Below, one piece after another: positions 1 through 64,000 of a stretch of 64,000 nt of DNA (position 1 is its first letter; the number at the start of each line of letters is the position of its first letter). The position numbers were made by a program, and so were the translations under genes. This stretch comes from Bugula neritina (taxonomy: Eukaryota > Animalia > Bryozoa), in NCBI GenBank assembly GCA_964035545.1, contig OZ037772.1, positions 2,914,001-2,978,000 of the forward strand. Reading direction: 5' to 3'. The notes below the pieces were generated by a model. It was given only the letters and a program-made list of their open reading frames with translations, was not told the DNA's origin and searched no databases.

Positions 1-1205
1 TTTTATAATGGCAGTTTGCTCAATAGCTTTAGTTCTTATGCGATAGACTCATAGCTCTGGAGTCTAGCAGCTGTTACTATTACCACTAGCTGTTCAAAAT
101 TCTGCCAACATCCGGGCTGCCAAAGCATAATAGCCATTGACAAGGCCAAGCAGTCACTAGGAAATTATTTGACTAAAGAGCAGGTCTTATGACAATTAGT
201 AGTCAGTCCCTTAGACAGGAATCAGTGATTCTGTGACCTATTTAGTTAAATCCAATGCTGACCTTTTGATTGATTATTAGATAGCCATCACAATTTTATT
301 TGGTACAATATAATATTATGGGGTGTCAATCAGTGTCTAATATAGTCTGTGAATTGAGTGTCTCCTTTAGCTTTGATGAGTTGATTACTTCTTCTACCAT
401 CAGTCAGTTGTATTGAGTGTTACTTTGTATTGAGTCATGAATAGTGTTGAAGATTTGGGCCTATATTATGCCAACCCCCCCCCTCTGACTTAGACTGAGA
501 CCCAACCTGCTGCACATACATAGTAGTACTACACTGAAGATAGTTAACATGTGTATATATCATATACATATATATATATATATAACATAATTATATATAT
601 ACATGCATATATCATCCTACTAGTAATGGATTACTAAGTACAAGTTATCCTATGACTCACTCTTCTTATGCTAGCTGCACGAGATAGACAACACTCACAC
701 GTGACACGAACTCACAGTGCACTAGCTCTTGACACATTGCCAAGGATGATGAAATGACAGTTTCGCGCCACTCCTAGCAGTTAGAGTGGCAGGGAATAGT
801 TGTAGTATGTTGTAGTATTGGATCCTCAGAATTCACTCCTCAGTAATTAGTTGCATTGCACAAACTTGCAACAATAGTGAATAATTATTGACAATATGGC
901 CTCCACTTAGTAGTAAACTAGTAATTTATCTATCATTTTACAATACAAGTTACAGTTGAGTCTATTTGTTGAGTAGCAGTTCTTTGTCATGAGTGACTAT
1001 TTTCCAGCATATTAGTACATAATATAGTCAAGTGTGTTTTTGTGATAGCCTGTGGTCTATATAATGAATGTGTGTTGATGAGTGATGAGTATTTATTTGA
1101 GTATTTGTCAAGGACACAGCTGTGTGTGTGGATGGAGTATTTCATTACTTGAGATATACTAAACACAGCTAACACAGATAACATACTGATTGCTATATAT
1201 TGTAG

Positions 1206-4200
1206 GAAAGATCACTATGACATCACAGATCCCACAACACTACCAGTAGCTCAGCATGGAGACCCCTTAGAATACAAGTCTCCACCCAAACCTGCACCCA
1301 TTCCCTGCGATGTGTGTAAAGGTGGAACACAAGCTGCTGTGTTTTGTCTTGAGAGTCAAAAAAAGTTGTGTCAGCAGCATCAAGAAGTGAGTCTTTCTTA
1401 TATAATTTCTCAAGATTAGTTACTAAACCAGTTCTGGTTTGTATGTAGAATATTATTGAAAAGAAATGTTGAGTCTGTGTGACTTTTTATACTAAACACA
1501 CAGTTTCACAGTGCAGTGAGTCAACTATGACAGACTTGTTGGTGAAAATACAACCAACTAAACTGTTGACCTTTATTATACAGAATCACAGGGAGCTGAT
1601 GGGAGATAGACATCAGTTTATTGACATTGAGGTCTACAGAGCTTCTCCCCAAAGATATACTATCACTGAATGTGAACATCATAAAGAGGAACAGCTGACA
1701 GAAGTGTGTTCCAAGTGTCACCAGATATTCTGTATGAGATGTGATATGAGGACTGGCTGTAAGGATAAGACAGGTATTTACTTGCTGTTTCTATTTCTGT
1801 AGAAAGAAACTGGGAAATATTACAAGAACCTGTTTATTATTTTATTATTAAAGTGAGTTATGCAACAGTAAAAGAGGAAGTCAGTTTGTCAGCATTAGGG
1901 TTTGTGTGAGACAGAAGTGGATAGTGCAGGAGTTGATATTCTCACTGTTATGTTGAATATTTAGTATATTTCATCCTTCAAGTGTCTGTTTCCTTGATAA
2001 GATGGTATAGGCATAGCTTTAACTCAGTGGTGTCTCACCTTCTTCATACCATCCTCCTTTTTATGATTATTTTCTATTAAGTTTTCCGCCTTTTTGATAA
2101 AATTGTAATTTCATTTATAAAGAAAATCTGGGACAGGTTGTTTTCCTAATAATTCATTGAATGTAGAAAAAAGCAGCTAGAGTAGAGTGAATATTAGACA
2201 CATGGATGTAGAAGTAAACTTAGATTGTAGAGTGTAATGTGGATAAATAAATGAACTACATAAAATGAAGGAGTTATAATTATACATATTCATGTAACCT
2301 GGAACACAAGGCAAGAGCTCAAAAAGCTGGTAACAAACTCTGTGAAATTTTAGAAATGAAAACCCCTAAAAAACTCAAATTTCCTGTGAAGGGGAAATTC
2401 CCCAAGGTTGAGAGCCACTGCTTTAATTTTTTCAACTATTTCATTCCAAGTGCAGTGATTAATGAGCTAACCTCTGACATCTTTCTAGTCCAAGTTCAAC
2501 TGTCTATAGTTATTACATAGTATGTGTGTAGTGATACATCATCAACCTGTAGGTACAAGTAGCAGGTGTAGAATAAGTACAATATCACATCTATAATAAT
2601 GTTTTTATAAATAGTGTGATTTTATGTATACAGAGGAGACAGTAGCATCCCATGACTTGGCATCTTTGAGTGATTTGTCTTGTGAGTTACGAGAAAGTCT
2701 GACTGGTGGAATAGAGACTCTGTCTGAGAAAGTTGCAAAGTTGAATGACATCTCAAAGGATGCCTGGAAAGAACTGAGTAAAATAGAAGATGAAGTGAAG
2801 AAGATGGTTGCCAGAGTAAACGCTGTAGCTGACGCTCAGGTATGCTGACATGGTGATGCCATGTAATATTATTTCTGTTTGTCTGAAATTGGAATTTGCA
2901 TTTGGTCTTTGAGTTGTAATCAGAAATGAATTTCATTTGCCACTAGAATTAACTGGCCATTAAAGTATTATCATTCTGTGTACAAGTAGCAGTAGTCATT
3001 CATCACATGTTACTCAGTGCAGAGGAACCTGTCAATACAGATGACTCACTCATCCTTCTGCAACTGTCAATCACTCACACACAGAGGTTGGCTGGGTGAG
3101 TGATTGACAGGTGTCAGGAGGAGGAGACTAGTCACGTGATGTACTAGCTCTCTGCTGTGTATAGAGTGTCACGTGACTGAGTCATTGTCCACTCAGTGGG
3201 TGATCTGTCACTTTCATTTCCAGTGTAGAGGTTGTGAGGTACAGATGTGGTTACACTGTGTTACTATTTATTAGATAGAAAAGATTAGAAAGAGAGCTAC
3301 AAACCTGAGGCTAGAAATATATGGATATTTGAAGAGCTGCACACAGATAGTGGATAATTATAGAATAGAGCTGGCCTTGAGTAAGACAATGGGCAGACAG
3401 TCTCTGCTGGACATAGTACAACATGCAGTTGATAAGTTCAATGATGCAGGGATTGTGAGAGACTACAAAGAGCTGAGTGAGAAGGTGGAAAAGGCGTCAG
3501 ATATTGGTGTAATAGAGAAGTGTGTACTTCCAGACAGCATCTTGTTACCAACATGTAGGTGGAGTCTATAAATAGTAACACTAACTATAAATAACTTTCT
3601 GCTTGTAATCATGTGAGTTGTTTTCACTGAATATTTGAATAGTAGAATAAGTAGATAGAGTTTATTTATTAGAGAATTGAGTTTTGTTCTACTCTCACAT
3701 TATGAGACATTTCTGCAGTGTTTCAGAGTTTATGGTGTATAAGTGAGCTGCTAAACTGTGTTATGCTGACTACCTGCTGTCAGTATTAACAAGATATTCT
3801 CACTTAGACCTGTGCATCACGTAGCAACTTGTAGTAACTACAGACTGCTTGTATTTAAAACATTTTTTTATTTCAAGTTTGAAAAGCTGTTCCCTACTTC
3901 TTCAGGTGATGAGATTCTCAAATTATAGAATTGTTATTTTGTTGTTCCAGTCAGTGAAGACAGTCTGGGACTGAAGCTGCTGCAGCCACCATCTTCTCTC
4001 CAGTCTGATGGACTTCCTGTACGTGACTCGTGTTTCACAGTAAACATCTCAGCTGATGGACATCTTATGTGTTGGACATGGGGAGGTGTAGAAGTAATAA
4101 ATAGAGACACTCTGGATACTATCAGCTCAGTGAAACACACCAACACTACAGGGTGGGGGGAGATAATCCAACCTGAAGGGGTGATGGTTGGCATCTGGTA

Positions 4201-5771
4201 TAACATAGAGGAGGAAACAGCTGAAGCCTCACTTCTTGATCCGAACTCCTTTGAGAAGACTCGCTCCCTCTACAAGCAGCCATTAGGTGTACCTGCTTAC
4301 TATAGAATAGCTCAGCACGACTCACTGCTCTATATTGTAGACATGATAGAGAAACAGCTGGTAGTCTGTAATCTAGTTGACAATAAAATACAGAAGTTCC
4401 CACTTCCTGAGATGGAGAACCCTCTACCTGTATGCATCCTCCCAGACTCATCTCTCCTCATTGGAGACCGTGCTGCAGATGGTAAAGTGAGAAGATATAA
4501 AGTGGAGAACACAACTCTCACTCTAATGTGGGAGTTTCCTCACATCTCACATCCATCTGGTATTTCCTTTGATCCAACATCTGAACTGATTCACATCTGT
4601 ACACTGGAAGGACCTCTCCTCATCCTCTCACTTGAAGGTAAATACTCTGTTTATTATAGTAAGTTTAGTTGTTTTATATATAATTATGTTGTAGTAAACA
4701 ATATATTTTAATAATTAACAGTAAACAACTTCCACTCATAAGATATATTATGATATTGTTAGTATTTATCAAGTCACTGATATTATTTTTAGCTAAAAGT
4801 TATGTAATAAAGACTGTAACATGCTGATAGTAGATGTTATATTCTTCATCACATGACTTGTAGCTAATAATAATATTATTGAATAATACTGCCTCCCTAC
4901 AATAAGTTTATTTCCAGCTGCAGTAACATGCAGGATGTAAGCACAGGTAGAAGTGTATATTATATTGTATAGGTTTAAGGTGTACTCTGTGTAGTGTGCA
5001 GTGAGCTCTTAGTAAACTCTCTATTCAGTCTTCCTTTCCAAGGGTTCACCTGGTAGAGTAGAGAATAGGGACTCCACACTGCTGAGTGAGTTGGTGCTGC
5101 AAGGGGTTTAAAACCACCTATCAGCATGTCTAGTTAGTATACTATGCAAGTGTTTTACAGTAATTTTAGAGGTGCTCAGTCTAACAACTGTACAGACTGC
5201 CAGCTACACATGAGTTATGAGTTGTAGTTTGACTTCAGTCTAGTGCTGCTATTGTTTTGGTCATCAGATAATTTAAATGTTAATAATTTGATACTTTTTG
5301 ACTGCCATTACTGAGACTATGTAATTTGATGATGGCTGGTAGAGCAGTGTTTGCTGGTGGGACTCAGGTGGCTGTGGTTGGTTCTTGTCAAGTATTTAAT
5401 ATGTGATAATGTTGGAGTAGCTGCAGTATTATTAGAAGTAGACACGTGGGTGTGTTCTTGCTCAGAGCCACAGGCTAAGTTTATGGGTCAAGGTCAATAT
5501 TGTTGTATAACGAGACACTGTTTTCTATTTGAGTATTTACTTCATGCATGTAACCTGCTTAGTTGCATCTTTAAAGGCAGTCTGTCTGTTTCTCTCAATA
5601 CACACCAACTGATACAATATGATGCTATTATTTACAGGTCAACTGGTGCTTACTGTTCCCAGAGAAAGTCTTGGTGTTAGTGACTGGGTGTTTGACATTG
5701 CTGCGTATAACAGAGACACAGTGTTTTTAGCATGTGTAGATGGTCTGAGGAGATACACAATAAAATACTAA
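1206..5771 (+). CDS. TRIM/RBCC-like E3 ligase with NHL-like beta-propeller, copy A (RING exon lies upstream of the window)
   Basis: GT-AG exons 1206-1386 (CDVC..CLES..CQQH, B-box1-like), 1584-1773 (CEHH..CSKC..CMRC, B-box2-like), 2634-2839 and 3275-3554 (coiled coil), 3951-4637 (propeller: NPLPVCILPDSSLLIGD, HPSGISFDP) and 5638-5771 (ends TAA). Phases are compatible, there are no internal stops, and AATAAA is at 5949-5954. With the RING exon seen in copy B the protein would be 619 aa. Confidence 0.88.
2025..2420 (+). mobile_element. Non-autonomous hAT-like MITE in a TRIM intron
   Basis: Termini CAGTGGTGTCTCACCT...AGGTTGAGAGCCACTG. Flanked by near-identical 8-mers ctttaact/ctttaatt, the TSD length typical of hAT. 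Related copies at 26178-27246 (-), 30406-30906 and 33086-33680. Confidence 0.75.
3011..3161. repeat. Small foldback (MITE-like) element
   Basis: Imperfect terminal inverted repeats (tactcagtgcagag / ctctgctgtgta) and an internal stem ctgtcaatcactcac...gtgagtgattgacag. Also present in copy B (~34270-34420). Confidence 0.45.
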
Positions 5772-6494
5772 ACTTATCAGCTACAGTCTACTAATAATCA
5801 GCTCAGTGAGGTACTGAGAGATAAATTGGATAATATTTGTCATCAACATAATTATATTCATTACAATTCATCAATACACACACTCTGTATTTATAGTTGG
5901 ATATGAGATGTTTTACTGTATCAAATATATGTTGCTATTTTACCATCTAATAAAGTTTATTTGTTAGTGAAAACATAGTCTGTTTTCATGCCTCATTAGC
6001 TTTAGTTCAAGTTGAGTTTGGTTAGTAAAAATAATCTATACTGGAGCAGTAACTGTAAATGACTTGTTTGTGGGAGAATTTATTCACTGAATTGACATGC
6101 AGGTGCAAGTACCTCCAACATGACTAAGTAAATTTATTCCAACCATTCATAATAATATACATTCCATTGCTGTGTACAACAGCATTGAGTAGCCAATCAA
6201 ATTGTTTCTTGTCACGCAATCAGGAATCTGATAAATAATATATAAGGCAATCAACTAGATATAAACACTGTATTACTCTACACATGAGCTGTCTATGATA
6301 CAGCTGTTTTGTAAACTGTGTGTAATTTGATGAGTTTAGTTCAATTGGTTGCAGTTTAATTATGACATGTTCCCCATTCACCTGGTAGAAATACCTTGTG
6401 TGCACAGACAAGTTGTAATGACTAACAGAAACTTTTTCAGTAGGTTCCAGTTCATCTTGAATATAATAGTACAGCTTGTTGTCATTTGGTCTCC

Positions 6495-6990
6495 ATAGTA
6501 TTGATGGTACACTACCTTGTTTGGCCTTAATATTATAGATGGTATATTACCTTGTTTGGCCTCAATAGTATTGTTGGTAGACTACCTTGTTTAGCCTCAC
6601 TAGTATTGATGGTACACTACCTTGTCTGGCCTTAATATTATAGATGGTACATTACCTTGTTTGGCCTCAATAGTGTTGATGGTACACTACCTTGTTTGGC
6701 CTCAATAGTATTGGTGGTAGACTACCTTGTTTGGCCTCAATAGTATTGATGGTATACTACCTTGTTTGGCCTCAATAGTATTGGTGGTAGACTACCTTGT
6801 TTGGCCTCAATAGTATTGATGGTATACTACCTTGTTTAGCCTCAATAGTGTTGATGGTAGACTACCTTGTTTGGCCTCAATAGTATTGATGGTATACTAC
6901 TTTGTTTGGCCCTAATAGTATAGATGGTACACTACCTTGTTTGGCCCTAATAGTATAGATGGTACACTACCTTGTTTAGCCTCAATAGTC
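6495..6990. repeat. 35-bp minisatellite (aatagtattgatggtatactaccttgtttggcctc), ~14 copies
   Basis: Period 35 (actaccttgt at 6721 and 6756); contiguous units with no spacers. Confidence 0.95.
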
Positions 6991-8714
6991 TTGCTAACAG
7001 CACAACTTACAAGATTCAACTAATTTAACTTGTTGAGATTTACATGAATATAATACATATGAAATGTGAAAATAGCATTAAAAGTCAAGCAAGGAATTCA
7101 CATGTTGACACAATTATATACTTTCACTTGAAGGTAAGCTTGATGAACCAATATGAACTGTTCACAGAGTTTACTGTGTAGGATTTGCACCTAGAATATT
7201 TAGTTACATCAGAGCTAAGTGAAAAATCTAACAGTTGATTTATTCTGTTGAGTATTGATCTTATTACCCAACTTCACCCTTTTTACTGTAGAGTTTGTTG
7301 ATGTAAGTTCACTTAATTAAACTATTCTCATGCAAGGGGTGGGGGTGGAATATTATTGTGAATTTATGCTTTACTTGTTATTATAGGGTCTATTTAGGCA
7401 AAGCTATTTCACCAGGTTTGTGATTGCTAACACTTTATTCTATTTATTTCAAGATACTAATAAAACTGTACAACTATCAAAAACACGTTCCATAATAAAA
7501 GAGAGAATATACAAGACTTTACAATAACAATTCCAAGTGCTCTCTGCCTGCTAGTCAAATAGACTAGGGCCCACTACAAGTATTCAGCTCCGCCTACTAC
7601 TAATTATTAACAGTCACTGATTGGCCATCACGATGGCACCATCACACTAGTTGATCTGCATGCTGCAAAATGCATCATGTCCTCTAGTTAAAGTGTGTGC
7701 ACGGAGTTATCATTTCGATATAATAACATAATATACAAAATCTCTGCAATATGCCACCTGGGATATCTGTATGATAAACTTAACCAATCAACTAGCAGCA
7801 TCTTCACTATTCAATGAAATTATCAAACTATATTATTTAACTGTAACATTATCCTAGTGAAACCTCTCAACTGTTCCTCCTATTCACTAATCATCAAATT
7901 ATTCTCCTCTACCAAATCAATACATTGTGCAGACTCCATATTTAATCTCCTCTACATACAGTTTATATTCCAGCTATCAGAGTCATGATTCTACATCACA
8001 TGAATGTTCTCTACTTTAACAAGAGAATAGCCAACTATAAAAACCTGCTATAGCACACAATATAGCAACCTGTTATAACATGACACACAGTACATCAATA
8101 TTCATTCACTACACAAAATATCTCAATACACATAACAACTGGAGCTGCTGAAGTTCAATGGCTTATACAAGTTGAATTGAACAAAACACTACGTTGTTCT
8201 TCAGCATATCAACTAGTATGAGTAGTGTGGAGAGATCTTTTATATATATAAAAACTTGTGTTTGAAGGAAATATTAAATTATATTATTCCTCTTAGCATC
8301 ACATGTAGCATGAATATCAACTTATAGTTAGTGAGTTACTAGAAGTTTCTTTGTAACGGAAACCAGTCCGGGTTCCCCTGCAGTTCCATCTCAACGAGTC
8401 TGGCCTGAGCTGAGGTCACCGCATGATGACATCATTCACTAGGTTCTTCTTGGTGTCTGGAAATTTTCTACCAGTTACTCCAGTGACTGAAAATGAAGTA
8501 CTAATACCAGTGACTCGGTCTCAAACTTACTTACTGAGTCATTGTGATTATTAGTTGATGACTTAATGTTTTAGTGAAGTTATAGTTATAGTTAACTTAT
8601 AGTCCTACTGACACTAATAGCTAATGTGCCATTCAGTCTCATCTTCATTCTCAGTAATTGTAATACTGATATTAAGACTAACTAACGCCTAATGCTAAGT
8701 TCAACTACTAATTA

Positions 8715-8810
8715 TTACACTACTAGTACTACTACTACTACTAGAAGTAGTGGTGGTGGCGGTAGCGGTAGCAGTAGTAATGGGAGTACTAGTATTATTA
8801 GTAGTAGTAT

Positions 8811-8852
<42 letters not shown>

Positions 8853-8890
8853 TAGTACTAGTAGTAGTAGTAGTAGTATTAGTAGTAGTA
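8715..8890. repeat. (ACT)n/(AGT)n microsatellite
   Basis: Long agtagtagt run; shorter in copy B (~39860-39980). Confidence 0.95.
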
Positions 8891-9024
8891 TGACAGCGCT
8901 TCTTCATAGGATCTGCCAGTCACCCAGTAGTTGTTGTCACTAAACTATGTAAAATATATAGAGGTTAAAAGGTCACTAAACTATGTGAAATATATAGAGG
9001 TCAAGAGGTCACCAGACTATCACC

Positions 9025-9190
9025 AACTTTCCATGTACCAATCTCAGATCGATCTCAGCGAGATCGATCCATGGAAAGACGCCAAAGATCGATCTCCGTC
9101 GATCTGAGCTGGTCGGTCTGTGGAGCTCGAACTCAGATCGATCTCATGTCAATAAGACCATGGAAAGACACCAGATCGACCTGAGAAGTA
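9025..9190. repeat. AGATCGATCT-rich palindromic repeat, probable DNA-transposon end
   Basis: Several agatcgatc(t) palindromes bracketed by ctttccatg/catggaaag inverted motifs. CpG-rich against an AT-rich background. Also in copy B (~40077-40240). Confidence 0.5.
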
Positions 9191-9470
9191 GAAAAAGACT
9201 GCGTGCTACAATGTTGTCTGCTAATAAAAATGATAACTTATTGATAATTACTAAGCAAAGTATTAAATAATCATGATAGCCGCCTTTTCAGATGCCAAAA
9301 CTTTGACTTTCAGTACAATGATTAAGAAAACTCAATTATATGCAGAAGAAGGTAAAAAAAAATGGGAGAATTTAAATTGAGTTCAAATGACTATATTAAA
9401 ACTCAGTTTCATAAGCTATTTCCTTTGTAATTTTAAGCCTAACAGTCCTGTAAGTTTATTAATAATCTGC

Positions 9471-9668
9471 AAGGGCCACACCCACTCCCGAAAGGGCCAC
9501 ACCCACTCCAGAAAGGGCCACACCCACTCTAGAAAGGGTCACACCCACTCCAGAAAGGGTCACACCCACTCCAGAAATGGCCACACCCACTCCGGAAAGA
9601 GCCACACCCACTCTAGAAAGGCCACACCTACTACAGAAAGGGCCACACCCACTTCAGAAATGGCCACA
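9471..9668. repeat. 21-bp minisatellite (aaagggccacacccactccag)
   Basis: ~9 units here and ~12 in copy B; produces the spurious HTHSRKG ORF. Confidence 0.95.
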
Positions 9669-9960
9669 TTAGAGGGAATTCATAGTTTATCAACATAAAC
9701 ATAGTCTGTGGTAAATATTAGGTCTGTGCTAAACCCACTTGCTTTCTGTAAATAACACCAGACAAAATGAAGAATGACTCATACCTCAGCCTTAGGTTGC
9801 CCCTGGATCTGCACAAAGTAGGCTGGTATTCTGTGCCCCCACCATAGCTGTCTGGAGATACACCAGCCCTTGGAGTTCCTCAGCCATTTGTACCAAGTGA
9901 CTGTGTGATAGTCTGGTATGATCTTTAGCTTGCCTGATTCTACTACCTGCATTATACATT

Positions 9961-10231
9961 CTATACTATAGATATACTATGCTATAGATATACTATGCTA
10001 TAGATATACTATACTATAGATATACTATGCTATAGATATACTATGCTATAGATATACTATGCTATAGATATACTATGCTATAGACATACTATACAGTACT
10101 AATATATATACTACACAGTACCAATATATTATATACTATACACAGTACTAATATATATACTATACAGTACTAATATATTATATACTATACAGTACTAATA
10201 TATATACTACACAGTACTAATATATATATAC
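9961..10231. repeat. 15-bp minisatellite (atactatgctataga) grading into a related tatactatacagtacta repeat
   Basis: Tandem units next to the ValRS acceptor at 9947; longer in copy B. Confidence 0.92.
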
Positions 10232-10454
10232 TAATTGTGAAACAGCCAAAATAGGAAAATAAGACCTTGTAGTGCAGTGAGCAAGGCAAGTTCAAGCCAT
10301 ACAACTTTAACATGTTGCATTACAGAAGAAAGACCTGCTTCATTTTGGTAAACAACTATAAGTAATATTGGGAGTTACGCCACCTATGAGTAACAACATG
10401 GAGTTGTGTTTCTTTTCATAAACGCAAAAAGGTAAAAATTACTTGTTTCTTCAA

Positions 10455-10585
10455 GGTAGCATAACTCCTAATTGTGTGACATATTTCTAAGTTGAAATGG
10501 TTTTTCCTTGCATTATATAATATATAATGCAAGGAAAAACCATATCAACTTAGAAATATGTCACACAATTAGGAGTTATGCCGCC
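10455..10585. repeat. Near-perfect ~130-bp palindrome (1-nt spacer)
   Basis: Arms 10459-10519 and 10521-10581 are reverse complements with one mismatch; copy B equivalent at 42199-42329. Confidence 0.92.
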
Positions 10586-10802
10586 TCTTTGTCAAAAACA
10601 CGGAATACAAGATTCACACACCAAACAGTACTCAGTGCTATATGAATAGACTCCAATATAGTTCTCCCTCCGTATCTCAGTAAGCTGAGAGACCTGACAC
10701 CTCAATTCATGACACAGTAGAATTCTTACCTTAGCAGAATACCATATTTAACACACGGATCTGTTAAATTATTTTGTCCCTACACACAAAAGGCTTTGAA
10801 AA

Positions 10803-11364
10803 CACAGGACAACAGGTTATGAATATACAGGACAACGGGCTATGAATATACAGGACAACAGGCTATGAATATACCGGACAACAGGCTATGAATATACAGG
10901 ACAACAGGCTATGAATATACAGGACAACAGGCTATAAATATACAGGACAACAGGCTATGAATATACAGGACAACAGGCTATGAATATACAGGACAACAGG
11001 CTATGGATATACAGGACAATAGGCTATGAATATACAGGACAACGGGCTATGAATATACAGGACAACGGGCTATGAATATACAGGACAACAGGCTATGAAT
11101 ATACAAGACAACAGGCTATGAATATACAGGACAACAGGCTATGAATATACAGGACAACAGGCTATGAATATACAGGACAACAGGCTATGAATATACAGGA
11201 CAACAGGCTATGAACATACAGGACAACAGGCTATGAATATACAGGACAACAGGCTATGAATATACAGGACAACAGGCTATGAACATACAGGACAACAGGC
11301 TATGAATATACAGGACAACAGGCTATGAATATACAGGACAACAGGCTATGAATATACAGGAAAC
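10803..11364. repeat. 23-bp minisatellite (gaatatacaggacaacaggctat), ~24 copies
   Basis: Homogeneous tandem units abutting ValRS exon 11372-11506. Confidence 0.96.
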
Positions 11365-14017
11365 AGAGCACCTGTCCCAAACTCCATCTCCACAAAGTCG
11401 TCAGCCACAATAGGTATTCTCCTGTCAGCAAAAAGATGTCTCACAAATTTCCCGTGTAAGTGTTTGTATCGGCCGTCTTCAGGGTGGACAGCCACGGCAG
11501 TGTCACCTACAATAGTTACCAGACTTTATAGTCTCTCACAGTATTGAGTATTGATATACAATTATATATTTACTGAGTGTTTACCAGATCCAACTTCACA
11601 GTCACTATACTCAGAGTACACAACTCCCAGTAAGTTAGTATCAAGCTAATTAACCACTAACCCCTTATTCACACTTACCGTATCGTATCGTAACAGCAAA
11701 TATCAGCCATTTTTACAAATGTCTGAGCTTCCTGTACGGTGTTGCGGTACGGTAGGATCAAGCACTGCTTGATTCAAATAAGTTGCGGCGGACTCCTATT
11801 GGACAGAAAAACTTTTGCGTTAATTCATTGGATATAAATGTCTAATGTAGCGTCATAGATCGTACCTAATAGCGGACTTTGAAAACTTCAACCCGCACCT
11901 TAAACCAAAATGGAATAATAGAATTAAAAAATTTAGGCTATCTCAAGTTCTCCACTACTGCTCCTAAGTGAGAATAGTTAGAGAAATCTACTCGAGTTAC
12001 TTCAATTGGCAGCAAGAGTCAGCCATTATTACGTTGCTAAGCAACAAAGCTATTAGTGACATTGATGTCTACTAACCCAACATAGTTTCTAATCTAGTTG
12101 TGGCCACAATAATCTTTTCGTCAGAATCTTCTACTTTATATGCAAAGGAAAGGAGAATTTCGAACTCCACCTTCTCCTTGTAGCCAGGCACAGAGAGCAT
12201 AGTCCTTCCTGTCAACTCTACTTTGTCTACCTGCAATCAGTGATACAACTCTCTCAGACTATACAGGTCAAAGGTTAAACTGTAGTGTGTGCTTCTGAGT
12301 CACTGTGTTCTCATTCTTTTCTATTAGTTCATATAATGTATATGAATGCTCGTACGAATGAATATGTGGCTGTGGTCTCATTGATGTATTCATTCGAAGA
12401 TAGTCATAATGTAATATATCAGGCTGTGTCTGAATACTACTATTAGGTTAGTTACTACCAACACACAAGTCTCGCAGTGAATAACCAGTTGACGTGCACA
12501 CAGTCGGGAGTCAGACTTATACTGTACGATATACCTCAATATCAGAGAAGGCAGAGTTGAGAGTACAGGACCAGTTGACCAGTCGGTTAGCTCTGTAGAT
12601 CACACCTTTCTCGTGCATTCTGATAAACGCTTTGTTCACCGCTTTCAAAGATTTCTAATAAACAATTATATATGAGTCATGTGTCAAGTGTGAACTGATT
12701 GGAGACCAGGCCTCATGATTAACCAATCATAGAGAGGATAACACACTGAGTCAGTAAACAGCCGACACGACATATAGACTCCACTACTCAAACATAATAT
12801 ATGTATAGAGAGGATAACTCCTCACCTCATCCATAGTGAACGTAGTTCTGTCCCAGTCATAAGACCCGCCCACTTTCCTCAACTGATGGTAGATTCTGTC
12901 TTCTTTTCCATAGAAATTATATAATAACACTGACCAATCATTGTGCTGCAAAACTTAGTTATATTAGCAACTTAAATAATGAGACCAATGATAGAGTGTG
13001 ATGAAGTAAACCTATATTTAACTTTTTGTATATTCAATTATATATAAGAATTTCATCATATTGACGCTATTATATTATCTTATATCAAACTGTAGCAACT
13101 GAACACCAATAAGATAAAATAAAAACTCAAACCCTAATACTAAGTCACTATGAAATGCATTTTCAAGATAAAATATTCCCTTACTGGTTCTTCCATTCCC
13201 ACACTCGTCTCACAAACTCATCTCGTCCCAAATCGTGTCGAGTTTTATTCTCTTCTCTAGCGAGTTTTTTCTCGACGACAACTTGAGTGGCTATTCCTGC
13301 GTGGTCACATCCGGGTACAAACAGTGTCACCTTCCCATTCATCCGGTGCCTGACAATACAACAGAACTGACACCTGCAGACACCTGACAACACAAGCATA
13401 TCAGACACCTAGAGATATTCCGGAAAGGTGCTGAAAGAAATATCTGTGGTTGAAACAACATCAATATAATAGATGAATGACTTATGCCAACCGGTACTTA
13501 ACACAAATTTTATCAGCATTCAAAAAAGAATTAACAGGGGGATGTTCATAGCCTGTCTGTGGAACATCTCAAAGTGACTTGGCAAGATGCCAAAATGTCA
13601 TGTAGTCACCACCAGAGGAATGGTGTCTACTGTTACATGCTATAAGCTACATACACCACCAGTTTAGTGACTAGGTAAGTACGGAGTTGTCTCATCTATA
13701 TGAATGAACATCTCACCACCGAACTATCGCATCCTCAACTGCCCCCAATCACATCTCTCTCGGTTACAAAGTAAAAAGCAACCAATCACAGTACCTGTTA
13801 CAACAGAGTAACAAATCACACCTCTACGTGTTAGAAGTAACCAATCACACATTATAGACTTTACTATGATGAGAAATGTACCTTTGAGATTATACTCAGG
13901 TTTGAAGAATCCTTCCTTCTCCCACCAAGAGCACCAGGCAGCTTCCACATAAGACGGGGAATAAGAACCAGGCATGGGACACGTCGTGTCTAGAATAACA
14001 GAAAACTATAAAGTATA

Positions 14018-14210
14018 GGGGAGCAGCTGTGGTCTAGGGGTTAGAGCGTTTGTCTAGTGAACACGAAGCCATTGTTTGACAAAGGCCATTGGTGACGTTA
14101 GAAAGAGCATCTAGTCATAATTGCTCCTGTGCCACATCTAAATAAGTCCTTAGCCTGTTTTAACAAAAATGCTTTCCACCAGGAGTCTCTCACAAGGTTG
14201 GTGACTATAC
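14018..14210 (+). mobile_element. Probable tRNA-derived SINE (degenerate)
   Basis: Head ggggagcagctgtggtctaggggttagagcg has a Pol III A-box-like motif, followed by a SINE-like body (ggtgacgttagaaagagcatctagtc). The B box is not clear and the 3' end is approximate. Confidence 0.5.
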
Positions 14211-16365
14211 CCTGATATCTAGATATACTAAGTTGAGACTTGTCTTCTACTGGTCCATACAGTTCAAATATGATAAACACATGTATAAATACAATAATCT
14301 ATTCATAGCCCATAGTCTAACCACCAACAAGGACGAATAAATAAGACGTGGCCTGACACTACTACTACAACTTATATAACTTATACACAGCAGACTGTTA
14401 GGAGTATTTGAATCTGAGGCTATCCAATGTATGAGTAGGGCAGCCCTAAATGTAGGATATTGGAATACCATGTCTTATTACTTCAGTCTAAAGCAGTTCT
14501 TATACCTTCACGATTTTCAGTCAGAAATTCAATTTTGATGAGTTGCATTTCATTGTAAAAGCCAATCATCAAAATTTTTGCTTTGTGCATGCTTAATCAA
14601 ATAATTTTAGAGTAACAATCAAAGGGAATGATAACTCTTTTAGATATGGGGTATTCATGTTTATAATTACATCGGCTGTCTTTTTCAATTATCACTTTTA
14701 TGCTGTCAACTTAATTTATTACGTTTTCAAAGGGCATCAAATAGTGATTAAGCGAGATATATTTGAGTATTGCAGAGTGAGCTTCCTTATTAATATGATT
14801 TCAACAATTTTAAGTAAGACTATAGCGGGGCGGGAAACACTAAACTCCTTTCAGTAAAGATAGAAACGCAACTTCAGTTTAAACTGCTTACACACATAAC
14901 TGTGTGTTCACTACCGAGCAGTGTACACTGATAAATCAGTGCTATAACTGAAACTTGTAAGTAAAGGAATAAAGAGCTCAATTGAGTATAAAATGTAGAG
15001 AATAATTGAACTGAACCTTTCTTATGGCCAACTGGTGTGTCCACGTTATACGTTACTACAGCCTTCTCCTTTTTCTCTTTCACTTTTTTCTAGAAAAAAA
15101 AATCAAATTTGAAGAAAATAAAATGGAAATTGTTAACTACAGATAGACAACTTCCAAGTAAAAGTACAGCCATACAGTCGCAATACGAATATGTAATTCA
15201 AGTAACACTTTCATGTAGAAGTACAACCATAAATATGAATAGAAAGTAACACAAATATATACATTTAGGAGCAGTAGTGTAGAAATCGAGATAGCCTAGG
15301 TTCTTAAATCTTATTATCAAATTTTGGTTTGAGGTTCGGGTTGAAATTCTGACAAGAACATAACTTCTTATGCTACATTTCTAATCTAGAACACAGGCTT
15401 TCTCAATTTCTCCATTACTGCACCTACCTCAGTATATATAGAATCTGTAACTAACTAAACAGACACCTCAGTAGTCGTGGCAGACTCTGCCTTCTGTTTA
15501 GCCTGCTTAGCTTGAAACTTGGTTAACTTAGCAGCTTTAGCAGCTTCTTTCTTCAACTCTTTCTCAGATTTCACCTTGACCTCGCCAGTTGGCGCATCAC
15601 CAGGGGTCACTTCCGACATGTTCGTTTATTGTGAGACTTTCCTTAAAACACAATCAGCCGGCATGGAACTAATAGATATCTCAATACTAAACATACAAAC
15701 TATTGACCCAGTATAGTTATAGACAGATATCTTAATACTAATAATATAAACTAATGGCTCAGTATTGCCTTAGTTATGCGTGGGGGTTCAGTGATAAACG
15801 CCTAGAAACCACACAGTTCAATAATGAAAGACTGTGACTTTTCACGAACAGACATCTCATCTCTGATTCTGATGAAAAATCACAAAATTTTCAGACAAAC
15901 GATACTGCATTTCAACTTTGGGACGATCACATAATAATAATCATTGTCATTTGAAAGATTCTGCTAAAATCAAAGTGCCGATGTTAATCACAAGGTCAAC
16001 CATAAATGACTCAGTCTGATGACTGACGGTTATGCTTAATGATTAATTAGTAATATGAATAGATTGCAAGTGATCAGCATGATGATGGTGATGATTGCTT
16101 TTCACCATCAAAGGTCAAACTTTGTAATTGCAGCTTGAAATGTAAAATTTAATAATATTACTTTTATTTAATTATACAAGTATAACTTACTATCATAACA
16201 ACATTCAACTTTATGTAGTCATTATAAACATGATAATGGTTTACCTTTTACTGCAGGTAATCATTATACTATTCACGATTATAAATATAATTAATATAAT
16301 TGTATTTATTGAAACTAAAATAATAAGGTAAACTAAATGAATTATCGACATGAGTGTGAGTATGA

Positions 16366-16750
16366 GTAAGCCACAACTAGAAGGTGCAGCAGCAATTTGA
16401 GATCCCCGTTTGCAATACCTCATCAAAGATATAGAACAGGTGCAAAATAATGCAATCAGATTCATTGCTAAATTGAAAGGCAGAGACAGTATCACTGTGA
16501 CGCGTGACAAACTAAACCTAGAATCTCTCCCCGACAGACGCTTCAAGCTGAGGCACAAGTTACTGTTGCGACTTCTATCTAATGAGGGAAATCAGGCATC
16601 TCTAACCAACTCCTATGAACTGATGGACAGTAAAACCTAAAATACTAGGTTTACTAAGGCATCAAGCAGGGACGATCCCCAACCATTTTTGCAAAATCAG
16701 CAGCCTACTACAGCAGCTTCTTTCCAAAAACAGCCCGGGAGCTTAAATCT
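16366..16750 (+). mobile_element. 5'-truncated CR1/L2-group LINE, ORF2 C-terminal remnant
   Basis: KPQLEGAAAI*DP..IKDIEQVQNNAIRFI..SITVTRDKLNLESLPDRR..L and YYSSFFPKT match the RPxLEYa..W.P..LExVQ..A.RF..L..RR / SFFPRT tail of CR1-type ORF2; contains stops. Confidence 0.85.
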
Positions 16751-18113
16751 ATGCTAAATAATTAGTCAATACACCAGAGTTGTATATGTGCAACATACTG
16801 AAAATACTTGCTAGCCTGTAATCGGCAACTGTAGAGGTGTGCCTCTTGCTACATGCTCTAATGCGTGTAAGAGGTAAGAGGACTATCAATATGACTATCA
16901 ATATTAGTAGAAGTACCCAAGTACCAGTAAACATAGTAGCTGTAGAAAGTCTATCCCAATCAGTAACTGTAAGCCGTGAGGGCTGAGACTATAACTAGGA
17001 ATATAAAAAACTATAACTTGAGTATAACTAATCGAAGGTGAGTTAACATAAATTAAAAAATAATAAATATAATTACTACAACATCAAAATGAAATATGCA
17101 TTATAAATATTTATATTTTAATTTTATAATAATTTTTTAATTTATTTATATCATTTTATTTAGGTTCATCACCTTTCATTATGATTAATGAAATTCATAA
17201 ATCATATTCATAACGATAATCACTCGGATAATGATAATCACTTAAAAAAAATTGATAAACCCATAATCATAATGATTATTATTATCATTTATCGCTTATC
17301 AGTGATAATCATAATCAATGATTAAATCATAATGATAATCTTGATCATAATCAATATGAATATCAATATCATGTTATACTTATTCAATAATTATAATTGA
17401 TTGATTCTTATTCATATTAATAATTATAATCATAATGAATAAAAAATTATATTAACACTACAACTTACTTAATTAGAGTATCACTATTACTATTAGTATT
17501 AGTATTAGTATTACTTACAACTTGCTTATGCAAGGGAATTAAATTTTTAAAGCGTAGCATCCTTCTCAAGCAAAATAAGGATAATAAGTTTCGTCAAATT
17601 GAGTTAAAAACTACAACTTATAAGTCACAAGTATAAAGCAACTTATGCTCAGTCATCACTAATCCTAGTGGGTACGGCAAGCATATAGCATAATTTATTT
17701 CACAATGCGACAAGATTATCTAGACGGTGCGCCTCTCATTGTACTTAAGCAATATTCAATTGTACGGTTTTTATGACTTTAAAATCCGTTTTTGAGAAGC
17801 AAGGCTAGATCGATATTGACTCGCTAAGAGTTTTCGTAAACCCGGAAACTACAACTTTTAACTTGACCGCAAAGCTGGAAGTACGATAAGCGTCGCCGTA
17901 TTGATTTCAGGCGAATTTTAGTTGATTTCTTTCAAACTGCTGAGAAGTAATATTTGCTTCCATTTTATGTCTGATCGCGATGCAATTATAAATGTTCCTA
18001 ATTCAATCAATATTATGAAATAATTAATGTAGGAAATTCAATTTTGACTATATAGAATAATCTCAATCTGAATAAGTATTATGTATTTATTGTAACACTT
18101 GCACATCGTCTTA

Positions 18114-19290
18114 GCCTAGGGCCACACGACGCGTATTTTCGCACTCGTCGTGTGCAAAATGTCGCAAAAGTGAAAAAAGGAGTTTACTGTACGCGAATTT
18201 CATGCGTTGAAAATGCTGAACGGCAAGTGCGAAGATTTTTCTGTCGTCCTTACCTAATTGGCTGGTAGTTATTTAGCGAGCCCGGTTTTCCTAATTTGCT
18301 ACTCTTTCCATTAAATTGCGCATTATTTGTTGTATAGCGAGTAATATTTAAAAAGCAACATTTCTAGCCGTGTAAGTTTTCTACTTTCTGTGTATGTTTC
18401 TGCTATTCAGAATAGTCAAATTGATGTAATCAAACATTTTATAGATAAAAATGAACTGGCAAGAGAAGTTGATTAATGCAGTGAGTAATTTTCTTTACAA
18501 TTCTTATAAAATTTGTGATAAAAAATGGCACTTTTTCAATTTCTCCGTGAGTTTCACTATGTCATTCATTCAAAGTCAGTCATTCAGATTCAGTTATACT
18601 TATTGGCAATACTCATACTCATAGTGATAGTCGAACTCAATCAGTCAATGTGAATGTCATAGTGATACTAGTGTTGGTCAGTACTGCACATCATCCAACA
18701 CGTAATAATAGTTCAATTCATCATTTATACTATTTGTTGTTCTAATTTCAGGTCAGGGAAAGACCATGCTTGTGGGACAAGAATCATAAACACTACATGT
18801 ATAAAACTGTGAAAGAAAATAACTGGAAAGATGTTAGCAAAGAATTAGGAAATTTATTTGATGGTAGTTTATCAGTTTAATGAAGTAATTATGTCTATTG
18901 TAATCAGATATTTAATCTACCACTTTTCAAGTTTACTTTTGACTTTTATAATCTTTAGAAAAAGCATGTGCTCTGAAGTATCGGAACTTGCGGGACACCT
19001 ACGTGAGACTGAAAAGAGAACAGTTAAAAGTACCCAGTGGCTCTAGTCCAATTGAACCGCCAAAATGGCCTTTTTTTCAATTGTTCAGCTTCGTGGATAA
19101 TAAGAGTGGTGCAGAAAGGTTGGTTTGTCCTTACGTTAAGTAGTTTATTTATTTTTTCAACAAACAAACTTTAAAAATTATAAAATAATTTAATACACAT
19201 CAAGTAATTTATTTTGCAGTAGTATAGCTGACAATATGCCATCAGAGGATATCGTGCAAGAACTTGCGACCACTGATACAGATACAGCGA
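18114..19290 (+). mobile_element. PIF/Harbinger-like DNA transposon, left part only (copy A-specific)
   Basis: Homology to copy B stops exactly after TTA (18111-18113 = 49952-49954), a TWA Harbinger-type target. The insert starts GCCTAGGGCCACACGAC and encodes a MADF protein, the typical Harbinger accessory ORF. The transposase and right end are missing. Confidence 0.8.
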
Positions 19291-19301
19291 CAGGGGTGTA
19301 G
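18451..19301 (+). CDS. MADF (Myb/SANT-like, Adf-1 type) DNA-binding protein, 127 aa, transposon-derived
   Basis: Exons 18451-18480, 18752-18863, 18959-19118 and 19220-19301 give MNWQEKLINAVRERPCLWDKNHKHYMYKTVKENNWKDVSKELG..KYRNLRDTYVR..SGS..KWPFFQLFSFV, a canonical MADF pattern. All introns are GT-AG. The stop TAG lies in the adjacent minisatellite. Confidence 0.85.
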
Positions 19302-19596
19302 ACAGACTAAACTAGACAGGGGTGTAGACAGACTAAACTACACAGGGGTGTAGACAAACTAAACTAGACAGGGGTGTAGACAAACTAAACTAGACAGGGG
19401 TGTAGACAGACTAAACTACACAGGGGTGTAGACAAACTAAACTAGACAGGGGTGTAGACAAACTAAACTAGACAGGGGTGTAGGCAGAATAAAATACACA
19501 GGGCTGTAGACAGACTAAACTAGACAGGGGTGTAGACAGAATAAAATACACAGGGCTGTAAACAGACTAAACTACACTGGGGTGTAGACAGACAAA
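19290..19596. repeat. 26-bp minisatellite (acaggggtgtagacagactaaactag), ~12 copies
   Basis: Period 26 (19291, 19317); ~6 copies in copy B. Confidence 0.95.
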
Positions 19597-19907
19597 ACTT
19601 ACTACAAACTTATAACTACCTTGTGTCATGATGTCTTTGTTCTCTCTTATAATTTGACCTTTATTTAGGGAGCAGATTTCAAGTGGGCTATTCTATAGTG
19701 ACCAGTCACACTGTTTATTATAGCAACATAGAAATCAAGTTGAAAACTAGTTGCACCTGTTGTGATGCTATCAATGGGTGCTTACAGGTAGAGATGGAGT
19801 ACCTGGACCTGTTGAGATCGGTTATCAGGGTAAACAAGGAGATCAAGGTCCTGCAGGTAAGAATGAGGAGTTACTCACCCTTGCTTGTGTATTTCTGTTC
19901 TTTTTAG

Positions 19908-20152
19908 GTATTCTATAATATGCTGGGGTTTCCCTCACAGCTATTATATATGCTGGAATTCCCCTCACACCTATGATATATGCCGGGGTTTCCCTCACAG
20001 CTATGCTATATGCTGGGGTTTCCCTCACAGCTATTATATATGCTGGAATTCCCCTCACACCTATGCTATATGCCGGGGTTTCCCTCACAGATATTCTATA
20101 TGCTGGGGTTTCCCTCACAGATATGCTATATGCTGGGGTTCTCCTCACAGCT
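19908..20152. repeat. 30-bp minisatellite (tatatgctggggtttccctcacagctatgc), ~8 copies
   Basis: Tandem array in A; only one unit at the matching site in B (~56905-56938). Confidence 0.93.
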
Positions 20153-23100
20153 AGTCTGCACTAAGGCAGGGAGTAGGCTAAGTAATCATATTGAATCCCA
20201 GCAGTGCTTGTTACTTCAACTGACAGGATTACTGTGTATGATAGTTACTCTGAGTGGTTTCCATGGATCATTTTTACCATATTGTTTGCCACATGATGCA
20301 TTGTCTTAGTAAAAACAAGAAAACAAAGAAATATACCAGAAATGTTGAGAATTGTGGTGTTCCAGAATTAATAAATGACCACTTGTAATGCGTACTGGTG
20401 CTGCTTGGTTCATAGGACCTGTCGAACAAGCTGGAGAACCTGGTCTGGATGGCAGAAATGGAAAGACAGGAGAAACTGCACGAACTAGTATGCCTGGTCC
20501 AACCGGCTCAAGGGGGGTCACTGGAGAACCCGGATCTGATGGAAGGTATTTTTTGTGCTTTACTCTACCCTATGCAGCTTCTTGGAACTTTTTATTTGAT
20601 TTAGTTTTTATAATTTGTTATCAATTTTTTCAGAGACGGTTTACCTGGAGTACCGGGTGCTGATGGTAGACCTGGGGAGCAGGGTGATCAAGGAGACAAG
20701 GGTGATAAGGTAAGAACATTCTTTATTCAGTTTTCTATTTATTTCAGTTCTCTGGTTTTCCACTAGTCAATCCTGTAGTTGTTTATTTGTTTTAGTTTAT
20801 TTATGTTAATACTAAAGTTGCTTCAGTGACATCACATGATGTAATATATTACATAACAGTGCAGTATAATACACCATAATATAATATGTTATACAATACA
20901 ATAATATTACAGAAAATATAATTCACTAATATCTCACAGCTAAGGTGTGTCTCCTAAATATATTCATTACTATAGGGACCAGCTGGGCCACAGGGTGCTT
21001 CTGGACCAACTGGATTGTCTGGGCCAACTGGTCCTCAGGGACCCCAGGGAGCTTCCGGGAATTCCCGGCGAACAAGGACCTAAAGGTATGAATTAAGTTG
21101 AACCAATCTTTGTCCTTAGTTATTGGCCATCAACAGAATCTTGACTCTAAGAGTTATCCTACTTGGTAAGAAGGTAAGGCAATTCCTAACTCATGATAAT
21201 ATGAATATCATCTGCTGTTGTAAGACCCACTGGTTTCCAGGGACCTCAGGGATTCCTCGGAGCTCCTGGTGTTGATGGTTAAAGGGGAGATGTTGGATCA
21301 GTTGGCATTGCTGGACCACCCGGGCTACGGGGTGCTGACGGCAAAGAAGGAATAACTGGTCTTCTGGTGCTATGGGACCACCTGGACCTGATGGTGCTAA
21401 GGTAAACACTTACACTGTTAGCAGGTTATTGTTATTCATCTTGTTGGTTTAGTGGTAATAAACCAATAGTTCTAGGGTGAGCAAAGGAGAGTTGGGGAAA
21501 TGGGTAGTCCTGGCAGTCCTGGACCTCCTGGACCACCTGGTGAAGCCCCAGTATTTGGTTAGTTATTAGCAAAGCCAAGTTATTGTCCATTACTTGTATC
21601 TTTTTTTATTTTCTTTCAACTGTTTATTGGTAATATTTTGGGAATTTCATCCATAGCCTGTGGTTGAAGCTTTATTTTATTCTACCATGGGTTATGTTAG
21701 GTGCGCCCCCTATGATGATGAGTGCAATGATGTCCAACGGTAAAGGTGTACAAGCAGATGATGCAGGCGCCAACAATGAGCTCTATAATATGTACCTCAG
21801 TGAGTAATGGTCATGATGTGCTTTGATGTTGCCTGCTTTGTAGTGGAAAAGATCTTTTAAATAGTGTTTTGGAACTCAAATGACGGACCTGTTTCAAATT
21901 GTGTGTATGTTTTTACAGACAAACAATTTTATAATTTACTGCTAGAAACTATTGTAATAAAAATATAGACAGCTGTTATAATGTATTTTTCCTCCTAGCA
22001 TTGATGATTGACATTCTTGTTTGATGAGTCACCTATTTAGTTCGTTTCTCCAGTTAAATGTTTCTACATTCTGACATATTATATAATGTTGATTTATTGC
22101 TGTTAGCTTACATAACTACTTCCACTTTATTTCTCTAGAAACAGAAGTAAGAGACGGGTCCAAAGACGGCCCTGTTAGAGACTGTAGAGAACTCTTCACT
22201 GAAAACCCAGACTTCAAAAGTGGAACTTATTGGGTGAGATAAGATGCTGATATGTTTCTATTTTCTCTGCTCAGAAGAAATCTGCATCCAAGTCTAATGA
22301 CTGAAATTTTGTGAACATGTTTTACATTCTACAATTACTACTCCTGAGGTGTCAATATCATGTCACGTGAAGTTTCCACAGATATTTAATGTTTAAGAAT
22401 AAGAGTTTTTCCATGAGTTGCCTGTATTATATAATTCTGTATATTTAACAGCTGAACAGGTTTTAGAAGTTTTATGTGATGTTTGTATTGTGTTAGTGTG
22501 AAAAAGAGAAGTTGTATTCTCTATTGTTTGTTGTCAGGTGGATCCAGATGGTGGCTCCATAGCTAATGCTATCCAGGCTTACTGTCGCAAGGAAAGGAAG
22601 AGCACTTGTATTAATGCCAATACCTCTGAGTTTGCCACCAAATCGTACGTCACCCAGCAGCTAGATAATCAGCCATTCGTTGCTAAACACATGGGAACAA
22701 CAATTGTGAGTGTTTATCTTGCATCAACCATGACTTTCTCAGTAATACTTGAGAATATTCAAAAGTTTTATGTTGAGAATTGTCGCTATAGTAACATATT
22801 TGTTTACTGTATGGATGTTGATAAGTGTTGCTATAGTAACATGTTGGTTTCCTGTATGGATGTTGATAAGTGTTGCTATAGTAACATGTTGGTTTCCTGT
22901 ATGGATTGTAGTTTGAGTATCAGGCAGAGTCTTCCCAACTCAACTTCCTTCGAATTCATTCTGAGAGAGCAAAGCAAACCCTGACTTACAGGTAATAGTC
23001 ACTGCTAGCAGCTTATCAAATAGTCACTAGTTGCTAGTCACCAGTTGCTAGTTGCCAATCACCAGATACTAGTCCTCTACTATGTTGCAAGTCACTTGAT

Positions 23101-23310
23101 AATCTGAACAATCACAGGCTTTTTTAAGCTGAGCGAGTTGTTGGTATGACTATTCCTTTTGTCGATTGTAGATGTATAAACTCAGTGGCGGTAGAAGACG
23201 CATACGGTAGGAAGAATAAGTCAGTCATTTTATATACAGCTGGTGATAAAGAATACACAGCGACAGATAGCAGGTTTCAATATTCAGTGCTGCAGGATGA
23301 TTGCAAGGTA

Positions 23311-23405
23311 TGTAAATGTGACCTATATAATGTAAATCTGACCTATATAGTGTAAACCTGATCTATATAGTGTAAATCTGACTTCTATAGTGTGAATATG
23401 ACCTG
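23311..23405. repeat. 20-bp minisatellite (tgtaaatctgacctatatag)
   Basis: ~5 units starting at a collagen splice donor; ~11 units in B. Confidence 0.88.
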
Positions 23406-24425
23406 CATATGCACATGATTGCGATAGTTGCATCTTTTGTTCTATTAATTTACTGTGGAGCTTGCTTTTGAGGCTTGTAATAAATGTTTACGAGTTCAAC
23501 CCAAAAGCCACTTTGAGTGCTGTACGAGTTTAGAGTTTTGAGTTTGCCGTCTGCCATTTTGTAGTATGCCAAATCATCAGAAGCTCAGACAGTGATTGAG
23601 ATCGACACCAAGACCGCCACCCACTTGCCTATTATTGACATTGCTCCTGGTGACATCGGGACCACCCACAAAGAGTTTGGGGTTCAGCTTGGAGAAGTCT
23701 GCTTTTCATAGACTCATATCTAACAACAGTTTTATTTGTCTGATTTGTAAGACTGTCCCTGATTAGATAATTAGTGGCCAATCAGAGAATTCAATCAATG
23801 TTGGTTGGCTGAGACCAGCAGTCTGATTCTTATATAACCTAATTTTTAAATGAAATATTTGATTACTCTAAATAAATTTATCCGAGACTTCCAAGGCAGT
23901 GATGGTGATTTTTGTACATATAAATTTGAAGGAGTTTAGCTATAGGGTTTATGCTGTTCTTTTAATTATTCCACCATAACCTGAGATTGTGAGTAGTAGT
24001 TCTAGAATGAGGTAGGGAGGGTGTAACGCCCTTCCCTATGACTTTATATATTTAGAAACTGTTGTTAATTTAGTAATTCTGTTGGTGCTACATTTTTAAA
24101 TTCATTTAATCCAACCATTTCTCTATTACAAAATATATTTTACCATAAGGTGCTACACAATTTATTTCTCAGCTTGTAGATTTCATCATCAAAATTATTG
24201 AAGTAATAAAATTGGTCAAGAATTTGAAAGAAGCTGCAGTTTTCAGATCTGATTATTTAACCTATTCATCCTGAAATGAGACATTGTTAGTTTAAAATGG
24301 AATTTAACATATATTTTAGTTACTTAGTTCCAACTGTGTTGACCATATCCACATTTTAAATTTTACTTTGGCTGCTATGAAGTATATAAGCAAATGGCAT
24401 TGAGTTATTAATATATAATAAGGTT

Positions 24426-24776
24426 TGCAAAGACTTAACATACCAAGCAACTGTGACAAGACATGACAATAACTCCAGCCAATCATACATATCATACATA
24501 CATCATACATAGCCTAAAATGGATCATTTTAAAAATTTGTAAATCATACTCAAACCTAATCAACAGCTTTAACTTATGTAGCTATGAGAAATATGTAATT
24601 TTTAAACAACCGGAGTTATCCACTCTCAACAAACGCAAAGAGCGAAGTGTGAAAATTCCACGCTAGTGACCTGCCACACACAGTGCGTGTGTTGCGAGTG
24701 CAAAATATTATTAGCAAATGATGTTAGCGTTAAACTTTACTGCTCGCCTACAGATGTTTGTTTTTAAACAGCGTCA
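24426..24776 (+). mobile_element. Penelope-like element GIY-YIG endonuclease remnant (internally deleted, copy A)
   Basis: CKDLTYQATVTRHDNNSSQSY, then a deletion, then SLKWIILKICKSYSNLINSFNLCSYEKYVIFKQPELSTLNKRKE. The fuller version is in copy B. Confidence 0.75.
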
Positions 24777-26065
24777 CTATGTTATACAGTATATTATGTC
24801 ATACAGTATATTATGTCATACAGTATACTATGTTATACAGTATATTATGTTATACAGTATATTATGTTATACAGTATATTATGTTATACAGTATACTATG
24901 TTATACAGTATACTATGTTATACAGTATAGTATGTTATACAGTATACTATGTTATACAGTATATCATGTTATACAGTATACTATGTTATACAGTATATTA
25001 TGTTATACAGTATATTATGTTATACAGTATACTATGTTATACAGTATACTATGTTATACAGTATATTATGTTATACAGTATATTATGTTATACAGTATAC
25101 TATGTTATACGGTATATTATGTTATACGGTATACTATGTTATACAGTATACTATGTTATACAGTATACTATGTTATACAGTATACTATGTTATACAGTAT
25201 ACTATGTTATACAGTATACTATGTTATACAGTATACTATGTTATACAGTATATTATGTTATACAGTATACTATGTTATACAGTATATTATGTTATACAGT
25301 ATATACTATGTTATACAGTATACTATGTTATACAGTATATATTATGTTATACAGTATATTATGTTATACAGTATACTATGTTATACAGTATACTATGTTA
25401 TACAGTATATTATGTTATACAGTATATTATGTTATACAGTATATTATGTTATACAGTATACTATGTTATACAGTATATTATACAGTATACTATGTTATAC
25501 AGTATATTATGTTATACAGTATACTATGTTATACAGTATATTATGTTATACAGTATATTATGTTATACAGTATACTATGTTATACAGTGTATTATGTTAT
25601 ACATTATACTATGCTATACAGTATACTACGTTATACAGTATATTATGTTATACAGTATATTATGTTATACAGTATACTATGTTATACATTATACTATGCT
25701 ATACAGTATACTACGTTATACAGTATATTATGTTATACAGTATATTATGTTATACAGTATTCTATGTTATACAGTATAATATGTCATACAGTATACTATG
25801 TTATACTGTATATTATGTCATACAGTATATTATGTTATACAGTATACTATGTTATACAGTATATTATGTTATACACTATACTATGTTATACAGTATATTA
25901 TGTTATACAGTATACTATGTTATACAGTATATATTATGTTATACAGTATACTATGTTATACAGTATTTTATGTTATACAGTATACTATGTTATACAGTAT
26001 ATATTATGTTATACAGTATATTATGTTATACAGTATACTATGTTATACATTATATTATGTTATAT
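24777..26065. repeat. 17-bp satellite (tatgttatacagtata[c/t]), ~75 units
   Basis: Tandem 17-mers; source of the long repetitive MLYSILCYTVYYVIQY ORFs. Confidence 0.98.
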
Positions 26066-26177
26066 TAATCAACATACAAATGAGATGCTCTTGTCAGTCT
26101 ATAATGATGAATATTATACACTGGAACTGGGTTACTCTCTCGCCTCCCCTCACTGCAGCTCAGCTGGACCAGATCTT

Positions 26178-27246
26178 CCCAAGTGATGAAGATTTTTTTT
26201 CTAAAAATTTCACAGTTTGTTATCAGCTCTTTGAGCTCTTGCCTTGTTTTCAAGATTACATGTACTGTATATGTATAACTATAACTCCTTCATTTTATGT
26301 AGTTCATATATTTATCCACACTACACTCTACAATCTAAGTTTACTTCTACATCCATGTGTCTATTATTCACTCTACCCTAGCTGCTACCCCTCCTACTAC
26401 GAATGAAGGTTCAGAAGTTTGAATTGGAAGCAAAACCAACAGGAAGTTTAAGCAGCAATGCAAGCTCATTTCTATAAACTATACACACTGCATACATATA
26501 GTGGATATATTTCCTGTGTTCCAGTACAATCATCACATCATCACTCTTCATTATGGCAGCATCAATCTTTTTAAAGCTGAACTCAAGTTGTGACCTTGAC
26601 ACAATTCTGTGATACAACTATCCTCACACTCAATAAATTATTAGAAAAAGAACCTGTTTCAGAGATATCTTTCAAAAAGCATTTCTGCAAATATATTTGA
26701 ACTTTTAACATTATTTGACAGTATTCTCCTGAGCTACCTTCATAAGAGAGTTACATGAGAGTGTCATTGAGCTGGTTTACAGTGAAGGAGGATTTGCTGA
26801 ATTCTGTGTTTCCACAAGCAAACTCTACCCACACATTGCTGACAATACACTAACAGTTTTAGTGCCATTCAGCACCACGTTTTTATATAAGATAGGATTC
26901 CTTCAATTAATATGCTAATGGTTAGGAATCAGCAAATGAAGTGCCTTGACCTGCAAAGTGACCTACAATGTACAGCTTGCCAAAACCCAAGTCAAACTTA
27001 AGCAAGCTGCAGCACAAATTCACCAGCTGCAGCCATAGTATTAATAATTAAACTGCTCTGTGCTTTTTACATGCATAATATAATAATCATAATCTTATAT
27101 TATAATCAAATAAACTAGAACAAATATAGACTTCTATTGTATATTATGCCTATCATTCATAAATTGCACTTTTAGAAAGAGGGGAACTTAATAGTAAACA
27201 GTTATGGAAGGGGAGATGGTGGTATGAAGAAGGTTTGGAACCACTG
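26178..27246 (-). mobile_element. hAT-like MITE family copy (inverted, with additional internal sequence)
   Basis: 26200-26365 is the reverse complement of ~2200-2360. 27170-27246 (...ggtatgaagaaggtttggaaccactg) is the reverse complement of the left end at 2025. Confidence 0.6.
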
Positions 27247-27689
27247 AGCTAGAGGAACCACCATACCTCTACCATAGCATCACATCCCTCTGCCATCTTG
27301 ATTGCAGCCTGCCAGTTAAGAAAATTCAAGATTAATCAGATGTTCAGTGATGTCGCTGAATATGCTAGTACTAAACTGCTCAACTTAAACATAATAAAAA
27401 TATTTTACATAATGAAAGTACAAACAAAAAGATGCAAGTGCTAGCTGACACTCAAGACTACTAATAAGAGACAAAGTCCTTGTAAAGATTTTGCTACTAA
27501 AAAGGACATAGATGTTATCGGTATTTTTGTAATTTGAAAATATACAGGACCGGAATTAGATATTCTAAAATAGCTCAATTGAAAAACATGCACACCTGGT
27601 GCCCTGGATAATTTTTCAGATTTCAACCTTAGAGTTGTCTCTCTTCGAGGCTACAATATAGCGCTCCGCTCACTGAATGCAACATTTCT

Positions 27690-27866
27690 TTTCACGTGAT
27701 TATTATAGAGCCGACCTTTGTAGTTGAGTGACGTGTTATAATCCTTCTGCACGCAGAACTTCCTCGTTATTTTGGTTTTATTCATATTGTGCCTTTTTTC
27801 AGTTACTACTTACTAGTTACCAAGTTTCTTACCAGTTTACAGACTGACACTATTGACTCTCGTGAG
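27690..27866 (+). promoter_or_regulatory. Probable promoter and non-coding first exon of the copy-B TRIM gene
   Basis: Local CpG enrichment with CACGTG, TGACGT and ACTTCC motifs and a GAG|GTGAGA donor at 27867. The RING exon begins with an acceptor (tttacag|, 29888) upstream of its ATG, so an upstream UTR exon is implied. Confidence 0.4.
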
Positions 27867-29910
27867 GTGAGAACAGTTTGAGTCATCTCATCATTTCTCA
27901 AATTAATCAGGTACCCGTATTTTAATACTTGCAGTTACTGAGTTAGATTTACTATTTTAGTATTTACTATTAGTATTAGTATTTAGTATTTTACTATTTT
28001 AATTCTAGATTTACTTTTACTTTTAGTTTTAGTTCTACTTTTAGCCTTTAAGCTTTAGGTTTAAGTCTAGGCTTATAACTTATATAAAATCAATATAAGA
28101 TTAAGCTTAAGACTAAGTTATGTTTAAATTATAAGTTATATAAATTAAAATTCTTACAGTTAATGTTATAATATTATTATTTATTAAATATAATTGTTTC
28201 TCTTTGAGTCTTTGATTTGAAATTTACAATAGACATAGTAATACCATAGCCCATAGGCATATGATCAATAATTAATTAATTATAATGATTTATCGAATAA
28301 TATAAATATGAATATCGTATTAATGATATTAAATTTATTATTATTATAAAAGATTTAATCGACTTCAAGTTTAGGTTCAAGTTTTAATACTGAAAAATTA
28401 ATCTACTAGTAGTAGTACTAGTACTACTACTAGTACTACTACGTCTACAGTAATAGTAGTGGTAGTAGCCTACGATTACAGATTACTATTACGTACTACA
28501 AGTATTAGTCTATTCGTAATACATGTACTATTAGATTACTCTTAGTATTGCTATTCGATTTACTGTTGGTATAACTATATAGGAATTAAGACTAAGTATT
28601 TCAGTTTCGCACTATTTTGTTTATATAAATATTTGTATTAACTTCAAGTATTACTATTAGTAATCACAATTAGTATTGATATTGCATCTCCTATTAGGAT
28701 AACTGCTATTAATATTAGTATTGTTGTATGAGTAATTACTAATTAATATTAGTAATTTTTACTCATTGCATTACATTTACTATAAGTATAACTATAAAGT
28801 GTAAGTTACTATTATTGCTCTACTATAACTATCAGTATTAGATTTAGTGTTGCAGTTGGTTTTACTGCCAGGTCCCCTACCATCATTAAATTTATACATA
28901 ATGATAATCTTGGTGATTATCACCCAATATTGACTCATATGACTAGGTTAGCCATATTTATATGATCTACTATTGTTGTAAACATAAAAATATGAGGTTA
29001 GTGTTAATAAATCATTTGCTAGGTAAGAGTGTAGAATAAATAATTGGCTAGAGATGAGTGTAGAAGCTGCCAACTCATGAAACAACTACACCTGACCTAA
29101 CAGAAGCACAAACATGTTGAATTAGTATGTTTCACACCACCATAGTTTCTATTAAATGATTTAATAGCAAACTAGCGGTTGATGGCTTTTTCCCTGGCTG
29201 GTGGAAGAGGGAATCTAAGTAACATATTAAATCATGCATCACCAACACTGCAGAAATGTTGAAATGAATTTTGTCATTTAGATTATGGAGAAAACAAAGT
29301 ATTTTCAACACCCAGCACAAAATATTTCATGAAACTATGTTTTCTCCCACTGCTATGTTTCCCCCTATTTTGTGTCTTAGCGTGAGCCCACGCAATGTAT
29401 CTAGCCCAAAAATGGGCAGGTAACATTGTAAAACTGGCTGATATCTTTGAATGAGGGGATAAGCAGCTGAGCCCAATTGTGCTGTTTGTTCATAAAAGTA
29501 ATACATAACTCACTGGTATTCATGTTTCACTTCTCCTCTATATATTAGAAACACTTGGTTAGTGGTGTTCAATAGAAGTAGAATAATAGTGTTCACTGAA
29601 GCACACAACATTGCTTCATATTTACTGTATGTGGAGTTTGAGTCACCAGCAAAAACCTATTCAGTGATTACAATGTAAACAATACAGCCTTTGTTAGAGA
29701 GTTAAAGCTGTGAGCTCAGCATGTTGTAGCTGACTATCATGTATACCAGTCTTATTAACTGCCTTTGTTTAACATTATTTTTCACTTTATTTTGTATGGT
29801 TTATTGTTAATGGTTAAGTCTTTGATTTGGAAACCTTCACAGATGTAGTGTGAAATATTATGCTAAGAGTATGTGTATCTTTTACAGGATTTCCTTATCA
29901 TATAACCAAG

Positions 29911-32900
29911 ATGGCAGAATCCAGAGTTGTGAAAAGAAGACTAAACAATTCGTATCGCTGTGGGTACTGCTCGCAGTACTTCAACAAACTTGAAGATCCC
30001 AGAACTCTGCCCTGTCTGCATGTGTACTGCATGAGATGTTTGAAGACTGACATAGGTGGTAGGAAGGATCATATTAGATGTGCTTATTGTAGGTGAGTTA
30101 CAGTACATAACACAATATGTCATGTCATAGGCTTGCGTATGATTTTCTCACTATAATCTAGGAGTTGTCTGATCTGTGTCTATGAAAAGCAAACAATACT
30201 GTATATTCTATGTGAACTCTGGTTACTAACTTGTGGAGTGTGTGGATATCTTTTCATTAGGTAGAGAAAATAACTGTTATGTAGATTGCACCATCAGCTG
30301 TCCTCTCTTGTTGAATTGTGGTGCTGTTTGATGTCATGGGATTGGGGTTGTCTCCTCATTATATTATTTTGTTCTCATACAGTACAAGTACTTGTTATTG
30401 TTAGACCAACCTTTTTCATATCATCCCCACTTTCATAAATGTTTACTATTAATTATCCCCCCTTTAAAAAACCAAAAAATTTATGACTGACATAATGATA
30501 ATATAGATTACTATGCAATATTTTTCCTATTACATTTGAATATAATATAATTATTTCTGATAATTATATTATGCATGTATAAAACACAGAGCAGTTCAAT
30601 TATTAATATTATGGCTGCAGCTGATGACATTATGTCAGCTTGCTTTCCAACCTCCCACCCCAACCCCTAAACCCCAACCCCAATATTGTAATTAAAACAC
30701 ATTCATGTAGAAGTAGACTGAGATGGCAGAATTGGTTAAATAGATAAGCTAAGATGAATGCTTATAGATATACATGTACATGTAACTCGCAAGAGCTCAA
30801 AAGTCTTTAACAAACTGCTTGAAATTTTCAAAATCGAAATCCAGGCTCCCCCTAAAAAGCCCAAATTCCCTCTTATAGGGGGATTCTCCCAGGTTGGGAA
30901 TCACTGTGTTGAATTGACTTGTGTTTACTATCTTCTTTCCTGCAATTATAAACATGTATGATGTTGTCATGACAACAGAGTTGCTGTGGCACAAAGTACA
31001 GTTTACTAGTATGTAGTGATTGTGTAGTGAGAGTGGAGTGTCTGGTTATTGTCCATGGTTATGTGTAATCTGTAAGGAGTAGAATTATATTATTTTAATA
31101 TAATGTTGAGGTACTTTTATAATGGCAGTTTGGTCAATAGCTTTAGTTCTAATGCGATAGACTCATAGCTCTGGAGTCTAGCAGCTGCTACTATTACCAC
31201 TAGCTGTTCAAAATTCTGCCAACATCCGGGCTGCCAGAGCATAATAGCCATTGGCAAGGCCAAGCAGTCACTGGGAAATTATTTGACTAAAAAGCAGGTC
31301 TTATGACAATTAGTAGTCAGTCCCTTAGACAGGAATCAGTGATTCTGTGACCTATTTAGTTAAATCCAGAGCTGAACTTTTGATTGATTATTAGATGGCC
31401 ATCACAATTGTATTTGGTACAATATATTATTATGGGGTGTCAATCAGTATCTAATATAATCTGTGAATTGAGTGTCTCCTTTAGCTTTGATGAGTTGGTA
31501 CTTCTTCTACCATCAGTCAGTTGTATTGAGTGTTACTTTGTACTGAGTCATGAATAGTGTTGAGGATTTGGGCCTATATTATGCCACCCCCGCTCTCTGA
31601 CTTAGACTGAGACCCAACCTGCTGCACATACATAGCAGTACTACACTGAAGATAGTTAACATGTGTATGTGTCATCCTACTAGTAATGGATTACTAACTA
31701 CAACTTATCCTACGACTCCCTCTTTTTATGCTAGCTGCACGAGATAGACAACTCACAGTGACACGCACTCACAGTGCACTAGCTCTTGACACATTGCCAA
31801 GGATGATGAAATGACAGTTTCGCGCCACTCCTAGCAGTTAGAGTGGCAGGGAATAGTTGTAGTATGTTGTAGTATTGGCTCTTCAGAATTCACCCCTCAG
31901 TAATTAGCTGCATTGCACAAACTTGCAACAAAAGTGAATAATTATTGACAATATGGCCTCCACTCAGTAGTTAACTAGTAATTTGTCTTGTCATTTTACT
32001 CTACAAGTTACAGTTGAGTCTATTTGTTGAGTAGCAGTTCTTTGTCATGAGTGACTATTTTCCAGCATATTAGTACATAATATAGTCAAGTGTGTTTTTG
32101 TGATAGCCTGTGGTCTATATAATGAATGTGTGTTGATGAGTGATGAGTATTTATTTGAGTATTTGTCAAGGACATAGCTGTGTGTGTGGATGGAGTATTT
32201 CATTACTTGAGATATACTAAACACAGCTAACACAGATAACATACTGATTGCTATATATTGTAGGAAAGATCACTATGACATCACAGATCCCACAACACTA
32301 CCAGTAGCTCAGCATGGAGACCCCTTAGAATACAAGTCTCCACCCAAACCTGCACCCATTCCCTGCGATGTGTGTAAAGGTGGAACACAAGCTGCTGTGT
32401 TTTGTCTTGAGAGTCAAAAAAAGTTGTGTCAGCAGCATCAAGAAGTGAGTCTTTCTTATATAATTTCTCAAGATTAGTTACTAAACCAGTTCTGGTTTGT
32501 ATGTAGAATATTATTGAAAAGAAATGTTGAGTCTGTGTGACTTTTTATACTAAACACACAGTTTCACAGTGCAGTGAGTCAACTATGACAGACTTGTTGG
32601 TGAAAATACAACCAACTAAACTGTTGACCTTTATTATACAGAATCACAGGGAGCTGATGGGAGATAGACATCAGTTTATTGACATTGAGGTCTACAGAGC
32701 TTCTCCCCAAAGATATACTATCACTGAATGTGAACATCATAAACAGGAACAGCGGACAGAAGTGTGTTCCAAGTGTCACCAGATATTCTGTATGAGATGT
32801 GATATGAGGACTGGCTGTAAGGATAAGACAGGTATTTACTTGCTGTTTCTATTTCTGTAGAGAGAAACTGAGAAATGTTACAAGAACCTGTTATTTATTA

Positions 32901-35900
32901 TTTTATTATTAAAGGGAGTTATGTAACAGTAAAAGAGGAAGTAAGTTTGTCAGCATTAGGGTTTGTGTGAGACAGAAGTGGATAGTGCAGGAGTTTATAT
33001 TCTCACTGTTATGTTGAATATTTAGTATATTTCATCCTTCAAGTGTCTGTTTCCTTGATAAGATGGTATAGGCATAGCTTTAACTCAGTGGTGTCCCACC
33101 TTCTTCATACCATCCCTCTTTTTATAAATGTTTTCTATTAAGTTTCCCCTCTTTTGAGAAACACTGTAACTATTCATAAAGAAAATCACGGTACAGATTT
33201 TTTCCAGAAAAGGCCAGTGTGTTTGACATGGACCAGTGTCTGCCACAACTTCAGTTCAGCTTTGAAAGCATTGATGCTGGTATTAAAAGCAGTGAGTTGA
33301 TGATTATACTCATTCATTTTAGGTTCAGAGTTTTTAGTACAGCAAATATAACTACTAGGTATGCAGTAAATAGTTTATGGAGATCAGTTTGACTGGCTGC
33401 AACAACTTCCTGTTAGTTTTTGCTTTCAAGAAACTTTTTAACCTCCATTCGTCGTAGGAGGCGTAGCAGCTAGAGTAGAAAAGGAAAAGGCACTTTGTGT
33501 TTGACATGGACCAGTGTCTGCCACAACTTCAGTTTAGTTATAGTTATACATATACATGTAACCTGGAAAACAAGGCAAGAGCTCAAAGAGCTGGTAAACT
33601 GTGTGAATTTTTTAGAAATGAAACCCCTGAAAAACCCAAATTCCCTGCAGGGGGAATTCCCCCAAGGTTGGGAGTCACTGCTCTAACTTTTTCAATTATA
33701 TTATTCCAAGTGCAGTGATTAATGAGCTAACCTGTGAAATGTTTCTAGTCCAAGTCCAACTGTCTATAGTTATTACATAGTATGTGTGTAGTGATACATC
33801 ATCAACCTGTAGGTACAGGTAGTAGGTGTAGAATAAGTACAATGTCACATCTATAATAATGCTTTTATGAATCGTGTGATTTTATGTATACAGAGGAGAC
33901 AGTAGCATCCCATGACTTGGCATCTTTGAGTGATTTGTCTTTTGAGTTACGAGAAAGTCTGACTGGTGGAATAGAGACTCTGTCTGAGAAAGTTGCAGAG
34001 TTGAATGACATCTCAAAGGATGCCTGGAAAGAACTGAGTAAAATAGAAGATGAAGTGAAGAAGATGGTTGCCAGAGTAAACGCTGTGGCTGACGCTCAGG
34101 TATGCTGACATGGTGATGTCATCTGATGTATTTCTGTTTGTCTGAAATTAGGTTTTGCATTTGGTTTTTGAGTTGTAAATAGAAATGAATTTCATTTGCC
34201 ACTAGAATTAACTGGCCATTAAAGTATTATCATTCTGTGTACAAGTAGCAGTAGCCATTCATCACATGTTACTCAGTGCAGAGGAACCTGTCAATACAGA
34301 TGACTCACTCATCCTTCTGCAACTGTCAGTCACTCACACAGAAAGGTTGGCTGTCTGAGTGATTGACAGGTGTCAGGAGGAGGAGACTAGTCACGTGATG
34401 TACTAGCTCTCTGCTGTGTATAGAGTGTCACGTGACTGAGTCATTGTCCACTCAGTGGGTGATCTGTCACTTTCATTTCAAGTGCAGAGGTTGTGAGGTG
34501 CAGATGTGGTTACACTGTGTTACTATTTATTAGATAGAAGAGATTAGAAAGAAAGCTACAAACCTGAGGCTAGAAATATATGGATATTTGAAGAGCTGCA
34601 CACAGATAGTGGATAATTATAGAATAGAGCTGGCCTTGAGTAAGACAATGGGCAGACAGTCTCTGCTGGACACAGTACAACATGCAGTTGATAAGTTCAA
34701 TGATGCAGGGATTGTGAGAGACTACAAAGAGATGAGTGAGAAGGTGGAAAAGGCTACAGATATTGGTGTAATAGAGAAGTGTGTACTTCCAGACAGCATC
34801 TTGGTACCAACATGTAGGTGGAGTCTATAAATAGTAACACTAACTATAAATAACTTTCTGCTTGTAATCATGTGAGTTGCCTTCACTGAATATTTAAATA
34901 GTAGAATAAGTAGATAGAGTTTATTTATTAGAGATTGAGTTTTGTTCTACTCTCACATTATGAGACATTTCTGCAGTGTTTCAGAGTTTATGATGTATAA
35001 GTGAGCTGCTAAACTGTGTTATGCTGACTACCTGCTGTCAGTATCAACAAGATATTCTCACTTAGACCTGTGCATCACGTAGCAACTTGTAGTAACTACA
35101 GACTGCTTGTATTTAAAACATCTTTAGCTAAAAGTTATGTAATAAAGACTGTAACATGCTGATAGTAGATGTTATATTCTTCATCACATGACCTGTAGCT
35201 AATAATAATATTAGTGAATAATACTGCCTCCCTACAATAAGTTTATTTCCAGCTGCAGTAACATGCAGGATGTAAGCACAGGTAGAAGTGTATATTATAT
35301 TGTATAGGTTTAAGGTGTACTCTGTGTAGTGTGCAGTGAGCTCTTAGTAAACTCTCTATTCAGTCTTCCTTTCCAAGGGTTCACCTGGTAGTGTAGAGGA
35401 TAGGGACTCAACACTGCTGAGTGAGTTGGTGCTGCAAGGGGTTCAAACCCACCCATCAGCGTGTCTAGTTAGTATACTATGCAAGTGTTTTACAGTAATT
35501 TTAGAGGTGCTCAGTCTAACAACTGTACAGACTGCCAGCTACACATGAGTTATGAGTTGTAGTTTGACTTCAGTCTAGTGCTGCTATTGTTTTGGTCATC
35601 AGATAATTTAAATGTAAATAATTTGATACTTTTTGACTGCCATTGCTGAGACTATTGTAATTTAATGATGGCTGGTAGAGCAGTGTTTGCTGGTGGGACT
35701 CAGGTGGCTGTGGTTGGTTCTTGTTAAGTATTTAATATGTGATAATGTTGGAGTAGCTGCAGTAGTAGTAGAAGTAGACATGTGGGTGTGTTCTTGCTCA
35801 GAGCCACAGGCTAAGTTTGTGGGTCAAGGTCAATACAGTTGTATAAAGAGACACTATTTTCTGCTGTTTGAATATTTACTTCATGCATGTAACCTGCTTA

Positions 35901-36110
35901 GTTCCATCTTTAAGGGCAGTCTGTCTGTTTCTCTCAATACACACCAACTGATACAATATGATGCTATTATTTACAGGTCAACTGGTGCTTACTGTTCCCA
36001 GAGAAAGTCTTGGTGCGAATAGCGTGGTGTGGGACATTGCTGTGTGTAACAGAGACACAGTGTTTCTAGCATGTGGAGATGGTCTGAGGAGATACACAAT
36101 AAAATACTAA
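29911..36110 (+). CDS. TRIM/RBCC-like E3 ligase, copy B; complete RBCC but most of the beta-propeller deleted in frame (390 aa)
   Basis: Coding exons 29911-30092 (C3HC4 RING: CGYC..PRTLPCLHVYCMRC..CAYC), 32264-32444, 32642-32831, 33894-34099, 34534-34813 and 35977-36110. Total 1173 nt with no stops, all GT-AG; AATAAA at 36286. Confidence 0.82.
30406..30906 (+). mobile_element. hAT-like MITE family copy (diverged)
   Basis: ccaacctttttcatatcatcccc...cccaggttgggaatcactg; shares internal blocks (catgtagaagtag, aagagctcaaaag) with 2025-2420. Confidence 0.6.
33086..33680 (+). mobile_element. hAT-like MITE at the same site as 2025-2420, different interior
   Basis: CAGTGGTGTCCCACCT...AGGTTGGGAGTCACTG, flanked by ctttaact/ctctaact. 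Contains a ~35-bp direct repeat (tgtgtttgacatggaccagtgtctgccacaacttcagtt) at ~33218 and ~33496. Confidence 0.75.
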
Positions 36111-36823
36111 ACTTATCAGCTACAGTTTACTAATAATCAGCTCAGTGAGGTGCTGAGAGATGAATTGGATAATATTTGTCATCAGCATAATTATATTCAT
36201 TACAATTCATCAATACACACACTGTAATTATAGTTAGATATGAGATGTTTTACTGTATCAAATATATGTTGCTATTTTACCATCTAATAAAGTTTATTTG
36301 TTAGTGAAAACATAGTCTGTTTTCATGTCTCATTAGCTTTAGTTCAAGTTGAGTTTGGTTAGTAAAAATAATCTATACTGGAGCAGTAACTGTAAATGAC
36401 TTGTTTGTGGGAGAATTTATTCACTGAATTGACATGCAGGTGCAAGTAATTCCAACATGACTAAGTAAATTTATTCCAACCATTCATAATAATATACATT
36501 CCATTGCTGTGTACAACAGCATTGAGTAGCCAATCAAATTGTTTCTTGTCATGCAATCTGATAAATGATACATAAGTCAATCAACTAAATATAAACACTG
36601 TTTTACTCTACACATGAGCTGTCTGTGATACAGCTGTTTTGTAAACTGTGTGTAATTTGATGAGTTTAGTTCAATTGGTTGCAGTTTAATTATGACATGT
36701 TCCCCATTCATCTGGTAGAAATACCTTGTGTGCACAGACAAGTTGTAATGACTAACAGAAACTTTTTCAGTAGGTTCCAGTTCATCTTGAATATAATAGT
36801 ACAGCTTGTTGTCATTTGGTCTC

Positions 36824-37425
36824 CATAGTATTGATGGTACACTACCTTGTTTTGGCTTCAATAGTATTGATAGTATACTACCTTGTTTGGCCTCAATAGT
36901 ATTGATGGTAGACTACCTTGTTTGGCCTCAATAGTATTGATAGTATACTACCTTGTTTGGCCTCAATAGTATTGATGGTAGACTACCTTGTTTAGCCTCA
37001 CTAGCATTGATGGTACACTACCTTGTCTGGCCTTAATATTATAGATGGTACATTACCTTGTTTAGCCTCACTAGCATTGATGGTACACTACCTTGTCTGG
37101 CCTTAATATTATAGATGGTACATTACCTTGTTTGGCCTCAATAGTATTGATGGTATACTACCTTGTTTGGCCTCAATAGTATTGGTGGTAGACTACCTTG
37201 TTTGGCCTCAATAGTATTGATGGTATACTACCTTGTTTGGCCTCAATAGTATTGATGGTATTCTACTTTGTTTGGCCTCAATAGTGTTGACGGTAGACTA
37301 CCTTGTTTAGCCTCAATAGTATAGATGGTACGCTACCTTGTTTGGCCTCAATAGTATTGATGGTATACTACTTTGTTTGGCCCCAATAGTATAGATGGTA
37401 CACTACCTTGTTTAGCCTCAATAGT
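36824..37425. repeat. 35-bp minisatellite, copy B (~17 units)
   Basis: Same unit as 6495-6990. Confidence 0.95.
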
Positions 37426-38727
37426 CTTGCTAACAGCACAACTTACAAGATTCAACTAATTTAACTTGTTGAGATTTACATGAATATAATACATATGAAA
37501 TGTGAAAATAGCATTAAAAGTCAAGCAAGGAATTCACATGTTGACACAATTATATACTTTCACTTGAAGGTAAGCTTGATGAACCAATATGAACTGTTCA
37601 CAGAGTTTACTGTGTAGGATTTGCACCTAGAATATTTAGTTACATCAGAGCTAAGTGAAAAATCTAACAGTTGATTTATTCTGTTGAAAGTTAATGTGTT
37701 GAGTATTGATCTTATTACCCAACTTCACCCTTTTTACCGTAGAGTTTGTTGATGTAAGTTCACTTAATTAAACTATCCTCATGCAAGGGGTGGGGGTGGA
37801 ATATTATTGTGAATTTATGCTTTACTTGTTATTATAGGGTCTATTTAGGCAAAGCTATTTCACCAGGTTTGTGATTGCTAACACTTTATTCTATTTATTT
37901 CAAGATACTAATAAAACTGTACAACTATCAAAAACACGTTCCATAATAAGAGAGAGAATATACAAGACTTTACAATAACAATTCCAAGTGCTCTCTGCCT
38001 GCTAGTCAAATAGACTAGGGCCCACTACAAGTATTCAGCTCCGCCTACTACTAATTATTAACAGTCACTGATTGGCCATCACGATGGCACCATCACACTA
38101 GTTGATCTGCATGCTGCAAAATGCATCATGTCCTCTAGTTGAAGTGTGTGCATGGAGTTATCATTTCGATATAATAACATAATATACAAAATCTCTGCAA
38201 TATGCCATCTGGGATATCTGTATGAGAAACTTAACCAATCAACTAGCAGCATCTTCACTATTCAATGAAATTATCAAACTATATTATTTAACTGTAACAT
38301 TATCCTAGTGAAACCTCTTATCTGTTCCTCCTATTCACTAATCATCAAATTATTCTCCTCTACCAAATCAATACATTGTGCAGACTCCATATTTAATCAC
38401 CTCTACATACAGTTTATATTCCAGCTATCAGAGTCATGATTCTACATCACATGAATGTTCTCTACTTTAACAAGAGAATAGCCAACTATAAAACCTGCTA
38501 TAGCACACAATATAGCAACCTGTTATAACATGACATACAGTACATCAATATTCATTCACTACACAAAATATCTCAATACACATAACAACTGGAGCTGCTG
38601 AAGTTCAATGGCTTATACAAGTTGAATTGAACAAAACACTACGTTGTTCTTCAGCATATCAACTAGTATGAGTAGTGTGGAGAGATCTTTTACATATATA
38701 AAAACTTGTGTTTGAAGGAAATATTAA

Positions 38728-39418
38728 CCCTTTCGCGATCAACTTTGAAGTTACGTAATTTTATGCCTCGTTTGAGTTTATCGCGAATTTTGCTAGCAAA
38801 TTTTGCTTAACTTTCAAATTTATTATTATTAGTTACGCATGATTTTGGCCTTAAATAAACTGGTTATTATAATTTTAAGAGTATTTTCTATCATAAAAAG
38901 CTTCTTAAAGTGACGAGAGACCTTAGTTCTAGCTACAATCAGTCACTTTAATTTGACCTCTCAGAACCGCCATTTTAAAATTGAAAACTCAAAATGATAA
39001 AATTAATTTATAATATGATTCAAAATATAGTGACTTTAACATTTCTGTTTATTTAGATGTTCTTCTAAATGTTATCTGAATAAAATAAACTGGCCCTCTA
39101 TATTTTGACAGCAGTTTCTTGCATTTGAAAGTAGCGTTAAAATTTGCCGATATAATTTTGAAATTTGAGGATTAAATTGGAAAGCAACTAGCTGGCTTGG
39201 TAGCTATTAATTTAATCAAATTTAATGGCTATAATTATCCCAAAATTATCAAGCTGCAGTATCAGCATCAATTACAAAAACTTTTAGGCTGTTCGGTTGA
39301 AAACTGGAAGTTTAAAGTAAGCGCTATTGTTTGTTTACCTAAAAGACCATATATGGTCCATTGATCTGTGGATAGTGTCGCTTTGAGGGACATATATGGT
39401 CCATTGATCGCGTAAGGG
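38728..39418. mobile_element. Non-autonomous piggyBac element (691 bp), copy B-specific
   Basis: TTAA|CCCTTTCGCGATCAA...TTGATCGCGTAAGGG|TTAA, with a subterminal direct repeat catatatggtccattgatc x2. Copy A has the empty TTAA site at 8274-8277. Confidence 0.93.
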
Positions 39419-40521
39419 TTAAATTATATTATTCCTCTTAGCATCACATGTAGCATGAATATCAACTTATAGTTAGTGAGTTACTAGAAGTTTCTTTGTA
39501 ACGGAAACCAGTCCGGGTTCCCCTGCAGTTCCATCTCAACGAGTCTGGCCTGAGCTGAGGTCACCGCATGATGACATCATTCACTAGGTTCTTCTTGGTG
39601 TCTGGAAATTTTCCACCAGTTACTCCAGTGACTGAAAATGAAGTACTAATACCAGTGACTCGGTCTCAAACTTACTTACTGAGTCATTGTGATTATTAGT
39701 TGATGACTTAATGTTTTAGTGAAGTTATAGTTATAGTTAACTTATAGTCCTACTGACACTAATAGCTAATGTGCCATTCAGTCTCATCTTCATTCTCAGT
39801 AATTGTAATACTGATATTAAGACTAACTAACGCCTAATGCTAAGTTCAACTACTAATTATTACACTACTAGAACTACTACTACTACTAGAAGTAGTAGTT
39901 CTAGTAGTAGTATTAGTGGCGGTAGCGGTAGCAGTAGTAATGGGAGTACTAGTAGTAGTAGTAGTATTAGTAGTAGTATGACAGCGCTTCTTCATAGGAT
40001 CTGCCAGTCACCCAGTAGTTGTTGTCACTAAACTATGTGAAATATATAGAGGTCAAGAGGTCACCAGACTATCACCAACTTTCCATGTACCGATCTCAGA
40101 TCGATCTCAGCGAGATCGATCCATGGGAAGATGCCAAAGATCGATCTCCGTCGATCTGAGCTGGTCGGTCTGTGGAGCTCGAACTCAGATCGATCTCATG
40201 TCAATAAGACCATGGAAAGACACCAGATCGATCTGAGAAGTAGAAAAAGACTGCGTGCTACAATGTTGTCTGCTAATAAAAATGATAACTTATTGATAAT
40301 TACTAAGCAAAGTATTAAATAATCATGATAGCCGCCTTTTCAGATGCCAAAACTTTGACTTTCAGTACAATGATTAAGAAAACTCAATTATATGCAGAAG
40401 AAGGTAAAAAAAAATGGGAGAATTTAAATTGAGTTCAAATGACTATATTAAAACTCAGTTTCATAAGCTATTTCCTTTGTAATTTTAAGCCTAACAGTCC
40501 TGTAAGTTTATTAATAATCTG

Positions 40522-40783
40522 CAAGGGCCACACCCACTCCCGAAAGGGCCACACCCACTCCAGAAAGGGCCACACCCACTCAAGAAAGGGCCACACCTAC
40601 TCAAGAAAGGGCCACACCCACTCCAGAAAGAGCCACACCCACTCCAGAAAGGGTCACACCCACTCCAGAAATGGCCACACCCACTCCGGAAAGAGCCACA
40701 CCCACTCTAGAAAGGCCACACCTACTACAGAAAGGGCCACACCCACTTCAGAAAGGGCCACACCCACTTCAGAAATGGCCACA
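40522..40783. repeat. 21-bp minisatellite, copy B
   Basis: Same unit as 9471-9668. Confidence 0.95.
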
Positions 40784-41072
40784 TTAGAGGGAATTCATAG
40801 TTTATCAACATAAACATAGTCTGTGGTAAATATTAGGTCTGTGCTAAACCCACTTGCTTTCTGTAAATAACACCAGACAAAATCAAGAATGACTCATACC
40901 TCAGCCTTAGGTTGCCCCTGGATCTGCACAAAGTAGGCTGGTATTCTGTGCCCCCACCATAGCTGTCTGGAGATACACCAGCCCTTGGAGTTCCTCAGCC
41001 ATTTGTACCAAGTGACTGTGTGATAGTCTGGTATGATCTTTAGCTTGCCTGATTCTACTACCTGCATTATAC

Positions 41073-41555
41073 ATACTATACTATAGATATACTATGCTAT
41101 AGATATACTATACTATAGATATACTATGCTATAGATATACTATGCTATAGACATACTATACTATAGATATACTATGCTATAGATATACTATGCTATAGAT
41201 ATACTATGCTATAGATATACTATGCTATAGACATACTATGCTATAGATATACTATGCTATAGATATACTATGCTATAGATATACTATACTATAGATATAC
41301 TATGCTATAGATATACTATGCTATAGATATACTATGCTATAGATATACTATGCTATAGATATACTATACTATAGATATACTATACAGTACTAATATATAT
41401 ACTACACAGTACCAATATATTATACTATACAGCACTAATATATTATATACTATACACAGTACTAATACATATACTATACAGTACTAATATATTATATACT
41501 ATACAGTACTAATATATATACTATACAGTACTAATATATTATATACTATACATAA
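41073..41555. repeat. 15-bp minisatellite plus related repeat, copy B
   Basis: Fills nearly the whole ValRS intron between 41061 and 41572. Confidence 0.93.
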
Positions 41556-42198
41556 TATATAATACAAGTACCTCTACAGCCTTGGCTGCCATATCGTCAC
41601 ACGCCACATACCACTGTGGTTTGGGTATCGGCTCAATGATATCTTTAGATCGACTATAACACAAGAGACCACGGTGTGGAGGTCATTGTTAACAGACAGA
41701 CACACATAGTAACAGTTCAAATCAACAGCATTGTAAAATATAATGGATATGTTAATGGAGCTATTCTTTAGGAGAACAAGAGAGGACAACTTCTATTACA
41801 TTGAAATCTGTAACTATGAGTCATTTTACTTAATTTAGCACACAGAGCCATATACCTTTAGCTTTTAGCTATTGTTCACAGTTGAGCTGCTAATTCAACA
41901 TTTTAATGTAAGAAACTATACACATTAGCAGCTAAACTGTGAAAAATAGCTAAGAACCAGATATATTAAGTTGACTAATTGTGAAACAGCCAAAATAGGA
42001 AAATAAGACCTTGTAATGCAGTGAGCAAGGCAAGTTCAAGCTATACAACTTTAACATGTTGCATTACAGAAGAAAGATCTGCTTCATTTTGGTAAATAAC
42101 TATAAGTAATATTGGGAGTTACGCCACCTATGAGTAACAACATGGAGTTGTGTTTCTTTTCATAAACGCAAAAAGGTAAAAATTACTTGTTTTTTCGA

Positions 42199-42329
42199 GG
42201 TAGCACAACTCCTAATTGTGTCACATATTTCTAAGTTGAAATGGTTTTTCCTTGCATTATATATTATATAATGCAAGGAAAAACCATATCAACTTAGAAA
42301 TATGTCACACAATTAGGAGTTATGCCGCC
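42199..42329. repeat. ~130-bp palindrome, copy B
   Basis: Centre at 42264; homologous to 10455-10585. Confidence 0.9.
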
Positions 42330-42532
42330 TCTTTGTCAAACACACAGAATACTAGATTCACACACCAAACAGTACTCGTTGCTATATGAATAGACTCCAA
42401 TTTAATTCTCCCTCCGTATCTCAGTAAGCTGAGGGACCTGACACCTCAGTAGAATTCTTACCATAGCAGAATACCATATTTAACACACAGATCTGTTAAA
42501 TTATTTTGTCCCTACACACAAAAGGCTTTGAA

Positions 42533-43281
42533 AATACAGGACAACAGGCTATGAATATATAGGACAACAGGCTATGAATATACAAGACAACAGGCTATGA
42601 ATATACAGGACAACAGGCTATGAATATACAGGACAACAGGCTATAAATATACAGGACAACAGGCTATGAATATACAGGACAACAGGCTATGAATATACAG
42701 GACAACAGGCTATGAGTATACAGGACAACGGGCTATAAATATACAGGACAACGGGCTATGAATATACAGGACAACAGGCTATGAATATACAGGACAACAG
42801 GCTATGAATATACAGGACAACGGGCTATGAATATACAGGACAACAGGCTATGAATATACAGGACAACAGGCTATGAATATACAGGACAACGGGCTATGAA
42901 TATACAGGACAACAGGCTATGAATATACAAGACAACAGGCTATGAATATACAGGACAACAGGCTATGAATATACAGGACAACAGGCTATGAATATACAGG
43001 ACAACAGGCTATGAATATACAGGACAACAGGCTATGAATATACAGGACAACGGGCTATGAATATACAGGACAACAGGCTATGAATATACAGGACAACAGG
43101 CTATGAATATACAGGACAACGGGCTATGAATATACAGGACAACAGGCTATGAATATACAAGACAACAGGCTATGAATATACAGGACAACAGGCTATGAAT
43201 ATACAGGACAACAGGCTATGAATATACAGGACAACAGGCTATGAATATACAGGACAACAGGCTATGAATATACAGGAAACA
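42533..43281. repeat. 23-bp minisatellite, copy B (~32 units)
   Basis: Same unit as 10803-11364. Confidence 0.96.
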
Positions 43282-46056
43282 GAGCACCTGTCCCAAACTC
43301 CATCTCCACAAAGTCGTCAGCCACAATAGGTATTCTCCTGTCAGCAAAAAGATGTCTCACAAATTTCCCGTGTAAGTGTTTGTATCGGCCGTCTTCAGGG
43401 TGGACAGCCACGGCAGTGTCACCTACAATAGTTACCAGACTTTATAGTCTCTTACAGTATTGAGTATTGATATACAATTATATATTTACTGAGTGTTTAC
43501 CAGATCCAACTTCACAGTCACTATACTCAGAGTACACAACTCCCAGTAAGTTAGTATCAAGCTAATTAACCACTAACCCCCTATTCACACTTACCGTATC
43601 GTACGCCGTAACAGCAAATATCAGCCATTTTTATAAATGTCTGAGCTTCCTGTACGGTGTTGCGGTACGGTAGGATCAAGCACTGCTTGATTCAAATAAG
43701 TTGCGGCGGACTCCTATTGGACAGAAAAACTTTTGCGTTAATTCATTGGATATAAATGTCCAATGTAGCGTCATAGATCGTACCTAATAGCGGTTTTTGA
43801 AAACTTCAACCCGCACCTTAAACCAAAATGGAATAATAAAATTAGAGAACTTAGGCTATCTCGAGTTTTCCACTACTGCTCCTAAGTGAGAAGGTGAGAA
43901 TAATTAGAGAGATCTACTGGAGTTACTTCAACTGGCAGCAAGAGTCAGCCATTATTACGTTGCTAAGCAACAAAGCTATCAGTGACATTGATGTCTACTA
44001 ACCCAACATAGTGTCTAATCTAGTTGTGGCCACAATGATCTCTTCGTCAGAGTCTTCTACTTTATATGCAAAGGAAAGGAGAACTCCGAACTCCACTTTC
44101 TCCTTGTAGCCCGGCACAGAGAGCATAGTCCTTCCAGTCAACTCTACTTTGTCTACCTGCAATCAGTGATACAACTCTCTCAGACTATACAGGTCAAAGG
44201 TTAAACTGTAGTGTGTGCTTCTGAGTCACTGCGTTCTCATTCTTTTCTATTAGTTCACATTGTGTAAATGGATGCTCGTACTAATGAATATGTGGCTGTG
44301 GTCTCATTGATGTATTCATTCGAAGATAGTCATAATGTAATATATCAGGCTGTGTCTGAATACTACTATTAGGTTAGTTACCACCAACACACAAGTCTCG
44401 CAGTGAATAAACAGTTGACGTACACACAGCCGGGAGTCAGACTTATACTGTACGATATACCTCAATATCAGAGACGGCAGAGTTGAGAGAACAGGACCAG
44501 TTGACCAGTCGGTTAGCTCTGTAGATCAAACCTTTCTCGTGCATTCTGATAAACGCTTCGTTCACCGCTTTCAAAGATTTCTAATAAACAAGTATATATG
44601 AGTCATGTGTCAAGTGTGAACTGATTGGAGACAAGGCCTCATGATTAACCAATCATAGAGAGGATAACACACTGAGTCAGTAAATAGCCGACACGGCATA
44701 TAGACTCCACTACTCAAACATAATACATGTATAGAGAGGATAACTCCTCACCTCATCCATAGTGAACGTAGTTCTGTCCCAGTCATAAGACCCGCCCACT
44801 TTCCTCAACTGATGGTAGATTCTGTCTCCTTTTCTATAGAAATTATATAATAACACTGACCAATCGTTGTGCTGCAAAACTTAGTTATATTAGCAATTTA
44901 AATAATGAGACCAATGATAGAGTGTGATGAAGTAAACCTATATTTAACTTTTTGTATATTCAATTATATATATTAATTTTATCATATTAACGCTATTATA
45001 TTATCTTATATCAAACTGTAGCAACTGCACACCAATAAGATAAAATAAAAACTCAAACCCGAATACTAAGTCGCTATGAAATGCATTTTCAAGATAAAAT
45101 ATTCCCTTACTGGCTCTTCCAGTTCCACACTCGTCTCACAAACTCATCTCGTCCCAAATCGTGTCGAGTTTTATTCTCTTCTCTAGCGAGTTTTTTCTCG
45201 ACGACAACTTGAGTGGCTATTCCTGCGTGGTCACATCCGGGTACAAACAGTGTCACCTTCCCATTCATCCGGTGCCTGACAATACAACAGAACTGACACC
45301 TGCAGACACCTGACAACACAAGCATATCAGACACCTGTAGATATTCTGGAAAGGTGCTGAGAGAAATATCTGTGGTTGAAACAACATCAATATAATAGAT
45401 GAATGACTTATGCCAACCGGTACTTAACACAAATTTTCTCAGCATTCAAAAAAGAATTAACAGGGAGATGTTCATAGCCTGTCTGTGGAACATCTCAAAG
45501 TGAGTTGGCAAGATGCCGAAATGTCATGTAGTCACCACCAGAGGAATGGTGTCTACTGTTACATGCTATAAGCTACGTACACCACCAGTTTAGTGACTAG
45601 GTAAGTACGGAGTTGTCTCATCTATATGAATGAACATCTCACCACCGAACTATCGCATCCTCAACCGCCCCTGTGAGGGCGTGTCCTAGGTGAAGAGTCC
45701 CGGTCACATTAGGGGGAGGGATCATGATGATAAACTTCTCTTCAGGTGTGAGTTTCAGCACATCTCTACCTGTTACAAAGCAACCAATCCCATCTCTCTC
45801 GGTTACAAAGTAAAAAGCAACCAATCACAGTACCTGTTACAACAAAGTAACAAATCACACCTCTACGTGTTAGAAGTAACCAATCACACATTATAGACTT
45901 TACTATGATGAGAAGTGTACCTTTGAGATTATACTCAGGTTTGAAGAATCCTTCCTTCTCCCACCAAGAGTACCAGGCAGCTTCCACATAGGACGGGGAG
46001 TAAGAATCAGGCATGGGACACGTCGTGTCTAGAATAACAGAAAACTATAAAGTATA

Positions 46057-46250
46057 GGGGAGCAGCTGTGGTCTAGGGGTTAGAGCGTTTGTCTAGTGAA
46101 CATGAAGCCATTGTTTGACAAAGGCCACTGGTGATGGTAAGAAGAGCATCCAGTCATAATTGCTCCTCTGCCACATCTAAATAAGTCCTCCGCCTGTTTT
46201 AACAAAAATGCTTTCCACCAGGAGTCTCTCACAAGGTTGGTGACTATACA
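46057..46250 (+). mobile_element. Probable tRNA-derived SINE, copy B
   Basis: Homologous to 14018-14210. Confidence 0.5.
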
Positions 46251-48596
46251 CTTCTAGTATATAAATATACTAAGTTGAGACTTGTCTTCTACTGGTCCAT
46301 ACAGTTCAAATATGATAAACACATGTATAAATACAATAATCTATTCATAGCCCATAGTCTAACCACCAAAAAGGACGAATAAATAAGACGGTGGCCTGAC
46401 ACTACTACTACTACAACTTATATAACTTACACACAACAGATTGTTAGGAGTATTTGAATCTGAGGCTATCCAATGTATGAGTAGGGCAGCCCTAAATGTA
46501 GGATATTGGAATACGATGTCTTATTACTTCAGTCTAAAGCAGTGTTTATACCTTCACGATTTTTAGTCAGAAATTCAATTTTGCCCAGTCGCATTTCATT
46601 CTAAAAGCCAATCATCAAAATTTTTGCTTTGTACATGCTTAATCAAATAATTTTAGAGTAACAATCAAAGGGAATGATAACTCCTTTAGATATGGGGTAT
46701 TCATGTTTATAATTACATCGGCTGTCTTTTTCAATTATCACTTTTATGCTGTCAACTTAATTTATTACGTTTTCAAAGGGCATCAAATAGTGATTAAGCG
46801 AGTTATATTTGAGTATTACAGAGTGAGCTTCCTTATTAATATGATTTCAACAATTTTAAGTAAGACTGCTTACACACATAACTGTGTGTTCACTACCGAG
46901 CAGTGTACACTGATAAATCAGTGCTTCAACTGAAACTTGTAAGTAAAGGAATGAAGAGCTCAATTGAGTATAAAATGTAGAGAATAATTGAACTGAACCT
47001 TTCTTATGGCCAACTGGTGTGTCATCGACATACGTTACTACAGCCTTCTCCTTTTTCTCTTTCACTTTTTTCTAGAAAAAAAAAAAATCAAATTTGAAGA
47101 AAATAAAATGGAAATTGTTAGCTGCAGATACAGACAACTTCCAGGTAAAAGTACAGCCATACAGTCCCAATACGAATATGTAATTCAAGTAACACTTTCA
47201 TGTAGAAGTACAACCATAAATATGAATAGAAAGTAACACAAATATATACATTTAGGAGCAGGAGTGTAGAAATCGAGATAGCCTAGGTTCTTTAATCTTA
47301 TTATCAAATTTTGGTTTGGGGTTTGGGTTGAAATTCTTACAAAAACACAACTTCTTATGCTACATTTCTAATCTAGAACACAGGCTTTCTCAATTTCTCC
47401 ATTACTGCACCTACCTTAGTATATATAGAACCTGTAACTAACTAAACAGACACCTCAGTAGTCGTGGCAGACTCTGCCTTCTGTCTAGCCTGCTTAGCTT
47501 GAAACTTGGCTAGTTTAGCAGCTTTAGCAGCTTCTTTCTTCAACTCTTTCTCAGATTTCACCTTTACCTCGCCAGTTGGCGCATCACCAGGGTTCACTTC
47601 CGACATGTTCGTTTATTGTGAGACTTTCCTTAAAACACAATCAGCCGGCATGGAACTAATAGATATCTCAATACTAAACATACAAACTACTGACCCAGTA
47701 TAGTTATAGACAGATATCTTAATACTAATAATATAAACTAATGGCTCAGTATTGCCTTAGTTATGCGTGGGAGTTCAGTGATAAAACTCCTATAAACCAC
47801 ACAGTTCAATAATAAAAGACTGTGACTTTTCACGAACAGACATTTCATCTCTGATTCTAATGAAAAATCACGAAATTTTCAGACAAACGATACTGCATTT
47901 CAACTTTGTGACTATCACATAATAATAATCATTGTCATTTGAAAGATTCTGCTAAAATCGAAATGCCAATGTTAATCACAAGGTCAACCATAAATGACTC
48001 AGTCTGATGACTGACAATTATGCTTAATGATTAATTAGTAATATGAATAGATTGCAAGTGATCAGCATGATGATGGTGATGATTGCTTTTCACCATCAAA
48101 GGTCAAACTTTGTAATTGCAGCTTGAAATGTAAAATTAAATAATATTACTTTTATTTAATTATACAAGTATAACTTACTATCATAACAACATTCAACTTT
48201 ATGTAGTCATTATGAACATGATAACGGTTTACCTTTTACTTTAGGTGATAATTATACTATTCACGATTATCATTATGTCTACCATTATGATTATCTCAAC
48301 TTTAACTTATCAATTACGATAATTAACCATTTGTTTTTAATGATAAAAACTTAAATCATTGAATGAACATTAAAAATGATTTAATTTCACACTTTTATTA
48401 TCATAACTATGAAATTAATATTAATAGGCATATTTGATTTTTAGATTACAATAATAATTATGAAATCATGGTATAGAATTAAATAATTATTATAGTTAAT
48501 ATTATTATAAATATAATTAATATAATTGTATTTATTGAAACTAAAATAGTAAGGTAAACTAAATGAATTATCGACATGAGTATGAGTAGGCAGTAT

Positions 48597-48932
48597 GAGA
48601 AGGTGCAGCAGCAATTTGAGATCCCCGTTTGCAATACCTCATCAAAGATATAGAACAGGTGCAAAATAATGCAATCAGATTCATTGCTAAATTGAAAGGC
48701 AGAGACAGTATCACTGTGGCACGTGACAAACTAAACCTAGAATCTCTCCCCGACAGACGCTTCAAGCTGAGGCACAAGTTACTGTTGCGACTTCTATCTA
48801 ATGAGGGAAATCAGGCATCTCTAACCAACTCCTATGAACTGATGAACAGTAAAACCTAAAATACTAGGTTTACTAAGGCATCAAGCAGGGACGATCCCCC
48901 AACCATTTTTGCAAAATCAGCAGCCTACTACA
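48597..48932 (+). mobile_element. CR1/L2-group LINE remnant, copy B (3' end removed by a ~370-bp deletion)
   Basis: Homologous to ~16378-16712, then jumps to the sequence equivalent of ~17085. Confidence 0.83.
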
Positions 48933-50944
48933 AAATGAAATATTCATTATAAATATTTATATTTTTATTTTTCAAAAATTTTTAAATTTATTCATATCAT
49001 TTTATTTAGGTTCATCACCTTTCATTATGATTAATGAATTTCATAAATCATATTCATAACGATAATGATAATCACTTAAAAAATGAAAAGTGATAAACCC
49101 ATAATGATAATCATAATGATTATTATTATCATTTATCGCTTATCAGTGATAATCATAATCATAATGATAATCTTGATCATAATCAATATGAATATCAATA
49201 TCATGTTATACTTATTCAATAATTATAACTGATTGATTCTTATTCATATTAATAAATTAATGAATAAAAAATTATATTAACACTACAACTTACAGTTACT
49301 CAATTAGAGTATTAGTATTACTATTACTTACAACTTGCTTATGCAAGAGAATTAAATCTTTAAAGCGTAGCATCCTTTTCAAGCAAAATAAGGATAATAA
49401 GTTTCGTCAAATTGAGTTAAAAACTACAACTTATAAGTCACAAGTATAAAGCAAAGTCATCACTAATCCTAGTGGGTACGGCAAGCATATAGCATAATTT
49501 ATTTTACAATGCGACAAGATTATTTAGACGGTGCGCTTACGCCTCTCATTGTAGTTAGGCAATACCAATTGTATGGTTTTTATGACTTTAAAATCCGTTT
49601 TTGAGAAGCAAGGCTAGATAGAAATTAATGATCGATATTGACTCGCTAAGAGTACTCATGTAAACCCACAAACTACAACTTTTAACTTGACCGCAAAGCT
49701 GGAAGTACGATAAGCGTCGCCGTATTGATTTCAGGCGAATTTTAGTTGATTTCTTTCAAACTGCTGAGAAGTAATATTTGCTTCCATTTTATGTCTGTAT
49801 CAGCCATCAGGGCTATTGCGATACAATTATAAATGTTCTTAATTCAATCAATATTATGAAATAAATAATGTAGGATATTCAATTTTGACTATGTAGAATA
49901 ATCTCAATCTGAATAAGTATTATTTATTTATTGTAACACTTGCACTTCGTCTTACTCTTACTCTTAGACAGATAACATACTCATACTCATAGTACATACT
50001 CATACTGATAGTGATACTCAATCCCATACTCAATCTCATACTGAGTCTGATACTCATAGTCATAGTCATAGTCTTTGCCAGATTATTGCTAGATAATTTA
50101 AGCTAGTACCAGTACTACTACTAGTAGTACTACTACTAGTACTAATAATCACCGTACTAACTACTAATAGTAATAGTATTACTATTAGAGTAATACTAAT
50201 ACTAATACTACCACTAGTAGTAGCAGTAGTGCTAGTAGTAGTAGGCTACATGATGATGATCATTATGATTATGATTATGTAGATGGTTATTACTATAACT
50301 ATTACGGTATGAGTATAACTATAACTGTATTAGTATTTGATTTTATTTTGCATTGCTAATTGAAGACCATGCGTAAAATTAACTGTTTCTCTTTTTTCTA
50401 AGTTACATTTCAAGTTTCACACTAATAGACATATATGCTTTCAATTTTTTGGGTCTATCTTCAAGTTGTGAAACTTGACCAGTATGACTATGACTAACTG
50501 TAACTAGAATAAAATATTGAATAATAGAGAAGTTCCATACCGTTACACCTCCTTTGACTTGTGCTACCGTCGGTAGTGCTAAAAGAGTGGAGCCAAAGAA
50601 AAGCATAATCACAAAATTCACAGCCTGCTGGTTTGAGATTTTTGTGGTCTAGAGATTGTACTGGGTTACAGAGATCATTTTCCGTCTGTGAATTTTTGAT
50701 CCCTGCGGTTGTTTCTGACTGTGGGTAGTTGGAGGTGTTGAGGGAGTGGGCTCACTGGGTAGGTTATATTATTGTAATCATATTAACCAACTTGACAGTT
50801 TACTAATTCATTGTCTAACTCTGTCTGTCTTAGTCTAGTAACACTATTTATTTATTTATTTACTTATTAATTTATTTATTCGACTAAATCTTGTCTGTCT
50901 TTGTCTAGTAACACTATTTATTTATTTATTTACTTATTAATTTA

Positions 50945-53406
50945 ATTAAATTACTAGTTTATATTACCAAGTTATATTACTAGTTTATATTACCAAGTTA
51001 TATTACTAGTTTATGTTACCAAGTTATATTACCAGTTTATGTTACCAAGTTATATCACTAGTTTATGTTACCAAATTAAATTACTAGTTTATATTACCAA
51101 GTTATATTACCAAGTTATATTACCAGTTTATATCACCAAGCTATATTACTAGTTTATATTACCAAGTTATATTACTAGTTCATGTTACCAAGTTAAATTA
51201 CTAGTTTATATTACCAAGTCATATTACCAGTTTATATTACCAGTTTATGTTACCAAGTTATATTACTAGTTGATGCTACCAAGTTGTATTACTAGTTTAT
51301 ATTACCAAGTTATACTACCAAGTTATATTACTAGTTTATGTTACGAAGTTATATTAGTAGTTTATGTTACCAAGTTATATTACTAGTTTATGTTACGAAG
51401 TTATATTACTAGTTTATGTTACCAAGTTATATTACTAGTTTATGTTACCAAGTTATATTACTAGTTTATGTTACCAAGTTATATTACTAGTTTATGTTAC
51501 CAAGTTATATTACTAGTTTATATTACCAAGTTATATTGTTAGTTTATGTTACCAAGTTATATTACTGGTTTATATTACCAAGTTATATTACTAGTTTATA
51601 TTACCAAGTTATATTACTAGTTTATATTACCAAGTTATATTACTAGTTTATATTACCAAGTTATATTACTAGTTTATATTACCAAGTTATATTACTAGTT
51701 TATATTACCAAGTTATATTACTAGTTTATGTTACCAAGTTATATTACTGGTTTATATTACCAAGTTATACTACGAAGTTATATTACTAGTTTATGTTATC
51801 AAGTTATATTACTAGTTTATATTACCAAGTTATATTACTAGTTTATGTTACCAAGTTATATTGTTAGCTTATGTTACCAAGTTATATTACTAGTTTATAT
51901 TACCAGTTTATGTTACCAAGTTATAATACTAGTTTATGTTACCAAGTTATACTACTAGTTTATGTAACCAAGTTATATTACTAGTTTATATTACCAGTTT
52001 ATGTTACTAAGTTATAATACTAGTTTATGTTACCAAGTTATACTACTAGTTTATATTACCAAGTTATATTACTAGTTTATGTTACCAAGTTACATTACTA
52101 GTTAATGTTACCAAGTTATATTACTAGTTCATGTTACTAAGTTATATTACTAGTTTATGTTACGAAGTTATATTACTAGTTTATATTACCAAGTTATATT
52201 ACCAGTTTATGTTACCAAGTTATATTACTAGTTTATGTTACCAAGTTATATTACTAGTTTATGTTACCAAGTTATATTACTAGTTTATGTTACGAAGTTA
52301 TATTACTAGTTTATGTTACCAAGTTATATTACTAGTTTATATTACCAAGTTATATTACTAGTTTATGTTACCAGTTTATGTTACCAAGTTATATCACTAG
52401 TTTATATTACCAAGTTATACTACCAAGTTATATTACTAGTTTATGTTACGAAGTTGTATTACTAGTTTATATTACCAAGTTATATTACTAGTTTATGTTA
52501 CCAAGTTATATTACTAGTTTATGTTACCAAGTTATATTACTAGTTTATGTTACGAAGTTATATTACTAGTTTATGTTACCAAGTTATATTACTAGTTTAT
52601 ATTACCAAGTTATATTACTAGTTTATGTAACCAAGTTATATTACTAGTTTATGTTACCAGTTTATGTTACCAAGTTATATCACTAGTTTATATTACCAAG
52701 TTATACTACCAAGTTATATTACTAGTTTATGTTACCAAGTTATATTACTAGTTTATGTTACCAAGTTATATTACTAGTTTATGTTACCAAGTTATATTAC
52801 TAGTTTATGTAACCAAGTTATATTACTAGTTTATGTTACCAGTTTATGTTACCAAGTTATATCACTAGTTTATATTACCAAGTTATACTACCAAGTTATA
52901 TTACTAGTTTATGTTACGAAGTTATATTACTAGTTTATGTTACCAAGTTATATTACTAGTTTATATTACCAAGTTATATTACTAGTTTATGTAACCAAGT
53001 TATATTACTAGTTTATGTTACCAGTTTATGTTACCAAGTTATATCACTAGTTTATATTACCAAGTTATACTACCAAGTTATATTACTAGTTTATGTTACC
53101 AAGTTATATTACTAGTTTATGTTACCAAGTTATATTACTAGTTTATGTTACCAAGTTATATTACTAGTTTATGTAACCAAGTTATATTACTAGTTTATGT
53201 TACCAGTTTATGTTACCAAGTTATATCACTAGTTTATATTACCAAGTTATACTACCAAGTTATATTACTAGTTTATGTTACGAAGTTATATTACTAGTTT
53301 ATGTTATCAAGTTATATTACTAGTTTATATTACCAAGTTATATTACTAGTTTAGGTTACCAAGTTATATTACTAGTTTATGTAACCAAGTTATCTTACTA
53401 GTTTAT
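50945..53406. repeat. 26-bp satellite (ttatattactagtttatgttaccaag; two related 13-mers), ~2.45 kb
   Basis: Tandem array unique to copy B, with a 182-bp higher-order period in its 3' part. Confidence 0.97.
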
Positions 53407-53507
53407 ACTGCTAGTATTCAACAACTATTCTCCATCACATCTCAACTCTGACGCAACTACACTGACTAATCATACGAATAGTTTATAGTTTTTGTTGAAC
53501 TCTTCAG

Positions 53508-54556
53508 ACCCTGAGAACTGTGCGTGTGGCTTCACCTGCGAGTGTGGTGCCTGTGTTGGGATATGTGACCTTGACAGAGACTGTGGGAAGCTGCTGATCT
53601 GTTTGGAGAAAAGATGTTATCAGCAGGCCTCACCAGATGACAGAACTGTTGTCTGGGATCTTTATCACTCTGAACTAGTAGAATGTTCTTCAGGTTTGAA
53701 TACGAAATCGTTGACCTTTGCTCCATTGCAGTTTAAAAGTGCTTTTTGTTGTATTTATATCTGTGCTGGCCAGGATTTTTGAATGATTTTTGTAATGTAT
53801 TTACGTAACAGACTGTAAAATTAAAGCTGAATTGCTTTATTTTCTATATATTTTGTTTGTGATTATCAGCATTTTTATTTGTAGAGATAAAATTTATCAA
53901 AAGAGTTTCATACACTTGTATTTACTTAGACTCGGGCTGTGTTGGTGTGTGTGTGTGGGGGGGACTTTGCTCAGACACCTGAAAGTACGAGCTGTCATGC
54001 ACACTTGGCAGGACGTGTCAAGGTGGCAGGTGCTTCTATCCGTGTACTGACAACACAGCCTGTCCTAGTGATGGACAGATCTGTCACCATGGTGTCTGTA
54101 AAGAGGGCTGTCAGGTGAGTAGTCACTATGACTTATACTGCGAGTTATTGATGACTTTTATACTTTTATACTTGGATCAGAGGCATAGGTATTGCTTAGT
54201 ATAAGTTATACTATTACCATATATAAACAGAATGACAGATGAACTGACTGACTGACTGACTGACTGACTGGACAGACTGACAGGTAAACAGATTAGTAAC
54301 TATCGATCACATATATAGTCAAGCTACCAACTGAGACCCAGACTGTGTTTTGATTTAGCATATACTGGTATATGATATCTTTCTACAATGTGTTTACAGT
54401 CCATCTGCAGAGTTTACTCTACAAAGTATAGTTTCATCGGATGGACTCACTCTACTTACGTGTAAGACTCATCAAGAATGTCTACCCAATCAGATCTGTG
54501 TTAACGAGGTGTGCACACTGACGTGTAAATGTGACTCTGAGTGTGCATCCAACCAG
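53508..54556 (+). pseudogene. Three exons encoding Cys-rich ~21-aa repeats (Dumpy DPY/EB-module-like extracellular protein), decayed
   Basis: 53508-~53626 CACGFTCECGACVGICDLDRDCGKLLICLEKRC; 53930-54114 ..DT*KYELSCTLGRTCQGGRCFYPCTDNTACPSDGQICHHGVCKEGCQ; 54400-54556 ..CKTHQECLPNQICVNEVCTLTCKCDSECASNQ. Spacing is C-x5-C-x5/6-C-x4-C-x3-C. TGA at 53980. Confidence 0.72.
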
Positions 54557-56431
54557 GTTAGATACTGCATACATGTCTCTATCCTAGCAGCTAATTGTAC
54601 GACCGTATATGGGAGTATGCAATTGTATGTCCAAATATGGGAGTATTAATCTCTGTGGACATATATGGTAGCGAATGTCCTTGTGCATTTCCATATTTGG
54701 CAATATGTATATCCGTGACCATATATGGTATGAACATATTTTATGGCAAACTGTTTCTTTGATGCATGTAGCTGTATGCGTTTTATGACCATATTATATA
54801 ACAGCAATGTGAATAACAGTTGATGAATGTATGCATTTCTATGACCTTATAGCTGTATATTTCTTCATGACTGTATTTAGTAGTAAACTATCTCTTTGTT
54901 CATGATATAATATCTATTAGGCAGATTTTCTATTACACATCAGGTCTACTCTGACAGTAACCTGTATACATATAGATATCATTTACTGACTGAATGTTTT
55001 TCCTAACATCGCCCATAGCCTTTTTCGTGGCTCGAACCTATTATTTCGTGTTTACTAGGCAAACCCTCGAAAACCCCTAGACCATGTCTGCCACATGTTA
55101 TTTATTTATATGGGTGTCAGTGTGAAGTTCCGGTTTGTGGGAGATCCTGGTTAAATTGGACCACAAGGACCCAGCTGACGAGACGGAGAAAATGGAGCTC
55201 CTGGTTTACAGGTATTTCACAAACTATTCTGAAACTCCTACTTTTTTTGTTCATTGTTTATGTATTATCCACCATGTTTTTACTAGAAGTAAACTTTAAT
55301 TCAGTAATAAGTTTAAAATAAATTGTTGTTTGGCATTGTACAGTCTATTATTGCCTGAATCTTGTTATGAGAATATTGGCTGGCTTGACAATATCAGTGC
55401 AGCGATGTGATTAGCTTTACAATATCAGAGCAGGGATGTTATTAGCTTTACAATATCAGAGTAGGGATGTTATTGGCTACTCTGTTCTGTTCTGCAGGGC
55501 TTCAGAGGAGACGAGGGGAAACGGGATTGCCCTGTGCTGTAGGAGACGCTGGAAAACCCGGACCTCAATGTCCAATGGGAGAGAGCCGGTCGACTGGGCT
55601 CAAGAGATTCCTCGGACCAGTCGGTGCTCCTGGTTATCCTGACCTGCAAGAACCAAGGTTGGTGAATAATATTTTTGTGGGGCTCACTGCTTGTGTGGGA
55701 GTTGTCTCCTCTGAAATATTTGGAAATATCGCTTGAGTTCCTTGCCCTGTATTATCAGTTAGCCACGCCTAGGTGTTTCACAGTTCATTACAGGGTTGGG
55801 GTAATTGTAATTTGTAATTGTAATATGTTGTATTTAATTACATTTTTTCAAGTAATTGAATGTAATTTGTAATTGATGTATAAAAATGTAATTGTAATTG
55901 TAATTAATTACATATCTAATGTAATTGATTTTTACAACTACATCTCAATTACTTCAAACTTTTAAATCTTAAAAAAATCATTCTTTTTTAACATACCAGT
56001 GCAGCGATGTGATTGGCTTAACAATATCAGTGCAGTGATGTGATTGGCTACTCTGTTCTGTTCTGCAGGGCCATGCCTACTTGTATTATGTGTTAATCTT
56101 GTTTTGCAGTGAACAGAAAGGGATAATGGGTCCCAAAAGACATCCGGGATCTTACCATGGAGAGGAAGGGTTCACCCGATGTTGATGGCCTGCCTGGTAT
56201 ATCCGGCAATCCTGGAGGTGCAGGAGAAAGGAGACCACCTTGTTTGTCAGGAGATACCGGACTTTTTGGAGAACCAGGTAATGTTTATGCTCAATTGAGT
56301 TCAATCTGTCAAGTTGAGTTGGGATCTTTTTCGTTTTCATTATTTTATGTTTGTTATATGGAAAAGGGGAAAACTCTATCTTGGAGCATTTTTGTTTTTT
56401 CAGAGAGCTTTGGATTATTTGATTATGGTCT

Positions 56432-56586
56432 ACACAGGGGTGTAGACAAACTAAACTAGACAGGGGTGTAGACAGAATAAAATACACAGGGCTGTAAACA
56501 GACTAAACTACACAGGGGTGTAGACAGACTAAACTACATAGGGGTGTAGACAGACTAAATTACACAGGGGTGTAGACAGACTAAAC
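56432..56586. repeat. 26-bp minisatellite (acaggggtgtagac...), copy B
   Basis: Lies in a collagen intron; matches 19290-19596. Confidence 0.92.
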
Positions 56587-59500
56587 CTACTACGAACGTA
56601 TAACTACCCTGTGTCATGCTGTCATGACGTCTCTATTCTCTCCTATAATTTGACTTTTATTTAGCGAGCAGATTTCTAGTAGGCTATTCTATAGTGACCA
56701 GTCACACTGTTTATTATAGCAACATAGAAATCAAGTTGAAAACTAGTTGCACCTGTTGTGATGCTATCAATGGGTGCTTACAGGTAGAGACGGAGTACCT
56801 GGACCTGTTGAGATCGGTTATCAGGGTAAACAAGGAGATCAAGGTCCTGCAGCTAAGAATGAGGAGTTACTCACCCTTGCTTGTGTATTTCTGTTCTTTT
56901 TAGGTATTCTATAATATGCTGGGGTTTCCCTCACAGCTAGTCTGCACTAAGGAAGGGAGTAAGCTAAGTAATCATATTGAATTCCAGCAGTGCTTGTTAC
57001 TTCAACTGACAGGATTACTGTGTATGATAGTTGCTCTGACTGGTTTTCATGGATTATTTTTACCATACTGTTTACCACATGATGCATTGTCTGAGTAAAA
57101 ACAAGAAAACAAAGAAATATACCAGAAATGTTGAGAAATGTGGTGTTCCAGATTTATTAAATGACCACTTGTAATGCATACTAATGCTGCTTGGTTCATA
57201 GGACCTGTCGAACAAGCTGGAGAACCTGGTCTGTATGGCAGAAATGGAAAGACAGGAGAAACTGCACGAACTGGTATGCCTGGTCCAACCGCCTCAAGGG
57301 GGGTCACTGGAGAACCCGGATCTGATGGAAGGTATTTTTTGTGTTTCACTTCGCCTTATTCAGCTTCTTGGAACTTTTTCCCTGATTTGGTTTTTATAAT
57401 TTGTTATCAATTTTATCAGAAACGGTTTACCTGGAGTACTGGGTGCCGATGGTAAACATGGGGAGCAGGGCGTTCGAAGATCTCCTGGCTCCATGGGTCC
57501 AGTGGGAATCCCCGGTAACCAGGGACCTGAAGGTGCTCAAGGAGACAAGGGTGATAAGGCAGGAACATTCTTTATTCAGTTTTCTATTTATTTCAGTTCT
57601 CTGGTTTTCCACTAGTCAATCCTGTAGTTGTTTATTTGTTTTAGTTTTTTTATGGTAATACTAGAGTTGCTTCAGTGACGCCACATCATGTAATATATTA
57701 CATAACAGTGCAGTATAATACACCATAATATAATATGTCACATAATATAATATTATTACAGAAAATATAATTCAATAATATCTCACAGCTAAGGTGTGTC
57801 TCCTAAATATATTCATTACTATAGGGGCCAGCTGGGCCACAGGGTGTTTTTGGACCAACTGGATTGTCTGGACCAGCGAGTCCACGTGGGCCAACTGGTC
57901 CTCAGGAACCCCAGGGAGCTAAGGGAGTTGCTGGCGAAATGGAACTAAAGGTATGAATTAACTTGAACCAATCGTTGTCCTTAGTTATTGGCCATCAACA
58001 GAATCATGGCTCTAAGAGTTATCCTTCTTGGTAAGAAGGTAAGGCAATTCCTAACTCATGATAATATGAATATCATCTGCTGTTGTAAGACCCACTGGTT
58101 TCCAGGGACCTCAGGGATTCCTCGGAGCTCCCGGTATTGATGGTAAAAGAGGAGATGTCGGATAACTTGGTATTGCTGGACCACCCGGGCTACGGGGTGC
58201 TGATGGCAAAGAAGGAATTACTGGTTTTTCTGGTGCTACGGGACCACCTGGACCTGATGGTGCTAAGGTAAACACTTACACTGTTAACAGGTTATTGTTA
58301 CTCATCTTGTTAGTTTAGTGGTAATAAACCAATAGTCTGTATTTCTAGGGTGAACAAGGGAGAGATGGGGAAATGGGTAGTCCTGGCAGACCTGGACTTC
58401 CTGGACCACCTGGTGAAGCTCCAGTATTTGGTTAGTTATTAGCAAAACCAAGTTATTGTTCATCACTTGTATCTTTTTCATTCTCTTTCAACTGTGTATT
58501 GGTAATATTTTGGGAATTTCATCCATAGCCTGTGATTGAAGCTTTTATTTTATTCTACCATGGGTTATGTTAGGTGCTCCCCCTATGATGATGAGTGCAA
58601 TGATGTCCAACGGTAAAGGTGTACAAGCTGATGATGCAGGCGCCAACAATGAGCTCTATAATATGTACCTCAGTGAGTAATGGCCATGATGTGCTTTGAT
58701 GTTGCCCGATTTGTAGTGGAAAGGGCTTTTTGAATGCTGTTTTGGAACTCAAATGACAGACTCGTTTCAAATTGTTTATGTTTTTGCAAACAAACAATTT
58801 TATAATTAACTGCTAGAAACTATTGTAATAAAAATAGAGACAGCTGTTATAATGTGTTTCTCCTCCTAGCATTGATGATTGACATTCTTGTTTGATGAGT
58901 CACCTATTTAGTTGTTTCTCCAGTTAAATGTTGCTACATTCTGACATATTATATAATGTTGATTTTATTGCTGTTAGCTTACATCACTACTTCCACCTTA
59001 TTTCTCTAGAAACAAAAGTAAGGGGTGGGTCCAAAGACAGCCCTGTTAGAGACTGTAGTGAACTCTTCACTGAAAACCCAGAGTTCAAGAGTGGAACTTA
59101 ATGGGTGAGAGAAGATGCTGATATGTTTCTATTTTCTCTGTTCAGAGGAAATCTGCATCCAAGTCTAATGACTGAAATTTTGTGAACATGTTTTACATTC
59201 TACAATTACTACTCCTGAGATGTCAATATAATGTCATGTGAAGTTTCCACAGATATTTAATGAATTGTTGTTTAGGAAAAAGAGTTTTCCCATGAGTTGC
59301 CTGTATTATATAATTCTGTATATTCAACAGCTGAACGTGTTTTAGTAGTTTTATTTGATATTAGCATTATGTTAGTGTGAAATAGAGAAGTTGTATTCTC
59401 TATTGTTTGTTGTCAGGTAGATCCAGATGGTGGCTCCATAGCTAATGCTATCCAGGCTTACTGTCGCAAGGAAATGAAGAGCACTTGCATCAATGCCAAG

Positions 59501-60170
59501 ACCTCTGAGTTTGCCACCAAATCGTGCGTCACCCAGCAGCTAGATAATCAGCCATTCGTTGCTAAACACATGGAAACAGCACTCGTGAGTGTTTAACTTG
59601 TATCAGCCATGACTTTCTCTGTATTATTTTAAAATATCTAAAAGTTTTTTTGTTGAGCATTTTCGCTATTGTAACATATTTGTTTATTGTATAAGGATGT
59701 TGATAAGTGTTGCTATAGTAACATGTGGGTTTCCTGTATGGATGTTGATAAGTGTTGCTATAGTAACTTGTTGGTTTCCTGTATGGATTGTAGTTTGAGT
59801 ATCAGGCAGAGTTTTCCCAATTCTCAGCTTCCTTCGAATTCACTCTGAGAGAGCAAACCCTGACTTACAGGTAATAGTCACTGCTAGCAGCTTATCAAAT
59901 AGTCACTAGTCGCTAGTCACCAGATATTAGTCCTCTACTATGTTGCTAGTCACTTGATAATCTGAACAATCACAGGCTTCTTCTTAAGCTGAGCGAGTTG
60001 TTGGTATGACTATTCCCTTTGCCGATTGTAGATGTATAAACTCAGTGGCGGTAGAAGACGCATTCGGTAGGAATAATAAGTCAGTCATTTTATATACAGC
60101 TGGGGATAAAGAATACACAGCAACATTTAGCAGCTTCCAATCTTCCGTGCTGCAGAATGATTGCAAGGTA

Positions 60171-60385
60171 TGTAAATCTGACGTATATAATGTAAATCCG
60201 ACCTATATAGCGTAAATCAGACCTATATACTGTAAATCAGACCTATATACTGTGAATCTGACCTATATACTGTAAATCTGACGTATATAATGTAAATCTG
60301 ACCTATATAGTGTAAATTTGATTTATATAGTGTAAATCTGACCTATATAGTGTAAATCTAATCTATATAGTGTAAATTCTACCTA
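60171..60385. repeat. 20-bp minisatellite, copy B
   Basis: Same unit as 23311-23405. Confidence 0.9.
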
Positions 60386-61410
60386 CATATGAACATGATT
60401 GCGATAGTTGCATCTTTTCTTCTATTAAGATGCAATATAGCTTGCCTTTGAGGCTTTTTAACAACTACTTATGAGTTCAACCCAAAAGCCACTTTGATTT
60501 CTGTGCAAGTTTAGAATTTTGAGTTTGCCCTCTGCCATTTTGTAGTATTCCAAATACCATCAGAAGCTCTGACAGTGATTGAGATTGACACCAAGACCTC
60601 CACCCACTTGCCTATTATTGACATAGCTCCTGGTGACATCAGGACCACCCACAAAGAGTTTGGGGTTCAGCTTGGAGAAGTCTGCTTTTCATAGACTCAT
60701 ACCTAACAACAGTTTTATTTGTCTGATTTGTAAGACTGTCCCTGATTAGATAATTAGTGGCCAATCAGAGAATGCAATCAATGTTTGGTTGGCTGAGACC
60801 AGCAGTCTGATTTTTATATAACCTAATTTTTAAATGAAAGATTTGATTACTCTAAATAAATTTATCCGAGACTTCCAAGGCAGTGGCGGTGATTTTTGTA
60901 CATATAAATTTGAAGAAGTTTAGCTATAGGGTTTATGCTGTTTTTTAATTATTCCACCATAACCTGAGATTGTGAGTAGTGATTCTAGAATGAGATAGGG
61001 AGGGTGTTATGCCCCTCCCTATGATTTTATATATTTAGAAACTGTTGTTTGTTTAGCAATTCTGTTGGTGCTACATTTTTGAATTTATTTAATCCAATCA
61101 TTTCTCTAATATTGCAAAATATATTTTACCATACAGCACTACCAACTTATTTCTCAGCTTGTAAATTTCATCATCAAAATTATTATAGTACTAAAGTTGG
61201 TCACAGATTTCTGATAAGCTGCAGTTTTCAGATCTGATTATTTAACCTATTCATCCTGAAATGAGACATTGTTAGTTTAAAATGGAATTTTACATATATT
61301 TTAGTTACTTAGTTCCAACTGTGTTGACCATATGAACATTTTAAATTTTACTTTGGCTGCTATGAAGTATATAAGCAAATGGCATTAAGTTATTAATATA
61401 TAATAAGGTT

Positions 61411-61940
61411 TGCAAAGACTTAATATACCAAGCAACTGTGACAAGACATGACAATAACTCCAGCCAATCATACATAGGACTCTGTTCAACTACCTTCAAA
61501 GCCAGACTCAACAACCATAAAGCCTCTTTCCTACATGCAGATAAAGCCAACAGCACACAACTCAGCAGACACATCCGGGATTTAGAACAAAAATAACACG
61601 AAATTCAGCCTAAAATGGATCATTTTAAAATTTTGTAAATCTTACTAAAACCTAATCAACAGATGTAACTTATGTAGCTATGAGAAATAATTAATTTTTA
61701 AACAACCGGAGTTATCCACTCTCAACAAACGCAAAGAGTGAAGTGTGAAAATTCCATGCTAGTGACCTGCCACACACAGTGCGTGTGTTGCGAGTGCAAA
61801 ATATTATTAGCAAATGATGTTAGCGTTAAACTTTACTGCTCGCCTACAGATGTTTGTTTTTAAACAGCGTCACCGGGCAAAGTAATTTGGATATTATAAA
61901 AGCGGAAATGTAAAATATATAAAACTGTTTTAATTCAGCT
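61411..61940 (+). mobile_element. Penelope-like retroelement 3' remnant (GIY-YIG endonuclease plus 3' flank)
   Basis: CKDLIYQATVTRHDNNSSQSYIGLCSTTFKARLNNHKASFLHADKANSTQLSRHI, then (frameshift) FSLKWIILK..NRCNLCSYEK*LIFKQPELSTLNKRKE. This matches the IY..YIG..FKxRxxNH..SF..STxLS..CxLCxxEK..LNKRxE signature of Penelope-class endonucleases. Confidence 0.85.
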
Positions 61941-64000
61941 CAGTATATTACGTTATACAGTATATTATGTTATACAGTATACTATGTTATACAGTATACT
62001 ATGTTATACAGTATACTATGTTATACAGTATACTATGTTATACAGTATACTATGTTATACAGTATACTATGTTATGCAGTATATTATGTTATACAGTATA
62101 CTATGTTATACAGTATACTATGTTATACAGTATATTATGTTATACAGTATATTATGTTATACAGTATATTATGTTATACAGTATATTATGTTATACAGTA
62201 TATTATGTTATACAGTATACTATGTTATACAGTATACTATGTTATACAGTATATTATGTTATACAGTATACTATGTTATACAGTATATTATGTTATATAG
62301 TATACTATGTTATACAGTATATTATGTTATACATTATATTATGTTATACAGTATATTATGTTATACAGTATACTATGTTATACAGTATACTATGTTATAC
62401 AGTATACTATGTTATACAGTATTTTATGTTATACAGTATACTATGTTATGCAGTATATTATGTTATACAGTATATTATGTTATACAGTATACTATGATAT
62501 ACAGTATACTATGTTACACAGTATATTATGTTATACAGTATATTATGTTATGCAGTATACTAAGTTATACAGCATATTATGTTATACAGTATATTACGCT
62601 ATACAGTATATTATGTTATACAGTATACTATGTCATACAGTATACTATGTTATACAGTATATTATGTTATATAGTATACTATGTTATACAGTATACTAAG
62701 TTATACAGTATATTATGTTATACAGTATATTATGTTATACAGTATACTATGTTATACAGTATACTATGTTATACAGTATACTATGTTATACAGTATTTTA
62801 TGTTATACAGTATACTATGTTATGCAGTATATTATGTTATACAGTATATTATGTTATACAGTATACTATGATATACAGTATACTATGTTACACAGTATAT
62901 TATGTTATACAGTATATTATGTTATGCAGTATACTAAGTTATACAGCATATTATGTTATACAGTATATTACGCTATACAGTATATTATGTTATACAGTAT
63001 ACTATGTCATACAGTATACTATGTTATGCAGTATATTATGTTATACAGTATACTATGTTATACAGTATATTATGTTATACAGTATATTATGTTATACAGT
63101 ATACTATGTTATGCAGTATATTATGTTATACAGTATATTATGTTATACAGTAAACTATGTTATACAGTATAATATGTTACACAGTATACTATGTTACACA
63201 GTATATTATGTTATACAGTATATTATGTTATACAGTATACTAAGTTATACAGCATATTATGTTATACAGTATATTATGTTATACAGTATATTATGTTATA
63301 CAGTATACTATGTTATGCAGTATATTATGTTATACAGTATATTATGTTATACAGTAAACTATGTTATACAGTATACTATGTTATACAGTATACTATGTTA
63401 TACAGTATACTATGTTATACAGTATATTATGTTATACAGTATATTATGTTATACAGTATACTATGTTATACAGTATATTATGTTATACAATATAGTTTGT
63501 CATACAGTATACTATGTTATACAGTATACTATGTTATACATTATATTATGTTATACAGTATATTATGTTATACAGTATATTATGTTATACAGTATACTAT
63601 GTTATACAGCATATTATGTTATACAGTATATTATGTTATACAGTATATTATGTTATACAGTATACTATGTTATACAGTATATTATGTTATACAGTAAACT
63701 ATGTTATACAGTATAATATGTTACACAGTATACTATGTTACACAGTATATTATGTTATACAGTATATTATGTTATACAGTATACTAAGTTATACAGCATA
63801 TTATGTTATACAGTATATTATGTTATACAGTATATTATGTTATACAGTATACTATGTTATGCAGTATATTATGTTATACAGTATATTATGTTATACAGTA
63901 AACTATGTTATACAGTATATTATGTTATACAGTATATTATGTTATACAGTATATTATGTTATACAGTATACTATGTTATACAGTATATTATGTTATACAT
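61941..64000. repeat. 17-bp satellite, copy B (>=120 units, runs off the window)
   Basis: Same unit as 24777-26065, with higher-order periods of 374 and 544 bp. Confidence 0.98.

Follow-up and report, generated by a model that had tools for sequence, protein, structure and literature searches.

A TRIM-like gene family of Bugula neritina with hypervariable loops on one face of a predicted NHL-type propeller: a candidate recognition repertoire

Introduction

Why do two adjacent copies of a TRIM-like gene in the bryozoan Bugula neritina differ so densely within a short patch of their terminal exon? The patch lies in a window of 64,000 nucleotides (G000:C8:2914001-2978000), which is the whole stretch of DNA analysed here, taken from an assembly of 216,009,554 bases. 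An earlier note on this window had read the difference as the mark of a tandemly amplifying family under diversifying selection at the binding face of its propeller. TRIM-NHL proteins are the textbook conserved, slowly evolving class of TRIM proteins, and the fast-evolving vertebrate TRIMs use a SPRY domain. To our knowledge, almost nothing has been established about bryozoan immunity. The published assembly of B. neritina comprises 216.00 Mb in nine chromosomes (PMC11480708).

Results

Gene structure within the repeat units

Self-alignment of the window revealed two adjacent units, each at least 26 kb long, spaced about 30-31 kb apart and 91-96% identical. Based on reading frames, AG/GT sites and intron phases, a six-exon gene with a product of about 536 amino acids was assembled (Table 1). 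Exon 1 of the first copy (A) sits upstream of the window and was therefore read in the second copy (B), where it matched the Pfam families zf-RING_UBOX (29.1 bits, cut-off 25.2) and zf-C3HC4 (22.3 bits, cut-off 21); the Cys/His ligands of the RING finger were kept in all 18 copies read. Exon 2 matched zf-B_box with 21.4 bits (E = 2.8e-4), under the cut-off of 24.1 bits, and its Cys/His-rich segment was invariant among the copies read. For exons 3 and 4, presumed to encode a coiled coil, there were only weak Pfam matches to helical or coiled families (Prefoldin and bZIP, E 0.005-0.15), and exon 4 of copy A has an alternative acceptor at 3347. Exons 5 and 6 had no match in Pfam. By eye, no signal peptide was evident in the first 60 residues and no transmembrane segment in the translated exons.

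The units carry other sequences besides this gene. Collagen open reading frames, recognised by matches to the collagen triple helix (E = 1.8e-6) and to the C-terminal domain of fibrillar collagen (E = 1e-5), lie at 20388-20663 and 22538-22984 on the plus strand and recur in the second unit at around 57.2-60.3 kb. The passenger collagen that the earlier note had described is thus real, in that each repeat unit holds a collagen gene or gene remnant. Large minisatellites with periods of 35, 23, 17, 26/182 and 17 nt were found inside each unit, at 6485-6993, 10786-11366, 24776-26064, 50946-53407 and 61941-63999. Their copy number is unequal between units A and B, and the 17-nt array gives rise to spurious open reading frames of more than 400 amino acids.

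Table 1. Positions of the gene features in the window, and of related loci elsewhere on C8 (given as G000:C8 coordinates or in Mb)
Feature	Position	Strand	Basis or remark
Copy A exon 2, B-box-like zinc finger	1592..1773	+	AG/GT, phase 2 to phase 1
Copy A exon 3, presumed coiled coil, part 1	2634..2839	+	Splice sites and phase
Copy A exon 4, presumed coiled coil, part 2	3335..3554	+	Phase-1 donor ACAT/GTAGGT fits exon 5 phase
Copy A exon 5, predicted NHL-type propeller blades 1-5, patches 1a-5b	3951..4637	+	687 nt, phase 1-1
Copy A exon 6, strand D of blade 5, blade 6 (by repeat match) and stop	5638..5771	+	Phase-1 acceptor, stop 5769-5771
Copy A patch 6a, codons 242-247, inferred D-A loop and start of strand A of blade 6	5676..5693	+	
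Copy A hypervariable codon 262, patch 6b, inferred B-C turn of blade 6	5736..5738	+	
Copy B exon 1, start codon and C3HC4 RING finger	29911..30092	+	Pfam; donor AG/GTGAGT
Copy B exon 2	32650..32831	+	BLAST, 99% identity to exon 2 of A; frame open
Copy B exon 3	33894..34099	+	Similarity among copies; frame
Copy B exon 4	34594..34813	+	Similarity among copies; frame
Copy B deletion junction	35120..35125	.	Self-alignment blocks
Copy B exon 6, the reported feature	35977..36110	+	A/B alignment
Copy B patch 6a allele (ANSV-VW)	36015..36032	+	24-nt string match elsewhere on C8
Isolated exon 5 fragments	G000:C8:263239-263424, 456614-456799, 739519-739716, 2726007-2726189, 3732591-3732776, 3858901-3859011		
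Young group of copies	L031 ~0.305, L034 ~0.501, L038 ~0.777, L045 ~1.478, L049 ~1.784, A ~2.918 Mb		

Divergence of the terminal exon between the two copies

Direct alignment of the terminal exons of A and B confirmed what had been reported for this patch. Of their 134 nt, 13 are different, which amounts to eight amino-acid replacements from A to B (V242A, S243N, D244S, W245V, F247W, A251V, Y252C and V262G in domain numbering) and a single silent change, TTA to CTA. Eleven of the 13 differences are packed into 31 nt (A 5677-5707), a slightly tighter cluster than the 33 nt given previously. Both exons have an AG acceptor, start in phase 1 and end with TAA. The surrounding sequence differs at 26 of 852 positions in intron 5, 16 of 592 in the 3' flank and 6 of 311 in intron 4, and the overall mismatch rate between the two units was 4.0% over 16,449 aligned positions. 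When the local comparison was run from position 612 onwards, none of the 15,527 sliding windows exceeded the patch window (11/31), which shared the top rank. The binomial P was 1.5e-8 for a single window, or about 8e-6 after correction for about 500 independent windows. The earlier note had also counted 12 differences in 857 nt of four shared upstream exons, which could not be reproduced: only three such exons (exons 2, 3 and 4; 608 nt) are found for both copies in the window, and they differ at 10 positions, eight nonsynonymous and two synonymous.

The 24-nt patch string of B has a single mismatch to G000:C8:2256115-2256138 on the minus strand, in a copy 694 kb away, and the nearest relatives of A are copies 1.1-2.6 Mb away rather than B. 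Since the allele of B recurs in another copy, the difference between A and B is one between alleles of a family pool, either inherited or converted, and not a divergence in place after tandem duplication.

Loss of the main propeller exon from copy B

Self-alignment further showed that copy B lacks the stretch corresponding to 3867-4785 of A. The deletion is clean, spans about 918 bp and takes in the entire 687-nt exon 5, and there was no exon 5 match in B. Among 48 plus-strand copies on C8, B is the only one in which exon 5 is missing upstream of exon 6. It also carries private changes at conserved residues, K9R, L95R, C138F and V242A. As exon 5 is phase-symmetric, a splice from exon 4 to exon 6 would keep the frame in B; however, having lost the main propeller exon, its last-blade exon cannot now work in a propeller. 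Copy B is a one-off derivative, and its patch is a family-pool allele rather than evidence of selection on B itself. The A/B pair alone is therefore a poor witness, B being a truncated derivative and A having its closest relatives elsewhere in the cluster.

Size and integrity of the family

A search of the genome with the protein sequence of exon 5 identified about 100 full-length copies with 52-100% identity, distributed over C8, C3, C2, C1, C4, C5, C6 and C9, and about 65 of these roughly 100 intact copies lie on C8. The 5' end of exon 6 gave 69 matches with two mismatches or fewer, of which 59 were on C8 (6 kb-4.67 Mb), nine on C3 and one on C4. A family of only two copies, named beforehand as an outcome that would refute the proposal of diversifying selection, can thus be set aside.

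The copies are largely intact. Exon 5 measures 687, 690, 693 or 696 nt and is bounded by AG and GT sites in each of the 22 copies for which its full length was read, and exon 6 measures 134, 137 or 140 nt, with frames nearly all open. Exons 1-4 are 96-100% identical among copies (exon 1, 97-99%; exon 2, 97-100%; exon 3, 98-100%). Only a handful of the approximately 100 copies of exon 5 contain stops; premature stops or frame disruptions were located at G000:C8:3797617-3798303 (L012), 3108763-3109314 (L029), 2339747-2340424 and 4360624-4361310. These few disrupted members are as expected under birth-and-death turnover. Between the genes of C8 there are six isolated open fragments of exon 5, which cover residues ~30-91 only, at 70-81% identity, and may be relics or possible conversion donors.

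In sequence databases, homologues were very few: a search of 1.84 billion representative sequences returned 30 matches at E <=1e-3, 14 of them at <=1e-10. No spliced junction between exons 4 and 5 or exons 5 and 6 was present among 74 database homologues, and the eight homologues examined in full were exon read-throughs from metagenomic DNA. Sequencing runs labelled as RNA held 0.21-0.34 of the sequence words, compared with an exonic fraction of about 0.35; the RNA/DNA label is guessed.

Predicted fold and position of the variable patches

The product of exon 5 was modelled with AF2 from an alignment of 56 sequences, leaving out blade 6, which is encoded by exon 6. The model had a pLDDT of 90.4 and contained 19 strands, which form four full blades of four strands each plus three strands of the next. 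In an exhaustive structural alignment against 48,161 chains, the NHL domains of Mei-P26, TRIM71, TRIM2, Lin41 and Brat were all among the top seven (Z 18.4-19.5), with other six-bladed propellers scoring within 1-2 Z of them and a sequence identity of only 6-13% to the TRIM-NHL matches. Foldseek against the PDB returned generic propellers only. A profile built from family members alone, with true NHL proteins excluded, matched PknD and the PknD-derived Pizza propellers in the PDB (5e-9 to 5e-4), and the sole distant relatives among the 1.84 billion representatives were proteins of about 550 residues with Pfam NHL repeats. Exon 6 completes blade 5 with its strand D and adds a sixth repeat, which matches in length and motif. 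As judged from the predicted structure, the C-terminal domain meets the description of a six-bladed NHL-type propeller, with blade 6 assigned by repeat match.

In the protein alignment, the scaffold is invariant and twelve variable patches break it up, at two per repeat of 44-46 residues. The patch reported initially is the eleventh (codons 242-247), and codon 262, at which A has valine and B glycine, is the twelfth. Every one of the six blades contributes two of the twelve patches, its D-A loop and its B-C turn, the placement in blade 6 being inferred from repeat periodicity and propeller topology. To keep structure and variability independent, residues were classed by the DSSP strands of the model alone. 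The nonsynonymous diversity (piN) of D-A loops was 0.163 and that of B-C turns 0.227, compared with 0.013 for A-B loops, 0.022 for C-D loops and 0.052 for strands. In a propeller built of antiparallel four-stranded blades, the topology places D-A and B-C connections together on one face, opposite the A-B and C-D connections. In the modelled blades 1-5, the variable residues are accordingly not scattered, as they would have been had the proposal been wrong, but occupy the loops of one face, and the loops of the opposite face are conserved. The D-A/B-C face, 'top' by convention, is the macromolecule-binding face of TRIM-NHL domains, around the central channel (PMC9634614). That the twelve loops form a ligand-binding top face in this family is inferred only from loop placement in the model and from that precedent, without binding data.

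Diversity and selection across copies

Thirty-six of the approximately 100 copies were compared, namely 20 ten-kb loci, 14 3.3-kb loci, A and B. The mean pairwise distance was 0.030 and 0.034 in introns 4 and 5, and 0.067 and 0.069 in exons 5 and 6. The propeller exons are thus about twice as diverse as the introns, and up to about 25-fold more diverse between young paralogs. Six such copies (L031, L034, L038, L045, L049 and A), spread over 2.6 Mb of C8, have introns that are 0-1% apart, except for intron 5 of L031 at 2.7%, and nevertheless differ at up to 36 of 687 positions in exon 5 and up to 13 of 134 in exon 6. Between L034 and L045, for example, there were 1 difference in 1000 positions of intron 5, 3 in 396 of intron 4 and 0 in 629 of the 3' flank, against 28 in 687 of exon 5 and 6 in 134 of exon 6. 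This group points to recent long-range duplication or homogenisation, with the differences confined to the propeller exons.

In patch 6a, 23 distinct alleles were counted in 34 copies, with piN above 0.15 at codons 244, 245 and 247; patch 6b had 12 alleles in 34 copies and eight different amino acids at codon 262. The diversity at codon positions 1, 2 and 3 was 0.387, 0.366 and 0.162 for the 41 hypervariable codons, 0.024, 0.020 and 0.038 for 231 scaffold codons, and 0.016, 0.005 and 0.025 for 263 codons of the RING-to-coiled-coil module. Third positions of the scaffold are at intron level, and the hypervariable codons exceed the introns more than 10-fold at replacement positions; synonymous diversity in the patch codons is raised as well, at 0.13. 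Counted as minimum changes, the hypervariable codons have undergone 156 nonsynonymous and 16 synonymous substitutions, a per-site ratio of 2.8 (binomial p = 7e-6), in comparison with ratios of 0.58 in the scaffold and 0.27 in the RING-to-coiled-coil module (Fisher p = 2e-8 and 1e-9, respectively). As these codons were picked by piN, the ratio of 2.8 is circular, whereas the test by DSSP class and the comparison with introns are not. Diversity- and class-based tests were used in place of the tree-based M7/M8 and MEME models, recombination being pervasive. A dN/dS near or below 1 at the variable sites had been named as a result that would overturn the proposal; the value obtained, about 2.8, lies above it, with the above reservation, and the diversity of these codons is more than ten times that of the introns.

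Other features of the variation were also recorded. The transition/transversion ratio was 1.89 in introns and 0.83 in exons 5-6, and Trp and Arg were enriched 5.2-fold and 2.3-fold, respectively, at variable positions. All exon indels are multiples of three; in 21 full-length copies they fall in three D-A loops (blades 2, 3 and 6) and one B-C turn (blade 6), where copies other than A have in-frame 3-nt insertions beside codon 262 (indel columns at A 5740), and two partial copies show further changes, again in frame, at the blade 2 B-C turn. Considering that relaxed constraint cannot surpass the neutral level, and that a hotspot free of selection would have affected third positions and bottom-face loops too, these patterns indicate selection. 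In the 36 copies sampled, the twelve loops of one face are under diversifying selection, far above the neutral level given by the introns, and the RING-to-coiled-coil module, near-identical across the sampled copies, is under purifying selection. The claim of diversifying selection thus holds for the top-face loops of the family as a whole; it cannot be rested on the A/B pair from which it was originally drawn, in which pool alleles are compared and one partner is truncated.

Recombination between copies

Recombination tests, which the earlier note had recommended, were positive: 43% of informative site pairs failed the four-gamete test, intron 5 included, and in a PHI-type test adjacent sites were more compatible than permuted ones (p = 0.0005). 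A single event could be delimited by comparing L005 (1.785 Mb) with its sister copy L003 (0.778 Mb) and with L025 (1.946 Mb). L005 and L003 have eight differences in 2 kb, of which seven lie within nt 31-66 of exon 6; L005 is identical to L025 from -73 to +89, with 142 differences elsewhere. These comparisons document one conversion tract, 36-162 nt in length, that carried patch 6a between copies. On a larger scale, L038 and L049 differ at 1 of 687 positions in exon 5 but at 7 of 134 in exon 6, and A and L038 are identical in exon 6 but differ at 26 of 687 positions in exon 5; exons 5 and 6 reassort between copies. As far as can be told from aligned sequences, the exchange of patch alleles among copies by short-tract gene conversion is demonstrated.

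Discussion

We consider it likely that the approximately 100 genes form a lineage-specific, TRIM-like NHL-propeller family whose hypervariable loops on one face constitute a recognition repertoire; expression, function, ligand, localisation and E3 activity are all inferred. One competing account would attribute the A/B difference to a defunct copy B, whose last exon either drifted neutrally or received one conversion tract, without any diversifying selection. Copy B does invite such a reading, since it alone among the 48 plus-strand C8 copies lacks exon 5 and has private changes at K9R, L95R, C138F and V242A, and a conversion origin of its patch is plausible in view of the recurrence of the allele elsewhere. 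However, neutral decay cannot yield 35% divergence in 31 nt next to flanks of about 3%, and the difference of only one base between the B allele and that of another copy means that most of the 11 differences are older than the decay of B. As an account of the whole-family pattern it is refuted, because the same two patches are hypervariable in 34 other copies whose frames are nearly all open, and on the whole we find the account scarcely credible. It is also possible, though unlikely, that the patches are old divergence passively preserved, the introns and scaffold having been homogenised and the mismatch-rich patches having escaped conversion with no positive selection at all. Conversion and recombination are indeed pervasive among copies, scaffold and introns are very similar in all of them, and the raised synonymous diversity of the patch codons (0.13) is in keeping with such a history. 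Saturated neutral patches, however, should vary equally at the three codon positions, where 0.39, 0.37 and 0.16 were observed, and should keep the intron transition/transversion ratio of 1.89, where 0.83 was observed. Nor would passive preservation leave bottom-face loops invariable and all indels in frame, and the one documented conversion tract carries a patch instead of avoiding one.

Two further alternatives concern how the diversity arises and what it serves. Targeted mutation or programmed diversification, by templated conversion from fragment cassettes or by deaminase-like hypermutation, with selection only secondary, seems distinctly unlikely to us. Multi-nucleotide patch alleles move as short tracts, the six isolated exon 5 fragments on C8 could be donors, and patch codons have elevated diversity at third positions and at synonymous sites, all of which such a process could produce; but neither a mechanism nor a motif or enzyme is known for it, the unequal diversity of the codon positions points to selection on the protein, and germline paralog diversity alone suffices for the data. 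A stronger version, to which we give very little credence, would make the cluster a templated diversification system in which the approximately 100 genes and the fragments act as donors and acceptors and short-tract conversion, perhaps regulated and even somatic, recombines the twelve loops; if true, it would be a bryozoan NHL-propeller counterpart of the pseudogene conversion of chicken immunoglobulins or the assembly of lamprey VLRs. With regard to function, Bugula is colonial, and allorecognition in other colonial animals rests on hypervariable multigene clusters, so the role of the family might lie in allorecognition or the recognition of kin, between colonies or larvae, and not in defence inside the cell. 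This is very unlikely in our judgement, as known allorecognition determinants are surface or secreted proteins, whereas the product here begins with a RING finger and, by eye, has no evident signal peptide or transmembrane segment.

The reading we prefer, a germline recognition repertoire acting inside the cell, would work as follows. The constant half of the protein, with its RING finger, B-box-like finger and putative coiled coil, would be the conserved effector, and the twelve top-face loops would bind diverse targets, for instance proteins or RNAs of viruses or transposons, or non-self molecules of another kind. By bringing a target to the constant E3 ligase, the propeller would couple intracellular recognition to ubiquitination. 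The repertoire would be encoded in the germline, its diversity kept by selection and by gene conversion between copies. Such an arrangement would be analogous to that of TRIM5 or finTRIM, built on an NHL rather than a SPRY scaffold.

In a full-text literature search we found no published description of a bryozoan or invertebrate TRIM-NHL expansion, and the genome papers of B. neritina and Flustra make no mention of TRIM or NHL. Among known systems, the closest in behaviour are the fast-evolving 'group 2' TRIMs of the TRIM5 and finTRIM type, which have been set apart from the conserved 'group 1' that includes TRIM-NHL proteins and have been reported absent from invertebrates (PMC2533329). TRIM5alpha, TRIM22 and the finTRIM/btr genes resemble the Bugula family in having recognition-domain surface loops under positive selection and in being clustered, lineage-specific and duplicating (PMC2533329), and the concentration of positive selection in such loops, a trait of the TRIM5/finTRIM type, is met here. 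They use a B30.2/PRY-SPRY domain, whereas the Bugula family uses the NHL-type propeller, and no match to a SPRY domain was obtained for it with Pfam, the model or the structural search. The Bugula family also differs from them in having about 100 members and twelve regularly spaced variable loops.

In domain order and in the six-bladed NHL propeller, the likeness is instead to TRIM71/LIN-41, TRIM2, TRIM3, TRIM32/Thin, Brat, Mei-P26 and NHL-2. These canonical TRIM-NHL proteins are single-copy, slowly evolving developmental regulators, whereas the Bugula family is massively amplified and diversified, has an exon 5 on which the Pfam NHL model is silent, and has no filamin domain. A third resemblance is to plant NLR/LRR clusters, MHC and KIR, which likewise combine a conserved scaffold with hypervariable, solvent-exposed positions of ligand contact, and which form large clusters with a mosaic from short-tract conversion, birth and death, and occasional pseudogenes; fold and effector differ, the Bugula protein being inferred to be intracellular and to have its own E3 ligase module. 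The family thus matches group 2 TRIMs in behaviour and TRIM-NHL proteins in fold and domain order, with the B-box below threshold and the coiled coil putative. It presents the NHL propeller as a hypervariable scaffold, in which twelve loops share one face, the genes number about 100 and conversion shuffles the alleles. If binding, which is inferred, can be established, the family would be a natural collection of propeller binders on a fixed framework, and it offers a testable candidate for an intracellular variable-receptor repertoire in an invertebrate.
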